Shown: in pieces, positions 1 to 62,076 of the stretch | How positions within the stretch are numbered: position 1 is the stretch's first letter | Layout of the letters: the number at the start of each line of letters is the position of its first letter | Virus record (IMG/VR): IMGVR_UViG_3300028399_000007 | Coordinates: 1-62,076 of that record | DNA: 62,076 bases | Source: a virus | Taxonomy: Duplodnaviria; Caudoviricetes | Direction: 5' to 3' (one strand) | Made by a program: the position numbers and the translations under genes | Notes under the pieces: model-generated | The model's database searches: none | What the model saw: only the letters and a program-made list of their open reading frames with translations | Told to the model about the DNA's origin: nothing

Positions 1-146
1 AAGGCAGACTTCTATGACCTGCTGCCCAGCGAACACAAGTGCGAGGTCTGCACATCGAGACGCGCCGGGGGATACTTTGGTTTTTCAAAGTTTATCAGCC
101 CCGAGGCGTGGGCGCTGTGGCAGACGCTAAACGGCGAGGTATAACC

Positions 147-308
147 ATGCCCCGCCCTAAGCTGCCGCCCGGCGAGCGGAAGATCGCCGTATCATACAAG
201 CTGGCTCCGTGGATTGTACGGTGGCTGCGTGAACAGGACCGCCCGGCCTCCCAGTTAATTGAGGAAGCCGTGGCCAAGTACAACAAGTTGGAGGAGCCGA
301 AAAAATGA
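147..308 (+). CDS. small ribbon-helix-helix-like DNA-binding protein
   Basis: ATG at 147 after GAGGT; MPRPKLPPGERKIAVSYKL..WLR..ASQLIEEAV has an RHH-like pattern. Confidence 0.5.
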   Translation: MPRPKLPPGERKIAVSYKLAPWIVRWLREQDRPASQLIEEAVAKYNKLEEPKK

Positions 309-520
309 GTGCGCTTGAAAAGGGATCAATCGTTGAGGCTGTCAAGGCGGCACACTATCGCGGTGGCGACGGGTCAGCATGGCGTATCTACGCGCCGCAC
401 AGCCTGTCATGGTACGAGTATGCTGAATACGATGCTGCCCGGCGGGATGCGCGGATCATGAACGACGAGCAGGCCCGCGATGTGGCCATGTACCTTTCGA
501 CCGTTGGAGGGGAAGGATGA
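305..520 (+). CDS. hypothetical protein
   Basis: ORF overlapping neighbouring starts/stops (ATGA coupling). Confidence 0.6.
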   Translation: MSALEKGSIVEAVKAAHYRGGDGSAWRIYAPHSLSWYEYAEYDAARRDARIMNDEQARDVAMYLSTVGGEG

Positions 521-951
521 AATTCAGTTGTGGCAAAACAAGGGCGCAGAAACGCGCCGAAAAAATTGAACGTCTGCAAAACTGGCATAAATGGTTCGCA
601 TGGCGTCCGGTACGTGTTGGCAATAATGATTGCCGGTGGCTTGAATTGGTTGAGCGGCGTGGTGAATTAATTTACCAAGGATCTATTTCTGAATCATGGC
701 GCTGGTGCTATTGTCCATTGCGTAAATTCAGCGTGAAGGTAGAGATATTTGAAGAGCTATATGACGTACCTGAATGGGTCAATTGGATCGCAATGGACGA
801 GGATGGTGAATGGTACGGTTACAAGAATAAGCCTGATAAGAAAGAACACGTGTGGAGTATTCACAACCATAATGATAACGTAGCGTTCTATATTACTACG
901 TCAAAAGGCTCTTCAAATTGGGAAAACAGTTTGTGGAAGGTAAAAATATGA
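517..951 (+). CDS. hypothetical phage protein (C-terminal VPEWVNWIAMDEDGEWYGY domain)
   Basis: Coupled ORF; C-terminal half is paralogous to the partial ORF at 61935. Confidence 0.65.
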   Translation: MKFSCGKTRAQKRAEKIERLQNWHKWFAWRPVRVGNNDCRWLELVERRGELIYQGSISESWRWCYCPLRKFSVKVEIFEELYDVPEWVNWIAMDEDGEWYGYKNKPDKKEHVWSIHNHNDNVAFYITTSKGSSNWENSLWKVKI

Positions 952-1325
952 AAGAGATCACGCTGTCAGTATTGGGTACCGCCTTCGCACTATCACTGAT
1001 TGCAGTGTCCTATATCGCGCCAGTGCAGGCCGCCAATGAGCGCCATTACCAAGAACGCTGGTGCAACGCTAATGGCGGCAAGATGGAAGTCCGTGTGCGT
1101 GGCGGTCGGGTGGATTGCGTCACAGCCCGGTTTGCCGTTGAATTTGATTTTGCCGACGGCTGGAAAGAGTGTATCGCACAGGCCCGGTGGTATGCCCTGA
1201 TGACCGGCAAGCACCCGGCCTGTGCCCTGATCATGGGGCCGGGTGATCAAAAATATCGGGAGATGTTGGATCACTATCTCAGCATGTATGACGTTTATTT
1301 GAAGGTGATTGAGGTGAAAAAATGA
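948..1325 (+). CDS. exported/membrane-anchored protein with PD-(D/E)XK-like motifs
   Basis: Hydrophobic N-terminus ending VQA; RVDC..AVEFDF..AQA..Y pattern. Confidence 0.5.
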   Translation: MKEITLSVLGTAFALSLIAVSYIAPVQAANERHYQERWCNANGGKMEVRVRGGRVDCVTARFAVEFDFADGWKECIAQARWYALMTGKHPACALIMGPGDQKYREMLDHYLSMYDVYLKVIEVKK

Positions 1326-1552
1326 TCACACGTTATTGCGACTGCTGCGGTGATGAAATCACCGATAAGAATGTGATAAATGCTTCTTCACATATAGGGC
1401 GGCTAAGATCGTCTCTGGAAGGGGAAAGAGGTACGTTAGTAATAGAAGTTATGGTAGGTATAGGTTCAACATGGAATGCCGGTGATTTTTGCAAATACTG
1501 CGTTCTTGATGCACTTTACAAGGCAGATAACAGGATAAAGCGTGCTGAATAA
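1322..1552 (+). CDS. Zn-finger hypothetical protein
   Basis: YCDCCG...DFCKYC motifs. Confidence 0.6.
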   Translation: MITRYCDCCGDEITDKNVINASSHIGRLRSSLEGERGTLVIEVMVGIGSTWNAGDFCKYCVLDALYKADNRIKRAE

Positions 1553-1628
1553 ATGAGTCCGTACAAATTTTAAGCGTTGCAATCCCGCAACACACAACCG
1601 CAGGAGATCCCTGCAAGGAGAAAGTAAG

Positions 1629-1826
1629 ATGGAAATGGTTACTGGTGTAATTTTTGCCGTCGCGTTCATGGGCAGCAATCAGTACGTAGGCAGCACTATC
1701 GGGCAGGATTTTCCCGCCTGTGAAAAGGCCCCCTATGTGACGGTGAGCCGTCCGGGTGAAGGCTATGCCTTCGAGGTATCTCAGTGTGAATTGGCCGATC
1801 ACCCTGAATATATCGTCCAGAAGTAA
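1629..1826 (+). CDS. hypothetical protein
   Basis: AAGGAG RBS upstream of ATG. Confidence 0.55.
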   Translation: MEMVTGVIFAVAFMGSNQYVGSTIGQDFPACEKAPYVTVSRPGEGYAFEVSQCELADHPEYIVQK

Positions 1827-1891
1827 GGCCATTATACGGGGAGGGGTAAAACCCTCCCCAATTTTATACCTGCAACAATACTGCGAGGGCT

Positions 1892-2092
1892 GTGTGCATG
1901 CGTGAAAGTTGTTTTTCTATTAATGACCTTGTGCAGTTTGAATTTATCGCAGGTGCATCCAGACCTGTTAAGGCGGTTGGCGAGATCATACGCATCGATC
2001 ACAATAAAAAGTGCGCCAGTATTAGATGTGGCGGGTTTGTTTATTTGATACCGTTTGACAGGATTTTATCTAAGGTAAGCAAAAAGAAATGA
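1892..2092 (+). CDS. hypothetical protein
   Basis: ORF track; GAGGG upstream. Confidence 0.45.
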   Translation: MCMRESCFSINDLVQFEFIAGASRPVKAVGEIIRIDHNKKCASIRCGGFVYLIPFDRILSKVSKKK

Positions 2093-2237
2093 AGTTTTAC
2101 GATGATGATAAACATGGCAAGCGTGTTTTGTGGATTCTCTTTATGCTAAACCTTTTTAACATAGCACTATTATTTCTACTTTATTAGAAGAATTTACAGT
2201 CCTCAGCCACTTTGACATTAACTAACATTGTGTAACT

Positions 2238-2477
2238 ATGATTAGCCTGATCTTATCTTTGTTAGTAGTTACCCTGATTTGGTGGGTCAGTGGTGAATCC
2301 CCTTACATGGCCGGTCTGTTGGCTGTGGTGCCGATCAAGATCCTGATCGCCGGTTACATGGCCACGACGCAAGGTGGCCGGGACGGGCTGCTACAGGCCG
2401 TTGAGGGGATGCTAATTGGACAATTTTTGTGGGGTTTTGCCCTGTTGGCACTGTTCTGGTGGCTGCGCACCCCGTGA
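2238..2477 (+). CDS. small multi-pass membrane protein
   Basis: Three hydrophobic segments. Confidence 0.55.
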   Translation: MISLILSLLVVTLIWWVSGESPYMAGLLAVVPIKILIAGYMATTQGGRDGLLQAVEGMLIGQFLWGFALLALFWWLRTP

Positions 2478-2587
2478 AACCCCGCCGTGCGGCCCTGAAA
2501 CCCTGAAAATCCGGGCCGTGGGCTAAATCTGGGGCGATCCCAGCCCCGATCTCGAAAAAGCCATATCTAGGCATACCTGCCTATATA

Positions 2588-2643
2588 AATCAATAACTTA
2601 GCGCATTTTTGATCGATACAGGCCGTTTTGTAAGTCATTGATT
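2588..2643. promoter_or_regulatory. inverted pair of IHF-type sites
   Basis: AATCAATAACTTA (2588-2600) and TAAGTCATTGATT (2631-2643) fit WATCAAnnnnTTR. Confidence 0.55.
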
Positions 2644-2683
2644 TACAAGGATAAAAAATTCTTGAAAAACGCAAGAAAAAACC

Positions 2684-2711
2684 TTGCAATCTGACGCCGA
2701 GCCGCTATACT
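2684..2711 (+). promoter_or_regulatory. sigma70-type early promoter
   Basis: TTGCAA-N16-TATACT with upstream A tract; near-identical copies at 42624-42651(-) and 44466-44493(-). Confidence 0.7.
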
Positions 2712-2733
2712 TACCTTGAACGCAGACAAAACC

Positions 2734-2755
2734 AACCAAGAGGGCTAGGAAAATG
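2734..2755 (+). repeat. start-associated motif AACCAAGAGGGCTAGGAAAATG (one of ~12 copies)
   Basis: Exact or near-exact motif directly before start codons at many loci. Confidence 0.85.
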
Positions 2756-3016
2756 AAACTGACCAAAAACGAAGTAGAAGCGCTGAAAATTTGCCTCAAC
2801 TATGAAACCCGCGAAGCACAGTTGGAGGATAATTACTCAAACGGCGGAGCACAAGAATTTGCCGTTGAACTGTTTGACGGCAACATGAAAGCTGCTGGAG
2901 GGCTGATCACCAGCCTGCAAGAAAAAGGCATGGGTGTCATGGATGAAGAGGACGATATTTTTTGGCTGAGTGAAGAAGGTGTTAACACCATCTTCGATAT
3001 TTTGGAAGGTAAATAA
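2753..3016 (+). CDS. acidic early hypothetical protein (possible wHTH)
   Basis: Promoter plus start-associated motif. Confidence 0.75.
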   Translation: MKLTKNEVEALKICLNYETREAQLEDNYSNGGAQEFAVELFDGNMKAAGGLITSLQEKGMGVMDEEDDIFWLSEEGVNTIFDILEGK

Positions 3017-3023
3017 TCACCAA

Positions 3024-3039
3024 GCGCCAAGGATGGCGC
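3024..3039 (+). promoter_or_regulatory. CsrA/RsmA-type hairpin
   Basis: GCGCC-AAGGAT-GGCGC stem with ANGGAN hexaloop. Confidence 0.6.
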
Positions 3040-3069
3040 ACAACCAAAACAACCAAGAGGGCTAGGGAA

Positions 3070-3390
3070 GTGAATGAATCAGTACCGTATGAGATCATGA
3101 ACCAGCTTACCATGTCCAACAATGGCATGGGACGCTTAAAAGCAATGGTCGGCGCTAAGAACTTCGTCGTACACAACAACTACAGCGGCATTTCTTTCAA
3201 GTTTGCCAACAAGGGCGCAAGACAGCCCAACTATATCAAGATCACCTTGAACGCCATGGACACCTATGATGTTGAGTTTGGCAGGATCTGGGGTATGGAC
3301 TACAAGGTTATCGAAAAACTGGAAGGCATTTACAACGATCAGTTGAAAGAACTGTTTGAAAAATGCACGGGTCTTTATCTGAGCCTGTAA
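3070..3390 (+). CDS. conserved phage hypothetical protein
   Basis: Start-associated motif; ITLNAMDTYDVEF..IYNDQL..LFE..TGLYLSL is a recurrent phage-protein pattern. Confidence 0.75.
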   Translation: MNESVPYEIMNQLTMSNNGMGRLKAMVGAKNFVVHNNYSGISFKFANKGARQPNYIKITLNAMDTYDVEFGRIWGMDYKVIEKLEGIYNDQLKELFEKCTGLYLSL

Positions 3391-3424
3391 GATCAACTGG
3401 CCCGCCGGTAGTAAACCGGCCTTC

Positions 3425-3455
3425 GCCGATCCCCGTTACAGGGATCGGCTTTTTT
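3425..3455 (+). terminator. intrinsic terminator
   Basis: GCCGATCCC-loop-GGGATCGGC followed by T run, between convergent modules. Confidence 0.75.
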
Positions 3456-3553
3456 AATGAAAGGAAAAGCACAATGCCGGATACAAAATTCTGGATAACC
3501 TATATAACAGTGACAGCGGCCCTGTACGGCGCTATCTTTTATTGGTTATTAGG

Positions 3554-3829
3554 CTAGTCCTTTTTACGGGACTGCGCTTCAATGCGCTGTGTGGCCGTGA
3601 CCAGTCCATTATGGATAACACGGCAACGGTGATAGATCCGCGCCCATTCAACCGCAGTAGCCAGTAGTGTGCCCGCCTTGCCGTCTTCGACAGGCGGCAG
3701 GGTATCGGGGCAACGGATTTGCAGGTTATCAGGGATCGACGGGTACGTTTGCACCACCAGCGGCTTGGTTGAGCAGGCCGACAGCGGCAGGATCGAGACA
3801 AGTACGATCAGCGGTAGGAGTTTCGACAT
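3554..3829 (-). CDS. o-spanin (Rz1-like lipoprotein)
   Basis: Lipobox LSAC, Pro-rich mature part, overlaps 3' end of i-spanin. Confidence 0.85.
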   Translation of the reverse strand: MSKLLPLIVLVSILPLSACSTKPLVVQTYPSIPDNLQIRCPDTLPPVEDGKAGTLLATAVEWARIYHRCRVIHNGLVTATQRIEAQSRKKD

Positions 3830-4064
3830 ATCTAATTACCTCTTTTTCGATGGTCTTGTAAACGATCTGGACTTCGCCCGTGTCCCGTTCAGTGCCGATA
3901 GCAATATCCGTTATACCTTCGCCCAATGCTTCCCGTTCAGCATTAGCGTCCTCAATAGTTTCCATGTTATCGCCTGCTACCCATTGAACATGTGCCGACC
4001 AGCCTAATGTGAAACCAGCCACGAAAATTGTAATGGCGATATAGATCAATGCACTAGTTTTCAT
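3729..4064 (-). CDS. i-spanin (Rz-like)
   Basis: N-terminal TM, periplasmic helix, C-terminal Cys; start placed at MKTSAL. Confidence 0.8.
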   Translation of the reverse strand: MKTSALIYIAITIFVAGFTLGWSAHVQWVAGDNMETIEDANAEREALGEGITDIAIGTERDTGEVQIVYKTIEKEVIRYVETPTADRTCLDPAAVGLLNQAAGGANVPVDP

Positions 4065-4581
4065 GGTGATGCTCCCTGTGATCTCCATGGTGCGGCTTTT
4101 TGGGCGGGGCAGGTGTAACTACAGGGACAACAGGTGCCGGATCGTTGTCCTCGATATATCTAAGCCCAACCCCATAACTCCCTTCGACATAGTTCTCAAA
4201 CAACAAGCCCTTTGCCCATAGTTCCCCCGTAGTTTCATCGCCTGATACTGATCCGACGATGCGCCCCACAATGGAATCAGTATGCGGCTGGTACCCGATC
4301 CCACCAGACACACGCAATCCGTTATTTTCAGACTGCCGCGCCAGATAGTAGAGATTGTCGGTCACATCATACCCGGCACACGTTCCTGAGTTGCAGACTT
4401 CTATGGTCCAGTCATTGAAGCGCAGATCATAGCCGATCATAACTTCCCCCGCTTTTGTCACGGAGCACTGAACCATAAGGACCAGCACCATGCCAGCTAT
4501 AAAAGTCAAACCATACCGGCCTAGTGGCTGGGATATAGTCCACCGAAACGTGATCACGATCTTATCAAGTAGTTTATTCAT
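4054..4581 (-). CDS. exported beta-strand-rich protein with Pro/His-rich tail
   Basis: Hydrophobic segment, alternating Gly/aromatic strands, PAPVVPVVTPAPPKKPHHGDHREHHHEN tail. Confidence 0.6.
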   Translation of the reverse strand: MNKLLDKIVITFRWTISQPLGRYGLTFIAGMVLVLMVQCSVTKAGEVMIGYDLRFNDWTIEVCNSGTCAGYDVTDNLYYLARQSENNGLRVSGGIGYQPHTDSIVGRIVGSVSGDETTGELWAKGLLFENYVEGSYGVGLRYIEDNDPAPVVPVVTPAPPKKPHHGDHREHHHEN

Positions 4582-4774
4582 CTTCATTCCTCTGCCATTT
4601 GTCGTCCACAGTTGAGAAACCAACATAAGAGCCTACTATCGATCCAACAAAGAAATAGAATGGTGCTGTCAACACAGCCGCCATTTGCTCTGACATTGGA
4701 ATCAATGGGTAAATCAACCCAGCCAGCATGGCAAGCCACGCCATACGCCTACGATTCTTCCATCTGTCATTCAT
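4574..4774 (-). CDS. putative holin
   Basis: 66 aa, two TM segments, charged ends, in lysis cassette. Confidence 0.6.
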   Translation of the reverse strand: MNDRWKNRRRMAWLAMLAGLIYPLIPMSEQMAAVLTAPFYFFVGSIVGSYVGFSTVDDKWQRNEDE

Positions 4775-5036
4775 TCAGGGCCTCCAGTTCACGTTGATAG
4801 ATCGCCTGCAAAACACGGTCGCTCTTAGTGTCCTCGTTGTTGGCGATTCTGACCTCGATCTCTTTTAGTCGGTAGGACAAGAACAGGTACTGCTGTTGCT
4901 TCTGAACACTACCCATCTGTTCCCATGTCACATATCGGGTATCCAGCGCCCACAGGGCGACAGCCCCGACCATGACGGCGAGTAACAGGAGGGTGCGGGC
5001 TCCAGAAGCCAGTTCAACAAGCCGTTTCATATCCAT
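4767..5036 (-). CDS. single-TM lysis-cassette protein
   Basis: N-terminal TM; gene context. Confidence 0.6.
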   Translation of the reverse strand: MDMKRLVELASGARTLLLLAVMVGAVALWALDTRYVTWEQMGSVQKQQQYLFLSYRLKEIEVRIANNEDTKSDRVLQAIYQRELEALNE

Positions 5037-5365
5037 ATAGTCAAACCAATTTGGACTAGTGCAACAATCAGCGTCATAATGCTAAACCCTACGCGCATAG
5101 ACATACGGAAGGACTTTATATCACCACGTATTTTTTCGCCTTCAGTAGCCGTCATAAAATCACGTTCCATTTCCCGGCGTATCTCAATCTTGCACCTGTC
5201 TATATGCCCGTGAAATTCCTCTATCTTTTCAAATAAACGTTCAAGTTTATTATCAAGTTTCGTTGTCATGCTTTTATAGCTGTCAACCGCAGTAATCAAC
5301 TGCGCTTCCAAAAATTCAGTCTTGGCCTGCAGGACAGCCATATCACGATCAAGATCACCCGCCAT
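5027..5365 (-). CDS. coiled-coil protein with C-terminal TM (holin/antiholin-like)
   Basis: Heptad region plus C-terminal TM, next to endolysin. Confidence 0.55.
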   Translation of the reverse strand: MAGDLDRDMAVLQAKTEFLEAQLITAVDSYKSMTTKLDNKLERLFEKIEEFHGHIDRCKIEIRREMERDFMTATEGEKIRGDIKSFRMSMRVGFSIMTLIVALVQIGLTIWI

Positions 5366-5921
5366 AACGCCACCCCTTCAATGCGTTTGCAATAGCTTCA
5401 CAGGCTGCTTTTCTATGCTTCCTGATAGCGCCTGAGTTATGTACAAAATCAGGTTCAATGATCACTGCCGGGCATTTTGTTTTTGCCAGAAAATAATCAG
5501 GCTTTTCATCGCCCTCCACGTCACCATGGTAGTCAACGCGCCCCGGCACGTCCATACGATACCATCCTTCCTTTATGCCCCTGTTTGGGAAGTACATCGG
5601 CGCTATGGATCGTTGTATGATCTGTGCCAAGTGCTTACCTTTACTGCTCTTAGGGTAGTACAGCGTTTCACAGCCACGCCCAACAGGTTTACCGTCAATA
5701 ATTGCGCTATTAAAGTGCACCTCTATAGCTGCATCACAGTTATGTGAATTTATAAACGCAACTTTTTCACGCAATAAGCCGGTAGGCACAATCAACGCAT
5801 CCGATCCAAGTTGCATGGCCAATTCATCGACCCATAGTACAGCCTCGTCATGCTCATTAAAGCCATTGTACTGCGCACCTTTTGCTTTGGGGTGGTGACC
5901 TGCTGATAATGCAAATAACAT
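5355..5921 (-). CDS. endolysin, N-acetylmuramoyl-L-alanine amidase (Amidase_3)
   Basis: SAGH..E, EVHFNS, PAVIIE zinc-amidase motifs. Confidence 0.9.
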   Translation of the reverse strand: MLFALSAGHHPKAKGAQYNGFNEHDEAVLWVDELAMQLGSDALIVPTGLLREKVAFINSHNCDAAIEVHFNSAIIDGKPVGRGCETLYYPKSSKGKHLAQIIQRSIAPMYFPNRGIKEGWYRMDVPGRVDYHGDVEGDEKPDYFLAKTKCPAVIIEPDFVHNSGAIRKHRKAACEAIANALKGWRYGG

Positions 5922-5923
5922 GC

Positions 5924-6904
5924 TTACCTCCAAGAAATTCCTACTATATCCACCGGCGGGCCGCCGCGTTTCAGTTTCTGGTTTCCGATCTTGATGTATT
6001 GGCGGATCATGTCGCTGACCTCTAACCCAGCATCGTGCATTTCCAATAATTCAAAATTGCAATCACATACCGGGTCCAGCATGATGACCTTTGCATCTGG
6101 CGGATAGTTGTCCATCTGAAAAGGATGTGGGATCAACGGCATGTCCCTGTGTTTGATTTCCTGCGTGATCTCAAGCTCCACCATTGTTTTCTGCGCGTCA
6201 AGAAATTCTTTTCTCGCCACAGGATCAGCGGCGATTTGGTCGGGCGTCCAGATACCTTGCAACAATCCGGCGGAACCGCCTTTCTCCATGCGCCTCGGGA
6301 TACCATCGCGGACATACTTCGCGGCAACATTAGTAGGCCCGTTATAGTGCCATGGCGCTTCTGGGGCTACATAGGTAGAATGTATTTTTATAGGGCTACC
6401 AGAGACTACGGCAAACATATACAAGCCCACCGTCCCATCGCCGTGATTGTAAGGCGGAGAGGCTTGAATGTATCTTTGCCTAGCATATCCTGAACCAGAC
6501 GAAGGGCTATATAGTATGATACCAGCTTTGGGTGAAGTGCTGAATTGTCTTGCCGCATAATCATAGCCAACGCCAGCATCGTCATAGCCCCAATAAATAT
6601 ACGTCCCAGAATCAGAATAAATTTGAGGATAGAAACCGTAACTACCTCCCGGTAAAGCAAGATCAGCACTTGCACCCACACCTGTAACGCTAACAGTTCC
6701 AGTAGTCGTTTTAAGTTCACCCTGTCCTACCTGCCCAGAACCAATCATAGCTTGGACAATATAATTATCTGCAAGTACGGGTGCGCCCGATGCTTTTTCA
6801 AACATCGCAATAGGATTATCACGCAATAGCGTTATCAATGACGTTGTTACGGGGCTTTCTGAATCAACGTCACTGTCTGGTATAGGTGTGTAAGTAACTG
6901 CCAT
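5924..6904 (-). CDS. tail fibre / tail tip accessory protein
   Basis: Last tail gene; N-terminal IPDSDVDSESPVT..LRDNPIA motif of siphovirus tail proteins. Confidence 0.6.
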   Translation of the reverse strand: MAVTYTPIPDSDVDSESPVTTSLITLLRDNPIAMFEKASGAPVLADNYIVQAMIGSGQVGQGELKTTTGTVSVTGVGASADLALPGGSYGFYPQIYSDSGTYIYWGYDDAGVGYDYAARQFSTSPKAGIILYSPSSGSGYARQRYIQASPPYNHGDGTVGLYMFAVVSGSPIKIHSTYVAPEAPWHYNGPTNVAAKYVRDGIPRRMEKGGSAGLLQGIWTPDQIAADPVARKEFLDAQKTMVELEITQEIKHRDMPLIPHPFQMDNYPPDAKVIMLDPVCDCNFELLEMHDAGLEVSDMIRQYIKIGNQKLKRGGPPVDIVGISWR

Positions 6905-6911
6905 AGTGTCC

Positions 6912-9290
6912 TCAAATTATCTTGTACGCGCCACTGCCATCTGCAAACGAAGCATTGGCTGATGCAATGATATAGCTGTACCGTTCCTTTTCCTCTGTCG
7001 TCGCCGATGAGTAGTCCACCATTGTACTAGGCCCTATAAAGGCGTAGCGTCCACTGAAATTCAGTACCTGTGCCCGGATACGATGTTTCTCCCTGTCAAC
7101 GATCTCAAAAGCCTCAATAGCCTGTACTTGCTGTAACTTGGCCGATCCGGTCACGTCCTGTTCACCTGTCTCAATATTAAATATAGACGATAATTCGATA
7201 TTATCATCCTTGTCATCGACCTCAAAAGTGATGGTTTTAGCGCCGTTCTCATAGTTGCGTATGATCCTGCTACCCAGTGAGATCGCTTGGGCTTGGCTGG
7301 TTAACCAACGTGATCGTATCTCGCGCACACGCTTTACCCCAAACTGATCCTTGCCTTCCTTACCAAGTTCAGTTTGTACGTATATAAACTTGTAATTATC
7401 TGAGCTATCGTCATCGACCAAGTTACGTTTTCCATGGTATATCCATATCTGAGATATGCGCTCACTATCGTTATCATCAATGACCAAGCTATCAAGCAAT
7501 ACGTGCCGATTGCGCACAATGTCGTTAACAGTTTCAGATCGCGTAGCTGGTGCCAGTACGTTTATTTTGATCAACTGGTTTGTATCATCCCACCAAAGAT
7601 CGATCATAAAATGTTCAGTTATCTCTTTTATAATATCAACGACACCTTCCGGCTCATGGATCGTGCCCGACAGGTTTTGCGTAGCCCACCTATCGCGTAC
7701 TAAATCCCATTGGTTCTTATCTATAAACCCACGTGGTATATCCGTATAGTTGATCAAAATATCATATAACGCATCAACAACATTGACACTGCTGTAAACA
7801 ACGCAATCTTGTACCAGTGTGGATATATCATGGTCTATGGCCGTTGTACCACCTACACCACGTGTGCAGTTTTTGAAGATACCGTATGCCGTGGAAGATT
7901 CAGCACTGACATAATCAACAAGCTCATCCTCAATGCGTATCCTGCCAGCCGACCCATAGACACCAAAAATTGACGATGTATTGACGTACAATGTGGAAGC
8001 ATTGGCGCTTACCGCCGCATATAAAACACCATCACTAGGTAACGGGATCCGCGCACGATCCTTGTCCGCCAAGTTCAAAATATCCTTGCCCATAACCGTT
8101 ACTCTGCCACGGCTATCAGGCCCTTTTATTTTGTCTATCGTGTAGTGGCGATTATGGAAGTCATACAATGAGAATCCTTGATCTGGATCGATGTACCCGG
8201 TACGCACACGCATGATCCGGCCAACATAGTAAGGGTTACGTGCCAATAATTTACCAAAAAATGTACCTTGGCTTGTGTCATAAGTGCGCGTCGATGCGTA
8301 AGGATCGATGCCACGATCATGGTGTACAAAATCACTTAATTGGATACTGAACGCACCGCGCTCCGATAATCCTTTACCCGGTTTGATCCGCGTAGGCGTG
8401 AAACTTGGCAAACCTTGTATAGCGGGAAACATCTCGAACCCGCCCGGTACATTGGATTGATTTGAACAAAAGCGATATATCTTGGGTACACCGCGTTCAA
8501 CGGTCGTATCAACTGCGGTTGCATGGTTGGCATTGCCTGAATAATCATCATAGACCATTGACGATACACGGTGAAAAGTCCAGTTACCGATCAATGTTGA
8601 CGTTATTGCACTGCCTATAAATTTTTGGTGATAAAGCGTATTGACTTCTGTTGTAGTCAATGCAGTGGCATAAATTTTTACACCGTCTATCAGGCCGTTC
8701 ATCGTATTAGCCGATGCCTGCGCACTGATTTCAAGTCTGCCATTTTTAGAAAATTGCCTGCCTGCAAAAGTACGCGATCCGCCGTGCTTGCCGTTTACAA
8801 AACAACGCATGGTAGATCCGTCATAGACGCCTACTACATGGTGCCAGTGGTATTTGATCAAATGATCACCGGGATGCGCAGATGCGGTTACTGCTGATGC
8901 AACGCCTGCGCTGACAATAGCAAATTTTGCGTGACTGCTTGAATCACAATAGAGCAGAAACCCATTACCTGATTCATTGTAGGCCACGACATAGTTACTG
9001 TCCTTGTGCTGGTTGATATTAACCCAAGCCTCGACAGTCACAACACCGGACACGATAGCCGACATAGACGAAACGTAGGCATAGCTCGATGATCCGTTAC
9101 AGCCTATAGCAAATATATTGTAGTTGGCCGTATCTTGACAGGTGTTGCGCGTATTGTAGCACTCACTGCCTGCTGCCAGTGATGCGTTGCACGGTATTTT
9201 TCCATAAACATTACTGCAACGATCAAGCGCCATTTCAAAAATGGTAAACGGCTGCCTGCCTATTTTTTTATTAAGTACATCGTGCGCCAT
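6912..9290 (-). CDS. tail tip/hub protein with inserted LamG (concanavalin A-like) domain
   Basis: TVEAWV..WHHVVGVYDG..FVNG..GLIDGVKIY LamG signature; position after TMP. Confidence 0.75.
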   Translation of the reverse strand: MAHDVLNKKIGRQPFTIFEMALDRCSNVYGKIPCNASLAAGSECYNTRNTCQDTANYNIFAIGCNGSSSYAYVSSMSAIVSGVVTVEAWVNINQHKDSNYVVAYNESGNGFLLYCDSSSHAKFAIVSAGVASAVTASAHPGDHLIKYHWHHVVGVYDGSTMRCFVNGKHGGSRTFAGRQFSKNGRLEISAQASANTMNGLIDGVKIYATALTTTEVNTLYHQKFIGSAITSTLIGNWTFHRVSSMVYDDYSGNANHATAVDTTVERGVPKIYRFCSNQSNVPGGFEMFPAIQGLPSFTPTRIKPGKGLSERGAFSIQLSDFVHHDRGIDPYASTRTYDTSQGTFFGKLLARNPYYVGRIMRVRTGYIDPDQGFSLYDFHNRHYTIDKIKGPDSRGRVTVMGKDILNLADKDRARIPLPSDGVLYAAVSANASTLYVNTSSIFGVYGSAGRIRIEDELVDYVSAESSTAYGIFKNCTRGVGGTTAIDHDISTLVQDCVVYSSVNVVDALYDILINYTDIPRGFIDKNQWDLVRDRWATQNLSGTIHEPEGVVDIIKEITEHFMIDLWWDDTNQLIKINVLAPATRSETVNDIVRNRHVLLDSLVIDDNDSERISQIWIYHGKRNLVDDDSSDNYKFIYVQTELGKEGKDQFGVKRVREIRSRWLTSQAQAISLGSRIIRNYENGAKTITFEVDDKDDNIELSSIFNIETGEQDVTGSAKLQQVQAIEAFEIVDREKHRIRAQVLNFSGRYAFIGPSTMVDYSSATTEEKERYSYIIASANASFADGSGAYKII

Positions 9291-10058
9291 TTACTTGTCC
9301 AACATCCTTACATTCAAATCAGCACGCATCAAAGTTGTATCACTATAGCGCGGCGGCCTGATCCCGCGCCGTCCTTCGATCCAGCAAAACGCGGATTCAG
9401 CCGGGTAATTCTCCATATCCCATGAAAAGAAAAACGGTTTTGTCTCAGCGTGCTCAAAAAACGGGTTTAAGGTATTACGCACCCAATCAGGATCTAATAA
9501 CTGCAATCCGATCCGTGTCTCTAGTGCTTGGTACTTGACTGATCTACCAAGCAACAAGCCCGTATCACTGATATTAGTATTGTACCGCGATCCCCCTGCC
9601 ATACCCGGCGGCACAAAGCCTTTATCAAGGCCACGTGGTATAGATAAAACGTTACCTATTGATACACAGGTCAAAAAGGTTGAAACCGTGCAACTGGCTA
9701 TACTGATCCGCCAGTAAGGTTGTATCGTTGACGACCATACTTTGAAAATAACCGGATCATCCGTATCAGGCGTGATCGTAGATGTGGCATTAGTCCAATC
9801 TGTACCTGTCGATCCATATTGGAAGGTAACACGTGATCCCTTACTGCCCAGATTGTGCCTGAAAATAGCACCATAGGAACACGTTACACCGCCGCTAATA
9901 TATGCCTGTAAATTCTGCGTGCCAGTGCTGGCAGGCTGCCAAAAATCATAAGGTGCCCAGTCATAGGCGTTTTCTTTAGGACCAGCGACAGATTCAGCCG
10001 ATGCAGATACAACGGCACTGGTGTAGATATTGTGATAACCGAAACGTGGTGTGCTCAT
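9291..10058 (-). CDS. distal tail / virion structural protein
   Basis: Directly downstream of tape measure gene. Confidence 0.65.
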   Translation of the reverse strand: MSTPRFGYHNIYTSAVVSASAESVAGPKENAYDWAPYDFWQPASTGTQNLQAYISGGVTCSYGAIFRHNLGSKGSRVTFQYGSTGTDWTNATSTITPDTDDPVIFKVWSSTIQPYWRISIASCTVSTFLTCVSIGNVLSIPRGLDKGFVPPGMAGGSRYNTNISDTGLLLGRSVKYQALETRIGLQLLDPDWVRNTLNPFFEHAETKPFFFSWDMENYPAESAFCWIEGRRGIRPPRYSDTTLMRADLNVRMLDK

Positions 10059-12550
10059 ACCCTGATCTCCACGCCATCACCGATCTCTTCATTGATCCGC
10101 CTGATCAAATTGCGCACAGCGGCTTTTGAGATCAGTTCATCATCATCGCCAAGATTGACGCTAACTTGTGTCTGCTGCTGCGCCTGCACATTTTGCGGGG
10201 CTAGCGGCTGGTTAGGTACTTGGGTAACAGGTGGCGCGGCGGATGTGACCAAGGATGGCACGGCACCACCACCAAAGGACTGCGATTTTATAGCATTGAC
10301 ATTGGCAAACCCGGCGGCGGCTACCAGTGCTGCCATAGGCGGGCCTATGATCGGTCCTAGTTCCCATGCTTTGTTCATGCCTTCATAAGTGCTGATAATA
10401 GCATTGGCAATACTGGCCGCTTTGTTTATCTCGAACGCGGTTTTGTTGTACCTAGCAATACCTGACGTTAGTGACGTTAGTTCGCCAATGATAAATTTAC
10501 TTTTCTGGCGTAAGTTAAGCTCTTCAAATTTACGCCGTTGCAGGATCCCCTGTGCTTCCAAGTGACCTAATCTAGCTTGGTGCCTTAGTTCAAGTTCCTC
10601 CCGCTGCTTCAAAAATTCTTCCTCAAGCAAAAGCATAGCCTCATTGGCCGCCATAGCCTGCGCCATGGTGCCCTCGGCAGTGATATTCTCAAGCTCCATG
10701 CGGCGATTACGGTAGTCCAGTTCCAATTTTTCCAGATCGGTAAGGAACATCCGCCGTGTTTCAAGGATCAAGCGATCACGTTCTTCTGATAGTCGCAGTT
10801 CCTCTTTAGGATCGAGCGCACCCCCACCACCTGCCTCATCAGGCGCACCGGGTACGGCGGCACCGGGCGCTGACTTGGGCTTCTGTAAATCTTCTATTTT
10901 CTTTTTAAGTTCATCAATGACAGATACAAGCAATCGTGCTTCTTCTGCTAATTTTTGGAACCTTGACTGTGCTACGGAAGCCTGTGACACATCACCTGCA
11001 GCCTGCAACCTGTTCATGCGTATAGCCGCTTCTTCAAGCTCAGTGGAAAGTTCCTTGTATTGATCAGTAAGTTCCTTTAATTCTTCGGTAGCGGCGTTTA
11101 GTTGCAACGCCTGCTGATTGCCCTGCAATTCAAGCAATCTGGTATTTAAGTCTTTTACTGACCGCTGTGCTGCATCGGCACTGTCTCCAAATGAGAACAA
11201 TGCCGTAGCGCCTAGCAGTACCAGCCCACCGGGGCCGCCCAAGAACGCTAACAGGCCACGCAATCCTACCAGTGAGGCACGCAGTATTGACGCACGCTGC
11301 TGTGCTGCTGTAAGGCGCGTAGCAAACAGTAGGGCATTCCTGCCAGCGATCAAGAACGATGTGCCAATAGAAGCTATTAATGGACCTAAGAAACGTGCAG
11401 CACTGAAAGCCAACAAGGCTTTTAAGGCACTGCCTATAAGTCCTATGTTATCTTTTATTACAAATGTCAGTTTGCTAATAGACTGCACAAATCCACGTAG
11501 TGCGTCAGTGTCACCAAATATCTCAATCTTCAACTCTTCTAATGCGCTGCCTAGTCGTTTCAAATCGCCTTCAAGATTGTCAAAATTTGTTTGTGCCTGT
11601 ACAAATGCAGTGTTTGTGCCTTCTAACTGTTCGGCAAGCTCTGCTACTGAGTCTGCTTCTGCTACAAGTTGTTGCGCAACAACAACGGCACGCAAACCAA
11701 ACATTTTATTAAGCTCATCGACAGATAAATTCATGGCACGTAAATTTTGCAGCGCCTTTGTTAGCCCTACTACTGACGGCTTCAAATTTTTGTTAGTAGA
11801 TGATTCAAGACGCAACAATACGTTTCTTAGGCCAGTGCCAGCGTCACTGCCTTTTATTGCGATCTTTGCAAGTTGTTGAATAATGGAATTTGTCTCTTCA
11901 AAAGATATGCCCATTGACGCGGCTACCGTACCAGCCAAGCGCATAGCCTCTGCCGTTTCAGTTATCTCAGACGCACCCAGCCTAGCACCTTCTGCCATAA
12001 CATTTATAAAACGATTTGCCTGTTCAGCACCAGCGCCAAATTGATTTAGTGCACCGCCCAATGCCCTAGCAGCATCAGGTAATGATATGCCAGCGGCCTC
12101 AGCCAAGGTAACGGCGCTTTGTGTTACTTGTCTTAGTGCTTCAACGTTTTCAAGCAGATCAGGTTTAGCACTGGCGATTAACTTAAATGCTTCCGCAGCC
12201 TGCGATGCAGATAATGTAGTAGCCGCGCCCATTTCACGCGCAGCATCGCGCAGAAACTCCAGATCCCTACCAGTAGCTCCAGTTATAGCTGATAGATTTG
12301 AAATAGATTTTTCAAATCCTATTACCGTGTTTATAGAATCGCGCAGTATTAGACCGGCACCCAAACTACCGATTAATGTTCTTACTGAGAAAAGGGATTT
12401 TTTAAGACGATCAAATGCTGTGCTAGCACGGCCAACAGACTGCTCGGCGCGTGTCGCCATGCGATTCAAGCGATCCTCTATGCGCCTTATGCCGCTTTCA
12501 GATCGCTTGGGATCGATCTCAATGCCAAGTTCAGCTATTTCTGTTGCCAT
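10055..12550 (-). CDS. tail tape measure protein
   Basis: 831 aa Ala-rich helical protein with TP901-type core; follows tail chaperones. Confidence 0.92.
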   Translation of the reverse strand: MATEIAELGIEIDPKRSESGIRRIEDRLNRMATRAEQSVGRASTAFDRLKKSLFSVRTLIGSLGAGLILRDSINTVIGFEKSISNLSAITGATGRDLEFLRDAAREMGAATTLSASQAAEAFKLIASAKPDLLENVEALRQVTQSAVTLAEAAGISLPDAARALGGALNQFGAGAEQANRFINVMAEGARLGASEITETAEAMRLAGTVAASMGISFEETNSIIQQLAKIAIKGSDAGTGLRNVLLRLESSTNKNLKPSVVGLTKALQNLRAMNLSVDELNKMFGLRAVVVAQQLVAEADSVAELAEQLEGTNTAFVQAQTNFDNLEGDLKRLGSALEELKIEIFGDTDALRGFVQSISKLTFVIKDNIGLIGSALKALLAFSAARFLGPLIASIGTSFLIAGRNALLFATRLTAAQQRASILRASLVGLRGLLAFLGGPGGLVLLGATALFSFGDSADAAQRSVKDLNTRLLELQGNQQALQLNAATEELKELTDQYKELSTELEEAAIRMNRLQAAGDVSQASVAQSRFQKLAEEARLLVSVIDELKKKIEDLQKPKSAPGAAVPGAPDEAGGGGALDPKEELRLSEERDRLILETRRMFLTDLEKLELDYRNRRMELENITAEGTMAQAMAANEAMLLLEEEFLKQREELELRHQARLGHLEAQGILQRRKFEELNLRQKSKFIIGELTSLTSGIARYNKTAFEINKAASIANAIISTYEGMNKAWELGPIIGPPMAALVAAAGFANVNAIKSQSFGGGAVPSLVTSAAPPVTQVPNQPLAPQNVQAQQQTQVSVNLGDDDELISKAAVRNLIRRINEEIGDGVEIRV

Positions 12551-12878
12551 TTTTCAACTTGGCTTTATGTTGATTTACGTTCTCATCGACAAACGCATGA
12601 TCCATTTTACGCAGTAGGAATACAAATTCTTCTACATCGTCAATGCCGTACAAATCACAATAAGCCTTGATCTCCGTCAGTGGTATGTAAGAAAAACTAT
12701 CCGCCCTACTACATGACAATATATTGAAAGCATCGACGATATAGGACAAATCTTCAAAGTATTCAGGCTTGTCCTGCAATGCTTGTGGCATTTTTCCGGT
12801 ATCCTCATAGATGCCTTCAAGAAATTCTATATGCTCCCCCCATTGCGCCACCCAACGGACGAAGTTAGCTAGTTTTTT
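12531..12878 (-). CDS. tail assembly chaperone, C-terminal part reached by -1 frameshift
   Basis: Slippery A AAA AAC at 12878-12872 just before TAG; the -1 frame reads KLANFVRWVAQW into the 12531-12851 ORF. Confidence 0.8.
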   Translation of the reverse strand, partial: KKLANFVRWVAQWGEHIEFLEGIYEDTGKMPQALQDKPEYFEDLSYIVDAFNILSCSRADSFSYIPLTEIKAYCDLYGIDDVEEFVFLLRKMDHAFVDENVNQHKAKLKNGNRNS

Positions 12879-13267
12879 GCCGATTCCTCCAGTTCTTCCT
12901 GTTGATAGACCTCCATATCAGACGCAAGTGATACGACAAGCTCCCTGAAATCCTTGTAGGACGGATCTGAAAGGATCTGGTAAGCCCGTTCCTCGCTATA
13001 AGGCACGGGTTCACCATTTTCCTCAAGGCCACTCCAACCCAGTAACACAGATTTTGCAATGGCCTTGTTTAGCAGTTCCTCGACAACCTCATCACTTAGC
13101 GTGTTGTTACGGATCATAGCCTTGTAAGGCTTCATCAAAATCTTGAGATGGTTACGGTATGCACTATTGCCAAGTCTTGCCAATTTTAGTTGCGTACCAT
13201 TTCCAACTTCTACCCAAGTACCCTCCTCTTCTAGTTTTCTATTGGTTTTGAAATCTGAAAGATCCAT
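12869..13267 (-). CDS. tail assembly chaperone
   Basis: Between tail tube and TMP; EEEGTWV..LLGWSG motifs. Confidence 0.85.
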   Translation of the reverse strand: MDLSDFKTNRKLEEEGTWVEVGNGTQLKLARLGNSAYRNHLKILMKPYKAMIRNNTLSDEVVEELLNKAIAKSVLLGWSGLEENGEPVPYSEERAYQILSDPSYKDFRELVVSLASDMEVYQQEELEESAKN

Positions 13268-13281
13268 AACTACCTCTTATG

Positions 13282-14472
13282 TTAATCTAGAATATCGAAT
13301 TGAATAGCATAGGTGCCGGTATCGTCAATGTAAGCACCCCAGCTAAAGTCCTGCATAATATCTGCATTACCTCCACCAGCCGCAACGTTGCCTTCTGTTA
13401 GTCGGACATTAGGGATTGTGATAATAATACTCTGTCCATCAGCGTCATCAACTTGGAAACGCAAAAGTGTGCTAGTGCCGTTCACAAATTTATTAAGCAC
13501 ATCATTGTTTTCAAAGTACGCTGATAGCGATCCAGTAACTTCACAACGACCTGTTGCAACACCAGCCAGTTGATCACTGCCAACCTTGTCCTGTTCACGT
13601 GGGTTATTGGCAAGTTCAATAGAGATGCTTTTGAACACGATACCACTGATCGTTTCACCACCTTCCCATATCCTGCCTACGTTGCCGCTAGCATTCATCA
13701 CGCTGTTGTTACTAGCCGGGGTAGTAGTGCTGGCTATGGTTGCACTGGTAACAGTGATGCCTTTACCCGTAAACGAGAAACTACCAGTCAGGATCGCACG
13801 TGATTCGATATTGAGCGACATACTGCCAACACGCATACCGGGGAATTGGTGTACCGCACTTGCCACGTCCTGAAACTGTTTCTCAATCGTGTAGCTTTTT
13901 GGTGTGGTACCATTGCGTGCCATCTTTCCTTGCATACGTGTAGAAGCAGCAAACACCTCACTGGTAAATGATGCTGCATTGCCGCTGCTAGCATCCGCCA
14001 AAAACGCAACATAGCCGCCACCACCTAGGGAACTTACATGAGTGACACGGTAATCACCGTCATTTGAAGATGTGGTAGCGTTTTTGACACGGATAAACTG
14101 ACCTGACACTAGTGCCACAAGTGCCGAATTATCTGCTTGGATGTGTGCGCCTGAGAACCGCGCTGAGGCGACGTTTGTGCTAACTATGGTATTGGTAAAC
14201 GTATCCTGTAGCGCACCCTCTATGAACGCATCCCAGTCTGAAAACCGCATCTCAAAGCCAATGTCACCGCTGGCACCGCCACCTACTTTGATAATGTCCT
14301 CTACATTGCGATCAGCGCGGATCGTTTCAGACGTGACGGTATTAATGTCTGATTTAAGGCTTTCAGATGTAATAGGCAATACTTTCATATTGGGGCCGGA
14401 CGGCGTGGTGCCCCAAGTCGTCTCTTCTACAAAAGAAACTTGTGTACGGTTTGAATCTGCAAAATTTGACAT
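13282..14472 (-). CDS. major tail tube protein
   Basis: EETTWGTTP..SETIRADRN..SYTIEK..YFEN tail tube motifs. Confidence 0.88.
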   Translation of the reverse strand: MSNFADSNRTQVSFVEETTWGTTPSGPNMKVLPITSESLKSDINTVTSETIRADRNVEDIIKVGGGASGDIGFEMRFSDWDAFIEGALQDTFTNTIVSTNVASARFSGAHIQADNSALVALVSGQFIRVKNATTSSNDGDYRVTHVSSLGGGGYVAFLADASSGNAASFTSEVFAASTRMQGKMARNGTTPKSYTIEKQFQDVASAVHQFPGMRVGSMSLNIESRAILTGSFSFTGKGITVTSATIASTTTPASNNSVMNASGNVGRIWEGGETISGIVFKSISIELANNPREQDKVGSDQLAGVATGRCEVTGSLSAYFENNDVLNKFVNGTSTLLRFQVDDADGQSIIITIPNVRLTEGNVAAGGGNADIMQDFSWGAYIDDTGTYAIQFDILD

Positions 14473-14561
14473 TGTGCTCCCCCTGAAAAGTCAGTATGTC
14501 CGGGGGAGGCGATTGGTGCGAGGCGTTTGAGCGAGGCTAACCAGCGTGCCCGGTTTTTGTA

Positions 14562-14589
14562 AGTATATGCACTATATGACTACTGTCAA
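14562..14589 (-). promoter_or_regulatory. sigma70-type promoter upstream of major tail gene
   Basis: TTGACA-N16-TATACT on minus strand. Confidence 0.6.
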
Positions 14590-14699
14590 GGTTGATCCTT
14601 TTCATCATCCTGTTTTTCAAGCCAAGTTTCCCATGCCTTGATCATGCCTTTGAAAAGGCGGATCAACGTCTCATGCAATACACGTGTAGCGGGTTTCAT
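14586..14699 (-). CDS. 37-aa hypothetical protein (not in ORF track)
   Basis: MKPATRVLHETLIRLFKGMIKAWETWLEKQDDEKDQP; start overlaps stop of tail terminator gene. Confidence 0.55.
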   Translation of the reverse strand: MKPATRVLHETLIRLFKGMIKAWETWLEKQDDEKDQP

Positions 14700-15094
14700 G
14701 CACTGTAAACACCGTCCCAGTAAAATGGGATGCTAAGGATCATCATATACCACCCATCTTTCAGGATCCCTGTGCTAAGTGACGCCTCCCTGCAAGTGAT
14801 GCCGTTGAATTGTTTATCACGGAAAATATCAGCCAATAAATCAGCGTTTTCCCTTATTTCCTTGGTACCTGTATTTTCTGGTGAATACAAAGAAATTGAT
14901 ATTGTGCCGCTAACGCGATGCACACCGGGATTGCCTATATTGACGCGCCGCACGTCATCCTCGAATATGCGTAAACTGATCCACGATTGATCTTTAGGTG
15001 GCGTAAACGGCACGTTATCATACGCAATTTGCGTTAGCGCCCAATTGCTATCCAGACGTTTTTCTATGTCTCTACGCGCTGTAGCAAAGCTCAT
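14696..15094 (-). CDS. tail terminator protein
   Basis: IAYDNVPFTPP..W..GT..I..P pattern; synteny. Confidence 0.75.
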   Translation of the reverse strand: MSFATARRDIEKRLDSNWALTQIAYDNVPFTPPKDQSWISLRIFEDDVRRVNIGNPGVHRVSGTISISLYSPENTGTKEIRENADLLADIFRDKQFNGITCREASLSTGILKDGWYMMILSIPFYWDGVYSA

Positions 15095-15522
15095 TTCAAT
15101 GCACCTATTGCGTCATCGAGGTACAATCGTATCACGTTCATAGTACGTTGCACCATTTCCCCCTTGTCAGGTTGTTTGAACGTGATCCCTTCACGCGGGT
15201 ATTCCAAGTAAACTATGTACGGCAGATTATTTGTAACAAAAAACTTGGGTAGGTCATCACCCGCGCCTAATGACACTGGTGGCGCAGGCGGATCAGGCAA
15301 GCGCGTACCTTTGGGCGGCTTATCAGGGTAACTAGAATCGATCTCATTTGCAGTAATGTTCCAGCTAGCCCGTGCCCAACCCGTATCAACCGGCGTTTTT
15401 TCTACAACACTTTCAAAAGCCTTAAATGCAGTTAACTTGGCAACTGTGCCGACGTTAATTGACGCCAGTTTAGCAAATTCCTTGATCTTGGCAGAAAATT
15501 CCTTTTTGTTGGTTATGCGCAT
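15091..15522 (-). CDS. neck/tail completion protein (HK97 gp10-like)
   Basis: TPVDTGWARASW and NNLPYIVYLEY motifs. Confidence 0.8.
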   Translation of the reverse strand: MRITNKKEFSAKIKEFAKLASINVGTVAKLTAFKAFESVVEKTPVDTGWARASWNITANEIDSSYPDKPPKGTRLPDPPAPPVSLGAGDDLPKFFVTNNLPYIVYLEYPREGITFKQPDKGEMVQRTMNVIRLYLDDAIGALK

Positions 15523-15529
15523 AACCATG

Positions 15530-15904
15530 TTATGACTTCCTAAGTTGCAGATCCCAAATAGCACCTACTGGATCTTGCTTAATATCGACAACAGCATAAG
15601 CAACACTAGCGCCAGCTTCAACCAGTTCTATACGATCATGCAGTTCCGGTACTACCGGCAAACTGGATTGTGGAAACAAAAGTTTCAAATCAGTTGGCAG
15701 TATCTTCTCATTATCAATCTGAAATGATTTGTATTTTGAAAAAATACCGCTGACTGCATAAACACTGTTTTGATCGTTGACTGCGCCAGCCGATACATTG
15801 TACACCGTAGAAACTTTAGCGTAGTAACTAAAGTCCTTTGGTATATCGCCAACGGCGTTAAAAACCGTCTTGGCTGCGTTGCGCAATGTATCAGCCAATC
15901 CCAT
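15530..15904 (-). CDS. head closure/stopper protein
   Basis: Synteny; C-terminal WDLQLRK. Confidence 0.65.
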   Translation of the reverse strand: MGLADTLRNAAKTVFNAVGDIPKDFSYYAKVSTVYNVSAGAVNDQNSVYAVSGIFSKYKSFQIDNEKILPTDLKLLFPQSSLPVVPELHDRIELVEAGASVAYAVVDIKQDPVGAIWDLQLRKS

Positions 15905-16218
15905 CAGGGACCTACCTTAATACGAAGTTTTTGTTTCCATCGCCTGCTATTAGGTGCAGGCGTGAAAATTTTACTGGTTAATGTGTAACTTGTATTTGCA
16001 TTGCCGACACTAGGCTCTACCCATATAACAGTTTTAGTGCCGTTCACTTTCGATGATGAAATAGATAAGGCACTTGGCGTTACTGACCATACCGCACTTG
16101 CAATAGTATCACTAACTTCTGCCAAGAAAGCAGACCATTCAACTGTAGGCGCGAATCGTGTGCCGGGCAGCACATTCCAGTACGGTACGCCGTCTGAATC
16201 AACTTTTATGCTGCTCAT
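15904..16218 (-). CDS. small virion structural protein
   Basis: WSAFL..DTIASAVW..YTLTSKI pattern, beta-rich. Confidence 0.55.
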   Translation of the reverse strand: MSSIKVDSDGVPYWNVLPGTRFAPTVEWSAFLAEVSDTIASAVWSVTPSALSISSSKVNGTKTVIWVEPSVGNANTSYTLTSKIFTPAPNSRRWKQKLRIKVGP

Positions 16219-16220
16219 GG

Positions 16221-16604
16221 TTACGGTGCCGCGCTATCCTCGATCTCAATATCGAAGGCCGTGGTGTTCAAGCTATTGCCTGCTGTCACTACCTGTGTAC
16301 TGGTAGGCACTAGGTAACATACAAAAGCACTTGTGGAATTGACCAGTGCCGTGTGCGTTGCAGATCCCGTTGTCGTTACTGAAATACCTGAAACAATTGC
16401 CACGGTCATCTTCCTGCCGCTAACGTCACCATCTGCCAAGGTAAATACAGTAGAGGCGATTGCAATAGAGGCCAGAGCATGTGCTTTTGCACTGGCATAA
16501 GTCATGGGATGGACACCACTGCTCATAATGAACATTTTTTCAGTGTTGTCCTTCACCCAGTTAAGTGCTGCATCTAGCATCAAGTCATTTTGTGATCTGG
16601 CCAT
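16221..16604 (-). CDS. virion structural protein
   Basis: DAALNW..ADGDVSGRKMTV..GSATH motif; Ser/Thr-rich. Confidence 0.6.
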   Translation of the reverse strand: MARSQNDLMLDAALNWVKDNTEKMFIMSSGVHPMTYASAKAHALASIAIASTVFTLADGDVSGRKMTVAIVSGISVTTTGSATHTALVNSTSAFVCYLVPTSTQVVTAGNSLNTTAFDIEIEDSAAP

Positions 16605-16607
16605 TTC

Positions 16608-18128
16608 CTACCTCCTGATATATGTAAAACTATTGGCTGACACTGTATAAGTACCCATTCCAATTCCAGTATTATAGACCATGTTCTCTGATCCAACCAT
16701 CCACGTAAGATCAGGGTGTGGTATAAACGGCACAGGCGGTTGCCAAGTAATAAAATCTACTGTATGCCTGTGCCTAGCTGACAGTAACTGCATTTTATGC
16801 AGTTGTGTCAATAAAACACTGTCAGATTTTATGAGATGCTTGGCTGAACTGCTTTTTAGGTAGTGGGTTTGCCCAATATCATTGGCGTCTGATATATGAA
16901 CATGCTTGGCGCTTTTTACAGATAGATTAGCATAGTACGACAGATAAACTATATCTGCTGTATGTCTGTGCCTAGCACTGCTTATGCCCAGTTCATGTGT
17001 CTGGTTTAGCGTATTTGAATCAGCCTTGTGCAAATGCTTGGCACTTTGTATGCGCAGATCACCAAGAACCTCTATGCCTATGTTATCTGCCTTATGTAAA
17101 TGCTTGGCACTGTTTACAGAAAGATTATGTACCTGTGATATTGCATTCTGATCTGCTTTTTGTAAATGCTTGGCGCTATCATTAAACAGATTGTGAGTTT
17201 GTACTAAATCATTCTGATCTGCTTTTTGTAAATGCTTGGCGCTATTTACGCTTAACTCATGCGTCTGGTTTAGTGCATTATTATCTGCTTTTTGTAAATG
17301 CTTGGCACTAGTGACAGTTAAATTATGCGTCTGTAAAATTTTGTTGCTATCTGCTTTTTGTAAATGCTTGGCAGATTTAACATCGAGGAAAGCAGCACTG
17401 TCTCCTGCCGTAAAAGCCTCAAACGCTATTACAGTAGCGGCAAATCTGGATACAGTCGTATTTTCTGACCATTCCTGCATTTCAATAAGGCCAGATACGA
17501 TTGACGATTTATAACTTGAAACTGTCCCGCCATAGGTACCGCCAAAATCCGCTATTTCAGTTTGCGCCGACCCCTGCGCTAATGCGCCTGTAGATTTTCC
17601 AGTCCAGCTAATGCCAAAGTAATCAACCACCAACACACTAGCAACGGGGCTAGTAACAGTAGCAGACATAATTTGCGACGATGAATAATTGCTAGTATCC
17701 GCTTTTTGGACGAAGATAGATGGATCAGCCTGTTTTACATTTGTTACTTCATGGACCTGCCAAATATGCCTTTGACACGCACCGTCATTATTGACGACTA
17801 TATCAATTACTGTAGAAGCCGCCGTTGTACTTGGCAATGCGCTGCCATATACAACGTAAACATCTGAAACAGACGAATAAGGACTTTCTTCAGCACGTAT
17901 CAAAGTGCCGACTTGATTAACGCCACTACCTATGCCGCTGTTTACACCGGGCGGATCTACTTGTATTGACGCTGTACCATTGTCAGGTTGGGATGAGTTG
18001 TCTTTTGAAAGATTTGAAATGACCAACATTCTGTTGGTATTTGAGGACGATATAACTACTGGTATGGTACTGCTTACAGTACCAAAAAGATTGGACGTAC
18101 CCAGTAGCTTTACTGCTGCAAATGCCAC
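16608..18128 (-). CDS. virion protein with ~10 His-containing ~22-aa repeats
   Basis: SAKHLQKADxNxLxQxHxLxV repeats in C-terminal half. Confidence 0.75.
   Translation of the reverse strand: MAFAAVKLLGTSNLFGTVSSTIPVVISSSNTNRMLVISNLSKDNSSQPDNGTASIQVDPPGVNSGIGSGVNQVGTLIRAEESPYSSVSDVYVVYGSALPSTTAASTVIDIVVNNDGACQRHIWQVHEVTNVKQADPSIFVQKADTSNYSSSQIMSATVTSPVASVLVVDYFGISWTGKSTGALAQGSAQTEIADFGGTYGGTVSSYKSSIVSGLIEMQEWSENTTVSRFAATVIAFEAFTAGDSAAFLDVKSAKHLQKADSNKILQTHNLTVTSAKHLQKADNNALNQTHELSVNSAKHLQKADQNDLVQTHNLFNDSAKHLQKADQNAISQVHNLSVNSAKHLHKADNIGIEVLGDLRIQSAKHLHKADSNTLNQTHELGISSARHRHTADIVYLSYYANLSVKSAKHVHISDANDIGQTHYLKSSSAKHLIKSDSVLLTQLHKMQLLSARHRHTVDFITWQPPVPFIPHPDLTWMVGSENMVYNTGIGMGTYTVSANSFTYIRR
16760..17375 (-). 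repeat. 66-bp coding tandem repeat
   Basis: ATCTGCTTTTTGTAAATGCTTGGC recurs at 17151, 17217, 17283, 17349, with degenerate copies further on. Confidence 0.85.
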
Positions 18129-18131
18129 TTA

Positions 18132-18650
18132 TCATGCCCTCACCAAGTCAACGGTCTTACTGCCTCCACGTTTTCTTAGCTGGCCATAAGGCTCTACAAA
18201 CGCTATAACTGAATCAGGCAGTGCGCCGTATTTATCACGATCCAATTTATCGATCTCAAGTTCTAAATCGCCTACCTTCAAACGACTAAAGCCTAGCGTA
18301 TCTGGCTGCCCTGTTGAATCAACTTGCAACAAGTAACCTGCAAGCTCAGATGTTGCGTTTTTAATATCGTCAGGGATAACATCACTATCAATAGCCCAAC
18401 CATCACGGGTATAAACATCATAACGTGGCCAACGTAGTGCCTGATCTTCCTTGGTAATATAGCCCTTCCAATCCACCCATATATCCAGTAAACGGGTAGC
18501 AAACATTAATGCATTTTGCTTATCGGCATTAGTAGCAGCGTCCCACGTATCCTTGTAAATGCGCGTAGCCCAATAATCATCAGCATCAGCGACCGTTACA
18601 TAAGAATTTGCACTACTGCCACCAATAGTTGTATCAAATATAACGGCCAT
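18132..18650 (-). CDS. head-tail adaptor (DnaT-like family)
   Basis: ANSYVTVADADDY..QALRWPR..IPDDIKNA motifs. Confidence 0.8.
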   Translation of the reverse strand: MAVIFDTTIGGSSANSYVTVADADDYWATRIYKDTWDAATNADKQNALMFATRLLDIWVDWKGYITKEDQALRWPRYDVYTRDGWAIDSDVIPDDIKNATSELAGYLLQVDSTGQPDTLGFSRLKVGDLELEIDKLDRDKYGALPDSVIAFVEPYGQLRKRGGSKTVDLVRA

Positions 18651-18662
18651 GCAGCACCTCCA

Positions 18663-19394
18663 TTATACGACTATTTCAATATCTTCAATTTGCAAAGCAT
18701 GCAACATCAGTTGACGTTCTTCATACCATTCATCACCAAACTCACAATTTCTGAACTCGTTAAAGCATGGTGTACCTACAGTATAGTGCACAATCTTGGC
18801 ATCAGGGTTAGGCGGGTATTCGCTAACCAAGTGATTCCATTCAGGCCCAAGTTCACCAATTTGTTCATCCTTACACCATTTGAACTGGTGCAATTCAAGA
18901 CCCGATGCAGTATTTACATATTCAGGCGTTAATCTTTTGCAGGCAGAATGAGAGTTATTGAACACTATTACAGATGACCAGTTTTTACGCTCGTACTTGT
19001 ATTGCACTGTGCCCAAGTATTTTATTTCATCGCGTGGCGTATATTGGTGCTTAACTACACTTACCGCAGTACCAAACAAATCGACCTGATCGATCAGTTC
19101 CTTAATATCGCAACGCACCAGCATGTCACAATCCATGAAAATAGACACGCCTTTATAGCCACTAAGATATGGGACCAGAAAACGGGTAAAGCTAAATTCA
19201 TTGCTTTGTTTATCGTCAATTGGACGATCATGGATTGCTTTTAGCATAGATCGTTTTACTGGGTATATGGCAACAGGCACACTGGCACGTGAAATGATCG
19301 AATGAGATAGCACGTGATACGCAACAGCCTCAACTTGATCAAAACCAATGAAAATTTTAACAACTTCACCGGGTCGTACACTTTTATCAATCAC
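18663..19394 (-). CDS. glycosyltransferase (GT-A, GT8-like)
   Basis: FIGFD, FTRFLVP, MDCDML (DxD), NWSS, WNHLV, HYTVGTP. Confidence 0.85.
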   Translation of the reverse strand: MIDKSVRPGEVVKIFIGFDQVEAVAYHVLSHSIISRASVPVAIYPVKRSMLKAIHDRPIDDKQSNEFSFTRFLVPYLSGYKGVSIFMDCDMLVRCDIKELIDQVDLFGTAVSVVKHQYTPRDEIKYLGTVQYKYERKNWSSVIVFNNSHSACKRLTPEYVNTASGLELHQFKWCKDEQIGELGPEWNHLVSEYPPNPDAKIVHYTVGTPCFNEFRNCEFGDEWYEERQLMLHALQIEDIEIVV

Positions 19395-20272
19395 TGTACC
19401 ATCCTCTTATCGTCATTTAAGTAAAGGTTTACCGCACTTTTAATATGCAGCCATGCAAGACCATTGCTAATTTCATCTAAATTCCATTGAGCGTATGCGA
19501 TCCTGTTTGCCCACTCATCCCTTTCATACATCACAGGATTTTCTATATCAGCCAAACTTTTATTGGCGATATCCCATACCATTGACCCAATATCAAAAGC
19601 AAAGACAGGTACACCGTTCAATACAGCGTCCACGCCAATGTTTGAGTTGTAACAAACAACGGCATGTGAGTTTTCAAAATCATCCTCCAAACGTCTGATA
19701 GAAGTTTTTGCACCAAGTATTGAAAAAAACTTGTTCATCGGTGCAAGGGGATGTGGTCTGAAAATAATTTCCCTGTCAGTTATTTCTTTCAATATATTAA
19801 TAACTGTCACGCACCAATTAATAATATCCACATTTTGCACGCTGGCATCAGACGGAACTTGACCGGCTACAATTATGTGGTCACCTTTGTCCCTCCACTC
19901 CTTCATCTCCACGTCAAGATTTTGGAACCTGTCACTAGGTACGAAAAGATTATTGAAGTTGGCCCTGCCGTTTAGCCCGTTCAGACCAACCGCATAATAC
20001 CTGTCACGCTTTATATAACCACGTTCAACGACAACGGTAACACCACCAGATGCACGCTGCCCTTGCATAACGTGTTTTCTAGGATAGCTGATCGGCACGT
20101 CTTTTTTGCCTATGCCAAAAATTACCGCTACATCACAGCATCCAGTTTTATACGTCTCTATTGGCGCAAGCATAATATCTTTTTCACCAGACGCCATCAA
20201 TCCATTGTAAAAACTATTCAATGCAGTGATGTGCATTTGATTGGTGCTAGGCACAAATACGATTATTTTCAT
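19391..20272 (-). CDS. capsule-biosynthesis-like (KpsC/KpsS-type) glycosyltransferase
   Basis: GQVPSDASV, FRPHP, NSNIGVDAVLNGVPV motifs. Confidence 0.75.
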   Translation of the reverse strand: MKIIVFVPSTNQMHITALNSFYNGLMASGEKDIMLAPIETYKTGCCDVAVIFGIGKKDVPISYPRKHVMQGQRASGGVTVVVERGYIKRDRYYAVGLNGLNGRANFNNLFVPSDRFQNLDVEMKEWRDKGDHIIVAGQVPSDASVQNVDIINWCVTVINILKEITDREIIFRPHPLAPMNKFFSILGAKTSIRRLEDDFENSHAVVCYNSNIGVDAVLNGVPVFAFDIGSMVWDIANKSLADIENPVMYERDEWANRIAYAQWNLDEISNGLAWLHIKSAVNLYLNDDKRMVQ

Positions 20273-20274
20273 CG

Positions 20275-20886
20275 CTATGCACTCCTATGTGCAAGAATGA
20301 CTAAAGTTTTACCGTCATCCGCATCTTCAAACACCGTGCCTTCATGCTTGTCATACTGTGTACATATTTTATCGACGTAGTACCCGGCACTTTTAACCAA
20401 GCCTAAAAATTCTTTAGGTGTGTAATGCCTATAGTGAAATGGATGTGTCTCACCTGTAAACGGCACAACATCCTGATTAGGGACACTGCAAATCAATGTA
20501 TCTGCGAATCCCTTAAACACGTTCATCAAACTATAGTGATCTTTAACGTGTTCGATAGTTTCAAACGAAACTACCACATTAGGCAAACCACCAACATCAA
20601 GAAAACTACCTGCATCATGGCATAGCCAAGTTATGTTTTCATGATCATAATAAAACTTGCCAAACTCAATAGATGCAGAGTCTATGTCAACAGCCAACAC
20701 CTTGACCCCAGCATTAGCCATGATATTAGCGCCGTACCCTACACCACAAGCAAGATCAACAACACGCTCAACACCGAGATCGCTTAGTACCTTAGCTGCC
20801 CATTCATACCGTTTTACGTGATCATTGGCGATCTGTCCTAAATTTTTGCCAACCTGTCGCTCACCCGTATTCTGTAAATTTTCCAT
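20275..20886 (-). CDS. class I SAM-dependent methyltransferase
   Basis: HVKRY, VDLACGVGYG, SFETIEHV, SVPN. Confidence 0.88.
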   Translation of the reverse strand: MENLQNTGERQVGKNLGQIANDHVKRYEWAAKVLSDLGVERVVDLACGVGYGANIMANAGVKVLAVDIDSASIEFGKFYYDHENITWLCHDAGSFLDVGGLPNVVVSFETIEHVKDHYSLMNVFKGFADTLICSVPNQDVVPFTGETHPFHYRHYTPKEFLGLVKSAGYYVDKICTQYDKHEGTVFEDADDGKTLVILAHRSA

Positions 20887-21662
20887 TACACCGCCTCCCT
20901 GCGCATCAACCTGTTTTCAAGTTCAGGGCTACGGCCCATTTCTTTCCTGTCAGGCCCTTTTAAGTGGTCCATGTACTTACCTAAAACAGAATCGACAAAT
21001 GGATGATCTGATGAGTGGCCTTTTGCCAAGTTATTAGACGGCACATTTAGCAGTTCACGGATAAAGTCAAACACGTAACAATCATGCCATTGCCCAAGCA
21101 TGCGGAACGCGCCTGTGCTGTACGCATCCCAATACAGACGCATAAATTGTTTGTGGACTTCATAACTTCGATTAAATGCCATGAAACCGCACTCACTGAA
21201 AATCCCCGGCCTGCCTAAATAAGCCAAGTATTTCCCATCTAGCACAGTTTCAAAAAAATCATCAGGCAAGTTTGAATGGAAATACACATCAGCATCGATC
21301 CAAATTAAGTGTGGATCGTCCGTCATTTGATCAGCGGTTTTTATTGAAAATACCTTCCTGAAAAATCTGAAAGCATCGAACCTGAAATTATATATGGGGT
21401 CTTTCGCATTCTTATCCTCAAGATTGCGGACAAGACCACGAAACAACGGATCTGAGTTTTGTATCGTTTTGCAAAATTCTACAAACTCGTCATAGGAAAC
21501 AAGATTTTCATAAATTAAGCGATCATCATCAGGTCTATTAGATGGTGTGCTATTCTCATAAAATATCGTCAATTTATGATCATTGGTATGTTCTAAAAAT
21601 GTTTCTATGAATTTTTTGCCGTATAGATGATAACCTTTTTGACTAAATGACGTGACAATCAT
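20886..21662 (-). CDS. glycosyltransferase/nucleotide-sugar transferase (GT-A)
   Basis: VTSF, RF..KVF, WIDADV, ECGF, WHDCYVFD, HLKG. Confidence 0.75.
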   Translation of the reverse strand: MIVTSFSQKGYHLYGKKFIETFLEHTNDHKLTIFYENSTPSNRPDDDRLIYENLVSYDEFVEFCKTIQNSDPLFRGLVRNLEDKNAKDPIYNFRFDAFRFFRKVFSIKTADQMTDDPHLIWIDADVYFHSNLPDDFFETVLDGKYLAYLGRPGIFSECGFMAFNRSYEVHKQFMRLYWDAYSTGAFRMLGQWHDCYVFDFIRELLNVPSNNLAKGHSSDHPFVDSVLGKYMDHLKGPDRKEMGRSPELENRLMRREAV

Positions 21663-21908
21663 TTACTGATCTCCGTAAGTTTTTCTAGTTGTTTTCTTTT
21701 TTGATCGCGTGTTGCGCGTTGACGATTCATTCTCAGATAATTTGACTTCCTTTTTTTCCTGTATCTCTCCTGATCCTTGATCTGCCTCACCTCCTGTCAA
21801 ATTACAAACAAAATCAAACATGGAGTACAGGGATTTATTTTCTCTGTACTCCGATTCATCAAGGATCAACTCACGTCGTTTAATCCTATGTATTAGCTTG
21901 ACCTTCAT
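21663..21908 (-). CDS. hypothetical protein
   Basis: Coupled ORF. Confidence 0.55.
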   Translation of the reverse strand: MKVKLIHRIKRRELILDESEYRENKSLYSMFDFVCNLTGGEADQGSGEIQEKKEVKLSENESSTRNTRSKKKTTRKTYGDQ

Positions 21909-22234
21909 TGCGGATTTTTACGCGGTCTGCCACGACCACGCTTAACAGGCTGCTGTTCACTATTATCCGTTGCCGTCACGCTACCATTGGTTTCTTCCTT
22001 TTCCCCATCGGTGACGGGCGCTTCTTCTTGCCCTTGGGATGCTTCATTTGTAGTCTCCTGTTCCTGATTTGTGTTATCACTAACAAGTTCCAATTTACTG
22101 CCATCATGCAATTCACCAGTAACGATAACAAAACGATCATTGGTGATCATGCTACTACGTGCATAGTCAACAGCATTGACAGTAAGTGTTCTTTTCTTCT
22201 TTTTGTCAAAGATACGTACCACCTCAGTTTTCAT
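21905..22234 (-). CDS. hypothetical protein with AT-hook-like tail
   Basis: C-terminal KRGRGRPRK; GGAGG RBS. Confidence 0.65.
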   Translation of the reverse strand: MKTEVVRIFDKKKKRTLTVNAVDYARSSMITNDRFVIVTGELHDGSKLELVSDNTNQEQETTNEASQGQEEAPVTDGEKEETNGSVTATDNSEQQPVKRGRGRPRKNPQ

Positions 22235-22250
22235 ACCGTCCTCCAATTAT

Positions 22251-22281
22251 AAAAAAGCCCCGCCCAGTGGGTAGGCGGGGC
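22251..22281 (-). terminator. intrinsic terminator after capsid gene
   Basis: GCCCCGCC..GGCGGGGC followed by T6. Confidence 0.8.
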
Positions 22282-22295
22282 AAAAGTCCCGTGGA

Positions 22296-23444
22296 TCAAC
22301 CTGCCAGTCGCGCGGCAAGTTCGGGACGAACCAGTTTAGCACCCCACAAAATGTCAAACTCCCACGTAACCTGCTTGTACTGGCGGGAAACTTCCAGACG
22401 TAGGGTAATACCAGTCTGCGGGTCAGTCATGGACATGATACGGCTACCCAGTGCCATATCCTGTGTGGACTGGACCAGCGGACGGTTAGCAAATGCAAAC
22501 GCATCACGGTGGAACACAAGGTTTACAACATGTGTACCCTTTATCGTGATCGCCTCATTGGACACATTGGCCTTTAGAGGCGGATCAAAGGAAATCGCAA
22601 ACTGCGCACCTGACGTTATCGCCGAAACCGTCTGCTGTACCACATAGGTCTGCGTATCACCGGCAATGGTGAAAATATCACCCTTCAAGATATTGCCCTG
22701 CGCTGAGGCAGAAGAAATCTTGATACTGGACGCACCTGCCAGCGCAGCGGAAGCCACTACGGCACCCGTTGCAGACAATGATCCTGCCGTATGCGTAGGC
22801 ACAGCATCATCAGCTACCCAGTCAAGGCCGAACTTACGACCAATCTCACCTTCGATCTTGACCTGTGCTGACATAACCTTTTCAGCATCACTGAAAGGTG
22901 ACAGTGCCAGTGCATTTGCCTCAGCATCATAGTCCAGCACACCACGGCGGTTAGTACGCGGCGCACGCTGCTGGTTTAGCACCTTACGTGAATCCGTAGC
23001 ACCCGTAACCGTGGATGCAAACGGCGTCACACCTTCCGTGCCAGCAAAACCATAGACACCCTTGTACTCGTCAAGAATGTCCTCGTTAACAACATTGGCG
23101 AGCGCACGCACTGCCTCACTTACCTGCATAGGCATAAAGTGCGCATTACGGTCAATCTCCACCATTTCCTTGTCAGTCAGGTAGAAATTAGACTTTTTCC
23201 AGTTGTTAAGCTGGACCTGTACCACGCCCGGCGCACTGTTGGGCGCGGACGAATATACAGGTGCCGGGGTTACATCGGATGCCTGCTGTGCGGAAGGGAT
23301 CGGCACGTCAATCGTCTTACCTTTCTGTGCCGCTTCCGTTGAATAATCACCGTTGACCAGACGCGGCATGACAGCCTGCTCACGCAATGCAAGCAGCCCA
23401 CGCGCCAGAATCTTCGGCATGATGTTGTCGAGACTATTAGCCAT
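22296..23444 (-). CDS. major capsid protein (P22 coat-like)
   Basis: KGKTIDVPIP, NLVFHRDAFAFA, FDILWGAK..RPELAARL. Confidence 0.9.
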   Translation of the reverse strand: MANSLDNIMPKILARGLLALREQAVMPRLVNGDYSTEAAQKGKTIDVPIPSAQQASDVTPAPVYSSAPNSAPGVVQVQLNNWKKSNFYLTDKEMVEIDRNAHFMPMQVSEAVRALANVVNEDILDEYKGVYGFAGTEGVTPFASTVTGATDSRKVLNQQRAPRTNRRGVLDYDAEANALALSPFSDAEKVMSAQVKIEGEIGRKFGLDWVADDAVPTHTAGSLSATGAVVASAALAGASSIKISSASAQGNILKGDIFTIAGDTQTYVVQQTVSAITSGAQFAISFDPPLKANVSNEAITIKGTHVVNLVFHRDAFAFANRPLVQSTQDMALGSRIMSMTDPQTGITLRLEVSRQYKQVTWEFDILWGAKLVRPELAARLAG

Positions 23445-23526
23445 ATCTACATACTCCTATTCATGCTCATGTTCATGCTCATGTTCAAATTGGGGATACT
23501 CACCGAGTATGTAGGCCAATCACCGA

Positions 23527-24342
23527 TCAGCCGCCAAGGCCACTTACCTCAATCTTACCGGCTGCAATGGCCTCAATGTTTGAGTTAATGGAATCCTGAT
23601 CTTTGGCACTGACCTGCCCCGCACCTTCATTACCACCTGAGCCACCGCCAGCACCACCGCCAACATTACCCTCAAACAGATACGGGGCTTCCTGTACCAA
23701 AGCCTGCGCCCACTCACTCATGGAGATCGGCTTCTCACCATCTTTCCCATACATTGTGTTCCCTTCGGAGTCGATGGGTACGGGAGAACCGTTATCGTCC
23801 AGTGCCCACACACCCCTGCCTCTGGCAAGAATGTCCTGCATGGCACCCTTCCTTACCGTAGCAACCTGCGAAACCGCCTGCTGCAAGGAATTATCAATCA
23901 CTACTTCTTCAAGGCGCTGCCTGTAGTTCTTTGCAGAATTGTTGGCTTCCTCAAGTGACTTGGTAAGCGCCTCGATCTGACCTTGAAAATCACCGCGCAT
24001 ACGCTCGGTACGCTGGTGCAGAAGTTCATCCAGTTTGCCAGCATCGATCAGCTTTTGATCTTCAATGTTTTGAAGTTTCTCAAGCGCCTCACGTGCTTTT
24101 TCAGCGTCGATACCGTCATAGTTCTTTAGCTGTTCCTGCATTTCAGCGATTTTCTGCTGCATCTGCTCAGAATCGCTTAGCTTCTTTTTAAGCTCGATAT
24201 TGTTATTGCGGAACTCTGAAAGTTTGCTCTTAAAGTCCTTGTCGTCTGCATCCAGTACGTACTCATCACCGATTTTCGTGTAAAAGGAATGCAATGCCTC
24301 CGGCACTTCGTCTAGCGAATTAACAACGACCTTTATAGCCAT
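23527..24342 (-). CDS. capsid scaffolding protein
   Basis: Coiled coil, APYLF plus Gly-rich tail, directly upstream of capsid gene. Confidence 0.8.
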   Translation of the reverse strand: MAIKVVVNSLDEVPEALHSFYTKIGDEYVLDADDKDFKSKLSEFRNNNIELKKKLSDSEQMQQKIAEMQEQLKNYDGIDAEKAREALEKLQNIEDQKLIDAGKLDELLHQRTERMRGDFQGQIEALTKSLEEANNSAKNYRQRLEEVVIDNSLQQAVSQVATVRKGAMQDILARGRGVWALDDNGSPVPIDSEGNTMYGKDGEKPISMSEWAQALVQEAPYLFEGNVGGGAGGGSGGNEGAGQVSAKDQDSINSNIEAIAAGKIEVSGLGG

Positions 24343-24384
24343 GTTTGGATCACCTCTTTCATCTTGTTAGTTAAATATAGCACG

Positions 24385-25365
24385 TTATTGAAAACTCACA
24401 CATTCTTTCAAAAACGCTTCATCCTTGTATCTTAGACTATGCGGCAGCACTTTGCCAAGTATCTCAAAATCCTGTTCACTATACTGCTTGGCCACCTGCG
24501 CCAAGGCAACCGCGCTGGCCAACATATCAGGCCGTGTATGCCAAACTTTTAATTGCAAGTTACCTAGTAATGCTACTTCGTCTTCATCCAAATCATGCTT
24601 ATTAGCCGCCTTTTCCGATAGTGCCCTGTATAGCGTTTGCTCAGCCTGTGTCATCTCCACACGGCCATTGTCGCACATATCCACGCCGGGGCGGTTATTG
24701 GTGCCGTCCACGTAAAAAGACTGCCCTGCCCGCCAACCGCTGTCCACACCTGCCAGTGTGATAGGCAGGCACCCCATATACAAAAATGCTGATAAGGCAC
24801 GGTTGATCACGTTGTACCCACCGCCCATGCAATCAGGGTTATCAAACAAATCTTGGTACAACTTCACTTCATTTTCAACGCCACACGCTGAATGGAATAT
24901 CAACACTTCTTCATCTTTCAGGTAGTCAAATAGCTTGGGATCACTACTGGATGCAATGATGTGTTTTACACCGGGCGCTTTGTAGATTTTTTCAGGGCAA
25001 GCTATGTGCGCACCGGGATCCATGCTTACGGCATAGTCAATTTTGAACCCCTTGTCATGCAAAAACTTAATCGCCTGTTTACAGGCTACAAGCAATGCTC
25101 CGTTTTCCTGTCTCTTGCGTATAGCGTCTAAAACATCTTCATCGCCCAATGTGTTACCACTGCCGCAGATCACCGCAGCTTTGCCCTTTAGCATATCCTT
25201 CTGGATCATGCCATAACCGTGGTTTCTGTGCAGATCGCTGGCATGTTCTATATTGCGTTTATAGTTATCTACGTTAGGGTTAACGAATTTAATACGCGGC
25301 TGTTTATTAAAATTCACACTATAAGGTCTTACATGCTCAGGCAAAGCAAATTCTCTATCCTGCAT
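24385..25365 (-). CDS. Maf/MptE-like (DUF115-type) protein, possible glycosyltransferase
   Basis: AVICGSG, DYAVSMDP, YMG..ITLAGVDS motifs. Confidence 0.7.
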   Translation of the reverse strand: MQDREFALPEHVRPYSVNFNKQPRIKFVNPNVDNYKRNIEHASDLHRNHGYGMIQKDMLKGKAAVICGSGNTLGDEDVLDAIRKRQENGALLVACKQAIKFLHDKGFKIDYAVSMDPGAHIACPEKIYKAPGVKHIIASSSDPKLFDYLKDEEVLIFHSACGVENEVKLYQDLFDNPDCMGGGYNVINRALSAFLYMGCLPITLAGVDSGWRAGQSFYVDGTNNRPGVDMCDNGRVEMTQAEQTLYRALSEKAANKHDLDEDEVALLGNLQLKVWHTRPDMLASAVALAQVAKQYSEQDFEILGKVLPHSLRYKDEAFLKECVSFQ

Positions 25366-25390
25366 TTTTTAGTACCTTTGTTTTACGCAT

Positions 25391-25422
25391 AAAAAAACCG
25401 TGGCACAACAGCACCACGGTTT
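25391..25422 (-). terminator. intrinsic terminator
   Basis: AAACCGTGG..CCACGGTTT with T run. Confidence 0.75.
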
Positions 25423-25446
25423 ACCGTTACTGCAAACGCTGTAAGG

Positions 25447-25644
25447 TTACTCAAGCATTTTGTTAACCTCCTTTTCACTGAACCCAAGGCGCAAGTAGAA
25501 GTCACGCTCACTTTCTTTGCGCACATCACGCTTGGCAACCTTGCGCATAGGGCCGCTAGGATCGTTTTCAAACGCACCGGCAAGGATCGGATCACCGTCC
25601 GCATCCTTGATACGCTTGCCGTTGTATTCAGCATATTTAGCCAA
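25447..25644 (-). CDS. small protein, candidate immunity/antitoxin
   Basis: AGGAGG RBS, own promoter and terminator, directly after MuF-toxin gene. Confidence 0.6.
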   Translation of the reverse strand: MAKYAEYNGKRIKDADGDPILAGAFENDPSGPMRKVAKRDVRKESERDFYLRLGFSEKEVNKMLE

Positions 25645-25687
25645 TAGGCACCTCCTGCCCGTAAGGGCAAACTATTCTGCACCCATA

Positions 25688-25716
25688 ATTGTAATACAAA
25701 ATCTTGCAACTGTCAA
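25688..25716 (-). promoter_or_regulatory. sigma70-type promoter
   Basis: TTGACA-N17-TACAAT starting right after the MuF stop codon. Confidence 0.7.
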
Positions 25717-27597
25717 CTATCCCTTGGCGATCAACTCCGGCCCAAGTCCTTGATTATCATAAAATTCCCACCTTGAAAAAAATTGCAGTAAATCGTCAAA
25801 ATTGGCCTCATTGCGGGTATTAGCCAGTATGACTTCCAGCGGCACATACCTGTTTGTAGGCCCCATAAACCGCTTCACAGCCCGTTTGGCGGCGTCCTGC
25901 GGCGGCAGGAACATGTAGTACCCCTCTAGTTCATAGCCTGATTCTATGAACCCCTTGGCGCGTGCTATGGCCGATGAACCTGTTTTCAGGGTCATGTCAT
26001 GGACAATATTAAGCCCACGCTGCCTAGCCCGCTCAGTGATCAAGTCAAAGATATAGCTAGATTCCTCATGCACTTCAAACGCATTCCAACCTTGGTACTC
26101 AGGCAGCATCTTTTTTATCTCGTCAGTATCTAAGATTATGAACTCATCCTTGTTGATCACTTCCACACCACCATTTTTCCTAGCACGTGTAAAGGATCCT
26201 TTGCCCGATCCACCGCGCCCACCGAACATCACGTATTTTGGTTTTACGCCTTTTGGCGGTTTAGCTTTGCGCATTGATTTAGGGTTAAGGAATTTTTTGA
26301 TAATGTCCTCATGGATCTTGGTACGTTCCTCATCCCATTTACCATTCTTAAAGTAAATTTTGTTAGTTGGCTTACGTTTTTCAATGCGTGCAATTATCTC
26401 ATCCATTTTCTTTCGCACGTCATCACCAAACTCGGCAAGTATCGCTTGCTCAGTCAACCCTTTTTCTGCAAATCTGTTGTACCAGTCAGATGCGGATTTG
26501 AATTTATGCCTGCGCCTGATCTTGGCTTCAAGTTCCTCAATAGTTAGCGGCCTGTTAGTCTGATCAATCAGATCGCGGGTAGTGATTTGTTTTCTACGCC
26601 ACATCCTGTATCGCGTAGGCCCTAATATGTCTTTTTGCATAGCTGGCGTCTGCTGTCTAAGCCAGCGTTCATAAGTGAGTCTGCCACCCGGCTTACCTAG
26701 AGCCGTGGCCTTTAGCCGCTTACGTTCCCTGTCGTCAAGTTTCTTGATCTTCCTTTTTACCTGCGGATCCTTTGTTAAATCACCAAATGACTTTAACACT
26801 GGGACCAGTGTACTGCGGCAATTCCAGTGTGCAGGCGGCGGCCCCTGCCATGCTGCTGTTGTACCTTCAAGTGCTTCGCCTTCCAATGTCCAAGCCTGCC
26901 CATCTAGTGATTGGCAGATCGGCGTTGTCCTGCCATCCAGTGTGGACATCCACTGCTGCCCCTTTATCACATCGCTGTTTGCCTTGTAAGTCTCATATCT
27001 CGCTTCCTGCGCCACTGCCTGCACACTGGATCTAACTATCGCAGTGGCCTCCCTGCGTGTACTTGGCATAAATCCACGCACACGTTGCGTCATATCCTGT
27101 ATTGAGCGCCCTACTACGATCCCGTCTCGCAACGTCCGTCTTAATTGTGTCAAATATCTTTTCTTGTTGTTTATTAACCATTCCCTAGTAGGCGCACCTT
27201 GGATCAAAGTATCGTTTGCCAATGATCTTAGCACTTGGTTATTTAATCTTTTTGAAAGCAATTCAAAATGCAACGCTGAATTTGTCGTATCTATGATATT
27301 GTTAGACTCTATTATTGAAACACGTTTCAGATCGCTGATTATTTCTTTTTCAATGATCTTGTAATAACGATCAAGTGTCTCCTGTGCAATAGTCATTACA
27401 CTTGTAAGCCGTTTATTTCTAATCAGCATGGAGACAGGACTTGCAGGATCGACACTTTGTAAAATCTTCAAAATGTCGTTCCCCATACCGTTTATCAGTT
27501 TGATAATTTTCCTGCGCAAACCGGCTTCAAGGCGCATTAAATTTATATCATGCCTTGTCAAAAGATTAACAATATCATCTGTTACATTGGCGGCCAT
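25717..27597 (-). CDS. minor head protein (MuF/SPP1 gp7-like) fused to zeta-toxin-like P-loop kinase
   Basis: STLDGRTTPICQSLDG..PPAHWNCRS (MuF); GGRGGSGKGS, DTDEIK, HEESS, RYVP (zeta-like). Confidence 0.85.
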   Translation of the reverse strand: MAANVTDDIVNLLTRHDINLMRLEAGLRRKIIKLINGMGNDILKILQSVDPASPVSMLIRNKRLTSVMTIAQETLDRYYKIIEKEIISDLKRVSIIESNNIIDTTNSALHFELLSKRLNNQVLRSLANDTLIQGAPTREWLINNKKRYLTQLRRTLRDGIVVGRSIQDMTQRVRGFMPSTRREATAIVRSSVQAVAQEARYETYKANSDVIKGQQWMSTLDGRTTPICQSLDGQAWTLEGEALEGTTAAWQGPPPAHWNCRSTLVPVLKSFGDLTKDPQVKRKIKKLDDRERKRLKATALGKPGGRLTYERWLRQQTPAMQKDILGPTRYRMWRRKQITTRDLIDQTNRPLTIEELEAKIRRRHKFKSASDWYNRFAEKGLTEQAILAEFGDDVRKKMDEIIARIEKRKPTNKIYFKNGKWDEERTKIHEDIIKKFLNPKSMRKAKPPKGVKPKYVMFGGRGGSGKGSFTRARKNGGVEVINKDEFIILDTDEIKKMLPEYQGWNAFEVHEESSYIFDLITERARQRGLNIVHDMTLKTGSSAIARAKGFIESGYELEGYYMFLPPQDAAKRAVKRFMGPTNRYVPLEVILANTRNEANFDDLLQFFSRWEFYDNQGLGPELIAKG

Positions 27598-27753
27598 TTT
27601 GTCTTCTACTATCTCTATTAGTCTCTATCGTGTCCCCTTGCAACTGTGCACACACTTTAACACCGCAATCGCAGCATACTCTGCCAGTGAATCCTCACTG
27701 CTAACATCCACGGCCACGTTTTTTAGGATCGGCAACACGTCTAGCAGGCATGC

Positions 27754-28431
27754 TCAAACCTCGTTATCTATTATTGCATCAATCGCAGCTATGATAGTCG
27801 CAACATCAATATCAAGCACTTTATCAATTGTCGTATCTTTCACATAGCTTTCATTTACAAGCAATTGATTAATGGGTTTACCTGATGCAATTAATTGCAA
27901 CGTACTTGCATGCGATAACGTAGAAACTGATCCTGTATCTAATTTTACCAATGTGCTACCTGTCAAACCAAACCTACACTACTTATCGATCCTGCCACGA
28001 CAATATAAAAACCTGTTTCCTGATTGGTATATACTTACATACTACCCATCAAAGCTGCATTGCGTATATAACTGGATCAGTGTACTCAACATAGGGTAAT
28101 GACGATACTGGACTCTGTATTCAATAAACGCAGCTACATCGCCAAAATCTCCAACGCCACCGCCTATTTTACGCAGCGGAGTGACGACTAACTTAGGTGA
28201 CTTATAAAAATCGTTGCTTTCAGCTACGTGCCTGTGAACCACACCTGCTACGGTCAAATTATGCAATTGAAAAATTTGCTCACTGTCCGCTGTGTGCAGG
28301 TGCTGACCATCTAATACGTTAATAGATGCGCTGCTTGGCTGCTGTATCAGTCCATGCATTGCAATAGATATTGCAACACCTATCAACAGGCCACGTATTG
28401 CTAGTGTTAACGCTCTATTTTTAACGGGCAT
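27754..28431 (-). pseudogene. interrupted structural-type reading frame with two in-frame TAG stops
   Basis: ORFs 28042-28431 and 27754-27966 share a frame; contains HLHTADS..QLHNLTV repeat like the 506-aa protein. Confidence 0.4.
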
Positions 28432-28627
28432 TTGTGTTTACCAGTTTTCTAGCTACTAAATCAAACTGCCTTGAAATATCACGTAGTGCGCTATTTTCGT
28501 TTAGCGAAAACTCTATTAATCTTTCACCACAAGTATCAACAACAAGCATTGATACCCTGTAAAATATGACTTCCTTTCCACTAACGTTGCCTACTTCCCT
28601 TTTTACTTCCATATTGGTTATAGGCAT
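28421..28627 (-). CDS. hypothetical protein
   Basis: ORF with GGTGG upstream. Confidence 0.45.
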   Translation of the reverse strand: MPITNMEVKREVGNVSGKEVIFYRVSMLVVDTCGERLIEFSLNENSALRDISRQFDLVARKLVNTNAR

Positions 28628-28839
28628 GGCACCACCTGTACACTTGTCACCGTTACAGAAGATTCTGGATCGCCAGTTATAGATTGCATAATACTTGCAC
28701 CGGCATTAATACTGTGCCTTATGTACATCGTTAATACTGGCAATAATGATCCGCCCTCATCAATAAATAAATGAGTAGATCACAACTTGTCTATAAAGGG
28801 CGTAACCAATACCACAACACCAAAAAGACCTAATAACAC

Positions 28840-30318
28840 CTACCTCTCAGTAATGTTCACAATGTTTCCATTTTCATCACGTATGTCAAAAGACCTTCCT
28901 ACTCTTGCTACGCCTACATTATCCTCAATGCTGGTGCCTACTTCCATATCAATCTTGTCTTTCTCATCTTCTATTCCAGTATTTGCAGGTATGATCTCAC
29001 CTTGGCGCAGATTCCACAAAAACGTGTCTTGGCTAATAGCATTACTTTGCCATGCCTTCATTAGCGCAATAAGTTCATTAGGCTCCATGCGTGCCGATAT
29101 GAAGTCATCATTTAACAAAAAAGTCGTTCCCTTAACCGTGTTCTCATCTCCCCCGGCCCACCAAACCATTTCACGTAGCACCATCTCTATACCACGCGAT
29201 ACCGATCCTACTATGGTTTGTAAACTTCCTGCGTCACCACCTTGGCGTATGCGCATTGTCTCAGCGGTTTCAGCCTGTTTCTTCTGTTGTTCAAGCAAAC
29301 GCGCTCCAAGTATTGCCATCAGTGATTCTTTGTCTTTTTTCAAATTACTAAGTGCATCCAATCCTTGGCCTGAAAATTCGAGGTACCCTACTCTCGCATC
29401 TGCATTTTCAGTTACCCAAGCAATACCAGCACCGATACGCAATTCACTTTCTGAGTCAAACCCTGCTGCGTATGGAGTAGGTAATGCTGTATAGTGCGCC
29501 CCGTGTTCCAAATCAGCACTAGTGCGGTAATGTGACAAGTTCACATCAACCAAATCCAATAGTGGCGGTTTAACAGTGCCGTCAGTTAGTGAGTTAGAAT
29601 TTATGAAAAAGAAAGGGATATGATCTATACGCTGACCATTGCGCAACGGTATGACAGAAAGGTTTGGATCTATTCCCCATGTAATTGCGCCTGATTGCGT
29701 CTTAACTTCTCGGTAAACGTCTTGTGTGTAATAACGCTGCCCATTTTCAAATTTTAATGACAGTACGCGGTACTGTGTTTTAGTCTCCATTTCAAATGCG
29801 TCACTGCCTTTAAGTTTCTCATACTCTTCGCGCAAAACAACCATTGTTAGCATTTTCATGCCATCTATAACCGCAGTACGCCAGTTAATGATCGCTTCTG
29901 CCAAGTAAACAGCAACATAAGGCCGCGGCTCAGTGACCTCTTCGCTAGGATGATCAACCAACAGCCCTATACGCCCAACCTTCAAAATCTCATCAACTGT
30001 AGATTTTGAAAATTGCAATAAATCTACGCAATCATTTGTAACTTTTTCAGTGAAATGCAGGTAAGCATCCATGATCTCAAATGACGGCGGTTTACGGAAC
30101 ACAAGCCCAGACATGCCTTGGATCGTCCTGCCAGTTGCACCGTAAAATAATGCACGATTTTTGTACGCATCATATTCCTCAACCGTCTGCGCACTAAGCC
30201 TAGGCAAATACACTGCACCACGGCGCTTTACCGCATCAGTCCCATCAGCGCAATCCCGGCACCTCCGCCACTGATCGATACGCTGCTCATATTCTCTATG
30301 ATTATGTGTAACCGCCAT
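28840..30318 (-). CDS. portal protein (DUF4055-like)
   Basis: YLPRL..Y..Y..RALFY, KPPLLDL..VNLSHYRTSAD, LGARLLE. Confidence 0.9.
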   Translation of the reverse strand: MAVTHNHREYEQRIDQWRRCRDCADGTDAVKRRGAVYLPRLSAQTVEEYDAYKNRALFYGATGRTIQGMSGLVFRKPPSFEIMDAYLHFTEKVTNDCVDLLQFSKSTVDEILKVGRIGLLVDHPSEEVTEPRPYVAVYLAEAIINWRTAVIDGMKMLTMVVLREEYEKLKGSDAFEMETKTQYRVLSLKFENGQRYYTQDVYREVKTQSGAITWGIDPNLSVIPLRNGQRIDHIPFFFINSNSLTDGTVKPPLLDLVDVNLSHYRTSADLEHGAHYTALPTPYAAGFDSESELRIGAGIAWVTENADARVGYLEFSGQGLDALSNLKKDKESLMAILGARLLEQQKKQAETAETMRIRQGGDAGSLQTIVGSVSRGIEMVLREMVWWAGGDENTVKGTTFLLNDDFISARMEPNELIALMKAWQSNAISQDTFLWNLRQGEIIPANTGIEDEKDKIDMEVGTSIEDNVGVARVGRSFDIRDENGNIVNITER

Positions 30319-30327
30319 ATCTCACCC

Positions 30328-33300
30328 CTAAGTCCCAAGTACCTTGATTTCTTTAACTGTAGCAGGTTTTTTGCCAAGTAGGCGGTATCTAGTTTCGTCA
30401 CCACAATTATGAACAATCGCACCGCTACGTAAAATAAAATGATGCGCATCAGGTACAGTTAAACAATACACATCATGCTTGCCTGATCTCTCTATTCTTA
30501 CGACCCCAACGCGCACTACATGGCCTGCTACAGCATCTAGTTTTTTGATATTTGTTAACAATGAATCTATTACCACATACTGCGCATATTCTTTCAACGT
30601 TATCGACGCCTGATCTAACCCTATACCTTGTTTTGCAAGCATTGGAACAGAATTTCGATGTTTTCTTACCGGCAATTTTAACCATATATTTTTTACCGCA
30701 CATGACACACTCTTTTTCAATCTCTCTATTAAGTGCACTGGCACAGTTTTTTTCGTACTGTTCCTTATGCCATTTTCTTCCTTCTTCTGAGCTATGCCAT
30801 TTCTTAGCTTGCTTACAAGCGTTTTTTTGATTTCTTTTAAGACGTTCCTTATTTTTCTCGCACATCCCATGAATGCGTAAATGCTTATCAGCCTCAATGA
30901 CTTCCAAATTATCAATGTCATTGTTTGCCCTGTTACCGTCAATATGGTGTACGTGGTATCCATTGGGTATTTTGCCGTGGTATTTTTCCCATACAACCCT
31001 ATGCAACCTTTTACCATTTTTCTGAAAATAGCTGCCACATAAATAATACCTTTCGCCACAAAATTCTTGGATTGTGCTGCTAATTTCTTTAACGTACATT
31101 TTTTATGTTCCTCATTTACCCCTGCAACAAAAATACAGTGCCCTACATTTTTTAAGTGCCGTGCTTCTACCCATCCTTGATCTGTAAAAAATAAATGATC
31201 TGGTGTACAACAAACACAAGACCCATCTTCAAAAAATACTTTTATAGTATCAGCATTGCTTTCAATCATCCTGCAATTTTCAAACTTTTTATAGCCGTCA
31301 ATTGTCAAAATCTTTGCACCGCTATTGCACAATGATTTTATAGGAATGAATCCTTTATCAGTTGCTATCTCCTCATCACCGTGAAAACAATGATCCTCAG
31401 CATCCGTGTCCACATCCTCGCGGTTCTTTTCCGCCCGTGGCAATACCGGCACAGTACGTATAAACCCATCATTACAAGTATTAAACACGAATAATCCCGG
31501 CTCTTCCATAGGCAATTCCAAGGATGCTGCTAACCGTGTACGCAATAGTTCCCATCCCGATACGCGCGATCCTGACGATTTATTAGCTTCTGTCCATTTA
31601 ACACCTACTGCACGCATATCATCTGCAATACAGTTGTCATTCTGATTGTCATAAATAGAGCTATCCGCTGGACCCGGTTTTACGCGACCGTATATGCCCA
31701 TCATCTTTTCCCGCTCTATGATCCCCTTAGCAATATCCTTGGCATTCATTTTCAAACCAACATTAGGTTCGCCTTTTTTCCATCCGTACCATTCACCGAT
31801 GCGGAACAATGTTTTTGCAGGCCACGCTCTTTTAGTGCCGTCGCGCAATATGGCTTCCGTACCATCGCTTTCCGCCCACCAGCCTACCGAAAACGGTCTG
31901 CTACTGCCCCAGTCAAATGATCGATCTATGTACCAGCTATCAGGGATCTTAAACGGCTCAATCACATGCACACTACGATCCCATACATCATCGAACATGC
32001 CGCCGCTAACAATGTCCCAATCACCCTCCAACATGGCACGGACCAGTTCAGGATCGCCAAGGCCGCTCAACCTGTCCTTATAGTCAGGATCATCAATCAT
32101 CATGGTCGGATTATCACTAAGGAACGCGGGGATGAACTGGCGCAACATACCGCCTTCCTTTTTTGGCATCCTGATTATCGTGTTTGGTTGTGCAATGTTT
32201 ACAAAATCCGCCTTTACCCAGTTATGACCTATGCCACCGGGGTTACTGCTATTTATGATCCTTGGAAAGCGATCTTTGTATTTATCAGGTAACACCAGAC
32301 CCGGCGCACGGACACGTGATCGCAAATAGGCGTAAATCGTTTTTGTGAACATAGTCAATTCATCTACTAACAATAAATGTATTTCAGAACCGTGGTAGTT
32401 CATGCGATCTTTTTCATGCTGGCAATGGCACAAAAAAATCTTGCTATTGTTCCAGAATGTGATAATGCCCTTACCCGTATTTATTTTTGCATGCCCTTCA
32501 TCGATCCAATCTGATAACAGGTTAAAAAATCCCTTTGGTCCCTCCATGTGGTTCTTCCACAGTTCAGGGTATGTGCGGCGAAACAAATAAACCTGTAAAC
32601 CGGGGATTTCCGCACACCACATGATCGCAGCTATGCGCATAAGGTGACTATTATGCGTAACGATAAAATCATTTGTTATGTATAAATTGTTTGGGTGAGA
32701 AACAGAAATACAGACAGTTTCACAATGCCCGGCGGGTTCTATCTTATCAAGATAAAGCCCCATTGACTGATGTTGTTTACTATTGCATCTCTCGGCTTTG
32801 CGCTTAACACGGAACATCCTTTGTGGTTCACGGATCTTTATCCTGAGCGTATAGGCTTTTTGCCCTTTTCTTTTTTCACCTTTATACACATAATTCGGTA
32901 TTTTTGATTTTAATGAAACAATAGCGCCTAACGATCTTGCCAAGTGCCTTACGTCATCAGCCAATTGCTTTGATACCGTTGTAAAATAGCAATCACCATC
33001 CTTATCAACAGTCCCGTCTGTGTCCATTAGACCCTGTAGTAAAGACCATCGATCTTCAACGCCGCCAAACAAGTAAATGCGCGGAATAAACTTACTATTT
33101 GCCAAACATCCGTAAACACCAAGATCAACCAAGTCATCATAAACAAGTTTTTTCGGTACCGTATATGACTTGGCTTTGTTGTTATTGTTTTTGCCGACAG
33201 GATTTAGCTTTTTATCATAGTTGTAAAAATCTGATAAAATGTTATTTATGTTATCAACTATCTCACGATCAGGCGTACAAAAAGTAGTAACGCCACTACG

Positions 33301-33846
33301 CAAGCACCCATCTCCTAACAACACGCCAAGCAAATACGGTTCTACGGATCGCTTAACGTGTTTTTTTGGTCCTGCATTCTCTCCATGTACGTTAAATGCA
33401 CATGGCTCAGATATAACAGGGATCGCGATCCTGTTTTTGCGTTTTGTGTTGCGCTGGTAAAACTCGTAAATTTCTTTTGTTGTCCATTTACGCGCCGATG
33501 CTTCACCATTAACAGGCACATTACCTATCTTCCTGCTTTTACCTGTCGTCCAAGCAAGCCAAATATGATCGCTATCAACAATGGTTTCACTACCATCGGA
33601 CCACGTTAACTTGTAAACTTTTTGCTTGCCTTTCGGGTAATAGCCAATAATTTTTTGCACTGTTCCATCAGTTGCACAAATTGCGTCGCCTACCTTTACA
33701 TCCCTAAATTTTCTCCACCCAAACGGCGTTAAGATAAAATCATCAAATCTCTGCCCTTTTCCGGGGCCTGCGCTTCCGCCGAAGAGGATTTCAGTTGCGG
33801 GGGAGTTGAAAACGTAGGCTTGCTTTGGATGAAATGAAAGATCCAT
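30328..33846 (-). CDS. terL: terminase large subunit with two inteins
   Basis: Walker A GGSAGPGK[intein]S, Walker B LLLVDE, SSNPGG, nuclease FDWG and EDH[intein]CGDETRY; start set at ATG 33846. Confidence 0.93.
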   Translation of the reverse strand: MDLSFHPKQAYVFNSPATEILFGGSAGPGKGQRFDDFILTPFGWRKFRDVKVGDAICATDGTVQKIIGYYPKGKQKVYKLTWSDGSETIVDSDHIWLAWTTGKSRKIGNVPVNGEASARKWTTKEIYEFYQRNTKRKNRIAIPVISEPCAFNVHGENAGPKKHVKRSVEPYLLGVLLGDGCLRSGVTTFCTPDREIVDNINNILSDFYNYDKKLNPVGKNNNNKAKSYTVPKKLVYDDLVDLGVYGCLANSKFIPRIYLFGGVEDRWSLLQGLMDTDGTVDKDGDCYFTTVSKQLADDVRHLARSLGAIVSLKSKIPNYVYKGEKRKGQKAYTLRIKIREPQRMFRVKRKAERCNSKQHQSMGLYLDKIEPAGHCETVCISVSHPNNLYITNDFIVTHNSHLMRIAAIMWCAEIPGLQVYLFRRTYPELWKNHMEGPKGFFNLLSDWIDEGHAKINTGKGIITFWNNSKIFLCHCQHEKDRMNYHGSEIHLLLVDELTMFTKTIYAYLRSRVRAPGLVLPDKYKDRFPRIINSSNPGGIGHNWVKADFVNIAQPNTIIRMPKKEGGMLRQFIPAFLSDNPTMMIDDPDYKDRLSGLGDPELVRAMLEGDWDIVSGGMFDDVWDRSVHVIEPFKIPDSWYIDRSFDWGSSRPFSVGWWAESDGTEAILRDGTKRAWPAKTLFRIGEWYGWKKGEPNVGLKMNAKDIAKGIIEREKMMGIYGRVKPGPADSSIYDNQNDNCIADDMRAVGVKWTEANKSSGSRVSGWELLRTRLAASLELPMEEPGLFVFNTCNDGFIRTVPVLPRAEKNREDVDTDAEDHCFHGDEEIATDKGFIPIKSLCNSGAKILTIDGYKKFENCRMIESNADTIKVFFEDGSCVCCTPDHLFFTDQGWVEARHLKNVGHCIFVAGVNEEHKKCTLKKLAAQSKNFVAKGIIYVAAIFRKMVKGCIGLYGKNTTAKYPMDTTYTILTVTGQTMTLIIWKSLRLISIYAFMGCARKIRNVLKEIKKTLVSKLRNGIAQKKEENGIRNSTKKTVPVHLIERLKKSVSCAVKNIWLKLPVRKHRNSVPMLAKQGIGLDQASITLKEYAQYVVIDSLLTNIKKLDAVAGHVVRVGVVRIERSGKHDVYCLTVPDAHHFILRSGAIVHNCGDETRYRLLGKKPATVKEIKVLGT
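30406..31389 (-). mobile_element. second TerL intein (328 aa) in nuclease domain
   Basis: CFHGD..CTPDH..DVYCLTV..IVHN|C. Confidence 0.85.
30473..31099 (-). CDS. HNH homing endonuclease nested out of frame inside intein 2
   Basis: LHRVVW..HVHHIDGNRANN..NL, two CxxC..CSxxC modules; own RBS GAGGA. Confidence 0.85.
   Translation of the reverse strand: MYVKEISSTIQEFCGERYYLCGSYFQKNGKRLHRVVWEKYHGKIPNGYHVHHIDGNRANNDIDNLEVIEADKHLRIHGMCEKNKERLKRNQKNACKQAKKWHSSEEGRKWHKEQYEKNCASALNREIEKECVMCGKKYMVKIAGKKTSKFCSNACKTRYRVRSGVDNVERICAVCGNRFIVNKYQKTRCCSRPCSARWGRKNREIRQA
32650..33756 (-). mobile_element. class 3-type intein with LAGLIDADG endonuclease in TerL P-loop (369 aa)
   Basis: Starts at Gly, DHIW, VCISV, VTHN|S; LLGVLLGDG and LQGLMDTDG. 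Confidence 0.85.
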
Positions 33847-33847
33847 A

Positions 33848-34051
33848 TCACTCGTCCGATTCTTTAGTGACAAATAAATACTTGCCGCATTCCGTGCATT
33901 TGATACGGCTTACATATCTGTGATCTCGCAAATCAACAAACAGGTAAAAAGAAAACGATCCACAACTACATTGGAAACAATAATCTTCAAATAATTCAAC
34001 TACGTTATCTTCATTCTTGTTCTTTTTCGCCATCATCATCACCGTCATCAA
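33848..34051 (-). CDS. small Zn-ribbon protein
   Basis: CSCG..CTECG. Confidence 0.5.
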   Translation of the reverse strand: MMTVMMMAKKNKNEDNVVELFEDYCFQCSCGSFSFYLFVDLRDHRYVSRIKCTECGKYLFVTKESDE

Positions 34052-34580
34052 CTACTTCACCATCAATGACATTATAATCCTGTTCAACCTTTGGCATGGT
34101 TACATTGATAACAGGCTGTTTCATTTCAAGGCTGCCTTCCAATTCAACCTTGTCCTTTTGGCCTAGGTAGTTTTTACCTAAATGGATCTGCATCTGCGTA
34201 CTATGGCGCTGTGTTGCGTTGATCCATTGTGCACGGCGCAGTGACGCCTTGCCTTCCTCACGGCCACGCAAAATAACTTCCTTTAATTCAGGATTATTCT
34301 TTTTAGCTGTTTGAAGTAGCCTGTATGACATACCAAGCACCGCAGCTATTTCTTCATCGGTGCATTGCAGCATGGCAAGCTGGCGTACCTGCTCAATGTT
34401 GTATTCTTTCGATTTTCTACCTGCCGGGTGCTTGTTAGGATCTTCTGGCGTAACCTTAAAAACTTTGCCATTCAAAACATCGGCACGCGGTATCTTGGTT
34501 CGGTTAACTTTTTTCTTGGTAACCGATTTCTTTTTAGCTTTTTTCTTAGCCGTTTTTTTCTCTGTAGTTTGATTAGTCAT
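34011..34580 (-). CDS. terS: terminase small subunit
   Basis: HTH (CTDEEIAAVLG), GKASLRRAQW, MQIHLGKNYLGQKD; upstream of terL. Confidence 0.75.
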   Translation of the reverse strand: MTNQTTEKKTAKKKAKKKSVTKKKVNRTKIPRADVLNGKVFKVTPEDPNKHPAGRKSKEYNIEQVRQLAMLQCTDEEIAAVLGMSYRLLQTAKKNNPELKEVILRGREEGKASLRRAQWINATQRHSTQMQIHLGKNYLGQKDKVELEGSLEMKQPVINVTMPKVEQDYNVIDGEVVDDGDDDGEKEQE

Positions 34581-34595
34581 AGTGTGTGAAGAAAT

Positions 34596-35309
34596 TTATG
34601 GAGCGTCCGGGTCAGTGTTGCACTGCCGCTGTGCTGTTGGATCAGCCATCGCCTGCTTCGGACGCCGTGAAACTTTTTTACCTTTATACATGCCTATACC
34701 CATTTCAGCTATTTTTGAAAAAGGTATCTCAGGCACCGTTAGTTTATCCCTGTATGTTTTATCAATAAAATAAATATACCGTAACTGATAGCCTTCAAGT
34801 GGTTTCCATTTACTAAATTCTTTTGACAGCATCTTATGATGGGCTTGCATCTGCTGCATAACTTCACCAGTATCAGGATCAACACGTAAAGTTTTGTTCT
34901 CTTTTATCCCGGTTAGTACAAAACCACTAGCCCTATAAATAGTCCCATCACCACATTGTGTCCCATCTGCAAAGCTAATGATCCATTTAATATGTGGATA
35001 GTGTTTTTTAATAAGTTTTATCGACACTGCAATAGCCCGGCTTTCGCTATTTTTTGGCAATTTATCACTAAACGCCATACGATTAAGTTCAATAAAGCCA
35101 TTCCATTTAGTGTCGTCAACTAATTTCACAATCAAATCTTTTCGCATAGACGGCCCATATTGCATAACACCTTCTAACCTGCCTTCCCAAAAAACACCAA
35201 AATGCAGTTGACTGTTGGGCACTACCTTGCCGCTATAATGATGCCGTCTTACAAACTTGTTTGCATCAGTTGCAGAAATAGGAACTATTTTCAAATCTTT
35301 TGCGCCCAT
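34596..35309 (-). CDS. Mom-like DNA modification protein (GNAT fold)
   Basis: HHYS, ELNRM, NSESRAI, ISFADGTQ..GTIYRASGF. Confidence 0.75.
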   Translation of the reverse strand: MGAKDLKIVPISATDANKFVRRHHYSGKVVPNSQLHFGVFWEGRLEGVMQYGPSMRKDLIVKLVDDTKWNGFIELNRMAFSDKLPKNSESRAIAVSIKLIKKHYPHIKWIISFADGTQCGDGTIYRASGFVLTGIKENKTLRVDPDTGEVMQQMQAHHKMLSKEFSKWKPLEGYQLRYIYFIDKTYRDKLTVPEIPFSKIAEMGIGMYKGKKVSRRPKQAMADPTAQRQCNTDPDAP

Positions 35310-35327
35310 AAAACCGACAAAAATCTT

Positions 35328-35927
35328 TTAATTATCCAAATGTTTTAGATAGTTTAGACAAATTTCATATATCGCATTGCCATTTTTATTATCGTTCAAG
35401 CTATCGTCAACACCATCATCAAGAATTTTATCAATAGCATCCCTGACAACTTCCGCCTGATCACTGTGCAAAGTAAAAGTGATCTGTTCAAATTCACCCT
35501 TTCCGCCATCGTTCAAATCAGGGAAACCAGTTGAATCAACATCACCTAAAATACTTTTCAATTCATCCTCGTCAAACCCCGTAAAAACCGTATCCAGATT
35601 TCCAAGCGCATCTAATTCACCTTTCAACAAGTCCCAATCCCATTCACTGTACTCAGATGACTTGTTATCAAGAATTCTATAAGCACGCACCTTTTTAGGT
35701 GGTAAATGATCTGCAATTATTACAGGCACTTTTTCTAACCCAAGCTCCTTAGCTGCTAAATACCTCGTATGTCCCGCAATAATAACGTGTTTTTTGTCAA
35801 CAATGATAGGATTTACAAAACCATAATCCCTTATACTTCTAACAACAATTTCAACCGCACTGTCATTTTTACGCGGATTCTTAGAATATGGCTTTATCTT
35901 ATCTATCATAATCTCAACAATGTCCAC
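35328..35927 (-). CDS. ParB-like N-terminal domain protein
   Basis: PYSKNPR, GFVNPI, IIAGHTRYLAA, YRILDNK. Confidence 0.85.
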   Translation of the reverse strand: MDIVEIMIDKIKPYSKNPRKNDSAVEIVVRSIRDYGFVNPIIVDKKHVIIAGHTRYLAAKELGLEKVPVIIADHLPPKKVRAYRILDNKSSEYSEWDWDLLKGELDALGNLDTVFTGFDEDELKSILGDVDSTGFPDLNDGGKGEFEQITFTLHSDQAEVVRDAIDKILDDGVDDSLNDNKNGNAIYEICLNYLKHLDN

Positions 35928-36630
35928 AAACCATCCTCCTTACTTTTGTAAGCACAATTTCTTGAAATTGTCTTAAATTAGTACCAAAGTATCTTTTTAT
36001 ATCCTCTTTACAGCCTGCATTAACAAGTTCAAGCGTTATATTTTCAATTACTTTATGATGCTTTACACAAAGCGGTATAAGATTATCTAAGCCATTATCC
36101 TTAGTAATCCTATAAGGGACAATATGATGTACTTGTAAATTTTTTGTAGTTCCGCATAAAGCACAAAAAGGAAAATTACTAATTACAGAATCACGTATTG
36201 ATTTCCACCGACTACCATAATTTCTAGTTCTCTTAGTATCACATAACCATTCATTATAGCATTTGCGACAACAAAAATTTCCAGAACTGTTTGTTTTACC
36301 TGTCAACCTGCTTTTTTGTACATAAAATTCAGATTTACAATTTTTACATTGTCTTAAAACTTTTTTCATTTCATTAAATTTTTTATAACAATCCTTATTG
36401 CAAAAATTTCTTGCATTTATTTGTTTTTTGTATCTTTCGTTTAATTTACCGCAATACATACAATTAAAAGTGACAAACTCTGCCCGTCTAGGTTTTGGGG
36501 CCTTGCCTCCTATAGAACTTGAACAATGTTTGCATCTAAGAGGATTAGAATCCTTGCGCACATATCTTGATTGACCACAGTCAATACAAACTACCTTCTT
36601 TACCCAACCATCAGGCATATAATCCTCCAA
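35914..36630 (-). CDS. HNH endonuclease with multiple Zn-binding repeats
   Basis: CALCG..LQVHHIVP..NLIPLCVKHH plus CxxC/FCxxxC repeats. Confidence 0.85.
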   Translation of the reverse strand: MEDYMPDGWVKKVVCIDCGQSRYVRKDSNPLRCKHCSSSIGGKAPKPRRAEFVTFNCMYCGKLNERYKKQINARNFCNKDCYKKFNEMKKVLRQCKNCKSEFYVQKSRLTGKTNSSGNFCCRKCYNEWLCDTKRTRNYGSRWKSIRDSVISNFPFCALCGTTKNLQVHHIVPYRITKDNGLDNLIPLCVKHHKVIENITLELVNAGCKEDIKRYFGTNLRQFQEIVLTKVRRMVCGHC

Positions 36631-36746
36631 CTTGTCACAACGCCTGCGCCAAGTATGGCACCTGCCCCTGCCCGTTGCCTACCCGTGACAATAACGCCCC
36701 ACAACGGCTGTCAGGCGGCCTGACGGGCTGTGCCGCAGCCACGAAA

Positions 36747-37140
36747 AATCAATGACTTACAAGCGTCACCAGTTAAAAACCGTCACCCATTTAATCACCC
36801 AATTTTTTTGTCGTAACGTACTGAAAAATATAGTTAATCACCCAGTCACCCGTTTTATACTAAATAAAAAATATATAAAAAATAGGGGATAGGGATAGTA
36901 GGGGATCCCTGATCCTCGTCTATATTAAAGTTTGTGCTGTTTTTGGGAAAAAAGGGTGACAGCCGCAACACTATGAATTAAAAAGCAAAATACGATTTTT
37001 CAAAAATGCGTGGCACCCGAAAAACGGGTGCCAAATGGCCAAAAGTGTGAAAAAGTGGGTTTTCGGCCATTTTGGCCATACTGCTAGAAAAAATCTAGTT
37101 TGGCGTTTTTTCACACTTTGCCAAAAAAAATTGGTGACAA
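36747..37140. other. divergent noncoding control region (candidate origin or packaging site)
   Basis: IHF-type site 36747-36759, repeated TCACCC/GGTGAC, AT-rich tract, inverted repeats. Confidence 0.45.
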
Positions 37141-37141
37141 G

Positions 37142-37170
37142 TTGCAAGCCAATTTGAATCGCGCTATGGT
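37142..37170 (+). promoter_or_regulatory. sigma70-type promoter
   Basis: TTGCAA-N17-TATGGT. Confidence 0.5.
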
Positions 37171-37176
37171 TGCACC

Positions 37177-37310
37177 CATGGGCTAGTTACAACACATGGT
37201 TTGGTTTACAATAGGTTTTGTAGCACCAACCATCTGTTGACTAGCCCTCGCAGTATGTGCTGTGCTATGAAAAGCCCCTTGCACCTACTGTGTGCTTGGG
37301 GCTTTTTTTA
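37177..37310 (+). ncRNA. candidate sRNA or attenuated leader of primase
   Basis: ~70-nt hairpin GGGCTAGTTA..TGACTAGCCC, then terminator AAGCCCC..GGGGCTTTTTTT. Confidence 0.45.
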
Positions 37311-37323
37311 TGGGGATTGGTTT

Positions 37324-39432
37324 ATGGGGTTTGGATCAGAAACGGAACCTGCCGCGCCAACGAAGCGCGAGATCCAACAATTTCAAAAAGCCATGCGCGA
37401 TGATCTGGCCCGTAGTGGTCTGATCGCATCCCATCTCAAAAAACTTCGCTATGAAGTTCTAACCCCGCAAGACTCACTATCTGAATTTGATTGGCCTAAC
37501 TGGTCATACCGTATCCCTTACATCGATCCAATCACAGGGGAAGATACAGGGTACCATCGCTATCGTTTCATGGAGGAGGTGGCTAATAGCAAGGGGAAAA
37601 TCGTCAAGTACATGCAACGCAGCGGTACAACACCGAGGCTTTATTTCCCACCTGTCTATACTCCAAAAAAATGGGCAACAATACTAAATGATCCAAGCCA
37701 ATTTATTGTGTTCACAGAAGGCGAGAAGAAAGCCGCTAAAGCCTGCGTGGAAGGATTGCCTACTATTGCCCTAGGTGGTGTATCATCATTTAGCTGCAAA
37801 CGATTAGGGCAACGGTTAATAGATGACTTCAAACTGATCACGCTAAAGGATCGCCGCGTTGAAATTTGTTTTGATTCAGATTTCCGCACCAATGAAGATG
37901 TGATGCGGGAACTGCGGCGATTTGCCAAGGAACTCTATCGCGAAGGTGCGGTAGTCCTGTTCCGCTGGTTACCTGACGACTATGACAAAATCGGCTTGGA
38001 CGATTTTTTTGCCGCTGGTGCGCAGTTGACAGATTATGAACAACTGCCCTTTGACGCTTATGAACAATGCAAGGAAGTATTGGAACTCAACAACGAGCTA
38101 GCCTATATAAAAAACGTAAACGCATTTTATAATATAAAAACAGGGACGTGGTACAAAACTAAACCCGCCTTGGTGGATATGGGGTATGCCAACCGCGTTA
38201 TCATCGATCCTGAGACAGATCGTGAGCATAACGTCGCTGCCTTATGGTTAAAATCCAAGATGCGCCGCACCCATAAAAGGCTGGTATATGAACCGATGCC
38301 AATCTATGAGCCGTTTGAATTCCCGTTGATAACAGACGACAATGAATTGAACTTGTGGCGTGGTTGGGGCGCTTACCCTGAGCCGGGCAACTTGGATGAT
38401 TTCAACAGGCTATTGGATTACGTGTTCGGTGATGATCCGGATCAACGTGAAAATTTTTTGAAGTGGGCGGCATACCCGATCCAGTATCCGGGCACCAAAC
38501 TGACCACATCCTTTATGATCCAGAGCCCGTTACAGGGATCGGGCAAAAGTTCACTAGGGTTAATACTAGGTGATATATACGGCGGTAATTTCAGTAACGT
38601 AGATGCAGGCAGTCTATTTGAAAGTTTTAACTCATGGGCACGTAACAAGCAGTTTGTACTGGGTGATGAGATCACAGCGGATGCGTTCAATAAAAGACGT
38701 AGCTCAGATAAGATAAAGAACATGATCACGCGCGAAACGATCAGCATAAACGAAAAATACAAGCCCATTTACGAAGTAAAAGACTGTATCAATTACCTGT
38801 TAACGTCCAACCACCCCGATGCGCTGTACTTGGAGGAGTTTGACCGGCGCTTTTATGTGCATACCATCATGGCAAAATCCGTCCCGCCCAATTTAGGCAA
38901 ATGGGTAGATCGTTTCCGGTTTGGCAATGGTCAAAAAGGCCGATCCGCACTGATGCATTACCTGTTAACCGAAGTCGATGTATCTGATTTCAACCCCAAG
39001 GGCGAGGCCAAGGATTCATTTTCCAAGGAAATGATGCGCGAAGCGGGGCGGTCCGATCTGGAACAATGGGCTTGGCAACTGGCTAATGATCCTGACGCGG
39101 CGCTGCACATAACCGGCAAGACGTTTGATCGGGATATTTATACAACGGCGCAATTGCTAAAGATATACGATCCTTTGGGTAAAAAGAACGTGACGCTGCA
39201 TGCGCTTGGCAAGGCGCTGAAAAAATACCAGTTATTCTACAAACAAATCAGGTTTGATAACGGTAAACGCGAAAAATTGATCCCTATACGCAACAGGGAC
39301 AAGTGGATGAAATGCAAGTCCGCTAAATGGGCCGAACATTATGAACAATCCAAGGTCCATGATCTTGATACACGGCGCACGCCGATCAATGAGAAAAACG
39401 GGAATAAAAACAAGAAAAAAGATCAGACATAG
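37324..39432 (+). CDS. primase-helicase (DUF3854/TOPRIM-like plus SF3-type helicase)
   Basis: TEGEKKA, FDSD, GLDD; QGSGKS, FVLGDE, LLTSNH, DRRF. Confidence 0.88.
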   Translation: MGFGSETEPAAPTKREIQQFQKAMRDDLARSGLIASHLKKLRYEVLTPQDSLSEFDWPNWSYRIPYIDPITGEDTGYHRYRFMEEVANSKGKIVKYMQRSGTTPRLYFPPVYTPKKWATILNDPSQFIVFTEGEKKAAKACVEGLPTIALGGVSSFSCKRLGQRLIDDFKLITLKDRRVEICFDSDFRTNEDVMRELRRFAKELYREGAVVLFRWLPDDYDKIGLDDFFAAGAQLTDYEQLPFDAYEQCKEVLELNNELAYIKNVNAFYNIKTGTWYKTKPALVDMGYANRVIIDPETDREHNVAALWLKSKMRRTHKRLVYEPMPIYEPFEFPLITDDNELNLWRGWGAYPEPGNLDDFNRLLDYVFGDDPDQRENFLKWAAYPIQYPGTKLTTSFMIQSPLQGSGKSSLGLILGDIYGGNFSNVDAGSLFESFNSWARNKQFVLGDEITADAFNKRRSSDKIKNMITRETISINEKYKPIYEVKDCINYLLTSNHPDALYLEEFDRRFYVHTIMAKSVPPNLGKWVDRFRFGNGQKGRSALMHYLLTEVDVSDFNPKGEAKDSFSKEMMREAGRSDLEQWAWQLANDPDAALHITGKTFDRDIYTTAQLLKIYDPLGKKNVTLHALGKALKKYQLFYKQIRFDNGKREKLIPIRNRDKWMKCKSAKWAEHYEQSKVHDLDTRRTPINEKNGNKNKKKDQT

Positions 39433-39877
39433 TATTTGATATTATCACCTATTAAGATCGTGCCATGTAGTGAGAAAGTAACGTCAGGATCGAGCGATCC
39501 ACTTTGCCGAATGTGCCAATAAGCGGGAGTGAGACAGGTCCGTTGACAGGGACAAAGAAATGTATCGAGACAAGCCGATTTATAGTAACAGTGGTGATGA
39601 TCGAACCATGTTCTATTATAGTGACACGCCACGAGATTGAGACACCCTTATTGTCAGTAACACTAACTGTGATCGAAACACCTATGCGCAGCGTACCATC
39701 GAGGTGGATTGAAACATAATTAACGATAGTAACATGCTGCTTGATTGAAACGGAGTACATAACAGTAACACGGTGCTTGATTGAAACACTGTACACGATA
39801 GCAACACGTTGGTTGATTGAGACACGTCCTTTGATAGTTCGGATACTGAGATCGACCCATACACTTTGACAGTAGCA
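39421..39877 (+). repeat. TIGR-like dual-repeat array 1 (~12 units of 36 nt)
   Basis: Alternating GATYGARACA and GAYAGTRACA 10-mers separated by variable 8-nt spacers, 18-nt phase. Confidence 0.85.
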
Positions 39878-39900
39878 AAGCAACAGAGGAATTTTGAGAT

Positions 39901-40125
39901 ATGCACGTTGATCCCATAATTGACCAACACGCGCCAGATTGCCTGTTAGTGCAGTTCCACGCGATCTGTTGCAAGTGGGAGAAGTGCGTTTATTTCGGAA
40001 CTAGGAAAGAAAAAGCCGGGTATTATCGTGAATTGAAGCAGTTCTATAAAAAACACGGATTGCCTGATGACACGATAGCCCCGCCTTGCAATTGTGGTAG
40101 AAAAATATGCTATCTATTAACTTGA
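39901..40125 (+). CDS. small Cys/His-rich protein between arrays
   Basis: ORF with six Cys in CxxxxHxxCCxxxxC and CxC clusters. Confidence 0.4.
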   Translation: MHVDPIIDQHAPDCLLVQFHAICCKWEKCVYFGTRKEKAGYYRELKQFYKKHGLPDDTIAPPCNCGRKICYLLT

Positions 40126-40138
40126 AAGAGGTACCAAG

Positions 40139-40492
40139 ATGCGTAGAAAAAAGAATGCCGAGACTGCGGAAAGTACGTTATTTTCAGAAACACAAACGCG
40201 AACCGTTTACACTGTGGAGATCAAGAACCCGTACAACGTGTGGGAGGACGTGAGGAACCCCAGCTATATGGTGCCTGTGATCCCCAGTAGCGTTGCATCC
40301 TGTAATGACAACCACCCGCTGATGAAGCATCACAGGATGTTGACCTATGATCAGGCCATGGCGATAGCATGGTCGATCAAGTCGCAAAACGAGCCTTCTG
40401 TGCGCGGCGTGCGGATCGTGGGCTATGAAATGGAATGGTCCGTCAAGGCCAATAGTGCGCCGGTCTATGAGCAGGAGATCGGCGGAGACTAG
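40139..40492 (+). CDS. hypothetical protein between arrays
   Basis: AGAGG RBS. Confidence 0.65.
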   Translation: MRRKKNAETAESTLFSETQTRTVYTVEIKNPYNVWEDVRNPSYMVPVIPSSVASCNDNHPLMKHHRMLTYDQAMAIAWSIKSQNEPSVRGVRIVGYEMEWSVKANSAPVYEQEIGGD

Positions 40493-40498
40493 GCTAAT

Positions 40499-40885
40499 GA
40501 TCAGGCAGGGTGTCTGAGTGTACCGGAACAGATAATCGAGTCGCGAAGATGTATGGTAACAATGGCAATGATCGAGGCAAAAAAAGATAGCGTGCCGTTG
40601 AATATGATCGAGCCTTTGAAAGCGATTGGAACACGTGAATTGAGCTAAACAACCGTTTAGATAGTGACACAGTTTATGATTGAAACAGGTGCCCCGATAA
40701 CGACAGGCGCGAAGATTGAAACAAAAAATCCGATAGCATCACAATCCCGAATTGAAACGCAGAAAGATAGTGCACCACCGAATACGATTGAAACAGTGGA
40801 AAAGACAGTATCAGAAACGACGATTGAGACAAAAAGGCAAATTGCACCACTATCGCTGATCGAACCACCACCAGTTATTGCAACG
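40499..40885 (+). repeat. TIGR-like dual-repeat array 2 (~11 units of 36 nt)
   Basis: Same alternating repeats (GATTGAAACA at 40678, 40714, 40786; GATAGTGACA at 40660) with 8-nt spacers. Confidence 0.85.
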
Positions 40886-40904
40886 GATATGGGGAGTGCT
40901 ATTT

Positions 40905-41282
40905 ATGGGTTATGGGTACATCGGCCAACCGTACAGCCATGAGGATGAGGCGGTGCGGCAGAATCGCTATGAGTTTGCATTGTCATTTGTGGCTGCCAAG
41001 ACACGTGCCGGGGAGATAGTCTATTCCCCTATCGTGCACTTCCACAATGCGGCTGTAGAACACAACCTGCCGGAAGGTGGGGCGATCTGGCGGCCTGTGA
41101 ACAGGGCTATGCTATTGGCCGCCAACAGGTTAATCGTGTTGGCCCTGCCCGGCTGGTCCTGCTCGCCGGGGCTTGAGTTTGAGATGAAGCTGGCGCGTGA
41201 GCACAGGATCCCGATCAAGTACGTGATCCCTGATCACAAGATGCAGACCCAGCTAGGCGTGGAACTGATCACATTTGATTAA
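40905..41282 (+). CDS. DUF1937-like / nucleoside deoxyribosyltransferase-like protein
   Basis: YIGQPYSH, VYSPIVHFH, LPGW..SPG..E. Confidence 0.7.
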   Translation: MGYGYIGQPYSHEDEAVRQNRYEFALSFVAAKTRAGEIVYSPIVHFHNAAVEHNLPEGGAIWRPVNRAMLLAANRLIVLALPGWSCSPGLEFEMKLAREHRIPIKYVIPDHKMQTQLGVELITFD

Positions 41283-41473
41283 CCCTTGTCAAATGGATCA
41301 GCATCGACCGTTTCAAGCGCCAGCGCCTCAACCTGCTTGGCATAATCCAGCATTTCCTCAATAGCATCCACGTCGCTGTAGTAAGCCGTTTCCTCGTCCA
41401 GCACAGTGCTGGCATGCGCCTTGATTTCCTGTGCCAGCTTGGCAATGGCTTTGATATGTTGTGTTGATCTCAT
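41279..41473 (-). CDS. hypothetical protein
   Basis: Part of coupled minus-strand early cassette. Confidence 0.6.
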   Translation of the reverse strand: MRSTQHIKAIAKLAQEIKAHASTVLDEETAYYSDVDAIEEMLDYAKQVEALALETVDADPFDKG

Positions 41474-41700
41474 CGGCCTGTCCCCATTACAACAACATAG
41501 ACCCCGCTATGATCGCGATCTTGAAACACCTGCAAAACACGGCGACCCTTGAGAGTGCGTGCAATTGCATCGGGCGGGGTTTCAAGTATGTCGTATCGTC
41601 CGCGTAAAAATCCACGTACATAAGATATAACAGTATCCCACATGCTAGCCTCATATTCACCAACTTCTATGTTGTTGACATACGTCTTTACCTTGTACAT
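41470..41700 (-). CDS. hypothetical protein
   Basis: Part of minus-strand early cassette. Confidence 0.6.
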   Translation of the reverse strand: MYKVKTYVNNIEVGEYEASMWDTVISYVRGFLRGRYDILETPPDAIARTLKGRRVLQVFQDRDHSGVYVVVMGTGR

Positions 41701-41712
41701 TTCAATACCCTG

Positions 41713-41901
41713 TTATTCAATGATTGCGATTGAAAGGATCTTGTAATCCTGTTTACCGACCGGCGCGGTGATCACGGACTGCTCGATAAATGCCTTGGTG
41801 TAAAACTGCGCATCACTTGGCATGGCATTGTGGATAACGTCATATTCGATGGATCCGGTACCGTTGCCCGTAAGGATCTCTTTTTCAATATGGATTTCCA
41901 T
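41713..41901 (-). CDS. hypothetical protein
   Basis: GAGGA RBS; CsrA-type hairpin at 41921-41938. Confidence 0.6.
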   Translation of the reverse strand: MEIHIEKEILTGNGTGSIEYDVIHNAMPSDAQFYTKAFIEQSVITAPVGKQDYKILSIAIIE

Positions 41902-41945
41902 GATATGTCCTCTATGTTAGTGCGCCGTCCTTAGCGCGATAGTCA

Positions 41946-42350
41946 TTACAGCCCCCACTTGGCATCAGTGTAGCCGGGCAACATCGTGATGAAGCGATCC
42001 TTGATCTTGTTCATCAGTTTATAGGCCCGTGAGTTTTCATAATTCTTGGTTTCACAGGATTGGTAATCGAGGCACTGGACCAGTTTTAGAAGTTCAACAG
42101 CACCCATCTTGGGCACGCGACGGAATTTAAGATCATCCTCAGTGATCACCACCCGTTCATAGCCGCCAAAATACTCCTCAGCGCGTCCGGGGTAGCGTGC
42201 GCACACACTGGCATAATTCTGATCCGTCAGAACATCTGACAGGTAGTTTGCCGTTTGCAGGGGATCAGGGTACTCACCTTGCAAGCCCATGTTGATATAG
42301 TTGACGACGATTGCCTTGATCGTCATGTCCGTAACAATAAATGCGCTCAT
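41946..42350 (-). CDS. conserved phage hypothetical protein
   Basis: Start-associated motif; MSAFIV..N..SV.ARY..CLDYQSCE..W pattern. Confidence 0.75.
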   Translation of the reverse strand: MSAFIVTDMTIKAIVVNYINMGLQGEYPDPLQTANYLSDVLTDQNYASVCARYPGRAEEYFGGYERVVITEDDLKFRRVPKMGAVELLKLVQCLDYQSCETKNYENSRAYKLMNKIKDRFITMLPGYTDAKWGL

Positions 42351-42395
42351 TTTCCTAGCCCTCTTGGTCAGTGCGCCATCCTTGGCGCAGTGGTG

Positions 42396-42578
42396 TCAAA
42401 CTTCGCAATAAACTGCGGCGTCGCTGGGATCGATCATGGCGGTTTCGCCGTTGCCAAGTTCAACCTCAACAACCAGTTCGCCGTAGTAATCCTTGCCGTA
42501 GTCGAGAATGGTGCCGGGTACCAGTTGGTCAGTCCAGCCTACGTTAACGGTCTTGCCCTTTGCGTAGTAGTTGCTCAT
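42396..42578 (-). CDS. hypothetical protein
   Basis: Start-associated motif and promoter upstream. Confidence 0.7.
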   Translation of the reverse strand: MSNYYAKGKTVNVGWTDQLVPGTILDYGKDYYGELVVEVELGNGETAMIDPSDAAVYCEV

Positions 42579-42623
42579 TTTCCTAGCCCTCTTTGTTGTG
42601 GTGTTTATTTAACCTTCACTTAC

Positions 42624-42651
42624 AGTATAGCGGCTGGAATCAGGATTGCAA
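42624..42651 (-). promoter_or_regulatory. sigma70-type early promoter
   Basis: TTGCAA-N16-TATACT. Confidence 0.7.
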
Positions 42652-42736
42652 GGTTTTTTATTGCATTTTTTCAAAAATTTTTCCATTAAAATACTTATAT
42701 TAGAATATGCTAATATACGGATTTTTGGCCGTGGAC

Positions 42737-42764
42737 TTGCAAGGCTTTCCACGGTATGTATAAT
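42737..42764 (+). promoter_or_regulatory. sigma70-type promoter for large ncRNA
   Basis: TTGCAA-N16-TATAAT. Confidence 0.7.
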
Positions 42765-42769
42765 TGCGC

Positions 42770-43570
42770 CCGTGCTCGGGGCAGAAAGCCGTGGCAACAC
42801 GGTGCAAGGGGCGAAGCCAACATAGTCCCGCTTCTCACGAAGTAAGCCCGAGCAAGCCGAGTCCGCGGGGCATGCCCCGGCCTCCGTTCCTGACGGGGGA
42901 TAGCGGCGAGTGATTAGGGCTGTGTTAGGCGTAATAATCAAAGGCCATGCCTCATCGTGAGGTGAGGCGCAGCACGAAAGCGAGTCGGGATAGGACAAAG
43001 GGTAGGTCGGAAGTCCGAGCGGGCACGCAAGGGCGATGGCCAGTCAATACGGTCGTGGTCGAAGGATCACAATGGTCGTTGAAGACAGCCGATTACCGGG
43101 CACGGGAAAGGTACGAGGCGTGTGGCATACTGTATCTTCACGGATACGGCACCACTGATCGGCGCACGTCTTGGTTGGTAGCGTATGTAGCTCAGTTGGT
43201 AGAGCGCATCCCCTGAAAGGATGGTGTCGCTGGTTCAAATCCAGCCTAACGCGCATATTGTGGGAATATGTAAAATGCAAAGACGCCGATCAGCGTGTTA
43301 TGAAAGTGACCTAATCCTGTGGCCTTATGGCAACACAGGGTTCCCAAGGCCGCAAGCTGAGGGAACTTCGTCAGGACACGCACTCAGGTCGTTTAGCGGC
43401 GAACTGGGGTAGTTGAGCGGCGGAGTAGTAACACGGCATAGGTCTATTGCCTGACCTGTAAACAAAACGGCAGTCATGTCTGCTTACGACAGTGCGCTTT
43501 GCGGCTGGCGTGGACAACCCGGCAACAACAGGCCGCACCCTGTTGGTACTCTGGGGAAAGGGCAGATCAA
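42770..43570 (+). ncRNA. large structured noncoding RNA with embedded tRNA-like element (GOLLD-like candidate)
   Basis: No credible ORF; many stems and GNRA loops; bounded by promoter and terminator. Confidence 0.55.
43181..43253 (+). tRNA. atypical tRNA (anticodon loop CCTGAAA, nominal TGA)
   Basis: GCTC/GAGC D arm, CATCC/GGATG stem, GCTGG-TTCAAAT-CCAGC T arm; two acceptor mismatches, short variable loop. Confidence 0.6.
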
Positions 43571-43598
43571 ACCCGGCTTAATCTCAGCCGGGTTTTTT
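43570..43598 (+). terminator. intrinsic terminator
   Basis: CCCGGCT-loop-AGCCGGG followed by T6. Confidence 0.8.
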
Positions 43599-44036
43599 AT
43601 TGACTTTGAAAACTTGCGTGATCCGCAACCTGCGATCTTTTGCCCAATCCTGCACATTACCGCCTATTACTGCGAAGCAGTGATCAACGGTGAAACAGAT
43701 ATATTTTTCGCCCTTGCTTAGTGCGGCGGTGATTGTTTTCGGCGTGTAGCTGCTTGAACAGTTTGGCTTATAAAAACGCTTGTAAAGATTGGACGAGCAG
43801 ACAGGTGGCTTTGCAGCGATGTTGTAATAACTGCAACCAAACTCCGCAACTGCCTGCATGATGATCTTTATGTCTGTGCTGCAACGATTACGCCGCCCCA
43901 ATTTTTTCAAAATGAGGTGCGCCTCCGCATAGCTAACGCCACACACCAGCGATACGGCGACAACAGAGCAGTCGTTGCGCTCATTCTTAAATCCGGTGGA
44001 ATCTCGCTGTTCCAAGGTTTTGGCGTACAGGTTCAT
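43584..44036 (-). CDS. papain-like peptidase-fold phage protein
   Basis: NDCSVVAVS..H.FAV..G...DW Cys-His-Asp pattern. Confidence 0.55.
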   Translation of the reverse strand: MNLYAKTLEQRDSTGFKNERNDCSVVAVSLVCGVSYAEAHLILKKLGRRNRCSTDIKIIMQAVAEFGCSYYNIAAKPPVCSSNLYKRFYKPNCSSSYTPKTITAALSKGEKYICFTVDHCFAVIGGNVQDWAKDRRLRITQVFKVNKKPG

Positions 44037-44037
44037 G

Positions 44038-44154
44038 CTACACCTCACCCTGTCGGTAAACCTTGATCCGCGCGGCGGTGCGCTCTACCTTGGCCTGTGC
44101 TACGTTGATTGCAACGCCAGCCAAAACACAAAAAGCTACGAGTACATATTCCAT
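44038..44154 (-). CDS. 38-aa membrane peptide (not in ORF track)
   Basis: MEYVLVAFCVLAGVAINVAQAK.. directly after start-associated motif. Confidence 0.6.
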   Translation of the reverse strand: MEYVLVAFCVLAGVAINVAQAKVERTAARIKVYRQGEV

Positions 44155-44207
44155 TTTCCTAGCCCTCTTGGTTAATGCGCCATCCTTGGCGCTGGTTTGT
44201 CTTTATA

Positions 44208-44432
44208 TTAAAACGCAAATCCTTTTGAACTTGCGATCTCAAACGGCGCTTCCTTGGCCCGGCGTTCAAAGTATTCCTCGACCGTGAAGTTTTTGGCGAG
44301 GAACCTTGCGAATTTCCTCATGCTGCCCTTGCGATACTTGAAGCGTGCGACAAACTGGCGCTCACCGTTTTCGCTACGGTACATGAGGCAGTACCCGTCA
44401 AAAACAAAGTTGGTCATGTTGAAATTGCTCAT
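44208..44432 (-). CDS. conserved phage hypothetical protein
   Basis: Start-associated motif; FVARFKY..FL.KNFTVEEYF. Confidence 0.75.
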   Translation of the reverse strand: MSNFNMTNFVFDGYCLMYRSENGERQFVARFKYRKGSMRKFARFLAKNFTVEEYFERRAKEAPFEIASSKGFAF

Positions 44433-44465
44433 TTTCCTAGCCCTCTTTTTTGTTGGTTCAAGGTA

Positions 44466-44626
44466 AGTATAGACGCTATGAAATATATTGCAAGGATTAT
44501 TTTCAAAAAATTGCGTATATAAGTATTTAATAATACTGGGTTTTGTAAGTTATTGATTTTAATTGTTAAAAATAATTGTTAAAATGTAATAAAAACCCTT
44601 GCATTTTCCGCCCGGTGGTGTAAACT
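44466..44626. promoter_or_regulatory. divergent early promoter pair with IHF-type site
   Basis: TTGCAA-N16-TATACT (-, 44466-44493); TAAGTTATTGATT 44546-44558; TTGCAT-N16-TAAACT (+, 44599-44626). Confidence 0.65.
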
Positions 44627-44669
44627 GTAATTGTAGTTTGAAAAACCAACAACCAAGAGGGCTAGGCAA

Positions 44670-45074
44670 ATGGCTTACATGAGTCAAGAGAAAAAGAAAA
44701 TGCTTGCGCCGCAAATCAAGGCGGTGCTTAAAAAGTACGGGGTCAAAGCCACGATCTCCGTATCCCACCATTCAACGCTGGTCGTTACCCTGAGAGAAGG
44801 GCCGTTTGATATTATCGCTGAGTACAACAAGATCGCCGAAGAAAAAGGCAAGTACGCTGCTAGCTGGTATATGGACGTTAATCCTTACTGGATTGACGAT
44901 AACCATGCTGGTGAAATCCGTGACTTCCTTAATGAGTTGAAGGATGCCATGAACGGCAAGGGCGCTGAGGTCAAGAACCACAATAACAGCAATCCCATGA
45001 CCGACTACTTTGACGTAGGTTGGTATATCCGCATTTCTGTCGGACGCTACGACAAACCTTACAAAGTTATTTAA
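44670..45074 (+). CDS. conserved phage hypothetical protein
   Basis: Start-associated motif; MAYMSQEKKK..DYFDVGWY. Confidence 0.8.
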   Translation: MAYMSQEKKKMLAPQIKAVLKKYGVKATISVSHHSTLVVTLREGPFDIIAEYNKIAEEKGKYAASWYMDVNPYWIDDNHAGEIRDFLNELKDAMNGKGAEVKNHNNSNPMTDYFDVGWYIRISVGRYDKPYKVI

Positions 45075-45110
45075 TCAACCGCGTCAAGGACGGCGACAAC
45101 CAAGAGGGCT

Positions 45111-45380
45111 ATGAAAATGAGTAACAAGGTAAACACTGGTATCAGACTTATCGCCAAACAGGCGGCGGATTTGCAGTTTCGTGCAAAGCGCCTAGCTGAC
45201 GAAAACATGCAATGGGATTGCAGTTTCAAGGGTACAGAAGCCGCCCAAGAGTACAATCGCCTCATGGACGAATATGAAGCATTGCAGGCGGTAGCTGATC
45301 GTGCTGGTGAGTACGTGGCGTTTATGACCGCCGTTGATTTTATCCTTGGAGGATTTGAGAACCAAAACCAAGAGGGCTAG
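45111..45380 (+). CDS. hypothetical protein
   Basis: Start-associated motif. Confidence 0.7.
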   Translation: MKMSNKVNTGIRLIAKQAADLQFRAKRLADENMQWDCSFKGTEAAQEYNRLMDEYEALQAVADRAGEYVAFMTAVDFILGGFENQNQEG

Positions 45381-45383
45381 AAA

Positions 45384-45641
45384 ATGGAATACGTTGATTG
45401 CACGTTCTGTGACCGCACGGGTACCGATCCGGAAGATGACAATGAACTGTGCCCGATCTGTTACGGCGAGGGCGCAGTTGCCGCGACACATGGTGTCGAA
45501 GAGTATAGTTCTTTCGGCACTTGCGAGCATTGCTTGCGTAATGGGCCGGTGATCGAAACCATGACCTTCTACGTCATGGGCAACGGCATAACCAAGAACA
45601 AATTAACGTCTTGCCTGTGTATTGACTGCTACCGGGGATAA
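45384..45641 (+). CDS. Zn-finger protein
   Basis: Four CxxC motifs; start-associated motif. Confidence 0.7.
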   Translation: MEYVDCTFCDRTGTDPEDDNELCPICYGEGAVAATHGVEEYSSFGTCEHCLRNGPVIETMTFYVMGNGITKNKLTSCLCIDCYRG

Positions 45642-46341
45642 TCAAGATGGAAAAAAGCAAAATACAACAGATTGCAACCATGGCGCATGTCATGAAAAAC
45701 CCAAAAAAGATACTTGTGTGCGCCACATCATTGATTTGATCAACGGCGAGGAACTTACTGATCAAAATCTGGCCGAGTTATACAAGTTTTTCATGCCACC
45801 GATCCCCAAGGCCAAGAAAACGCCCGAACAGTGGGTAGCCACTGCGATTGGGGACAAGGACGTGCGCTTTTATTTGAACTATGTGTACGTCGATAAGGAA
45901 TGGGTCATTGGTTCAAACGGCCATCATCTGCATCGTGTCCACAATGACAATAATCTCGAACCCGGTTACTACCTGCCGTCGCCTGCCGGGGGACAGGGTA
46001 TTGTCTTGGCTGAACCGCCTGACTTCGCTACTTACCCACAGGTCGAGAGCGTGATCCCGGCAAGCAAAAAGGGCGGGGTAAAATTTACTGTTGACGATCT
46101 TGAGATCAATAAAGAACAGTTGGCGGCTGGTAGTTCAAAAATGGTCGATGTTTACAAGTTCCCGAAGCGGTTGATAGGTGATGAACGCATATCGATCAAT
46201 TATGGATACCTGAATGATTTGATCGCCATACCCGGTTTCGATGATGCCGAACTATGCGTTTACCCAAAAAAGGGCTACGTGGCACTATGGTCAGGCAAAC
46301 TGTGTCTAGGCGTTATCATGTTGCGCAGACCAGCGGGGTAG
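45622..46341 (+). CDS. beta-sliding-clamp-like protein (start uncertain)
   Basis: DVRFYLN, SNGHHL, YPQVESVIP, VIM resemble DnaN middle/C domains. Confidence 0.5.
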   Translation: MTATGDNQDGKKQNTTDCNHGACHEKPKKDTCVRHIIDLINGEELTDQNLAELYKFFMPPIPKAKKTPEQWVATAIGDKDVRFYLNYVYVDKEWVIGSNGHHLHRVHNDNNLEPGYYLPSPAGGQGIVLAEPPDFATYPQVESVIPASKKGGVKFTVDDLEINKEQLAAGSSKMVDVYKFPKRLIGDERISINYGYLNDLIAIPGFDDAELCVYPKKGYVALWSGKLCLGVIMLRRPAG

Positions 46342-46345
46342 CAAT

Positions 46346-47116
46346 ATGTTCAATAACATAGCAATACCAAAGAACTTGCAGGATTTTTGCAAGGCACGTG
46401 TTGAAGTCAACAAATGGATCAACGAAGCACAGGCTTGTATCAATCACGCAACCGAAGCGGTCAAGGGGATCTTGCCCTATGATCTGCCCTATACCGCCAG
46501 CCTGAGAGAATCTCCCAAGCGTATTATGCAGGAGGTGGACATACGCTTATGGCGGCGTGCGTTTGATCTGACGGGCTATGCGCAGATCATGGATGCACAG
46601 GCACAGAAAGAATTTAACCAAACGCTTGAGAACGATCCGCCTGAATTCAACGAGGACAATATACGTTCTATCTTCCTAAGCGCCGCGCAGGATTCAGAAG
46701 CCATGTTCAAGCGCGGCATCGTCAACGTGTTCAAATACCTGTCAAATGAATACAAGGCCAACAGTAAGGATCCTTTTGTGGTCGGCAAAAAGTGCATCAT
46801 GCGCGGCATGTTCAGTAGCTGGGTCGGCTACCCGTCGCTCAACTATGGCCACGCCTCTGATCAGATCAACGATATTGATCGCGTATTCAAGACCTTGGAC
46901 GGCAAGCAGCACCACCCGCGCGAACTGGAAGCCAAGATCAATGAGGCGTCCAAGGCAGGCCAAGACTTTGAGGACGATTATTTCAAGATCAAAGCATTCG
47001 CTAATGGCAACATGCACATCTGGTTCAAGCGCCGTGATTTGCTCGAAAAAGTAAATACCATTATTGCAGAATGGTACGGGGATCATGCGCTGGCCGATGG
47101 CACTAACAGCATGTAA
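46346..47116 (+). CDS. DUF4942-like protein
   Basis: DIDRVF..LDGK, YFKIKAFANGNMHIWFKR.DL. Confidence 0.7.
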   Translation: MFNNIAIPKNLQDFCKARVEVNKWINEAQACINHATEAVKGILPYDLPYTASLRESPKRIMQEVDIRLWRRAFDLTGYAQIMDAQAQKEFNQTLENDPPEFNEDNIRSIFLSAAQDSEAMFKRGIVNVFKYLSNEYKANSKDPFVVGKKCIMRGMFSSWVGYPSLNYGHASDQINDIDRVFKTLDGKQHHPRELEAKINEASKAGQDFEDDYFKIKAFANGNMHIWFKRRDLLEKVNTIIAEWYGDHALADGTNSM

Positions 47117-47208
47117 CTATATGCTAATATATTTGCAATTAAAATAATTGTTGCAATCTTTTTTGCTTTGTAGTCTAATATCTGTAAGTTAACCAAGAGG
47201 GCTAGATT

Positions 47209-48054
47209 ATGTACGAGATGACACAAACCCATTCCACCCCGATGCCGGACGATCTGATCCGGCGCAACGCACCCAGCGTATTTGCTACGCAACCCTACCA
47301 CGAAGTAAGCGACCGCTATGCCTTCGTACCCACGATCAACATCATCGACGCCTTGCGCGGCGAGGGCTGGTTGCCTGTTGACGCCAGTCAGAAGCGCGTG
47401 CGCTTGAAAGATCGCCGGGAGTTCACCAAGCACTTGGTGCGGTTCCGCCGCTTGGGTGATGATATTCAGATCGGCGATTCGGTCATGGAACTGTTACTGA
47501 CCAATTCACACGACCGCGCCAGTGCCTTCTCCCTGCATGCCGGTGTCTTTCGCATGGCCTGTGCCAATGGCATCGTGATCGCGGATAGCACGCTGGCGAA
47601 GATCAAGGTGCGCCACAGCGGCGACGCGGCCAAGGAAATCATCGAGGGCAGTTACCATGTCATAGATGAGGTGCCCAAGATCGCCGCCGAGGTGGAGGAA
47701 ATGCAGCGCATTGATTTGACCCAGCCCGAGCGCCGTATCTTCGCCGATGCTGCTTACAAGCTGGTCGCGCCTGAGTTGAAGGAAGGGCAGCGGATGATCA
47801 CGCAACAGGACAGCATCCTGTCGCAGATGTTGGCTCCGCGCCGCCGCGATGATAACGGCACTGACTTGTGGACTACCTACAACGTGTTGCAGGAGAAGGT
47901 GATCCGTGGCGGTGTGCGCACTGCCAAGGTGTCTAACGGCAAGGTGCGCCATAGCACTACCCGCGAGGTGCGCAGCATTGACCGCGACATTAAGCTGAAC
48001 AAGGCGCTGTGGGAGATGGCCATGCAGATGAAAGACCTTAAAACCGCTGCATGA
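47209..48054 (+). CDS. DUF932/DUF945 family protein
   Basis: SDRYAFVPT, KHLVRFR, NSHD, FRMACANG, DLWTTYNVLQE, LNKALW. Confidence 0.85.
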   Translation: MYEMTQTHSTPMPDDLIRRNAPSVFATQPYHEVSDRYAFVPTINIIDALRGEGWLPVDASQKRVRLKDRREFTKHLVRFRRLGDDIQIGDSVMELLLTNSHDRASAFSLHAGVFRMACANGIVIADSTLAKIKVRHSGDAAKEIIEGSYHVIDEVPKIAAEVEEMQRIDLTQPERRIFADAAYKLVAPELKEGQRMITQQDSILSQMLAPRRRDDNGTDLWTTYNVLQEKVIRGGVRTAKVSNGKVRHSTTREVRSIDRDIKLNKALWEMAMQMKDLKTAA

Positions 48055-48129
48055 CGGCTGATAATAGGCGCAGGGAAGCGTCGTTTTTATAACAATCTAA
48101 AATAAAGACGGCCAAAAACAGACAAGATA

Positions 48130-48453
48130 ATGGACGATATAGACTTAAATCGGCACGTGGCTATTGCTATGGGTGCTTATGACGAGTACGTGCGGAACCG
48201 GGTTTTGTATGACGACCCGGTACTTGATTTTGGTGATTGGTTACGTCTCCCAAGTTTTAACTATGCAGCCCCGTCACGGCAGATCACAATGTTACAAGCA
48301 TTGTGGACTAGTGTTAGCGCCACACTAACATGGAGTAACGGCAATTTTTCAATCAAGAGCAAAAATTTTACGTATTCTGATCACAAACTTGAAAAAGTTA
48401 TCGCTCGTACATACCTGCATATAAAAAACGGAGATAAAAATGCCATTTATTGA
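48130..48453 (+). CDS. hypothetical protein
   Basis: ORF track; operon-like spacing. Confidence 0.55.
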   Translation: MDDIDLNRHVAIAMGAYDEYVRNRVLYDDPVLDFGDWLRLPSFNYAAPSRQITMLQALWTSVSATLTWSNGNFSIKSKNFTYSDHKLEKVIARTYLHIKNGDKNAIY

Positions 48454-48628
48454 ATTTATTATGACTTATTGGGACTGGTATTTAGCAATAGGTGCAGTTT
48501 TTGGGGTTTACGAATCTTTAGTTGCAGTATATAAAACTGGAACACCTGTTCTTTTATTACCAATAATTTTTTTATTGGCAGTGGTTTTATGGCCAATTTT
48601 GGTCGTTTCATACATAGCAAAAAATTAA
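48440..48628 (+). CDS. small two-TM membrane protein
   Basis: Hydrophobic segments; GGAG RBS. Confidence 0.55.
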   Translation: MPFIEFIMTYWDWYLAIGAVFGVYESLVAVYKTGTPVLLLPIIFLLAVVLWPILVVSYIAKN

Positions 48629-48635
48629 TAAAGGT

Positions 48636-48896
48636 ATGCAAATGACAAAATACACTGATCTAAAACCGCCTTTTGATCCACGTTTGGACGTGGATTCACA
48701 ACGATATGTTGTTTATAACGTGGAAGAAAAACGTGTCATGCGTAGTACGCAAGATATTTCACAAGCCGTGCGCATTTGTGTGCGGCTAAATGGTGACAAG
48801 GAAATCGCTGAATACGCCATTGCCGACAAGGATGCAAATACTTACCTTAGTGGCTGGCGCAAATTGCGGGAGGTGAAAAATGACTACAGCCAATGA
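48636..48896 (+). CDS. hypothetical protein
   Basis: Overlaps start of next gene. Confidence 0.6.
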   Translation: MQMTKYTDLKPPFDPRLDVDSQRYVVYNVEEKRVMRSTQDISQAVRICVRLNGDKEIAEYAIADKDANTYLSGWRKLREVKNDYSQ

Positions 48897-49710
48897 ACTA
48901 GAAAGTGCCAGCCGGATCGCCAATAGCACGATCAAGCAAATCAAGGAACGCGGTACTTGTAGCCGTGAAGAAATCCGGTTCCTTGTGGATGCCTATTACC
49001 AAGTACAAAAGATGCGGATCGCACTGGGTAATCAGATATTTGCATTGACTGAATCCAATGAACCGCATGAGATCAGTGACTGGCTGTTCAGCCAGTTCAA
49101 ACTGATCGAAAGCCAGATCAGCCGATCCCTGAAAGCATTTTGTGAGACCACAAAGCCCGGTCAATGGCTATTGTCAATCACGGGCATAGGCCCTGTGTTG
49201 GCGGCCAATTTTCTTGCCCATCTTGACGTGACAAAATCAGAAACAGCGGGCGGATTCTGGCGGTTCGCCGGGTTGGATCCAACACTGGAATGGAAGAAAG
49301 GTTGTAAGCGTCCGTTTAACGCGCGGCTTAAAACGGCTTGTTGGAAAGCGGGTGAATCATTTTGCAAGGTACAGAACCGTGATTCGGACGTTTACGGCAA
49401 GGTCTATGCTGAGCGTAAGGCACTGGAAATACAACGCAATGACAGGCTTGAATTTGCCGATCAGGCGAAGGAAAAACTGGAGAAGTTTAACATCGGCAAG
49501 GACACGGATGCCTACAAGCATTATGCTGAGGGTAAGCTGCCGCCTGCGCATATCGACCAGCGTGCCAAGCGTTATGCGGTTAAGCTATTCCTGTCACATC
49601 TGCATCATGTAATGTATGAATGCGAGCATGGGCGCAAACCACCCAAACCCTACGTCATAGAACACATGGGGCATGCGCATTACGTCGCCCCGCCAAACTG
49701 GCCATTGTAA
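48880..49710 (+). CDS. TasA-like Nop-domain RNA-binding protein (IS110 C-terminal-like, no nuclease domain)
   Basis: LVDAYYQVQKMRI..NQ, WLLSITGIGPVLAA, FWRFAGL, FNARLK, HIDQRAKRYAVKLFLSHL; no RuvC/DEDD or HNH domain. Confidence 0.8.
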   Translation: MTTANELESASRIANSTIKQIKERGTCSREEIRFLVDAYYQVQKMRIALGNQIFALTESNEPHEISDWLFSQFKLIESQISRSLKAFCETTKPGQWLLSITGIGPVLAANFLAHLDVTKSETAGGFWRFAGLDPTLEWKKGCKRPFNARLKTACWKAGESFCKVQNRDSDVYGKVYAERKALEIQRNDRLEFADQAKEKLEKFNIGKDTDAYKHYAEGKLPPAHIDQRAKRYAVKLFLSHLHHVMYECEHGRKPPKPYVIEHMGHAHYVAPPNWPL

Positions 49711-49721
49711 GGAGGGCTATC

Positions 49722-50114
49722 ATGGCTGCCAAGCCTAAAAAAATCGGTACCAAGATTGATCACCTGTTTGCCATGAGCGAAACAATCTCAGAACGTGAAA
49801 AAGAATTGAAAGAACTGAAATCAAAACGTGCTGAACTGGAAGCTGATATAATCAAGCACTTGCACACTGAAAACGCGACCGATGCCGGTGGTAAAATGGG
49901 CAAGGTCAGTATCAGCATCACCAAACATGCCAACGTGAAAGATTGGAAAAAATACTATGAGTATATCCACAAGCACAAGGCATTCGATCTTCTGCAACGC
50001 CGTGTAAGTGACAAGGCTTACTTTGATCGCGTTGAGGAAGGTGAAAAGATCCCCGGCGTGGAGGTTTACACGCGGGAAAAACTGAACCGATCACGGCGAC
50101 GTGAAAAGGTTTAA
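49722..50114 (+). CDS. conserved replication-module protein
   Basis: Coiled coil; DW..Y..I...AFDLLQRRVS..IPGV. Confidence 0.7.
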   Translation: MAAKPKKIGTKIDHLFAMSETISEREKELKELKSKRAELEADIIKHLHTENATDAGGKMGKVSISITKHANVKDWKKYYEYIHKHKAFDLLQRRVSDKAYFDRVEEGEKIPGVEVYTREKLNRSRRREKV

Positions 50115-50156
50115 TTAACCGGGCAGTAGCCCATATCAACAACAGGAGCAATTATA

Positions 50157-50399
50157 ATGCCGAGAAAGATCGATCCCAACAACGTAAAAGCACGTATCAA
50201 GGACAACAAGACCACTGCTGCCGCAGCCAAGAAAACCCTGCTATCCATGCTGGCGGCTGTGACCAAGGATTATGGTGGCAATGATGTGGATGTAAGTGAA
50301 ATGCGTGCAGAGCTTTCCACGTTTATCAAGTCCATCAGGGCGATCCGCAGCGATATGGACAAACTGGCCGCTATCGAAGCCGCTAGCGGCGATGACTGA
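50157..50399 (+). CDS. hypothetical protein
   Basis: AGGAG RBS. Confidence 0.65.
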   Translation: MPRKIDPNNVKARIKDNKTTAAAAKKTLLSMLAAVTKDYGGNDVDVSEMRAELSTFIKSIRAIRSDMDKLAAIEAASGDD

Positions 50400-50427
50400 T
50401 CGCAACGACTAACAGGAGGCTATTTAT

Positions 50428-51219
50428 ATGGCTGCAAAGAAAAAGACCAGTAAGGCCCTGAGCGTTGACTGGCGCAAGGAACTGGCCGCCAAGGCCAGTA
50501 AAATGAGTGCCAAGGGACGTATCAAGGCCGCTGGTGGCGAGTATATCAGCACTAAGGGCGGCAAGTTCTCTATCGGTGACAGGATCATCGGTGACAGCTT
50601 CCCCGCCGTTGTGATTGGTGCGGTATATGAAAACTCATGGTTCGATTCAAAGTTTGTCGAAGGCGAACCTTCCTGCCCTGCATGTTTCGCTATCGCGTAT
50701 GATGAGGAGGATCTAGCCCCTCACCCCGATAGCCCTGTGCCGCAAGCTGAGACGTGCGAAGAGTGCGAAAAGAACCAATGGGGATCATCAGAGGAAGGGC
50801 GTGGTAAGGCGTGCGGTAATCGCTTCCGCTTGGCCGTGGTCCACGGCGATGATACCAAGGCCAACGCCAGCGAGATCGAAGTCAAGGGTCTGCGGTTAGC
50901 GCCTACCAGCATTAACAATTTCCGATCCTACGTGGCGGAACTTGAGGCCCGTGGTGACTTGGAGCTTGTACAGGCGGCCTGCAATATCTACTTCGATCCT
51001 GAAAGCAAACAGGCGGTGCCGCCGATCTTGTTTGAGTTTATGAACGAGATCACGTCCGACAAGGCGCTCAACGCATTGGTGTCCAAGTGGCCTGATGCGG
51101 AAAAACTGCTGGAACAGCCTTATGACAAGGCGAACTATAAGCCGCCCGGTCGTGCGCGTGGCAAGAAAAAAACGACGAAAAAGAAAACCAGCAAGAAACG
51201 TGCAAGCAAGTTTTCCTGA
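50428..51219 (+). CDS. putative ssDNA-binding protein
   Basis: PACFA..CEEC..NQWGS..GKAC motif; upstream of polymerase. Confidence 0.6.
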   Translation: MAAKKKTSKALSVDWRKELAAKASKMSAKGRIKAAGGEYISTKGGKFSIGDRIIGDSFPAVVIGAVYENSWFDSKFVEGEPSCPACFAIAYDEEDLAPHPDSPVPQAETCEECEKNQWGSSEEGRGKACGNRFRLAVVHGDDTKANASEIEVKGLRLAPTSINNFRSYVAELEARGDLELVQAACNIYFDPESKQAVPPILFEFMNEITSDKALNALVSKWPDAEKLLEQPYDKANYKPPGRARGKKKTTKKKTSKKRASKFS

Positions 51220-51235
51220 TTTGCTTGCACGATCC

Positions 51236-51262
51236 ATGCCCCGGCGGTGTCGGGGCATTTTT
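51236..51262 (+). terminator. intrinsic terminator
   Basis: ATGCCCCG..CGGGGCAT followed by T run. Confidence 0.7.
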
Positions 51263-51279
51263 ATATTTGAAGGTCAGGC

Positions 51280-54051
51280 ATGCCAAAAATACCGTTAGCT
51301 GTTATAGACTTTGAGACGCTGCGCATTGAGCCGCGCCCTGATTACCCACCAGAACCAGTGGGCCTAGCTGTGTTGGAGCCCGGTAAGCGCCCTGTGTACT
51401 TGGCATGGGGACACCCTTTGAAAAATAACTGTACTTTCGATGATGCTTACAAAACTTTGCATCGGATTTATGAAAGGTATTGTGTCGTTATGCACAATGC
51501 CGTTTTTGATCTTGAAGTCGCTGAAAAGTTTTTTGATCTGCCGCTAGTGCCGCCACATGGGTTTTGTGACACGATGCTTGAAGCATTTTTGTACAACCCG
51601 CGTTTCCCTGATATGAAATTGAAAAATCTGGCGGATAACCTGCTGGGTATGCCGCCTGTTGAAGAACAGCGATTGCACGAATGGATCCTGAGTCATGTTT
51701 TTACAAGTCAAAAAAGTGGCAAGGGCAGCATAAAAATATGGGATCACAGACCAAAAGGGCTGTATGCCATACCGCCGTCACAAGCCGGTGGGTTCATAGG
51801 CTATGCACCCGGTGACTTGGTGGGCAGATACGCCAAGGGCGACGTGGTGCGCACTAAGAAACTTCACAATCTTTTCATGCCCAAGATCAAAAAACTAGGC
51901 ATGATGGAACAGTGGGATGTTGAACATCGTGTTTCTATTAAGGCACTGGAAATGTCGCGCAGCGGTGTGCGTATAGACGTTGATAATCTGGCACCTGATC
52001 TTGAAACCGCCAAGAAAAAACTGGCTACTGCCGAAAGGAACGTTTACAAAAAATTGGGTGAGATAAATCTTAACAGCCCCAAGCAAAAAATAGAAGCATT
52101 TGAAAGCAGGGGTTTGGTGTCTGAATGGGAGTACACTGACAAAGGAAACCCAAAGACAAGTATAGACTCACTGATGCGCGTGTGTACGGATAAAAAACTT
52201 GTCAAGGATTTGAACATATATAGCAAGTACACCAAGATCATAGGCACCTATATGCAGCCTTGGCTGGCGTCTGCATTGAAGAACAACGGGTATTTCTACC
52301 CATGGTATAACACGATAAAGGGGGAAAATGATCGTGGTACCTATACAGGCAGGTTCAGTTCTAATTTTCAACAGGTGCCGCGTCGCGTCGAGGACGTATC
52401 ACTAAAAGGTTTACCATTCCTGCGCAACTACGTTATAGCAGATAAAAAATCGCACGTGCTATTTAACCGTGATTTTTGTTTTTCTGATGATACAGAAGTT
52501 TTAACAGATCGTGGTTGGATGTTATTCAAAGATTTAGGTAAAAATGAGCTAGTCGCTCAGTATAAAAATGGTGTTATCAGTTATGCCAAACCGCTTGCTT
52601 ATCAAAAAGAAAGATTTACAGGTAAAATGGTGCATATACATAGTCCCAAAAGTTGTAATATGTTGGTGAGTCCAGATCACCAATGCCTGCAACTGGACTA
52701 CAATAACCGGCCTGTGAAAATACGTGCCGTAGGTTATAGGCTTGGTCATTATAAGCAAGTTGTATCAGGCATAGTTAAAAATAAACAGTCCATTGATATT
52801 TCAATTGACTTGTTAAAATTATCTGTAGCAATACAAGCCGACGGCAAAATACTTTTTCAAAATACCGGCGTAAAAATTTCTTTCTATTTGAAAAAGGAAA
52901 GGAAAATAAAACGGCTTGAAGCATTGTTAAATGCGCTCGATATTCCTTACATAAAAAAAGCAATGGTAAGTAAAAAAGGCTTTTTCAGTTTCCTTTTTTA
53001 CATGCCTGATGACGTCAACAAAATTCTTGATACAGGCACAAAACAGTTTAAGCGTAGTCTGCTAAAACTTTCTTATGAAAACAGGCTGCTGTTTTTGAAA
53101 GAGCTTGGATATTGGGATGGATCAATCATTGGTGAAAGTTGGCAATACTTCAATACAAATTTAGCTAGTTTTGATTTACTGCAAGAAATGTGCGTCATAA
53201 CGGGTGTCAAATCAGTATTGAAGTACATGAAACGCGATGAGGTTAGAAAATGCTGCGGTTTGTTATATATGACTGTTAAGCACGCCGTTGATACAAAAAT
53301 GTTTAGCAAGGATTTTGTTGAATATGATGGCTATATGTATTGTGTCACTATGCCGCAAGGAACGGTTATTGTTAGACGTGGTGGCAACGCATTTATAACA
53401 GGACAATGTGGCCAAGAAGTACGGATCCTTGCGCATTTTGAAGATGGTGTGCTGTTATCCGCATTCAATAAAGATCCGGAATTGGACGGGCATAGTTTTG
53501 TCAATGATCTAGTAACCGAACTAACAGGCATTGACTACGGACGCTCTGCAATCAAAGCGTGCAATTTTTTGATCATCTATGGTGGCGGTGTTTACGCACT
53601 ATCACAAAATTTAGGGATCTCCTATGATCAGGCAGATGAGATATACAAGGCGCATGGTGATGCGCTTGTCGGTTTAGGTGAGTTGAAAAATGAGCTAAGG
53701 TTATTGGCACGCAGGGGAGAGATGTTTAAGACTGCTGGCGGTAGATGGTATGACTTTGAGGAAGGTTTTGAATATGTTGCGTTGAACACGTTGATACAGG
53801 GCAGTGCTGCTGATCATAGTAAACGTGCGTTATTGAATATATCCGATATGATAGAAACAAAAGGATATGACGCTAGGCTCATACTAACTGTGCATGACGA
53901 GTTTATGATCAGCGGCCCTGCAAGATGCAAAAAGAAATTTATGACGGATTTTCGTGAAGCAATGGAATATGATGAATTGTTTGATCTGCCTATGTTAACT
54001 GATGGCAAGATCGGCAAGTGTTGGGGGAAGATGGAAAAAGTTAACTATTAG
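51280..54051 (+). CDS. family A DNA polymerase with 3'-5' exonuclease and intein
   Basis: DFET, HNAVFD, TGRFSS, DF[intein]CGQEVRILAH, K..NF..IYG, IQGSAAD, VHDE. Confidence 0.92.
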   Translation: MPKIPLAVIDFETLRIEPRPDYPPEPVGLAVLEPGKRPVYLAWGHPLKNNCTFDDAYKTLHRIYERYCVVMHNAVFDLEVAEKFFDLPLVPPHGFCDTMLEAFLYNPRFPDMKLKNLADNLLGMPPVEEQRLHEWILSHVFTSQKSGKGSIKIWDHRPKGLYAIPPSQAGGFIGYAPGDLVGRYAKGDVVRTKKLHNLFMPKIKKLGMMEQWDVEHRVSIKALEMSRSGVRIDVDNLAPDLETAKKKLATAERNVYKKLGEINLNSPKQKIEAFESRGLVSEWEYTDKGNPKTSIDSLMRVCTDKKLVKDLNIYSKYTKIIGTYMQPWLASALKNNGYFYPWYNTIKGENDRGTYTGRFSSNFQQVPRRVEDVSLKGLPFLRNYVIADKKSHVLFNRDFCFSDDTEVLTDRGWMLFKDLGKNELVAQYKNGVISYAKPLAYQKERFTGKMVHIHSPKSCNMLVSPDHQCLQLDYNNRPVKIRAVGYRLGHYKQVVSGIVKNKQSIDISIDLLKLSVAIQADGKILFQNTGVKISFYLKKERKIKRLEALLNALDIPYIKKAMVSKKGFFSFLFYMPDDVNKILDTGTKQFKRSLLKLSYENRLLFLKELGYWDGSIIGESWQYFNTNLASFDLLQEMCVITGVKSVLKYMKRDEVRKCCGLLYMTVKHAVDTKMFSKDFVEYDGYMYCVTMPQGTVIVRRGGNAFITGQCGQEVRILAHFEDGVLLSAFNKDPELDGHSFVNDLVTELTGIDYGRSAIKACNFLIIYGGGVYALSQNLGISYDQADEIYKAHGDALVGLGELKNELRLLARRGEMFKTAGGRWYDFEEGFEYVALNTLIQGSAADHSKRALLNISDMIETKGYDARLILTVHDEFMISGPARCKKKFMTDFREAMEYDELFDLPMLTDGKIGKCWGKMEKVNY
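52477..53406 (+). mobile_element. intein in polymerase motif A (310 aa), ending in Gly-Gln
   Basis: CFSDDTEVLT..SPDH..MYCVT..ITGQ|C; LAGLIDADG-like AIQADG and GYWDGS. Confidence 0.85.
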
Positions 54052-54064
54052 GAGGACGGACGTT

Positions 54065-54244
54065 ATGGGTGACGATATATACAAAGAACACGGTTTCAAA
54101 GATCGCACGGACTACTTACATAGTTTGGCAGATGAATATGGCATGCCACTTGAAGATGTGATTGCCCTTGCCGATATACTTGGACAAGATGAAGATTTTG
54201 ATCAACTAGTTATATCACTTGAAGACAGGAGCATTCAACTATGA
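54065..54244 (+). CDS. small acidic hypothetical protein
   Basis: AGGAGG RBS. Confidence 0.65.
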   Translation: MGDDIYKEHGFKDRTDYLHSLADEYGMPLEDVIALADILGQDEDFDQLVISLEDRSIQL

Positions 54245-54843
54245 AGGGCGCAACGCTATCTAATCTTGAAGATTACGCACATTTCAGCATCGATCTTGAA
54301 ACATTTTCAACGGCACAAAATGCCTATATCACGGCAATTGGTGCGGCGATGTTTGCACCATCCACAGGCATGATTGTTGGGCGGTTTTATTGTGTATGCC
54401 ATTGCAGCTATCATAAACGATATGACATTGATCCAGCTACAATCAATTGGTGGCTAGGGCAAAATGATGAGGCTAGAAAATCATTGTGCGATGTTCCTGA
54501 TTATTTGACTTTCAATATACACGATGCGCTGCATAATTTATCTAAATTTTTGACAACGGATATGTTGCAGCCTGTTGTATGGGGCAATGGTGCGACGTTT
54601 GATATATCAATTTTGGAAAACGCCTATAACACGGAGGGATTGCAGATACCGTGGAAGTTTTACAATATCCGCGATATGCGTACTATCATTGACATGGCAT
54701 TGAGCTTGCCGGGAGGCGCTGATGCGTTGAATTTGGAGCGCATGGGTACGGCACATAATGCTATAGATGATGCCGAACACCAAGCACGTCTAATTTCAGC
54801 GGCGTATCAGTTTATTACCATGGGGAAAGTAGCCGATGCCTAA
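54241..54843 (+). CDS. DEDDh 3'-5' exonuclease
   Basis: IDLET, WGNGATFD, RDMRT, HNAIDDA. Confidence 0.88.
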   Translation: MKGATLSNLEDYAHFSIDLETFSTAQNAYITAIGAAMFAPSTGMIVGRFYCVCHCSYHKRYDIDPATINWWLGQNDEARKSLCDVPDYLTFNIHDALHNLSKFLTTDMLQPVVWGNGATFDISILENAYNTEGLQIPWKFYNIRDMRTIIDMALSLPGGADALNLERMGTAHNAIDDAEHQARLISAAYQFITMGKVADA

Positions 54844-55513
54844 ACCATTTCAGTGGTCTTATAGTAGGTGGGCATTGTTCAAGCAATGCCCGTTAAAATA
54901 CAAGAAAAAGGTGATTGATAAATTGCCCGATCCGTCCGGCCCTGCTGCTGAACGTGGCACGCATATTCATAAATTGGCAGAAGGCTACGTAAATGGGCAT
55001 ATAAAAGGATTACCTAAGGAGCTTGCTAAATACAAGGATGAATTTAAGACACTACGTGCGTTGAAAAGAAAAGAACCTGACCACGTGCTAACTGAGTTTG
55101 ATTGCAGCATGACACCAGAATGGACGCACACCAGTTACGATGATTGGAATGGCGTTTATGTACGTGCGTATATTGATTTATTAAGGCTAGGTGAAAATAC
55201 GGCTATCTACATAGACTACAAAACAGGGAAAAAGTACCCTGATCATAAAGATCAAGGCCATTTGTATGCAACGACTGTCTTTTGTTTAGACGAATCAATA
55301 GAATCCGTTAGTGGCGAATTCTGGTACTTGGATAGTGGTGATTTGATGACGTTTGAATATGAACGTAGTGCGTTGCAGAGAATGATCGATGTATGGGAGA
55401 GACGTGTCGAAAAAATAAAGAACGAAAAACATTTTGATGCGATGCCGGGACCATTGTGTAAATGGTGCAATTATCATGTATCAAAGGGCGGTGATTGTCG
55501 TGGACGAGACTGA
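54836..55513 (+). CDS. PD-(D/E)XK (Cas4/RecB-like) exonuclease
   Basis: WSYS..CP, RGT.IH, IDYKTG, QGHLYA, CKWC..C. Confidence 0.85.
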   Translation: MPKPFQWSYSRWALFKQCPLKYKKKVIDKLPDPSGPAAERGTHIHKLAEGYVNGHIKGLPKELAKYKDEFKTLRALKRKEPDHVLTEFDCSMTPEWTHTSYDDWNGVYVRAYIDLLRLGENTAIYIDYKTGKKYPDHKDQGHLYATTVFCLDESIESVSGEFWYLDSGDLMTFEYERSALQRMIDVWERRVEKIKNEKHFDAMPGPLCKWCNYHVSKGGDCRGRD

Positions 55514-55703
55514 TTTTAAGAGATTACTGGATCAACAATTGGTCATGTATCAGGCTAAGTTAACCATGTATGTTGTGAGCGTCATTTCAAAGGATGCCAA
55601 GAAAGCAGCAGAACTGCGCTGTGATATTCACGATATTATGGATATGGTGCTCGATAAAATTCTGGAAGAGCTTTCAGATGAAGAAACTGGAAAAGGTCGA
55701 TGA
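55500..55703 (+). CDS. hypothetical protein
   Basis: Fills gap between neighbours; GTG start inferred. Confidence 0.45.
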   Translation: MDETDFKRLLDQQLVMYQAKLTMYVVSVISKDAKKAAELRCDIHDIMDMVLDKILEELSDEETGKGR

Positions 55704-55977
55704 GCAAAAGTTTGTCAGGTACGTATTAGAACAGGGTGATCTGTGCCCAAAAGTAGGATGGCACGGACAACGTGGTTGGCCTGATCGAGAAGTTGTTATG
55801 TCTGATAACAGACATTTTTACATAGAATTTAAGCGCAAAGGTGAGGAATTACGTCCTTTGCAGAAGCACATACATGAGTTATTAAGAAAACGAGGCCATA
55901 GCGTTTATGTCACGGACAACTACCAAGAGGCGATCCGTATCTACCATAAGGAAAAAGATCGCCGAGAACAAACGTAA
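55678..55977 (+). CDS. VRR-NUC nuclease
   Basis: GWPDR, IEFK, LRPLQ. Confidence 0.8.
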   Translation: MKKLEKVDEQKFVRYVLEQGDLCPKVGWHGQRGWPDREVVMSDNRHFYIEFKRKGEELRPLQKHIHELLRKRGHSVYVTDNYQEAIRIYHKEKDRREQT

Positions 55978-57358
55978 AAAACTGTTTAAGCCACATCCTT
56001 ATCAAAAGGAATCGATCAGGTTTTTGCTTGAAAACCCTGCAAGTGGACTATTTTTAGCGCCGGGGCTAGGCAAGACTATCTGCACGTTGCAGGCATTTGA
56101 TATTTTGCGCGATGAGAAAATAATTAAAAACATGCTAATTGTGGCCAAGTTACGGATCATAAATAGTACGTGGCCACGTGAAATAAGTAAATGGGGATTT
56201 GACTACAAAGTACACACCTTGCATGGGAAGGACAAGGACAAGTTACTAAAAGAAAAAGCTGATGTTTACCTGATCAACTATGAAGGTTTGCCATGGCTTT
56301 ATGAACAATTGGTGAAAAAGAAAGTAGGCACGAATATAGATATGATCGTGCTGGATGAATCGAGCAAAATCAAGAATACACGCACGCAACGGTTTAAGTT
56401 GGTTAAAAAAATGATGCCGCTATTCAAACGGCGTCATATATTGACAGGATCACCGGCACCTAACAATTTATTGGATCTGTTTGGTCAAATCTTTTTCCTA
56501 GATGGCGGTGAAGCACTGGGCAGATATATCACACACTACAGAAATATGTATTTTTACCCAACAGGGTACATGGGCTATGAATTTAAGCTACAGGATGGCG
56601 CGGAGGAACAGATTTATGATCGCGTTGCGCCTATTGTATTACGTTTTGGCCATGATCTGATCGATATGCCGCCTTTGCAAAAGCGTACCGTCGATATTGA
56701 GTTTACCAAGGCCTCCCGTAAAAAATATGTCGAAATGGAAAACCATTTCATAACGATGATAAAAGACAAGACAGTTACAGCGTCCAATGCAGGGGTCAAG
56801 ACCCAGAAACTAAGACAAATGGCAAATGGCAGTGTCTATGATGAAAATGGAAAAATCGTAGTCATACATGAAGAAAAAATAGAGGCTTTGAAGGAATTGA
56901 TCGATGAACTACAGGGCGATCCGTGCCTTGTTGGCTATGAGTTTGATCATGATTTGAAAGCCCTGCAACGCCATTTTCCAGATGTACCGTATATTGGCAG
57001 GGGTGTTAACAGTAAAAAACAAAACAAGATCGAGGATGATTGGAATGCTGGTAAACTGCCTGTATTGTTCGGCCAGATCGCCACAGTTGCCCATGGTCTA
57101 AACTTACAGGAATCAGGTTGTAATGTAGTATTCTATAGCCTTACTTGGAATCTTGAAGATTACGAGCAATTTATACAACGTGTATGGCGACAAGGGCAGA
57201 AAAACACAACAATCGTCCATCATTTAATGATGGCGGATTCTGTCGATCAGGATGTGATGACGGTACTTGAACAAAAGGATGCAACACAACGCGCACTTTT
57301 AGACGCACTGGCTAAACGCACTAGACAAAGAGGTATGCAAAATGGGAAAGGGATCTGA
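55907..57358 (+). CDS. SNF2-family helicase
   Basis: PGLGKT, LDESS, LTGSP, HGLNLQ, QRVWRQGQ. Confidence 0.9.
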   Translation: MSRTTTKRRSVSTIRKKIAENKRKKLFKPHPYQKESIRFLLENPASGLFLAPGLGKTICTLQAFDILRDEKIIKNMLIVAKLRIINSTWPREISKWGFDYKVHTLHGKDKDKLLKEKADVYLINYEGLPWLYEQLVKKKVGTNIDMIVLDESSKIKNTRTQRFKLVKKMMPLFKRRHILTGSPAPNNLLDLFGQIFFLDGGEALGRYITHYRNMYFYPTGYMGYEFKLQDGAEEQIYDRVAPIVLRFGHDLIDMPPLQKRTVDIEFTKASRKKYVEMENHFITMIKDKTVTASNAGVKTQKLRQMANGSVYDENGKIVVIHEEKIEALKELIDELQGDPCLVGYEFDHDLKALQRHFPDVPYIGRGVNSKKQNKIEDDWNAGKLPVLFGQIATVAHGLNLQESGCNVVFYSLTWNLEDYEQFIQRVWRQGQKNTTIVHHLMMADSVDQDVMTVLEQKDATQRALLDALAKRTRQRGMQNGKGI

Positions 57359-57587
57359 TTTAGATTATGGCGCGATACTAAAGTCATGGCGCACAGTGAC
57401 TAAGTTTTTGCACAGCGACAAAGATGCCATGGACGAAGAAATCGTCAAGGCATTGTTGCGTGGGGAGTTCCACGGTGCGCGGCGTGCATCGATCATCGGC
57501 GTATTGCATAGTCGTTACCACAAGCTACGCGGGCAACGGATCAGGAAAATGCTTGTTAACGGGCATTGGCCGGACGACAACCTGTAA
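57342..57587 (+). CDS. hypothetical protein
   Basis: GAGG RBS; coupled to helicase. Confidence 0.65.
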   Translation: MGKGSDLDYGAILKSWRTVTKFLHSDKDAMDEEIVKALLRGEFHGARRASIIGVLHSRYHKLRGQRIRKMLVNGHWPDDNL

Positions 57588-57721
57588 TATAAGCATTTCC
57601 TTATTTGCATATTTGCATATAAATAATAAAATCAATAACTTATAACAATAAAAAGTATTGCAATTATCGCGTGAAAGTGCTGTTATTTAGCTGTAAGTTA
57701 AAAAATGAGAGGGCTAGGAAA

Positions 57722-57961
57722 ATGGCTACTAGAAGATCAGTCACCAGCTACGTTGAAAAACTTGGCGGCAAGGTGGAAGTAGTCATTGATCCAGAGGACT
57801 ACACCATCTACGTTGATGCGCCTGATGGCATGCAATGGGTGGATGGATCAACGCCTCACATAGTAGAGCACCAGTTTCGTGGTCCGTGGGGAACGGGCGA
57901 GATATGGGGCGATGTACTGGAACGTGTCAAGTGCGGGCTGGAACCGTACCAAGAGGGTTAG
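57722..57961 (+). CDS. hypothetical protein
   Basis: Start-associated motif; IHF-type site at 57630-57642. Confidence 0.7.
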   Translation: MATRRSVTSYVEKLGGKVEVVIDPEDYTIYVDAPDGMQWVDGSTPHIVEHQFRGPWGTGEIWGDVLERVKCGLEPYQEG

Positions 57962-58306
57962 CACCATGATCAATATCTATGATGCTATAGGCATGGCACT
58001 GTTTGTCATTGTGCTAACCATTGACGTAAAGGCTGATGCCTTGGTTGATACGGAAACTTATGTACCGCCTGCTGAACAAACTGACTGGGGATGCAACTAG
58101 GCGATCACGTAGTTGGTAATTAACCAAATAAAAGGAGTAAAAACATGCAACACAATAGCACTTATGCGAAAAAGCGTCGCAGTAAAAAAATGATGTACGG
58201 CCCTGTTCCGAAGATCCCCAAGTATCCTGATTTCAGGTGCAGCTATCCTGACCCTAGCAAATACTGGTGGGGTGAGTTACGTGATAAGCACGAAAACTAA
58301 GTTTAT

Positions 58307-58486
58307 GGACAGGAGGCGTGGAGAGCATCACGCTAACCCCAATCGGCGTAGAGGTGCACATCTACGATGGGGGATAAAAATGGCAAAATCTCACGGAACC
58401 GCTGACATTGGATGAGCCGAGACAAACCGATGCGCCCAGTGCCGCCAAAGATGAGACGCCGGAGTCGCGCCCGGCCCTGTCCGCCA
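58307..58486 (+). ncRNA. tRNA-like RNA (acceptor stem, T-arm-like hairpin, GCCA end)
   Basis: GGACAGG pairs with CCTGTCC, then G-CCA; GCCGG..CCGGC hairpin just before. Confidence 0.45.
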
Positions 58487-58694
58487 AATGCGCCGTGAGT
58501 GATGGCCTGATAATCACTCAATATAGAGAGGCGAGCAGCCGCCTTTAAGTCCGCGCCCTGTTTATATCGGGCGCTACCGAGGCGGAACCTCATAAAAGGA
58601 GGCATTCCGCTGATAGACGATGACCGGCAGCGCCTATGGCGCGGGAGCTGCATCAGTTTATGATTGCCATGAAGCACGTAAAAGGATATGAGCA

Positions 58695-58907
58695 ATGATG
58701 GTATATGTTGACTTGGTTCTGCAAAACGGTGGGATTGTCGTGATTGAGTGCCCTGATAAATATGCAGATGAGTTGTTTGACGCTTTAGACAATGCGCGGA
58801 AAAAGAACGATTGGTGGTCACCAATTATGTTCGAGGGATGTTCGGCAACATTTATGGGCATGACCCTTGACCGCGTTGACATGGGCAAGGTGATCGGAAC
58901 TTTATAA
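58695..58907 (+). CDS. hypothetical protein
   Basis: ORF within RNA cluster. Confidence 0.5.
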   Translation: MMVYVDLVLQNGGIVVIECPDKYADELFDALDNARKKNDWWSPIMFEGCSATFMGMTLDRVDMGKVIGTL

Positions 58908-58909
58908 TT

Positions 58910-58986
58910 GTGAGTATAGCTCAGTCTGGTAGAGCACTCGTTTTGGGAAAGAGTGGTCGCAGGTTCAAATCCTGCTGCCCGCACCA
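58910..58986 (+). tRNA. tRNA-Pro(TGG) with encoded CCA
   Basis: Cloverleaf, loop TTTGGGA, GGTTCAAATCC; one mismatch each in acceptor and anticodon stems. Confidence 0.8.
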
Positions 58987-59420
58987 AGCACCGGCAGGGC
59001 TAGCGGTAGTGACGTGCCGTTAGCCGCAAAAGACAGCACAGCGTTACCGCGTTCTGCCGCGCGGTCTGTTAGCCCGAGAGGGCGCAAAGACGCTAGGGGT
59101 GCGGTCGTCAACCGCATGGAGCTGCTCAATGCCGCCAACGGGGTTCCCCGCCCCCACAGTTTATGGGCACTTGCGTTATGCAGACGCAAGTAAAAGTAAG
59201 ATTCTACGCGCAAGAGAATGGCCTTGACACCACAAGAAGTCATTTGAGTGTATGGTATTTGTAGCAATAAGTGGTGTTGAGCTACCCCCGCCTCGTAGAA
59301 TCTTACCGCCCGCCAGTTTATAGCAACCTGCTGTCTATGTTTTCGCTCGTACACCCGGATCGCAACCGGGGGCGAAAATCAACCGGCAGTTTGCCGCCAT
59401 TTAACCAAGAGGCAAATACG

Positions 59421-59603
59421 ATGAAATTCAAAACGCCACACAAAGACTTCAATTACATCGAGGACGGGCACAAGCGAAAGAAGGCGCGGGCGCATCGTGA
59501 CGGCGCGACTGTTTGGACTACGGGTGACGTGATAATCAAACACACGTTTGAGTCTGTTCGCAAAGCGAAGGCGTGGATGCAGTATCCCACGCCAAGGATT
59601 TGA
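59421..59603 (+). CDS. small basic hypothetical protein
   Basis: AACCAAGAGG upstream. Confidence 0.55.
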   Translation: MKFKTPHKDFNYIEDGHKRKKARAHRDGATVWTTGDVIIKHTFESVRKAKAWMQYPTPRI

Positions 59604-59609
59604 GTTTAT

Positions 59610-59755
59610 GGCAGCCTGCCGGGCGAAAACCGCAAACGCGGCCCCTCAGTCTGGAACGCTGTACCGGAGTTGCACGCCGGTATGCACCGGGATACCCCGG
59701 CTCCGAGTGCGCCAGCGTTGGGTGAATGCATAAGTAGTCCGGCAGGTTGCCGCCA
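59610..59755 (+). ncRNA. structured RNA closed by 15-bp stem and ending GCCA
   Basis: GGCAGCCTGCCGGGC pairs with GTCCGGCAGGTTGCC (two G-U). Confidence 0.45.
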
Positions 59756-59771
59756 TTTAGTGAGTAAAAAA

Positions 59772-60485
59772 ATGAGTTTAGAACATTTATATAAATTTGA
59801 TTGGTACGTGTCACATCAAGCGTGGCTCAACAAAGAAGGCTATATGGCCCATGATCATCGTGGGACTAAGCCGCAAAAAGCTGATCTGCGCGGCACTGAT
59901 CTGCGCGGTGCTGATCTACTAGGTGCTAAGCTGTGCGATGCCAATTTACGTGATGCCAATTTACGTGATGCAAATTTGCGTGGGTCTAATCTGCGCAATG
60001 CCGATCTAAGCTGCGCCAATTTTAACAATGCTGATCTGTGCTTTGCCAGTCTATACGACACAAATTTACACTATGCTAATCTGCGTCATGCCAATCTAAG
60101 CTACGCTAATTTGTGCGGCGCTGATCTGCGCCATGCTGATTTGCGCGGCGCTGATCTGCGCCATGCTGATTTGCGTGATACCGATCTAAGCTACGCTAAT
60201 TTGTGCGGCGCTGATCTGCGCTATGCTGATTTGCGCGGCGCTGATCTGCGCCATGCTGATTTGCGTAACACCATCGGTAACGGACGTGAGATCATTACAA
60301 TCTTAACAGATAAATGGATAGTTAATATAACAAAAGAATTCATGACAGTTGGTTGTGAGCATTACAGCATTAAAGACTGGATGAGCTTTGATGATGATCG
60401 TATTTCTAAGATGGACCCCTGCGCACTTCATTGGTCGCGTATCTGGAAGCCGATTATTAAACAAATAATAGAGGCAACCAAATAG
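59772..60485 (+). CDS. pentapeptide repeat protein
   Basis: A(D/N)Lxx repeats, C-terminal VGCE..W domain; internal ~90-bp duplication. Confidence 0.9.
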   Translation: MSLEHLYKFDWYVSHQAWLNKEGYMAHDHRGTKPQKADLRGTDLRGADLLGAKLCDANLRDANLRDANLRGSNLRNADLSCANFNNADLCFASLYDTNLHYANLRHANLSYANLCGADLRHADLRGADLRHADLRDTDLSYANLCGADLRYADLRGADLRHADLRNTIGNGREIITILTDKWIVNITKEFMTVGCEHYSIKDWMSFDDDRISKMDPCALHWSRIWKPIIKQIIEATK

Positions 60486-60691
60486 TGAAAGAAATCAGCC
60501 CTAAACTCGCCAAGGAACTGCTTGGGCGCATTGAGAAATTGGAAGCGTGGTGCGACGTACGGGCGAAAGATCACGTCACATTCAGCACACACTGGAGGGT
60601 GGCATCAGCCAAGGCCGTCGAAATTCGTCAGCATCTGCTCTTGCACATGAACGACGAAAGAGGAGAAACGTCCAATGAAAATACTTATTGA
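60485..60691 (+). CDS. hypothetical protein
   Basis: Coupled ORF. Confidence 0.55.
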   Translation: MKEISPKLAKELLGRIEKLEAWCDVRAKDHVTFSTHWRVASAKAVEIRQHLLLHMNDERGETSNENTY

Positions 60692-60986
60692 CGAAGACGG
60701 CAGGCTACACATTGAACGTGCTGGCGTTTACAGGCAACAGACTTGCCCTTATACGTTTAACGGATTCTGGATGGGTTGCGGGGATTGGTGCCCGCATTTT
60801 GGCGAGCCAACTACTTTCCCGTTTCGGTCTGATGATCGTGATCCGGACGCAGGGCTGAGACCGTATGTGACGCTGGCGTTATGCCACGGAAATAGTTTTC
60901 GGGTGGTCGAAGAAGACTTCGCAGATGAGCGGGGAGAGCAGAAAGAGGAAATCCCTGCGGAGGATGACAATGAAAATCAAGATTGA
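60675..60986 (+). CDS. Cys-containing hypothetical protein (paralog 1)
   Basis: LHIERAGV..CGDWCPHFGEP. Confidence 0.7.
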   Translation: MKILIDEDGRLHIERAGVYRQQTCPYTFNGFWMGCGDWCPHFGEPTTFPFRSDDRDPDAGLRPYVTLALCHGNSFRVVEEDFADERGEQKEEIPAEDDNENQD

Positions 60987-61221
60987 TAAAAATGGAGCAC
61001 TGCACATTGAGCGGGCAGGTGTTATGAATGTGCAATACTGCTTGCATAGCCCCCACGTTAGTAGATGCGGCGACTGGTGCCCGGCTTTCGGTGAGCCGAA
61101 GGTAGTCGAGGACAACGGAAATACCGTCGCATGGCTCGGCCTGTGCGAAGAGGCAGGTTTTGTGTCATGTTCCCCGGAATACTTTTTCGATGAGCGAGGC
61201 CATGACAATGACCAAACTTGA
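60970..61221 (+). CDS. Cys-containing hypothetical protein (paralog 2)
   Basis: LHIERAGV..CGDWCPAFGEP. Confidence 0.7.
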   Translation: MKIKIDKNGALHIERAGVMNVQYCLHSPHVSRCGDWCPAFGEPKVVEDNGNTVAWLGLCEEAGFVSCSPEYFFDERGHDNDQT

Positions 61222-61519
61222 ACGCGAAACCCGTAAAGCAATCCGCGAATGGTGTGAGACACAAGGATATAAAGTAAAGAGTTTAGGGATGGTGTTCCCA
61301 CGTGCTCACGTTGTCGCTACAGACGGTCGTTACTGGCTTACAGTAGCTGTGCCGCCGATGGAGGCGTTAGAAGGTTCCCGTGCGCACGAAGCTGGAAGCA
61401 TACTTGCATTGTCTGCCGATAAAGAGTTAGGAGTAGGAGATTGGTGCAGTGTCGTTTATGTAGTCAGTGATCAGCTAATGGAACCCGTAGCTATCCCTGC
61501 GGTGGTTGTGGAGGGCTGA
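61202..61519 (+). CDS. hypothetical protein
   Basis: Coupled ORF. Confidence 0.55.
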   Translation: MTMTKLERETRKAIREWCETQGYKVKSLGMVFPRAHVVATDGRYWLTVAVPPMEALEGSRAHEAGSILALSADKELGVGDWCSVVYVVSDQLMEPVAIPAVVVEG

Positions 61520-61521
61520 TA

Positions 61522-61938
61522 ATGAGTGATGAGAAAATTACCAATATCGAAGAAAAACGCGCAGAGAAAACAGTAATCTCAACCCCGGAAGATTTTGCCG
61601 AGCTTCTGTTTAGTTTTACCGCACATAACTGTGACCCTAATAGACCCTATACAGGACAAATCCACACTGATGAAGGACTACGCGGTAAACAGGAAGTGCA
61701 CGGCATTACTATGCGGGATGTAGCTGATTGTTTGGCTATCGCATTTGCTAGGGCCTGTACAGAAGATGACGAGATCCATAAGAAAGCGGATGACAACACG
61801 CTCAGTTATAACGATCTATACACTATGGAATGGATTGACTTTGACCCTGTTGCCGTCATCCAGTGCCTTACCTGTGAGATAGAAAAGAGGATGGGGATAT
61901 TTCCTAATATATCCGGTTTGGGAGATATTGAAAAATGA
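61522..61938 (+). CDS. hypothetical protein
   Basis: GGAGGG RBS. Confidence 0.65.
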   Translation: MSDEKITNIEEKRAEKTVISTPEDFAELLFSFTAHNCDPNRPYTGQIHTDEGLRGKQEVHGITMRDVADCLAIAFARACTEDDEIHKKADDNTLSYNDLYTMEWIDFDPVAVIQCLTCEIEKRMGIFPNISGLGDIEK

Positions 61939-62076
61939 AAACCGTAACAATCAATGGTAAAGAGTACGAAGTACCTGACTGGGTTAACTGGGTGGCTATG
62001 GATGAATCGGAATTGTGGTATGGGTACGAGAACAAACCTATCCCAAGCAGGTTTGATCAAGGTCGTTGGGACGCAG
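61935..62076 (+). CDS. partial hypothetical protein, runs off the window
   Basis: MKTVTINGKEYEVPDWVNWVAMDESELWYGY; paralog of 517-951 C-terminal half. Confidence 0.65.
   Translation, partial: MKTVTINGKEYEVPDWVNWVAMDESELWYGYENKPIPSRFDQGRWDA

What the first reader, a model, noticed from the sequence alone, without database searches (positions are those of the whole stretch)
39421..39877. TIGR-like tandem guide-RNA array 1 directly after primase
Seen: near-strict 18-nt phase of 10-nt semi-conserved blocks and 8-nt unique blocks. Two repeat types alternate, e.g. GATTGAAACA-taattaac-GATAGTAACA-tgctgctt-GATTGAAACG-gagtacat-AACAGTAACA-cggtgctt-GATTGAAACA-ctgtacac-GATAGCAACA-cgttggtt-GATTGAGACA. This gives ~12 units of 36 nt. 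The first base of each repeat varies, so spacers may be 9 nt. Known: TIGR arrays have a 36-nt dual-repeat, dual-spacer unit processed into guides for Nop-domain Tas proteins. Inference: this is a guide array for the gene at 48880.
Basis: partly seen in the sequence, partly recalled or inferred. Interest (0 to 1): 0.93.

Follow-up and report, generated by a model that had tools for sequence, protein, structure and literature searches.

The report
Phage TIGR guide-RNA array, far from tasA
This stretch is a genuine TIGR guide-RNA array in a phage genome, one of two, and its nuclease-free Tas protein is encoded about 8-9 kb away rather than next to it; the system type is already known.

Summary
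On the + strand, 39438-39895 holds about 25 ten-nt repeats in an 18-nt phase (two 17-nt slips). Two repeat types alternate, GATTGAAACA and GATAGTAACA, separated by unique 8-nt blocks, giving 12 units of 36 nt. A second array of 11 units lies at 40498-40903. No other phased chain exists in the 62-kb phage record.

- The 276-aa gene at 48880-49710 is the only tas gene in the record.
- It matches solved TaTasR (9MTY) and SpTasH and has no nuclease domain, so it is TasA type.
- It keeps the Y/H pre-tigRNA processing dyad as Y258/H265.
- The same two repeats form arrays directly downstream of 48-55%-identical tas genes in four other viral loci, two with identical arrays.

Two features are unusual. 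The arrays lie 8.0-9.0 kb upstream of tas, whereas 34 of 35 viral relatives have an array within 618 nt. They also sit between ORFs with no terminator of their own.

No target was found in the phage itself. Verdict: a new member of the known TIGR-TasA kind, of moderate interest.

The parts
37201..39432 (+). Primase-like gene (743 aa), immediately upstream of array 1
   Evidence: Pfam DUF3854 (1.8e-16), DUF5906 (7.4e-20) and VapE-like. The best phage matches are annotated primase, at 34-35% identity.
39438..39895 (+). TIGR array 1 (the finding): 12 units of 36 nt (two of 35). Edge repeat consensus GATTGAAACA, loop repeat GATAGTAACA, 8-nt spacers. It ends in a weak 3'-truncated edge remnant just before the ATG at 39901.
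39901..40125 (+). ORF of 74 aa between the arrays, Cys-rich, no family
   Evidence: No relative in the tas loci.
40139..40492 (+). ORF of 117 aa between the arrays, no family
   Evidence: No relative found in viral contigs.
40498..40903 (+). TIGR array 2: 11 units of 36 nt, same repeats and strand, no phase slip. [quoted passage not shown]
40903..41282 (+). DUF1937 / nucleoside 2-deoxyribosyltransferase-like gene after array 2. The listed TTG start at 40878 overlaps the array; the ATG at 40903 is more likely.
   Evidence: the family match starts at residue 14 of the 40878 ORF.
43569..43595 (+). Terminator-like hairpin (10 pairs, then a T run) between the arrays and tas
   Evidence: This is a consensus scan only.
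48880..49710 (+). tasA: 276-aa nuclease-less Tas protein with the Y258/H265 processing dyad. A GGAGGTG ribosome-binding site lies 5 nt before the ATG.

Best explanation
Array 1 (39438-39895, + strand) is a dual-repeat TIGR array of a tailed phage. With array 2 (40498-40903) it encodes about 23 guide RNAs for the phage's single TasA protein (48880-49710).

Inferred mechanism, by homology to characterised TIGR-Tas systems:
1. The arrays are transcribed rightward as part of the primase / small-ORF transcription unit. They have no promoter-like or terminator-like site of their own.
2. TasA dimers bind each edge/loop repeat pair.
3. The C-terminal Y258/H265 dyad cuts inside each edge repeat. This releases 36-nt tigRNAs of the form half edge, 8-nt spacer A, loop repeat, 8-nt spacer B, half edge.
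4. Each tigRNA directs the TasA dimer to a 16-bp DNA site, where spacer A pairs with one strand and spacer B with the adjacent part of the other strand.
5. TasA has no nuclease domain, so it binds and bends the site and blocks transcription or replication rather than cutting.

The targets are not in the 62 kb of phage genome in hand. They are therefore most likely in the host or in competing mobile elements.

Shown here: the array anatomy, Tas family membership, the dyad, and the link between this repeat pair and tas genes. Inferred: transcription, processing, binding, repression and the nature of the targets.
For: Anatomy: strict 18/36-nt phase, two alternating repeats, unique 8-nt blocks. 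The periodicity is far above background.

Effector:
- phmmer versus PDB gives 9mty_A at E 1.9e-14 and SpTasH at 2.1e-8. The profile of 20 relatives gives 2.1e-27 and 7.3e-15, then IS621 at 9.5e-6. 9MTY is the TasR RNP of Faure et al..
- phrog_4285 matches full length at 1.5e-50.
- The match to TaTasR starts at its residue 116-123 and at our residue 37-41, so there is no room for a RuvC or HNH domain. Pfam finds no nuclease domain.
- Y258 and H265 align with SpTasH Y289 and H296, the catalytic residues for pre-tigRNA maturation. H265 is conserved in 20 of 20 relatives; position 258 is Y in 16 of 20 and F in 4.

Cognate pairing:
- An exact-pattern scan of viral contigs found 13 stretches. Four are arrays (L046, L049, and L039 = L047 with identical arrays) and 9 are single matches; the 4 of those that I printed are one shared non-array sequence.
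- All 4 arrays lie directly downstream of a tas gene 48-55% identical to ours.
- L039/L047 and L049 end in a truncated GATTG-type edge followed by a hairpin and T run, and L046 ends in a truncated GATTG. This identifies GATTGAAACA as the edge repeat.
- There is only one tas gene in the record.

Broader family: relatives have 10-nt repeats such as GAGCGAGCCA and GAGAGCACCA with 8-nt spacers, sharing G1, A2, G5, C9 and A10 with ours. The validated Salicola phage array has the same 10+8+10+8 layout.

Other points: the array RNA is not structured (z = +1.40; 90 of 100 shuffles fold at least as well), as expected for the dual-repeat rather than the stem-loop type. TasA acting as an RNA-guided repressor, and 36-nt tigRNAs bound by TasA, come (sections read).
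Against: - The arrays are 7,977 nt (array 2) and 8,985 nt (array 1) upstream of tas. Arrays lie within 618 nt of tas in 34 of 35 viral relatives and within 380 nt in 27 of 45 cellular loci; the other 18 show no array with my detector.
- A terminator-like hairpin at 43569-43595 lies between the arrays and tas.
- Neither array ends in a rho-independent terminator, and no sigma-70-like promoter precedes array 1.
- The repeats are degenerate. By my crude criterion (C9A10 of the first edge, A2/G5/C9/A10 of the loop, A2/G5 of the next edge), only 7 of 12 units in array 1 and 4 of 11 in array 2 are intact, against 19 of 28 in L046.
- Most repeats end in ACA rather than the CCA box C described for TasR.
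- No RNA data exist, and no target was found.
Confidence: 0.87

Rival explanations
1. The arrays are real TIGR arrays in origin but are now decaying relics. They were separated from tas by rearrangement and no longer yield functional guides.
For: They are 8-9 kb from tas, against at most 618 nt in 34 of 35 viral relatives. Only 7 of 12 and 4 of 11 units keep all the positions I scored. There is no terminator and no promoter-like site. The terminal units are degenerate.
Against: The 18-nt phase holds with only two 1-nt slips over 25 repeats in array 1 and none over 22-23 repeats in array 2, although many repeat positions are substituted. Neutral decay should also bring indels. tasA is intact with a strong ribosome-binding site and the Y/H dyad. 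A tas-adjacent array in an Eubacteriales MAG (L054) shows the same mixture of CCA- and ACA-ending edge variants and has 37-nt slips, so this level of degeneracy is normal for arrays in the canonical position. L033 independently has arrays about 8.8 kb from its tas.
Confidence: 0.08
2. The 18-nt repeats are protein-binding iterons of a replication origin placed after the primase gene and act as DNA, not as RNA guides.
For: The position is directly after a primase-like gene. The repeats are short, direct and evenly spaced. No data on RNA are available.
Against: The same two repeats, in the same alternation and spacing, sit next to tas genes in 4 of 4 other arrays found, and our primase query matched none of the tas loci held. 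Only one viral relative of the primase was found, at 27% identity, so this cannot be checked in kin. About 48 repeats in two blocks with unique 8-nt inserts and a strict dual 36-nt unit fit guide arrays better than iterons.
Confidence: 0.03
3. The region encodes a repeat protein: the minus-strand ORF 39452-39883 (143 aa) is translated as a 6-residue repeat.
For: That ORF spans almost the whole of array 1.
Against: In array 2 all six frames carry 2-14 stops. In 16 of the 17 relatives' arrays I examined all six frames also carry stops, the exceptions being L013 (+1 frame) and L034 (-0 frame) with one open frame each. Conservation falls in a 10+8 nt block pattern, not on codon positions. The predicted product is a low-complexity V/S/I-rich string with no family. 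It would run opposite to every neighbouring gene.
Confidence: 0.02

Closest known systems
Dual-repeat TIGR-TasA systems (Faure et al. 2025, PMC12045711, sections read; Xu et al. 2026 bioRxiv 10.64898/2026.09.09.750476, sections read), e.g. FpTasA of Flavonifractor plautii
   Same: Solo-Nop Tas protein without a nuclease. Array of two alternating short repeats with short spacers and a 36-nt unit. Phage-borne. Y/H processing loop present.
   Different: The arrays are 8-9 kb from tas, on the far side of a terminator-like site. They are split in two by two ORFs, wedged between genes without a terminator, and most repeats end in ACA rather than CCA. Nothing is tested experimentally here.
SpTIGR-TasH of Salicola phage CGphi29 (NC_020844; solved structures 9W03 and others)
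   Same: 10-nt repeats with 8-nt spacers, in a phage genome. The Nop domain aligns at 26% identity (E 2.1e-8). The catalytic Y289/H296 align with Y258/H265.
   Different: SpTasH carries an N-terminal HNH nuclease and cuts DNA. Its array directly follows the gene and ends in a terminator. Its repeats are AAGACAACCA and AAGCGAGCCA.
IMG/VR contigs with the identical repeat pair (L046, L049, L039 = L047)
   Same: Same edge and loop repeats, 8-nt spacers, TasA 48-55% identical.
   Different: Their arrays abut the tas stop codon and, in L039/L047 and L049, end in a terminator. L046 has 28 cleaner units. No spacers are shared with ours by eye.
L033 (IMG/VR), the only other relative with distant arrays
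   Same: Related repeats (GAAAGTAnCA and GAATRAATCA), 8-nt spacers, two arrays separated by a small ORF, about 8.8 kb from tas. The C-terminal half of its Tas is 64% identical to ours.
   Different: Its arrays are downstream of tas, not upstream. Its tas carries a ~65-aa insertion. One search found no match other than tas in this locus for the 25 window genes I queried.
CRISPR arrays, including orphan arrays distant from cas genes
   Same: Repeat-spacer guide arrays processed into unit-length guides. Arrays can work in trans from a distance (established knowledge, recalled).
   Different: CRISPR uses a single repeat type of 25-36 nt and one long spacer per unit pairing with one strand. TIGR uses two short spacers that each pair with a different strand, needs no PAM, and has no known adaptation genes.

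Membership tests
TIGR array, dual-repeat type | Two distinct alternating 8-12-nt repeats separated by spacers of about 8-9 nt, giving a 36-nt unit repeated many times (definition read; 16 nt of spacer per unit in SpTIGR) | tested here: met
   10+8+10+8 nt. There are 12 units in array 1 and 11 in array 2.
TIGR array, dual-repeat type | A Tas (Nop-domain family) protein is encoded with the array | tested here: met
   One tas gene in the record, matching TaTasR and SpTasH. It is 8-9 kb away, which is atypical.
TIGR array, dual-repeat type | The array lies next to tas: upstream, downstream, flanking or inside | tested here: not met
   The nearest array ends 7,977 nt before the tas start, and no phased repeats lie near tas. 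This is a typical feature rather than a mechanistic requirement. L033 shares the exception.
TIGR array, dual-repeat type | Box D at the repeat start and box C at the repeat end, alike in edge and loop repeats (UG...CCA in TasR arrays) | tested here: inconclusive
   Edge and loop share G1, A2, G5, C9 and A10, as do relatives' repeats. Most end in ACA, some in CCA. Which bases TasA of this clade reads is not known to me.
TIGR array, dual-repeat type | [quoted passage not shown] | tested here: not met
   There is a truncated edge remnant (GAGTG in array 2, a weaker one in array 1) but no terminator-like site. Same-repeat arrays L039/L047 and L049 do have one.
TIGR array, dual-repeat type | Transcribed and processed into 36-nt tigRNAs bound by Tas | not testable with these tools
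   No run on record as RNA was listed. This needs small-RNA sequencing.
Tas protein, dual-repeat-binding | C-terminal Y/H catalytic dyad for pre-tigRNA cleavage | tested here: met
   Y258 and H265 align with SpTasH Y289 and H296. H is conserved in 20 of 20 relatives and Y in 16 of 20.
TasA subtype | Nop domain and coiled coil only, with no HNH or RuvC domain | tested here: met
   The protein is 276 aa. The alignment to TaTasR begins at its residue 116-123 and to the SpTasH PDB chain at residue 68. Pfam finds no nuclease family.
TIGR array, stem-loop type | Palindromic stems flanking each spacer pair | tested here: not met
   The array RNA folds no better than shuffles (z = +1.40). TasA has the Y/H loop, which stem-loop clades lack.

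The most novel reading that the evidence does not exclude
TIGR arrays can be uncoupled from their effector gene. Here and in L033 they sit 8-9 kb from tas, inside another transcription unit, wedged between protein-coding genes. TasA would then act in trans and carve its guides out of a polycistronic replication-module mRNA. That would sever the primase message from the downstream ORFs and couple guide production to the regulation of those genes. If distant arrays are common, they could also account for part of the many tas loci in which no array has been found. In print that is about two thirds of 20,096 loci; here it is 18 of 45 cellular loci.
Probability: 0.2. Interest if true: 0.6.

Novelty: new member of a known kind. 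Interest (0 to 1): 0.38.

Why it matters
TIGR-Tas is a recently described family of RNA-guided DNA-binding systems. Its natural targets, how arrays grow, and its role in phages are open questions according to the papers read.

This locus offers a TasA system in a long phage record (62 kb, CheckV estimate 76% complete) with about 23 guides. At up to 1 mismatch none of the guides matches the phage itself. That argues against self-regulation as the main role and points to host or rival-element targets.

It also shows that arrays can lie far from tas and inside an operon. Array-finding pipelines that look only around tas may miss such arrays. The arrangement raises the testable idea that guide processing cuts a polycistronic mRNA. 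The system type itself is not new.

Tried and rejected
Self-targeting. I searched the whole window, both strands, for tandem targets of adjacent spacers in both possible geometries (spacer A followed by the reverse complement of B, and the reverse complement of A followed by B).
- First run: 39 adjacent pairs gave 0 hits at 0-1 mismatch and 2 hits at 2 mismatches. Thirty control sets of non-adjacent pairings averaged 4.3 (sd 2.1) at 2 mismatches.
- Second run: 45 pairs including the phase-shifted end units, with gaps of 0-2 nt, gave 0 hits at up to 1 mismatch, against a control mean of 0.65.
- Self-targeting is rejected for the 62 kb in hand. The record is estimated 76% complete.
- I could not read the exact target geometry because figures are not held. 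From the text ('8-nt 3' overhangs' and the C-5 rule), I infer that each spacer pairs with the 3' half of its strand. The two sentences on the cut side disagree, so both geometries were tested.

Array growth by unit duplication. Neighbouring spacers are not significantly more alike than random pairs: p about 0.21 in array 1, 0.57-0.82 in array 2 and 0.74-0.88 in L046. The three similar spacer B's at 39735-39814 are therefore anecdotal.

Kin of the phage. The primase query found one viral locus at 27% identity. The 117-aa ORF found none. blastn of the array against named phages found nothing. Portal and primase matches in named phages are at most 41% identical and their hosts are scattered. The host is therefore unknown, and host targets could not be searched. 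Single 16-nt patterns in the large collections would give only chance hits, so I did not spend scans on them.

Other negative or unavailable results.
- Rfam: no family matched in 39000-41500 at E up to 1.
- No ParB-like gene lies next to tasA.
- Expression: no RNA holder was listed. The single listed run (X1, DNA, Logan contigs, labelled a hydrothermal vent metagenome) may be the source of the record.
- Supplements are closed. Table S1 and figs S4/S5 of Faure et al., and the TIGRSafari resource, may already list this contig or this repeat type, and Fig. 1d of Xu et al. may show distant arrays. I could not check. A full-text search for 'orphan array' or 'distant from' together with TIGR terms found neither phrase in the 5 papers that met the threshold, and 'orphan' occurs 0 times in Xu et al..
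Full report
WHAT IS THERE. The window is a whole virus record of 62,076 nt in one contig. IMG/VR classes it as linear and CheckV estimates it 76% complete. It is a tailed phage. Portal, head-morphogenesis, tape-measure, tail and terminase genes lie on the minus strand between about 4 and 36 kb. A rightward replication module runs from 37.2 kb: primase-like gene, family A DNA polymerase, helicase, PD-(D/E)XK nuclease.

The primase-like gene (37201-39432; DUF3854 + DUF5906) stops at 39430-39432. From 39438/39456 to 39868 the + strand carries 10-nt repeats every 18 nt, with two 17-nt steps. Two types alternate. One has consensus GATTGAAACA (variants GATCGAGACA, GAGCGATCCA and others). The other has consensus GATAGTAACA. 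The 8 nt between them are unique. This gives 12 units of edge, spacer, loop, spacer, edge.

IS IT MORE THAN CHANCE. Yes.
- The window-wide lag-36 mean is 0.274 (sd 0.039), and the peak here is 0.588.
- The dual-repeat pattern with up to 3 mismatches occurs 8 times against 0.01 expected, and only in two places.
- Chains of at least 3 phased repeats occur nowhere else.

The second place is a sister array at 40498-40903: same strand, same repeats, 11 units, no phase slip. Two ORFs without any family (74 and 117 aa) lie between the arrays. A DUF1937 gene follows array 2. Gaps between arrays and genes are 5-24 nt. No promoter-like or terminator-like site lies at either array.

THE PROTEIN AT 48880. 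The 276-aa product has a strong ribosome-binding site.
- It matches PDB 9mty_A at E 1.9e-14 and SpTasH chains at 2.1e-8. With a profile of 20 relatives the values are 2.1e-27 and 7.3e-15, followed by the IS110-family transposases IS621 and ISCro4. 9MTY is the TasR ribonucleoprotein of Faure et al..
- Pfam sees only the IS110 C-terminal domain, weakly. PHROGs has the family as phrog_4285, labelled 'transposase' (E 1.5e-50).
- The alignments start about 37-41 residues into our protein and at residue 116-123 of TaTasR. No nuclease domain is present, so this is the TasA architecture (definition read).
- Aligned with SpTasH from the Salicola phage record, Y258 and H265 fall on Y289 and H296. The NAR 2026 paper (passages read) names these as the catalytic residues for pre-tigRNA maturation. 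Xu et al. 2026 (section read) describe the dyad as conserved in dual-repeat systems and absent in stem-loop ones. H265 is invariant in 20 of 20 relatives; position 258 is Y in 16 and F in 4.
- It is the only tas gene in the record.

ARE ARRAY AND PROTEIN A PAIR. An exact scan of IMG/VR for the repeat pair returned 13 stretches. Nine are single matches; the 4 of them that I printed (L040, L041, L045, L050) are one shared sequence without any array, and the other 5 I judged only by a lag-36 scan. Four are arrays: L046 with 28 clean units, L049, and L039 = L047 with identical arrays. Each of the four lies directly downstream of a tas gene that is 48-55% identical to ours. L039/L047 and L049 end with a truncated GATTG-type repeat followed by a hairpin and T run, and L046 ends with a truncated GATTG. 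By the published description, that marks GATTGAAACA as the edge repeat and GATAGTAACA as the loop repeat.

More distant relatives (35 viral loci, 37-65% identity) have repeats such as GAGCGAGCCA and GAGAGCACCA with 8-nt spacers. These share G1, A2, G5, C9 and A10 with ours. The experimentally validated Salicola phage array has the same 10+8+10+8 layout. An Eubacteriales MAG (L054) has a tas-adjacent array that mixes CCA- and ACA-ending edges and has 37-nt slips. The degeneracy seen in our arrays is therefore within the range of arrays in the canonical position.

WHAT IS UNUSUAL.
- In 34 of 35 viral relatives an array lies within 618 nt of tas.
- In 27 of 45 cellular loci an array lies within 380 nt. 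The other 18 show none with my simple detector, and none has a distant-only array within the flanks held.
- Here the arrays end 7,977 and 8,985 nt before tas, with about 15 ORFs, a tRNA-Ser and a terminator-like hairpin at 43569-43595 in between.
- The one relative with the same peculiarity is L033. It has related repeats and two arrays split by a small ORF, 8.8 kb from a tas whose C-terminal half is 64% identical to ours.
- In the text I could read, arrays are described as upstream of, downstream of, flanking or inside tas. I found no mention of distant arrays, but figures and supplements were not visible.

RIVALS.
- Minus-strand ORF. A 143-aa minus-strand ORF spans array 1. All six frames are closed in array 2, and in 16 of the 17 relatives' arrays I examined all six frames carry stops (L013 and L034 each keep one open frame). 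Conservation follows a 10+8 block pattern, not codons.
- Iterons of a replication origin. These do not explain why the same repeats accompany tas, and none of the tas loci then held matched our primase query.
- Relic arrays. These cannot be excluded. However, the phase is kept almost without indels despite many substitutions, and tasA is intact.

MECHANISM (INFERRED). The arrays are probably transcribed with the primase unit. TasA dimers bind edge/loop pairs and cut within the edge repeats through Y258/H265. The resulting 36-nt tigRNAs guide TasA to 16-bp sites, with the two spacers pairing to opposite strands. TasA then blocks transcription or replication without cleavage, as shown for another TasA by Xu et al.. 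The array RNA is unstructured (z = +1.40), which fits the dual-repeat type.

TARGETS. No tandem target exists in the phage record at up to 1 mismatch, in either geometry and with gaps of 0-2 nt. At 2 mismatches, hits are at or below the control level. Targets are therefore probably host or rival-element DNA. The host is unknown.

VERDICT. The system belongs to a kind published in 2025, with thousands of arrays catalogued since, so it is a new member and not a new kind. Its interest lies in the displaced, operon-embedded, split arrays and in the long phage context for a TasA system.

Noticed in passing
window 40498-40903 (+): Second TIGR array with the same repeats: 11 units, no phase slip, between the 117-aa ORF and a DUF1937 gene.
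   Followed up: yes
window 30328-33873 (-): The large terminase ORF is 1181 aa and carries Intein_splicing, LAGLIDADG_3 and Hom_end hits beside Terminase_6N. It is probably interrupted by one or two inteins.
   Followed up: partly
window 51280-54051 (+): In the family A DNA polymerase ORF of 923 aa, residues ~386-714 match PHROGs of unrelated enzymes (PhoH-like, ribonucleotide reductase, thymidylate synthase). That is the usual signature of a shared intein. Pfam did not confirm it at E up to 0.001.
   Followed up: partly
window 59670-60485 (+): Pentapeptide-repeat protein (Pfam 6.7e-42). It causes the 15/30/45/90-nt tandem repeats seen by TRF.
   Followed up: partly
window 17085-17372, inside ORF 16608-18128 (-): A 66-nt tandem repeat (4.4 copies, 74% matches) inside a 506-aa structural-module ORF with no Pfam or PHROG family.
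   Followed up: no
window 43181-43254 and 58910-58986 (+): Phage-encoded tRNA-Ser(tga) and tRNA-Pro(tgg). The first lies between the arrays and tas, just before a terminator-like hairpin at 43569-43595.
   Followed up: no
L033 10402-10598; L031 9145-10001; L036 10387-11660: The tas genes of three relatives match ours in two pieces separated by about 0.2, 0.85 and 1.27 kb. In L033 the frame stays open (370-aa ORF). The others may hold introns, inteins or intragenic arrays.
   Followed up: no
L046 1786-2800: In this 28-unit array, near-identical spacer B sequences recur at three non-adjacent units (gagtagat, cgagtaga, tgagtaga) and two more are alike (tgtcaagc, agtcaagt). Several guides may aim at related sites.
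   Followed up: no
L055, L057, L077, L080, L089 and 13 other genome-contig loci: 18 of 45 tas loci in cellular genomes, many of them Bryobacterales/Solibacteraceae MAGs, show no 34-38-nt periodic array in the flanks held (up to 10 kb each side) with my detector. Their arrays may be distant, degenerate or absent.
   Followed up: partly
window 39735-39814: Three consecutive spacer B's (tgctgctt, cggtgctt, cgttggtt) and two spacer A's (gagtacat, ctgtacac) resemble each other. This explains the 75% TRF match. Over the whole arrays the adjacency similarity is not significant.
   Followed up: yes

What the first reader, a model, noticed from the sequence alone, without database searches (positions are those of the whole stretch)
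40499..40885. Second TIGR-like array with the same repeats and different spacers
Seen: ~22 half-units in 18-nt phase (GATAGTGACA-cagtttat-GATTGAAACA-ggtgcccc-GATAACGACA-ggcgcgaa-GATTGAAACA-aaaaatcc...). Both arrays open with a 9-nt GATCAGRCA (39421, 40499) at or just after a stop codon, and their 5' repeats are more degenerate than the later ones. Inference: a split array, with polarity that may record how units are added. I know of no established acquisition mechanism for such arrays.
Basis: partly seen in the sequence, partly recalled or inferred. Interest (0 to 1): 0.85.

Follow-up and report, generated by a model that had tools for sequence, protein, structure and literature searches.

The report
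Second phage TIGR guide-RNA array
This is a real but partly worn guide-RNA (TIGR) array of a phage that also encodes the matching nuclease-free protein TasA; the kind has been known since 2025, and the interest lies in the hints it gives about how such arrays grow.

Summary
Positions 40499-40903 carry 23 half-units in 18-nt register, with a 10-nt repeat and an 8-nt spacer each. The periodicity is far beyond chance (0 of 1000 shuffles).

The repeats alternate between GATTGAAACA (edge) and GATAGTAACA (loop). In three other viral contigs the same two repeats form textbook TIGR arrays directly behind a tasA gene.

The window has its own tasA at 48880-49710. It matches TaTasR and SpTasH by profile (E 3e-24 and 2e-13), keeps the Y/H processing dyad and has the Tas fold. 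So this is a dual-repeat TIGR-TasA system.

Four features are unusual:
- Both arrays lie 8-9.5 kb upstream of tasA, in another operon.
- Two small genes separate them.
- They are the most degenerate of the 29 arrays compared. Only 3 (perhaps 5) of 11 units in array 2 look canonical.
- Both arrays show the same 5'-to-3' gradient of repeat variants (P=0.005).

A simple split of one array is not supported. Unit duplication followed by divergence is seen. Related phages shuffle units without CRISPR-like order. No targets, RNA data or close relatives were found.

Verdict: a new member of a known kind.

The parts
40499..40903 (+). TIGR array 2 (the finding). Edge-type positions: 40499 (9 nt), 40534, 40570, 40606, 40642, 40678, 40714, 40750, 40786, 40822, 40858, and 40894 (truncated, GAGTG). 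Loop-type positions: 40516, 40552, 40588, 40624, 40660, 40696, 40732, 40768, 40804, 40840, 40876. Spacers are 8 nt. The well-formed core is 40642-40867.
   Evidence: The array fills the whole intergenic gap between the TAG at 40490-40492 and the ATG at 40905.
39420..39842 (+). TIGR array 1. It has the same two repeats in about 24 half-units, with one 17-nt step at 39492. Its last three units (39707, 39743, 39779) are a diverged tandem triplication.
   Evidence: (period 36, 3.3 copies).
39901..40125 (+). Small ORF (74 aa) between the two arrays, preceded by a ribosome-binding site. No family match.
40139..40492 (+). Small ORF (117 aa) between the two arrays. No family match, and no relatives in viral or metagenome contigs.
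48880..49710 (+). tasA: a 276-aa Tas protein with a Nop domain and no nuclease domain. It is the only tas gene in the window. Y258 and H265 align with the SpTasH processing dyad Y289 and H296.
37201..39432 (+). Primase/helicase-like gene (DUF3854 + DUF5906). Its last codons overlap the first repeat of array 1.
40905..41282 (+). DUF1937 gene (similar to nucleoside 2-deoxyribosyltransferase). Its ribosome-binding site and start codon lie in the last degenerate half-units of array 2.

Best explanation
Array 2 is a genuine dual-repeat TIGR array of a phage TIGR-TasA system.

Anatomy: the 36-nt unit is edge repeat GATTGAAACA, an 8-nt spacer A, loop repeat GATAGTAACA, and an 8-nt spacer B.

Shown:
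- The array structure is real.
- The same repeats form canonical arrays beside tasA in other phages.
- An intact TasA with the processing dyad is encoded in the same genome.

Inferred:
- The array has no promoter or terminator of its own. It is transcribed on the + strand as part of the primase - array 1 - orf74 - orf117 - array 2 - DUF1937 message.
- TasA, made from a separate operon 8 kb downstream, cuts within the edge repeats and releases 36-nt tigRNAs.
[quoted passage not shown] TasA has no nuclease, so it binds and blocks, for example by repressing transcription, rather than cutting.
- Only about 3 to 5 of the 11 units still have edge-loop-edge repeats within the range of well-kept arrays, so the array is probably only partly active.
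- The worn units at the 5' end, which use an older repeat dialect, and the cleaner 3' units are best read as older and younger units. The array would change by duplication of 36-nt units, point mutation of spacers, and repeat-mediated recombination.

I put the identity as a TIGR array, active or not, at about 0.93. The confidence given here is for 'at least partly active'.
For: Periodicity is beyond chance.

An exact-pattern scan with the window's two repeats found 3 viral loci. In each, the same repeats form an array that starts at the stop codon of a tasA gene:
- L038: 28 units, ending in a truncated GATTG.
- L037 and L039: the same 12 units, ending in GATTG plus a hairpin and T-run terminator.
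- These arrays fix the strand and show which repeat is the edge. Their TasA proteins are 53% and 51% identical to the window's.

The window's TasA:
- phmmer against PDB chains: E 1.9e-14 to 9MTY (TaTasR) and E 2.1e-8 to SpTasH.
- Profile of 14 homologues: E 3.1e-24 and E 2e-13. Y258 and H265 align with SpTasH Y289 and H296, and H265 is invariant in 14 of 14 sequences.
- Model: pLDDT 87, pTM 0.84. The 10 best PDB fold matches are all TasH or TasR chains (E 1e-7 to 5e-6).
- phrog_4285, E 1.5e-50.

Context: 55 of 82 TasA-homologue loci have an array-like periodicity within 470 nt downstream of tasA, and 9 more have one just upstream.

No coding signal on either strand: stop counts match a column-preserving null, and no ORF spans the array.

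Repeat quality: 8 of 12 edge positions and 4 of 11 loop positions reach the score range of the reference arrays, and 18 of 23 exceed the 99th percentile of background.

Published function: TasA as an RNA-guided repressor (Xu et al. 2026 preprint, section read); dual-strand targeting and 36-nt processing (Faure 2025, sections read).
Against: - No RNA data exist for this DNA.
- The array is not next to tasA. About 8 kb and several minus-strand ORFs lie between them, unlike 64 of 82 homologue loci.
- It is the most degenerate of the 29 arrays compared: 2.78 mismatches per repeat, against 0.24-2.49 in the 27 arrays from other loci.
- 5 of 11 loop repeats score far below any loop in the reference arrays.
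- No terminator follows it, although Faure 2025 describes one as typical.
- Pfam's Nop model PF01798 finds nothing in the window even at E<=10.
- No DNA target was found. Matches within the window are at background level: 25 with up to 3 mismatches, against a mean of 26 for mispaired control spacers.
- The repeat cognate for this particular TasA is inferred from homologues only 51-53% identical.
Confidence: 0.65

Rival explanations
1. Relic array. Both arrays are decaying leftovers of a TIGR array that no longer supplies guides. Either TasA in this phage works with guides from elsewhere (the record is only about 76% complete) or it is itself on the way out.
For: - The window's arrays have the highest mismatch load of the 29 arrays compared.
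- Only 3 units of array 2 are fully canonical.
- The arrays are remote from tasA and no array lies next to it.
- CheckV completeness is 76%, so another array could lie off the record.
Against: - The 18-nt register is kept without a single indel over 22 positions. Neutral decay would be expected to break it.
- GA...CA ends are kept at 67%.
- tasA is an intact full-length ORF with the invariant residues of its family.
- Array 1 contains a triplication whose repeats are near-perfect.
- The 'worn' repeats resemble the GAGCGAGCCA-type repeats used by most of the clade, and such variants also occur inside the long L038 array. They may therefore still be bound.
Confidence: 0.25
2. Iterons of a replication origin. 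The 18-bp-phased direct repeats just downstream of the primase/helicase gene are binding sites for a replication initiator, not guide RNAs.
For: - The arrays sit directly after a primase/helicase-like gene.
- Direct repeats in a fixed register with A-rich stretches are typical of phage origins. This point rests on my own knowledge, not on a call.
Against: - The same two alternating repeats make canonical TIGR arrays behind tasA in phages that share no other gene with this window.
- The two repeat types alternate with a 36-nt unit.
- The sequence between repeats is fully variable.
- A cognate TasA is present.
Confidence: 0.03
3. Coding repeat. The array is part of a protein-coding gene with a 6-residue repeat, either in the + frame reading IET...IVT or in the antisense frame.
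For: - The + ORF 40664-40942 and the antisense ORFs 40494-40670 and 40674-40871 cover most of the array.
- Antisense ORFs also span the arrays of L038 and L039.
Against: - No frame is open across the whole array.
- In array 1 the same + frame is stopped by TAA at 39717-39719, read from the sequence.
- Stop counts in all six frames fit a null that keeps each spacer column's composition: for array 2, 1 observed against 2.3 expected in the open + frame, P=0.26. The repeats themselves contain no stops in those frames.
Confidence: 0.02

Closest known systems
Dual-repeat TIGR-TasA systems (for example FpTIGR of Flavonifractor plautii; Faure et al. 2025, PMC12045711; sections read)
   Same: - Two alternating short repeats (edge and loop) with short spacers and a 36-nt unit.
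- Both repeats begin and end with matching box D and box C motifs.
- The protein is a Nop-domain protein without a nuclease.
- The system is carried by a phage.
   Different: - Spacers are 8 nt, not 9.
- The boxes read GA...ACA, not UG...CCA.
- The arrays are 8-9.5 kb from tasA, in a different operon.
- No terminator follows them.
- The repeats are unusually degenerate and mix two dialects.
SpTIGR-TasH of Salicola phage CGphi29 (Faure 2025; PMC13421893, passages read)
   Same: - The two spacers together give 16 nt of guide.
- The tigRNA is 36 nt.
- The Y/H processing dyad aligns (Y289/H296 with Y258/H265).
- It gives the best fold matches.
   Different: SpTasH has an N-terminal HNH nuclease. 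The window's protein aligns only from SpTasH residue 68 onward and has about 30-40 residues before that stretch, so it should bind DNA and not cut it.
TIGR loci with genes between arrays: tasParB-tasA operons (Faure 2025 methods) and a stem-loop array in three sub-arrays (Faure 2025)
   Same: Arrays lie upstream of, downstream of and between genes of one transcription unit. In relatives such as L013, L038 and L006, stop codons are built into the first repeat.
   Different: - The genes between the arrays here are two small ORFs of unknown family, not parB.
- The window's ParB-like gene (35328-35927, minus strand) is not in an operon with tasA.
CRISPR arrays
   Same: Both are repeat-spacer arrays that encode guide RNAs.
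   Different: - The repeats here are 10 nt and of two alternating types, and spacers are 8 nt.
- No cas genes were seen among the ORFs scanned.
- Related phages shuffle unit order, so there is no leader-end chronology.

Membership tests
TIGR-Tas, dual-repeat type | Two distinct alternating 8-12-nt repeats separated by short (8-12 nt) spacers, repeated in tandem with a unit of about 36 nt | tested here: met
   10 + 8 + 10 + 8 nt. There are 22 positions in strict 18-nt register. Identity at lags 18 and 36 is beyond 1000 of 1000 shuffles.
TIGR-Tas, dual-repeat type | Both repeat types start with the same box D and end with the same box C motif, covarying between edge and loop | tested here: met
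   In reference arrays with the same repeats, positions 1-2 (GA) are 88-94% conserved and positions 9-10 (CA) 86-96% conserved, in both repeat types. In array 2, 67% of the repeat ends keep GA and CA.
TIGR-Tas, dual-repeat type | A Tas protein with a Nop domain is encoded with the array | tested here: met
   The protein at 48880-49710 matches TaTasR (E 3.1e-24) and SpTasH (E 2e-13) by profile. The top 10 fold matches are TasH or TasR chains. However, it lies 7,976 nt downstream of the array, and Pfam PF01798 does not detect it.
TIGR-Tas, dual-repeat type | The array lies directly upstream or downstream of tas (typical, not strictly defining) | tested here: not met
   No array is next to tasA. 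By contrast, 64 of 82 homologue loci have one within about 0.5 kb. Remote arrays also occur in L031, whose TasA has the best-matching segment (64% identical).
TIGR-Tas, dual-repeat type | [quoted passage not shown] | tested here: inconclusive
   The array opens with a 9-nt edge-like repeat and ends with GAGTG at an edge position. No terminator-like site follows; the next gene starts there instead, as in L038.
TIGR-Tas, dual-repeat type | C-terminal Y/H processing dyad of Tas proteins that bind dual-repeat arrays | tested here: met
   Y258 and H265 align with SpTasH Y289 and H296. H265 is invariant in 14 of 14 homologues. The role of H296 comes from a passage of PMC13421893, and the Y/H dyad from the Xu 2026 preprint, section 10.
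TIGR-Tas, dual-repeat type | The array is transcribed and processed into 36-nt tigRNAs bound by Tas | not testable with these tools
   No RNA run is listed for this DNA. The one DNA run holds a single identical contig.
TIGR-Tas, dual-repeat type | Spacer pairs match adjacent stretches on opposite strands of a DNA target | tested here: inconclusive
   Tested only within the window: 25 matches with up to 3 mismatches, against a mean of 26 for mispaired controls. A 16-nt guide is too short for database-wide searches.
CRISPR array | A single repeat of about 23-50 nt with spacers of similar length, usually with cas genes | tested here: not met
   The repeats are 10 nt and of two types, and spacers are 8 nt. 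No Cas family appeared among the 20 neighbouring ORFs scanned. The repeat-length range is recalled, apart from the 25-36 nt quoted in Faure 2025.

The most novel reading that the evidence does not exclude
TIGR arrays may need no spacer-acquisition machinery. They could grow by duplicating whole 36-nt units, mostly towards the 3' end, and make 'new' guides by point mutation of the copied spacers. Repeat-mediated recombination would then shuffle units within and between phages.

On this reading the window's two arrays are caught in the act:
- Old units in an older repeat dialect sit at the 5' end.
- A diverged triplication sits at the 3' end of array 1.
- Paralogous units lie inside array 2.

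Because the arrays sit inside a replication-gene message, TasA cutting at the edge repeats would also split that message.
Probability: 0.3. Interest if true: 0.65.

Novelty: new member of a known kind. Interest (0 to 1): 0.38.

Why it matters
TIGR-Tas systems were described in 2025. The two groups whose papers I read both call the origin of TIGR spacers an open question.

This locus is an ordinary member in kind, but it and its relatives give testable hints on that question:
- Units within one array are sometimes diverged copies of each other. This was significant in 4 of 25 arrays.
- One relative, L026, shows diverged copies of three consecutive units four units further on.
- Five related phages carry the same units in different orders.

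The locus also shows that a tasA gene with no array beside it can have its arrays several kb away in another operon. That matters for reports of 'array-less' Tas proteins.

Tried and rejected
**Close relatives of this phage, sought to see units gained or lost. None found.**
- blastn of 37200-42000 against the phage collection: no match.
- The 117-aa ORF in viral and metagenome contigs: none.
- The primase-like gene: one locus at 27% identity.
- TasA in viral and metagenome contigs: best 59-65% identity.

**RNA evidence.** No RNA holder is listed. Laying the single DNA run gave one identical contig, probably the source, with no variants or joints.

**Self-targets of the 22 spacer pairs.** Both strand geometries gave matches at background level. 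I did not run database-wide target searches, because a 16-mer is expected hundreds of times by chance in those collections.

**Family searches.**
- Rfam: no family in 39300-41000 at E<=1.
- Pfam Nop PF01798 in the window: nothing.

**Promoter and terminator scan of 36500-42000.** Nothing beyond shuffles and no terminator after either array.

**Whole-array duplication.** Spacers show no positional homology between arrays 1 and 2.

**Homology of the opening 9-mer to the GATCAG at the tasA 3' end in L006 and L026.** There it codes for K-I-S-P. The 9-mer also occurs 4 more times in the window, inside genes and without extended similarity, and GATC itself is twice as frequent as expected. I read the 9-mer as the GATCGAGNCA edge variant minus one base.

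**Synteny with relatives.** Only TasA is shared with L001, L031, L038 and L039. The 746-aa ORF of L039 is unrelated to the window's 743-aa ORF.

**Not seen.** Supplementary tables and figures of Faure 2025 (table S1, fig. S4) and the TIGRSafari resource. They may already list this contig.

Full report
**What is there**

The window is a 62-kb viral record, about 76% complete by CheckV. The gap between the TAG at 40490-40492 and the ATG at 40905 is filled completely by short repeats. A 9-mer, GATCAGGCA, sits at 40499. After a 17-nt step, 22 ten-mers follow at exact 18-nt intervals from 40516 to 40894. They alternate between GATTGAAACA-like and GATAGTAACA-like forms, with 8 variable bases between them, which gives a 36-nt unit.

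The periodicity is far beyond chance:
- Identity at lag 18 is 0.430, and at lag 36 it is 0.470. In 1000 dinucleotide shuffles these are 0.27 +/- 0.02, with largest values 0.335 and 0.349.
- GA...CA repeat ends occur at 0.67, against 0.18 +/- 0.03.
- The weak 5' half alone is reached by 0-2 of 1000 shuffles.
- Only one other place in the window behaves like this, array 1 at 39420-39842. Of the 57 plus-strand matches to GATTGAAACA with up to 2 mismatches, 17 lie in the two arrays. None of the 48 minus-strand matches does.

Tandem Repeats Finder reported only part of array 1. A simple lag-36 scan at a 0.55 threshold missed array 2.

**What it is**

An exact-pattern scan of viral contigs with the two repeats found three loci. 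In each, the same two repeats form a long, clean array that starts at the stop codon of a gene.
- L038 has 28 units and ends in a truncated GATTG directly before the next gene.
- L037 and L039 hold one and the same array of 12 units. It ends in GATTG followed by a hairpin and a run of T.

Faure et al. [quoted passage not shown] This makes GATTGAAACA the edge, GATAGTAACA the loop, and the + strand the RNA strand.

The gene in front of those arrays encodes a homologue of the window's ORF 48880-49710, at 53% and 51% identity. That 276-aa protein has these properties:
- It matches the PDB chains of TaTasR (9MTY, which Faure 2025 names as the TasR RNP model) at E 1.9e-14, and of SpTasH at E 2.1e-8.
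- A profile of 14 homologues raises this to E 3.1e-24 and E 2e-13, followed by IS621 and ISCro4 recombinases.
- The alignment to TasR starts at TasR residue 116-123 and to TasH at residue 68-98. The window's protein therefore lacks their N-terminal nuclease and is of the TasA type.
- Y258 and H265 align with SpTasH Y289 and H296. A passage of PMC13421893 calls H296A catalytically inactive for pre-tigRNA processing. The Xu et al. [quoted passage not shown] H265 is invariant in 14 of 14 aligned homologues.
- An AlphaFold model (pLDDT 87, pTM 0.84) has TasH and TasR chains as its ten best PDB matches (E 1.2e-7 to 4.7e-6, query TM 0.53-0.61), then IS110-family recombinases.
- PHROGs files it under phrog_4285, 'transposase' (E 1.5e-50).
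- Pfam's Nop model does not see it, and Pfam gives only a weak PF02371 match.

**How this locus differs from the usual**

1. *Position.* Among 82 distinct TasA-homologue loci with at least 250 nt of downstream sequence, 55 show array-like periodicity within 470 nt downstream of tasA and 9 more just upstream. Eighteen show none at that threshold. The window belongs to that minority. Nothing array-like lies next to tasA. The arrays lie 7,976 nt (array 2 end) to about 9,460 nt (array 1 start) upstream, and minus-strand ORFs lie between them and tasA. L031 is organised in a similar way. Its TasA has the best-matching segment (64% identity), and its arrays lie 9-10 kb from tasA and are interrupted by an 84-aa ORF whose stop codon is built into a repeat. 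The Xu 2026 preprint took up to 10 kb on each side of tas (passage), so such arrays are within reach of their pipeline.

2. *Embedding.* Array 1 begins inside the last codons of a primase/helicase-like gene. Array 2 begins 7 nt after orf117 and runs into the ribosome-binding site and ATG of a DUF1937 gene. No terminator-like site follows either array, and no promoter-like excess was found. Co-transcription with these genes is the simplest reading, but it is inferred.

3. *Wear.* The window's arrays carry 2.19 (array 1) and 2.78 (array 2) mismatches per repeat to their consensus. The 27 arrays of other loci carry 0.24-2.49. I built position-weight matrices from the L038 and L037 arrays. By these, 8 of 12 edge positions and 4 of 11 loop positions of array 2 reach the lowest score seen in those reference arrays, and 18 of 23 positions exceed the 99th percentile of background. 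Three units have edge, loop and edge all in range (starting at 40642, 40714 and 40786). Two more are borderline (40606 and 40678).

   The poor repeats are not random. TAGTGCACCA, AATTGCACCA, TATTGCAACG, TAGCGTGCCG and GAGTGTACCG resemble each other. They also resemble the GAGCGAGCCA, GAGAGCACCA and GAGTGAACCG repeats used by most of the clade. Variants such as GATTGAGCCA and GAGCGAAACA occur inside the long L038 array. The strict register, without one indel in 22 steps, argues against free decay.

**Polarity and how the arrays change**

- In array 1, degeneracy falls from 5' to 3' (rho -0.44, p=0.022).
- In array 2, the edges go from GATCAGGCA, AATCGAGTCG, GATCGAGGCA and GATCGAGCCT to GATTGAAACA, but several 3' loops are poor, so the mismatch trend is flat (rho -0.06).
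- The order of repeat variants is correlated between the two arrays: 7.0 of 10 identities at equal index, against 6.33 +/- 0.23 when order is permuted within type (P=0.005). The spacers are unrelated: 2.09 of 8 against 1.99 (P=0.38).

A plain split of one array by insertion of the two ORFs is not supported. Each array has its own edge-type opening. Array 1 ends in a broken loop repeat (GATAGTTCGG) that has no counterpart at the start of array 2.

There is evidence for duplication of units.
- The last three units of array 1 share 8-11 of 16 spacer positions with each other: summed identity is 28, against a null mean of 16.7, reached by 0 of 5000 permutations.
- Array 2 has two non-adjacent unit pairs with at least 10 of 16 identities (0.15 expected, P=0.006). 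One pair (40570 and 40750) also shares the odd TAG...CC loop variant.
- Array 2 shows no adjacent duplicates (P=0.53).

Across 25 arrays tested, 4 show such excess similarity within the array: L006, L007, L026 and window array 2 (P<=0.014). The other 21 do not. L026 has three consecutive units with diverged copies four units downstream.

Among five distinct arrays of closely related phages (L013=L028, L016=L018, L017=L019, L021, L022), 14 unit families are shared, but in different orders. For example, D-E-F in one array appears as F-L-E-D in two others. The spacers differ by point changes, and both ends vary.

5' bias of degeneracy is significant in 5 of 27 relatives' arrays (L026, L035b, L035c, L037, L031). 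One array, L007, shows the opposite; there the walk ran past the array end.

Together this favours duplication, mutation and recombination of 36-nt cassettes over an ordered, CRISPR-like addition at one end. The gradient in this window is compatible with older units at the 5' end. This is inference from few arrays and no close relatives. Both papers whose discussions I read state that the source of TIGR spacers is unknown. A full-text search for 'TIGR array' together with 'spacer acquisition' or 'duplication' listed no paper on this point among its 20 rows.

**Function**

By homology, TasA should process the transcript at the edge repeats into 36-nt tigRNAs and bind 16-bp DNA sites, one spacer per strand, without cutting. 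This rests on three sources:
- Faure 2025, sections read.
- The abstract of the Guan et al. preprint, seen in the outline.
- Xu 2026, section 12, which shows RNA-guided repression by another TasA.

None of this was tested here. The 22 spacer pairs have no better matches inside the window than mispaired controls: 25 against a mean of 26 with up to 3 mismatches, and 1 against 1.75 with up to 2. No RNA run holds this DNA.

**Rivals**

- *Coding repeat, unlikely.* No ORF spans the array, and stop counts fit a composition-preserving null in all six frames.
- *Origin iterons, unlikely.* The same repeats occur behind tasA in phages that share no other gene with this one.
- *Non-functional relic.* This cannot be excluded, and I give it about a quarter.

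**Verdict**

This is a real TIGR array of a phage TIGR-TasA system, and a new member of a known kind. It has an uncommon layout (remote, in two blocks, inside a replication operon) and unusual wear.

This scan has reported TIGR-TasA loci on other DNA before. Those reports include genes between arrays, stop codons built into edge repeats, and 'array-less' TasA genes. The present case suggests looking further afield for arrays in the array-less cases.

Noticed in passing
L013, L016, L017, L021, L022 (arrays just downstream of tasA): Five closely related phages carry 14 shared tigRNA unit families in different orders, with point differences in the spacers and variation at both array ends. Variant bases in the repeats travel with their spacers. 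This points to cassette shuffling by repeat-mediated recombination.
   Followed up: partly
L026:1075-1330: Units 14, 15 and 16 of this 27-unit array each resemble units 18, 19 and 20 (10-11 of 16 spacer positions). This looks like a diverged duplication of a multi-unit block. L006 and L007 also have an excess of similar unit pairs.
   Followed up: partly
L031:19960-20996: This locus has the TasA with the best-matching segment to the window's (64% identical). Its arrays (GAATGAATCA / GAAAGTATCA) lie 9-10 kb downstream of tasA and are interrupted by an 84-aa ORF whose stop codon lies in a repeat. Its TasA ORF is 370 aa, so it carries an insertion.
   Followed up: partly
window:30328-33873 (-): This 1181-aa ORF combines terminase large-subunit, LAGLIDADG homing-endonuclease and intein-splicing domains. 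It appears to be a terminase gene carrying an intein.
   Followed up: no
window, whole: GATC occurs 513 times where about 242 are expected. GATCAGRCA occurs 6 times where 0.78 is expected, and 4 of those lie inside genes away from the arrays. A Mom-family gene (34596-35309, minus strand) and a ParB-N-like gene are present. A link to DNA modification was not examined.
   Followed up: no
window:59670-60485 (+): Long 15-, 30-, 45- and 90-nt periodic repeats lie inside a 271-aa ORF. The 15-nt period suggests a 5-residue repeat, probably a pentapeptide-repeat protein; that name is my recollection and was not tested. A separate 66-nt repeat (4.4 copies) lies at 17085-17372.
   Followed up: no
window:35914-36630 (-): A 238-aa protein with a zinc ribbon and an HNH domain lies next to the ParB-like gene. 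It has no similarity to TasH beyond the HNH motif, and no Nop part was found.
   Followed up: partly

Follow-up and report, generated by a model that had tools for sequence, protein, structure and literature searches.

A probable divergent GOLLD RNA gene with a tRNA-like module in its linker, carried by an uncultured tailed phage

The IMG/VR virus record IMGVR_UViG_3300028399_000007 is 62,076 bases long, is estimated to be 76% complete, and was analyzed whole as a single window of that length. Two sequencing runs are listed as holding sequence of this stretch, both of them DNA runs labelled as hydrothermal vent metagenome (X1 and X2); the entire stretch is contained in X1, which may be its source. 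Phage genes on the record encode a head-morphogenesis protein, a primase, a DNA polymerase of family A, and a large terminase that bears an intein. The head-morphogenesis protein is at most ~31% identical to GenBank phage proteins, mostly those of phages of Gammaproteobacteria, and this similarity may be taken as a weak hint of the host. A minus-strand ORF of 1181 aa (30328–33873) joins the large-terminase N-terminal domain to domains for intein splicing and of the LAGLIDADG/homing-endonuclease type, and it has the look of a terminase split by an intein. The family A DNA polymerase is encoded on the plus strand at 51280–54051, with an exonuclease domain at residues 56–202 and a polymerase domain at residues 712–916. 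Its residues ~386–714 match PHROGs with the annotations PhoH, ribonucleotide reductase, and thymidylate synthase, a pattern compatible with a second intein or with the insertion of a domain. Just 2 tRNAs are found in the window.

Between the minus-strand ORFs that end at 42578 and 43584 lies a gene-free gap of ~1 kb, and it is here that the element under study is found (Table 1). An earlier note, made from the letters of the sequence, had described a GC-rich stretch without a credible ORF. This description holds, with a G+C content of 0.55–0.60 over 42700–43600 versus 0.44–0.47 in the flanks, and with zero matches in Pfam and PHROG searches for each of the 5 longest internal frames (129 aa on the minus strand, 89 aa and 81 aa on the plus strand, 78 aa on the minus strand, and 63 aa on the plus strand). 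The same note had claimed a strong promoter. The sigma-70-like hexamers are in place, but since 2 promoter-like sites were found in the region versus 1.6 ± 1.3 in shuffled sequences, the match by itself is not above chance. Transcription would most likely proceed from this sigma-70-type promoter of the gene's own and would end at the hairpin and T run that the note had called a terminator. This hairpin corresponds to the last conserved hairpin of GOLLD, the loop of which has the same letters in all sequences of the alignment described below, and, lengthened here to 10 bp and followed by the T run, it looks like an intrinsic terminator as well. The stop codon of the minus-strand ORF at 43584–44048 (PHROG 3754, unknown function) falls within the hairpin at 43569–43595, so that the hairpin may terminate transcription both ways.

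Table 1. Features of the putative GOLLD RNA gene and the second tRNA of the record (positions in the 62,076-base window).
Feature	Position	Strand	Remarks
Sigma-70-like promoter	42737–42764	+	-35 TTGCAA 42737–42742, 16-nt spacer, -10 TATAAT 42759–42764; 10/12 matches
GOLLD RNA gene, whole	42770–43598	+	~829 nt; predicted start, end at terminator
5′ domain, reduced	42770–43112	+	R1 and nhmmer matches
Long-range helix, 5′ strand TGCTCGGG	42773–42780	+	pairs with 42847–42854
Long-range helix, 3′ strand CCCGAGCA	42847–42854	+	pairs with 42773–42780
First hairpin, 3′ region	43113–43173	+	Rfam model positions 1–58; helix 21, 99.3% paired in 19 sequences
Bulge strand CTGATCGGCG	43155–43164	+	pairs with 43284–43293; pseudoknot helix closing linker
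Variable linker	43174–43283	+	110 nt, longest of 19 aligned
tRNA-like module	43181–43254	+	ARAGORN; 74 nt, anticodon UGA
Small extra hairpin CATATT-GTGGG-AATATG	43254–43270	+	insertion versus 18 aligned relatives; A1 columns 684–700
Linker-closing helix, 3′ strand CGCCGATCAG	43284–43293	+	directly after conserved GCAAAG motif
Conserved 3′ domain	43294–43598	+	motifs GAAAG..CTAAT (43302–43315), CGCAA, GAGTA, GTGGA, TAATCTCA; one inner-junction hairpin missing
Last GOLLD hairpin, loop TTAATCTCA	43569–43601	+	10-bp stem 43569–43595, then T run
tRNA-Pro (TGG)	58910–58986	+	second tRNA of the record, ~15 kb from the GOLLD gene

When Rfam is applied at its gathering thresholds, nothing beyond the two tRNAs is found in the whole window. 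With reporting by E-value, 43113–43590 matches the GOLLD model (RF02032) over its full length (model positions 1–416 of 416) with 134.8 bits and an E-value of 3.9e-37, or of 4.5e-39 on the record alone. The curated gathering score of RF02032 is 150 bits, which is an operational cut-off and does not correspond to a structural feature, and since 134.8 bits lies below it, a standard Rfam search misses the GOLLD at 42770–43598. Score is lost through ~27 deleted model positions and through insertions in the linker and in one late loop, with the deleted positions (~237–263 of the Rfam model) corresponding to a single hairpin at the inner junction of the 3′ domain. Kretsch et al. used a cmsearch cut-off of 1e-5 when gathering GOLLDs (PMC12286853), and by that practice the E-value found here makes the phage RNA count as GOLLD. 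The invariant single-stranded motifs of the family are all present, namely GAAAG-4-CUAAU, CGCAA, GAGUA, GUGGA, and the UAAUCUCA loop. GOLLD membership had been guessed in the earlier note from size and layout, with an Rfam search for GOLLD and ROOL named as one way to check it. The guess is borne out by the RF02032 match, even at a score below the gathering threshold, and by a separate match in the 5′ domain (see below), while an Rfam scan of 42500–43800 with E-values up to 10 returned no ROOL and no other large RNA family.

A motif pattern run on IMG/VR gave 88 stretches, with membership judged by a motif test; by this test, 6 of the 88 (L017, L027, L033, L040, L074, and L086) are without GOLLD hallmarks. 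The single hit of the first motif pattern in viral contigs (L002) was dismissed as chance, having no Rfam match. A second pattern, made from the part that the phage RNA shares with the L004 group of IMG/VR GOLLDs, led to five genome contigs, of which four carry a GOLLD above the Rfam cut-off (167–229 bits) inside a tRNA array and with a tRNA match within each GOLLD. These four come from Pelomonas sp. Root1237, two Pyrinomonadaceae MAGs, and one uncultured-bacterium MAG, and the remaining hit, in a Halorhodospira MAG (L094), was again due to chance, the sequence looking like coding DNA and giving no GOLLD match. The Pelomonas contig is from the isolate genome of a betaproteobacterium, and its GOLLD (167.4 bits) is surrounded, at ~4000–7950, by a tRNA array with over 20 matches, where a weak match to the tmRNA model (26.4 bits, below the cut-off) was also seen.

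The 18 GOLLDs of the L004 group and the four genome copies share with the phage RNA the type of 5′ domain and both long-range helices, and in 13 of the 18 the linker has a tRNA module at the same place. Unlike them, the phage RNA is the outlier of the alignment, and its blastn similarity to them is confined to the tRNA part. Nothing except this part was found by blastn when both domains of the phage RNA were compared with the 88 pattern hits, nor when the phage RNA was compared with the five genome loci, and blastn of 42700–43620 against GenBank phages gave only tRNA-sized matches, in 23 records. An exact 22-mer search of metagenome contigs had 0 hits, a search for relatives with the 154-aa neighbor protein found none, and a primase search recovered one distant locus at 27% identity. 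A literature search combining GOLLD and hydrothermal returned unrelated papers only. This is a divergent GOLLD that standard Rfam annotation misses, in a phage without close kin in the collections searched, from samples labelled as hydrothermal vent metagenome.

The RF02032 match leaves the upstream part of the element uncovered, and here the relatives are informative. A covariance model of 136 positions and 27 pairs (R1) was built from the 5′ domains of the 18 relatives with the phage sequence left out. Searched against the whole window on both strands, R1 matched 42781–42915 from end to end with 36.5 bits and an E-value of 9.3e-8, the second-best match in the window having an E-value of 5.2. 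An nhmmer profile of the same 18 relatives matched 42989–43179 with an E-value of 9e-15. Together with RF02032, these models cover 42781–43590 except for 42916–42988, and in the alignment this unmatched piece falls on a 5′-domain branch that the phage RNA has mostly lost. In all, ~45 alignment columns of the 5′ domain are absent from it, and the domain, counted from the junction before the second helix, is 335 nt long versus 351–396 nt in the 18 relatives. Among the 19 aligned sequences, no 5′ domain is shorter and no linker longer than those of the phage RNA, which also has one inner hairpin fewer. The 348 nt 5′ of the Rfam match fold with a z-score of −3.6 relative to shuffled sequences on the plus strand and of −0.4 on the minus strand, so better-than-shuffle folding of this part is limited to the plus strand. 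Judging from these matches, the large, less conserved upstream domain of GOLLD is present.

Covariation, which the earlier note had also put forward as a check, was assessed in an alignment of the full-length phage RNA with the 18 relatives (A1, 19 sequences). RNAalifold predicted 190 pairs on A1, 150 of them with at least one change on both sides. With the pseudoknot that closes the linker added, the structure comprises 195 pairs, for which 94.9% of cells are paired versus 36–41% with slid partners and 154 pairs are changed on both sides versus 61–78 with slid partners, and 0 of 500 shuffles reached any of these measures, the consensus having been derived from the very alignment on which it is scored and hence being biased in its favor relative to the slid controls. 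The helices of the 3′ domain (24–37) are 81.6–100% paired, with both-side changes in most pairs. The phage RNA taken alone forms 136 of the 190 pairs, with 29 unformed and 25 gapped, which amounts to 136 of 165 comparable pairs as opposed to just 57–73 with slid partners. Divided by region, the counts of formed, unformed, and gapped pairs are 73, 14, and 3 in the 3′ region and 63, 15, and 22 in the 5′ domain. Misalignment explains part of the 29 nonpairs, though not provably all of them. For 55 of the 136 formed pairs, neither letter is that of the pair most frequent among the other 18 sequences, which indicates that the structure is conserved where the sequence is not.

The three stems claimed in the earlier note can all be recognized in this structure. 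The TGCTCGGG/CCCGAGCA helix, the 5′ strand of which lies at the very start of the predicted transcript, is conserved in the relatives, where the alignment reads as the loop of the first hairpin facing a CTAAGC-type stretch in 18 of 18, with changes on both sides (for example GCATAG/CTATGC and CCGTGG/CCACGG). Helices conserved in relatives likewise coincide with CCGTG-GCAA-CACGG (42789–42802) and with TGTATC/GATACG (43131–43136 with 43143–43148). The helix that closes the linker (helix 22) has 9 pairs in the alignment, 6 of which changed on both sides, with 94.7% of cells paired; in the phage RNA it consists of 10 perfect pairs between CTGATCGGCG and CGCCGATCAG.

A nearer relative was found in run X2, a hydrothermal vent metagenome from a different study, as a 6,544-nt contig that resembles the RNA gene alone, from 42770 to 43588. 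The contig matches 42770–43196 with 31 differences and 2 gaps and 43435–43588 with 21 differences, and it is unlike the phage record beyond both ends of 42770–43588. Similarity starts 6 nt past the -10 hexamer and stops in the terminator stem. These limits support those predicted for the transcript and show that the RNA gene is conserved while its surroundings are not. By direct reading rather than automatic mapping, the 40 listed differences were sorted into 10 that make up five base pairs in which both sides have changed and pairing is preserved (43098/43103, 43491/43506, 43527/43544, 43529/43542, and 43530/43541), 11 that are one-sided and keep or gain the pair, 3 that convert a hairpin loop to UUCG, and 16 others in loops or in the unmatched variable part. 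Automatic mapping to the family consensus gave 9 differences that keep a pair, 1 that gains one, and 0 that break one; because of an alignment gap, this mapping mis-registers the small GNRA hairpin at 43096–43105, and the double change at 43098/43103 was therefore read directly. The change C42849>T leaves a G-U pair in the TGCTCGGG/CCCGAGCA helix. These compensatory changes show selection on pairing in the lineage of the phage RNA. The whole-RNA minimum-free-energy fold was rejected as the structure, since its long-range pairs are broken by the changes of this relative (6 broken).

These results bear on two readings in which the locus would hold no functional GOLLD. In the first, there is no giant RNA, and the region is a plain tRNA gene flanked by long unstructured DNA, or a set of short coding ORFs. 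Frames of 63–129 aa do exist and default annotation reports a tRNA alone at this place, but three independent models cover 42781–43590, the frames match no protein family, and the 11 listed X2 differences that fall in the 89-aa frame are spread 5, 3, and 3 over codon positions 1, 2, and 3, which is not codon-like. We give this reading hardly any credence. In the second, the element is a decaying GOLLD relic that has lost its function, as a score below the gathering cut-off, the deleted 3′ hairpin, and the shortened 5′ domain might suggest. Against such decay, the five both-side and eleven one-sided changes of the X2 relative keep the pairing and break no consensus helix, the invariant motifs are all in place, and a solved Streptococcus GOLLD described in PMC12990946 is without several helices and forms a cage all the same. 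We consider a relic very improbable. Taken as a whole, 42770–43598 on the plus strand is best explained as the GOLLD RNA gene of an uncultured tailed phage, with a probability that we put at roughly 0.9, and homology would make it a divergent yet genuine member of this known family.

The X2 contig also differs from the phage RNA in one block, where 234 unlike letters replace the 238 at 43197–43434 while the sequence on either side is 86–93% alike. The replaced segment runs from the D loop of the tRNA module, of which it takes in the 3′ two-thirds, through the linker to the middle of the 3′ domain, and it is either an exchanged cassette or a segment that has diverged much faster.

The variable linker, named J13/15 in PMC12990946, is 88–97 nt long where a tRNA module is present (13 relatives) and 46–57 nt long where there is none (5 relatives); the module, being absent from 5 of the 18 close relatives, is hence optional. 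Among the other pattern hits, ARAGORN finds a tRNA in the linker of 15 of 88, with widely varied anticodons. Linker tRNAs are described as sometimes present in GOLLD in PMC12286853 and are also treated in PMC12990946, so a GOLLD with a tRNA-shaped piece in the middle of the RNA is a layout already described and not a new kind of element. The central tRNA-like unit that the earlier note had seen in the phage RNA is found by ARAGORN and reaches 60.1 bits against the Rfam tRNA model, with a cloverleaf whose D and T loops are canonical. The D, anticodon, and T stems are fully paired (4/4, 5/5, and 5/5), as they nearly are in 20 other linker modules (78/80, 97/100, and 99/100, respectively). The acceptor stem has 5 of 7 pairs (104/140 in the other modules), with A.A and U.U mismatches at pairs 5–68 and 6–67. 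The anticodon loop CCTGAAA places a C at position 33, versus T33 in 20 of 20 other linker modules. The UGA (Ser) anticodon sits on a class I body of 74 nt with a variable loop of 5 nt and no long arm, while tRNA-Ser carries a long extra arm that seryl-tRNA synthetase recognizes. CCA is not encoded in the module.

One possibility is that the module is a working tRNA that is stored in the cage and later freed by RNase P and 3′ processing for use in translation. Phage tRNA genes often lack an encoded CCA, so its absence here is compatible with a stored tRNA, as are the 60.1 bits and the perfect D, anticodon, and T arms. Such "inhibited storage" is an idea put forward in PMC12990946. C33 and the two acceptor mismatches speak against it, as does a body of class I, with a variable loop of 5 nt, that carries a serine anticodon, and no separate RNA could be detected from the pseudo-tRNA embedded in a mycobacterial GOLLD (M. 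aubagnense; PMC6582537). We regard storage of a working tRNA as doubtful. Since the module preserves the shape of a tRNA but not its amino-acid end, we favor, with moderate confidence, a structural tRNA look-alike that is tethered in the cage and serves as ligand or decoy for factors recognizing tRNA shape. Weighing against a tethered look-alike are the score of the module as a tRNA, the acceptor stems of the 20 other modules, which pair above the random 37.5%, and the possibility that RNase P still cuts an acceptor stem with 5 of 7 pairs. With its defects, the module is a handy test case for whether such modules are ever released.

A close structural precedent is the env-38 GOLLD, an RNA of 833 nt that forms a 14-mer cage (PDB 9MEE; PMC12990946; Kretsch et al. 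2025, PMC12286853). The phage RNA, at ~829 nt, resembles it in its two-domain layout, its conserved 3′ motifs, its phage origin, and the order of a first 3′-region hairpin followed by a variable linker. It differs from env-38 in having a 5′ domain of ~343 nt instead of 420, in having one hairpin fewer at the inner junction of its 3′ domain, in scoring below the curated Rfam cut-off, and in the tRNA-like module of its linker, the linker of env-38 being ~42 nt long. For a trimmed RNA of this kind, the Streptococcus agalactiae GOLLD offers a precedent, by its published description rather than by sequence: at 700 nt and without P9, P11a-c, and P21b, it still forms a cage, a 12-mer (PDB 9L0R; PMC12990946). 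The elements missing from it may differ from those missing in the phage RNA, and S. agalactiae is a Gram-positive host.

A tRNA-shaped unit inside the linker is shared with mycobacterial GOLLDs in which a tRNA or pseudo-tRNA is embedded (PMC6582537; Morgado et al. 2020, as cited in PMC12990946). These lie within arrays of ~30 tRNA genes, and most described GOLLDs adjoin a tRNA array, whereas no array is found beside the phage GOLLD. The ROOL RNAs are likewise a large, phage-associated, cage-forming family with an inner linker, although unrelated to the phage RNA in sequence and fold. Hints at the role of GOLLD come from PMC12286853, according to which its expression is higher during phage lysis and it binds ribosomes in pull-downs.

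Homology and covariation show that the RNA folds into a reduced 5′ domain and a conserved 3′ domain, joined by the variable linker that the covarying pseudoknot helix closes. By analogy with the env-38 14-mer and the S. agalactiae 12-mer, the RNA would form a closed homo-oligomeric cage with the linker, and the tRNA-shaped module that it holds, turned inward. Since reviews tie missing helices to a different subunit number, the reduced phage RNA may assemble differently from either precedent. A bolder proposal joins three parts, namely a cage with a subunit number other than 12 or 14, a C33 look-alike that is never released and acts as a caged decoy for a host factor recognizing tRNA shape, and a cassette at 43197–43434 that is swapped as a unit between related phages; that all three hold jointly is a speculation we think improbable. 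What is known of the GOLLD family is unchanged by this member. As a compact natural variant, with no array, a reduced 5′ domain, and a hairpin fewer, it could help to define the parts that a GOLLD cage needs.

Two further observations concern the tRNA part. Peaks of depth at 43155–43265 in sequencing runs are made up of short contigs that match the tRNA part alone. In two viral contigs (L023 and L079), the GOLLD loci are 99.5% identical over 1003 nt, with 5 mismatches, one of which is the third anticodon base, so that ARAGORN calls Pro (tgg) in one and Ser (tga) in the other. The Ser (tga) call of this pair has the same anticodon as the module of the phage RNA.

Follow-up and report, generated by a model that had tools for sequence, protein, structure and literature searches.

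The 62,076-nt stretch of caudoviricete phage DNA analysed here (the window) encodes, at 48880–49710 on the plus strand, a 276-residue protein that, judging from its sequence and predicted fold, is a genuine TasA, i.e. a nuclease-less Tas protein with only the Nop domain. The window also carries two real TIGR dual-repeat guide arrays, 7,986–9,353 nt upstream of tasA and on the same strand, 7,986 nt being the gap between the 3′ end of array 2 and the tasA start. We suggest that this is a functional TasA of the dual-repeat class which would use the distant arrays as guides in trans and bind foreign DNA without cutting it, and we put the probability of the proposal as a whole at roughly two in three (0.68). 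The system is not of a new kind, since it belongs to a known family for which there are a curated model, structures already solved and a repressor function demonstrated by experiment; the split locus is rare and is the unusual trait of an otherwise ordinary TasA.

The assignment to TasA follows from the family model, the fold and structural alignments that begin past the nuclease domains of the related proteins. NCBIfam model NF052498 (TIGR_Tas_endo, 'TIGR-Tas system RNA-guided endonuclease') matches residues 32–245 on profile positions 1–214 of 215 with 191.5 bits (cut-off 100), whereas the IS110 transposase model NF033542 gives 27.7 bits against a cut-off of 140. The sole Pfam match is PF02371 (Transposase_20; residues 96–135, 24.9 bits, cut-off 21.3) and PHROGs returns phrog_4285 ('transposase') over the full length (E 1.5e-50); some source annotations of relatives also read 'transposase'. 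Searched against the PDB with phmmer, the protein matches TasR (9mty, E 1.9e-14) and TasH (21kl, E 2.1e-8), while tblastn pairs it with tasH of Salicola phage CGphi29 at 26% identity over 88% of the query, and 4,239 full-length homologues of similar size exist. All 22 invariant positions of the family are kept, and the record holds a single tas match. The coiled coil and the IS110/Nop-like motifs reported in the first-pass annotation are present exactly as described there, with GIGPVLAA at residues 102–109, WRFAGL at 127–132 and AKRYAVKLFLSHL at 229–241, and a strong Shine–Dalgarno sequence (GGGAGGTG) lies just 5′ of the ATG.

An AF2 model computed from a 44-sequence alignment (L036 was left out owing to stop codons in its match translation) reached a pLDDT of 91.0 and a pTM of 0.87. 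When this model was compared with Nop5, IS110 and Tas structures, as had been proposed, the Tas structures came first. The best ten Foldseek matches in the PDB are all TasH or TasR cryo-EM chains (E 3.8e-8 to 1.8e-6), followed by the IS621 and ISCro4 bridge recombinases. VIA-align gave Z 19.6–19.8 against TasH (224 residues aligned, rmsd 3.5), Z 18.8 against TasR (194 residues, rmsd 2.4 Å), Z 13.1–13.6 against ISCro4/IS621 and Z 7.5 against archaeal Nop5 (1nt2_B, 147 residues), the last being in the noise range for helical proteins. These alignments cover residues 63–309 of TasH (starting at 63–66) and 111–322 of TasR, i.e. the parts past their HNH and RuvC domains. In the model the TasA helices 29–58 and 64–88 form the coiled coil and align to that of the Tas structures, leaving about 28 residues N-terminal to them, and neither Pfam nor NCBIfam detects an HNH or RuvC domain, in keeping with the earlier statement that a DEDD/RuvC N terminus and an HNH insertion are absent. 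The lack of IS ends, also claimed, holds as well: inverted repeats around tasA are short and scattered, and none flanks the gene.

The active site for guide processing also appears to be retained. Residues Y289 and H296 of SpTasH, described in the available part of PMC13421893 as the catalytic pair for metal-independent pre-tigRNA processing, align in BLASTP to Y258 and H265 of TasA. The histidine is found in 44/44 aligned sequences, and the tyrosine in 34 of the 44, the other 10 having Phe; the loop carrying the dyad has low pLDDT, consistent with a flexible loop. Since the Y/H loop marks dual-repeat systems, stem-loop systems being without it (Xu 2026, section 10, as far as accessible), the class of the protein agrees with that of the arrays.

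Array 1 (39527–39886, plus strand) consists of about 10 units of 36 nt with one 35-nt step at 39850, and array 2 (40534–40893, plus strand) of about 10 units of 36 nt that are more degenerate. The unit is GATTGAAACA-N8-GATAGTAACA-N8 (10+8+10+8 nt; the two repeats are called R1 and R2 below), and the consensus of both arrays reads GATtGAaACA-N8-gATAGtAACA-N8. The motif GATYGARMC occurs 16 times in the window, against 3.02 ± 1.71 expected and with 0/100 shuffles reaching 16, and 13 of the 16 matches fall within the arrays in 36-nt register. A detector of periodicity that uses no motif found the 36-nt signal only at 39580–39888 and 40622–40863 (0 hits in 20 shuffles); its other signal in the window is a 15-nt coding (pentapeptide) repeat near 60 kb. 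A weight matrix of the unit, which was trained on these same array units and hence speaks to their absence elsewhere and not to the existence of the arrays, picked up 19 units scoring 17 bits or more, every one of them on the plus strand and inside the two arrays. By both scans there are no further guide units in or around tasA or elsewhere in the window, and these are the sole dual-repeat guide arrays found in the record. The claim that no array adjoins tasA is upheld by these scans, and the claim that two distant arrays exist by register and by motif excess over shuffles, with the guides numbering about 20 instead of the ~23 given earlier. A stop-free reading of the arrays was set aside as no consistent feature, array 1 having one open frame (minus strand) and array 2 none.

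The repeats of the window are less uniform than those of a tas-adjacent array of the same type (L138): R1 identity is 8.0–8.6 of 10 compared with 9.4, R2 identity 6.9–7.9 compared with 9.0, and 14 of 20 units keep an intact R1 skeleton compared with 23 of 27, L137 and L140 being left out of this comparison as fixed 36-nt walks lost register there. The greater degeneracy of the window arrays may reflect loss of function in some of their units, or relaxed selection on the arrays.

Array 1 begins 95 nt past the stop codon of a primase-like gene (DUF3854 + DUF5906), and array 2 runs with its last unit into the start of a DUF1937 gene (40878), the order being primase, array 1, two small ORFs (39901–40492, plus strand; 74 and 117 aa), array 2 and DUF1937, with the arrays wedged between genes of the replication operon. 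The two inter-array ORFs gave no family match and no sign of conservation in the other loci, and no terminator-like site was found 3′ of either array. Between the arrays and tasA lies a block of several small reverse-strand genes (41279–44771, minus strand), which share a conserved 20-nt motif with the start codon at its end, and within this block are a tRNA-Ser (43181–43254, plus strand) and a strong terminator-like hairpin (43569–43595, plus strand). Another terminator-like hairpin (48067–48082) precedes three small co-oriented ORFs (48130–48896, plus strand; 107, 62 and 86 aa) directly upstream of tasA. The separating block argues against co-transcription of the arrays with tasA. Since a scan of the window for promoters and terminators gave counts not above those in shuffles, we have read transcription units only from the strand layout.

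The three small ORFs and tasA likely constitute an accessory cassette, considering that the partly syntenic phage L120 has no tasA at the corresponding place, its gene order being DUF932, a Gam-like gene, a 263-aa protein, DNA polymerase, exonucleases and helicase. The DUF932 query that led to L120 returned three loci, L120 alone being partly syntenic, with its sequence ending before the array region; a primase query for syntenic relatives returned one distant locus. In the window, Pfam identifies DNA polymerase A at 51280–54051, and the 263-aa ORF at 50428–51219 matches no SSB family in Pfam, PHROGs or NCBIfam. The first-pass annotation had set tasA at the head of an SSB–polymerase operon, which is right for the polymerase and finds no support for the SSB. 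No conserved partner genes were seen near tasA or the arrays in 143 loci, except for the Gam-like gene in L120, and Rfam reports two tRNAs only in the window. The record is about 76% complete. One DNA run and no RNA run is listed for this sequence. A 41,143-nt Logan contig from that DNA run, which is probably the source sample, so that these are the same data assembled differently, spans 37000–52000 with 0 differences, and the layout of arrays and tasA is therefore not a mis-join of the record.

Adjacency of array and tas gene is typical of TIGR-Tas systems without strictly defining them. How far the split layout departs from the norm was judged from two collection scans that yielded 96 distinct related tas loci, and in 78 of these a 34–38-nt periodic array lies no more than 1 kb from tas. 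Of the 47 with usable flanks (at least 1 kb on both sides of tas), the array lies within 1 kb in 42, only at 2–4 kb in two and only at 9.3 kb in one (L032); two have no array. In the full record of L032 (G001), small ORFs alternate with about five sub-arrays, none of which lies closer than 9,259 nt to the single tas. Since the TasAs of the window and of L032/G001 are not sisters in the tree, detachment arose independently in the two phages, and hence at least twice in this sample.

Besides the window, the exact R1-N8-R2 pair occurs in four viral contigs and one MAG contig, and in all five it adjoins tasA (G003 and G005 are identical there, leaving four independent cases). Each of these loci has one TasA homologue, at 48–56% identity, whose gene lies on the strand of the array and ends about 40–150 nt upstream of it. 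These TasAs come from two or more branches of the tree, so that divergent TasAs use this repeat pair. The window and the same-repeat arrays elsewhere have no spacers in common. The TasA of the window is not grouped with the TasAs that adjoin the pair; it groups with those of L003 and L063 (support 96/81, and 92/93 in a second tree), whose arrays have GC-rich repeats ending in CCA, compared with ACA in the window. Considering that it stands outside the clades found beside this repeat pair, its compatibility with these repeats is no more than plausible. A co-variation of repeat type with TasA clade, for which the AT-rich repeats of both the window and L032 had been a candidate, was rejected, the two TasAs not being sisters. 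Taken on sequence grounds, the two arrays are quite probably the guides of the window TasA, used in trans.

We propose that the arrays are transcribed together with the replication operon, as their strand layout suggests, and that TasA, made from its own small cassette, would bind the array precursor in trans. It may then cut inside the better-conserved repeat GATTGAAACA, the probable edge repeat, by means of Y258/H265, which would release 36-nt tigRNAs. By analogy with known Tas proteins, TasA would act as a coiled-coil dimer in which each pair of 8-nt spacers addresses both strands of a DNA site of 16–18 bp. Since TasA has no HNH domain, binding without cleavage is to be expected, and by the same analogy such binding would block transcription or replication at the site. 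The targets would belong to the host or to competing mobile elements and not to the phage itself. A search for exact target matches in 1.24 Mb of sequence from 124 distinct retrieved loci gave 0 hits, the control mean being 0.07, and sites of 16–18 nt are expected by chance in public collections, a point made also in the available part of the Discussion of Xu 2026.

The arrays and tasA may instead be uncoupled, the arrays being decaying orphans of a locus that has lost its tas, with tasA acquired separately and here either lacking guides, drawing on guides encoded elsewhere or serving a role that needs no array. We consider this unlikely. The greater degeneracy of the window arrays relative to the tas-adjacent array of the same type would fit this reading, as would the place of tasA in an accessory cassette missing at the same position in L120, the position of TasA outside the clades flanking this repeat pair, with its nearest relatives beside GC-rich repeats, and the atypical separation itself, array and tas being no more than 1 kb apart in 42/47 related loci. 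In addition, the complete phage G002 (215.8 kb) encodes a TasA that has Phe in place of the Tyr, and the periodicity detector, which would miss stem-loop arrays, saw no dual-repeat array in its whole genome, so that TasA can apparently persist without arrays. Against this, the chance presence of two unrelated TIGR components in one 62-kb phage is unparsimonious, no remnant of a tas gene lies beside the arrays of a record with a single tas match, the box skeleton is kept in 14–15 of 20 units with the 36-nt register held across both arrays, and TasA retains the Y/H dyad as well as every invariant family position. Moreover, the split layout recurs in another phage (G001), there with about five long arrays.

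Going beyond the proposed use of the window's own arrays, TasA may act fully in trans, with guides interchangeable between co-infecting elements and with guide excision cutting the primase–DUF1937 early mRNA; we hold this to be a doubtful extension. It is suggested by the finding that the repeat pair is common to at least five unrelated loci whose TasAs are about 50% identical, for which reason guides may be interchangeable, and by the position of the arrays inside the primase–DUF1937 polycistron, owing to which excision of guides by TasA could link guide maturation to replication-gene control. If this were true, the TasA of one phage could load or sequester the tigRNAs of another. Detachment might also account for part of the numerous tas loci described as array-less.

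It is improbable that TasA and the arrays act on the phage itself, whether by lifecycle regulation at its own promoters or by cutting of the primase–DUF1937 polycistron to tune early genes. The arrays are indeed embedded among replication-operon genes with no terminator-like site after either, and lifecycle regulation is among the roles proposed in the Discussion of Xu 2026 (as far as available). Against this reading, 16-nt composite spacer-pair sites with at most 2 mismatches, sought in both half-site orders, with both spacer pairings and with gaps of 0–3, gave 4 and 3 hits in the window of this ~76%-complete record against a mean of 7.1 for re-paired spacer controls, and self-targeting was discarded on this count. 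A truncated or degenerate IS110-family transposase fragment, reduced to a C-terminal Transposase_20 domain and with no RNA-guided role, would account for the PF02371 match, the 'transposase' names of PHROGs and some source annotations and the IS621/ISCro4 structural neighbours, and is effectively refuted by the NCBIfam scores, by Tas structures scoring far above IS110 structures, by the thousands of full-length homologues of similar size, by the absence of an N-terminal DEDD domain and of flanking inverted repeats or IS ends, and by the adjacency of relatives to TIGR arrays in most of the 96 loci.

The split layout would imply that TasA acts in trans, and the window offers a clean natural case of a TIGR effector encoded physically apart from its guide arrays and probably transcribed separately from them. 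In CRISPR systems, orphan arrays are used in trans, with guides and effector at separate loci of one genome; the effector family there is unrelated and the guide architecture different. With a 276-aa protein and about 20 guides, the window is also a compact test case for the question of whether a dual-repeat TasA can itself process its guides from the transcript of an unrelated operon.

Published work (Faure 2025; Xu 2026; PMC13421893; available parts) already describes TasA, dual-repeat arrays, the Y/H dyad and repression, and silencing of host defence genes or competing elements has been proposed as a function in the Discussion of Xu 2026, in its accessible portion. In the accessible texts of Faure 2025 and Xu 2026 arrays are never termed distal, distant, orphan or 'in trans', Xu Fig. 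1d (positions of units relative to tas) and Faure table S1 may already list distant arrays, and literature searches on detached arrays and on processing residues returned nothing useful. According to the parts of these papers that are available, arrays were sought in 5-kb flanks by Faure 2025 (PMC12045711), and up to 10 kb were extracted around tas by Xu 2026. The suggestion that the separation would hide such a locus from neighbourhood-based searches is accordingly valid for the former range and not for the latter. Searches of 5-kb neighbourhoods can score real systems as array-less; array-less tas loci are listed as an open question in the available Discussion of Xu 2026.

Among the closest known systems, dual-repeat TIGR-TasA systems (e.g. 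FpTasA of Flavonifractor plautii), as described in the accessible portion of Faure 2025 (PMC12045711), likewise have a solo coiled-coil and Nop protein free of nuclease and arrays whose 36-nt units alternate two ~10-nt repeats with two short spacers, and are phage-borne with no conserved accessory gene. The window differs in that its arrays are more degenerate and not adjacent to tasA, lying within the replication operon and separated from the gene by a tRNA, a terminator and reverse-strand genes, and in that its repeats, which are AT-rich, have ACA in place of CCA at their end. The mechanism assigned here is by analogy with MbTasA, shown experimentally to be an RNA-guided repressor (Xu 2026, section 12, bioRxiv 10.64898/2026.09.09.750476, available part), and with catalytically dead TasR, both of which are nuclease-free, bind target DNA and repress transcription reversibly; these are stem-loop-array systems with no Y/H loop, whereas the window TasA is of the dual-repeat class with the loop. 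The IS110/IS621 bridge-RNA recombinases have a homologous RNA-binding Nop-like domain (Z 13.1–13.6, PF02371), and in contrast to them the window TasA has neither a DEDD/RuvC-like catalytic domain nor IS ends and scores below the family cut-off. With TaTasR (PDB 9mty; Faure 2025) it has the coiled-coil and Nop core in common, including the C-terminal EHxGHxxYxxPPxW stretch (phmmer), and it differs by the missing RuvC domain. SpTasH of Salicola phage CGphi29 (PDB 9w04, 21kl; PMC13421893), the best structural match at 26% identity, has an N-terminal HNH domain that the window TasA is without, and its spacers, according to the available part of Guan 2026, are 8 nt long, as are those of the window arrays.

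One relative of the phage TasA comes from a complete 215.8-kb phage genome with terminal repeats, which carries a single tasA at 143644-144384, whose product is 48% identical to the window TasA and has Phe at the catalytic Tyr position. A motif-free scan for arrays with a 34-38-nt period, a design that stem-loop arrays would escape, found no dual-repeat array anywhere in this genome. In a Eubacteriales MAG contig (locus L145; oriented positions 735-2543), TasA (56% identity) is followed by an array in which GATTGAGCCA is the predominant form of the first repeat; this form is intermediate between the AT-rich repeat of the window and GAGCGAGCCA, the GC-rich form that most relatives have. Insertions are present in several tasA relatives. 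Within locus L035 (10001-12025) the tas matches are interrupted by about 1.27 kb, and L032 (9890-11002) has a 370-aa ORF with additional sequence between its two matched halves; inserts also occur in L034 (about 58 aa, C-terminal to the GLD motif) and in L010 and L099 (about 45 aa).

On the reverse strand of the window, a 143-aa open frame (39452-39883, -) covers the whole of array 1, whose 120 codons in this frame include 0 stops; we found no family match for it. Array 2 lacks any stop-free frame. Located 3.6 kb from array 1, and on the opposite strand, is a gene for a ParB-like nuclease-domain protein (35331-35927, -), which belongs to a cluster encoding a Mom-like DNA modification protein, the ParB-like protein and an HNH endonuclease (34599-36630, -) that the small terminase gene adjoins. 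This ParB-like gene is not operonic with tasA and differs in this respect from the tasParB loci described in Faure 2025 (PMC12045711).

The large terminase subunit (30331-33873, -; 1181 aa) probably contains one or two inteins, since both an Intein_splicing domain (residues 871-1156) and a LAGLIDADG/Hom_end domain (residues 272-350) are present. In DNA polymerase A (51280-54051, +) the exonuclease and polymerase parts are separated by an insert of ~330 aa (about 52435-53421), for which no Pfam family was found; the 62-63% identical orthologue in L120, a partly syntenic phage, is without it. The insert begins with a Cys-containing, putatively intein-like motif.

Two further repeat tracts lie within coding sequence. 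A gene for a pentapeptide-repeat protein (59670-60485, +; Pfam PF00805, E 6.7e-42) explains the tandem repeats of 15, 30, 45 and 90 nt between 59.85 and 60.3 kb, and seven tandem 66-nt (22-aa) repeats (16887-17376) lie inside an ORF of the structural module (16611-18128, -), the 506-aa product of which matched no PHROG or Pfam family. A motif of roughly 20 nt, CCAAGAGGGCTAGGAAAATG, is present in eight copies in the window, four on the plus strand (2726-2757, 3043-3074, 45090-45121 and 45358-45389) and four on the minus strand (42345-42368, 42573-42596, 44149-44172 and 44427-44450). Small ORFs start at the terminal ATG of at least seven of the eight copies (2753, 3070, 45111 and 45384, +; 42350, 42578 and 44432, -), and the motif looks like an element shared by small early genes that acts in translation initiation or as an operator.
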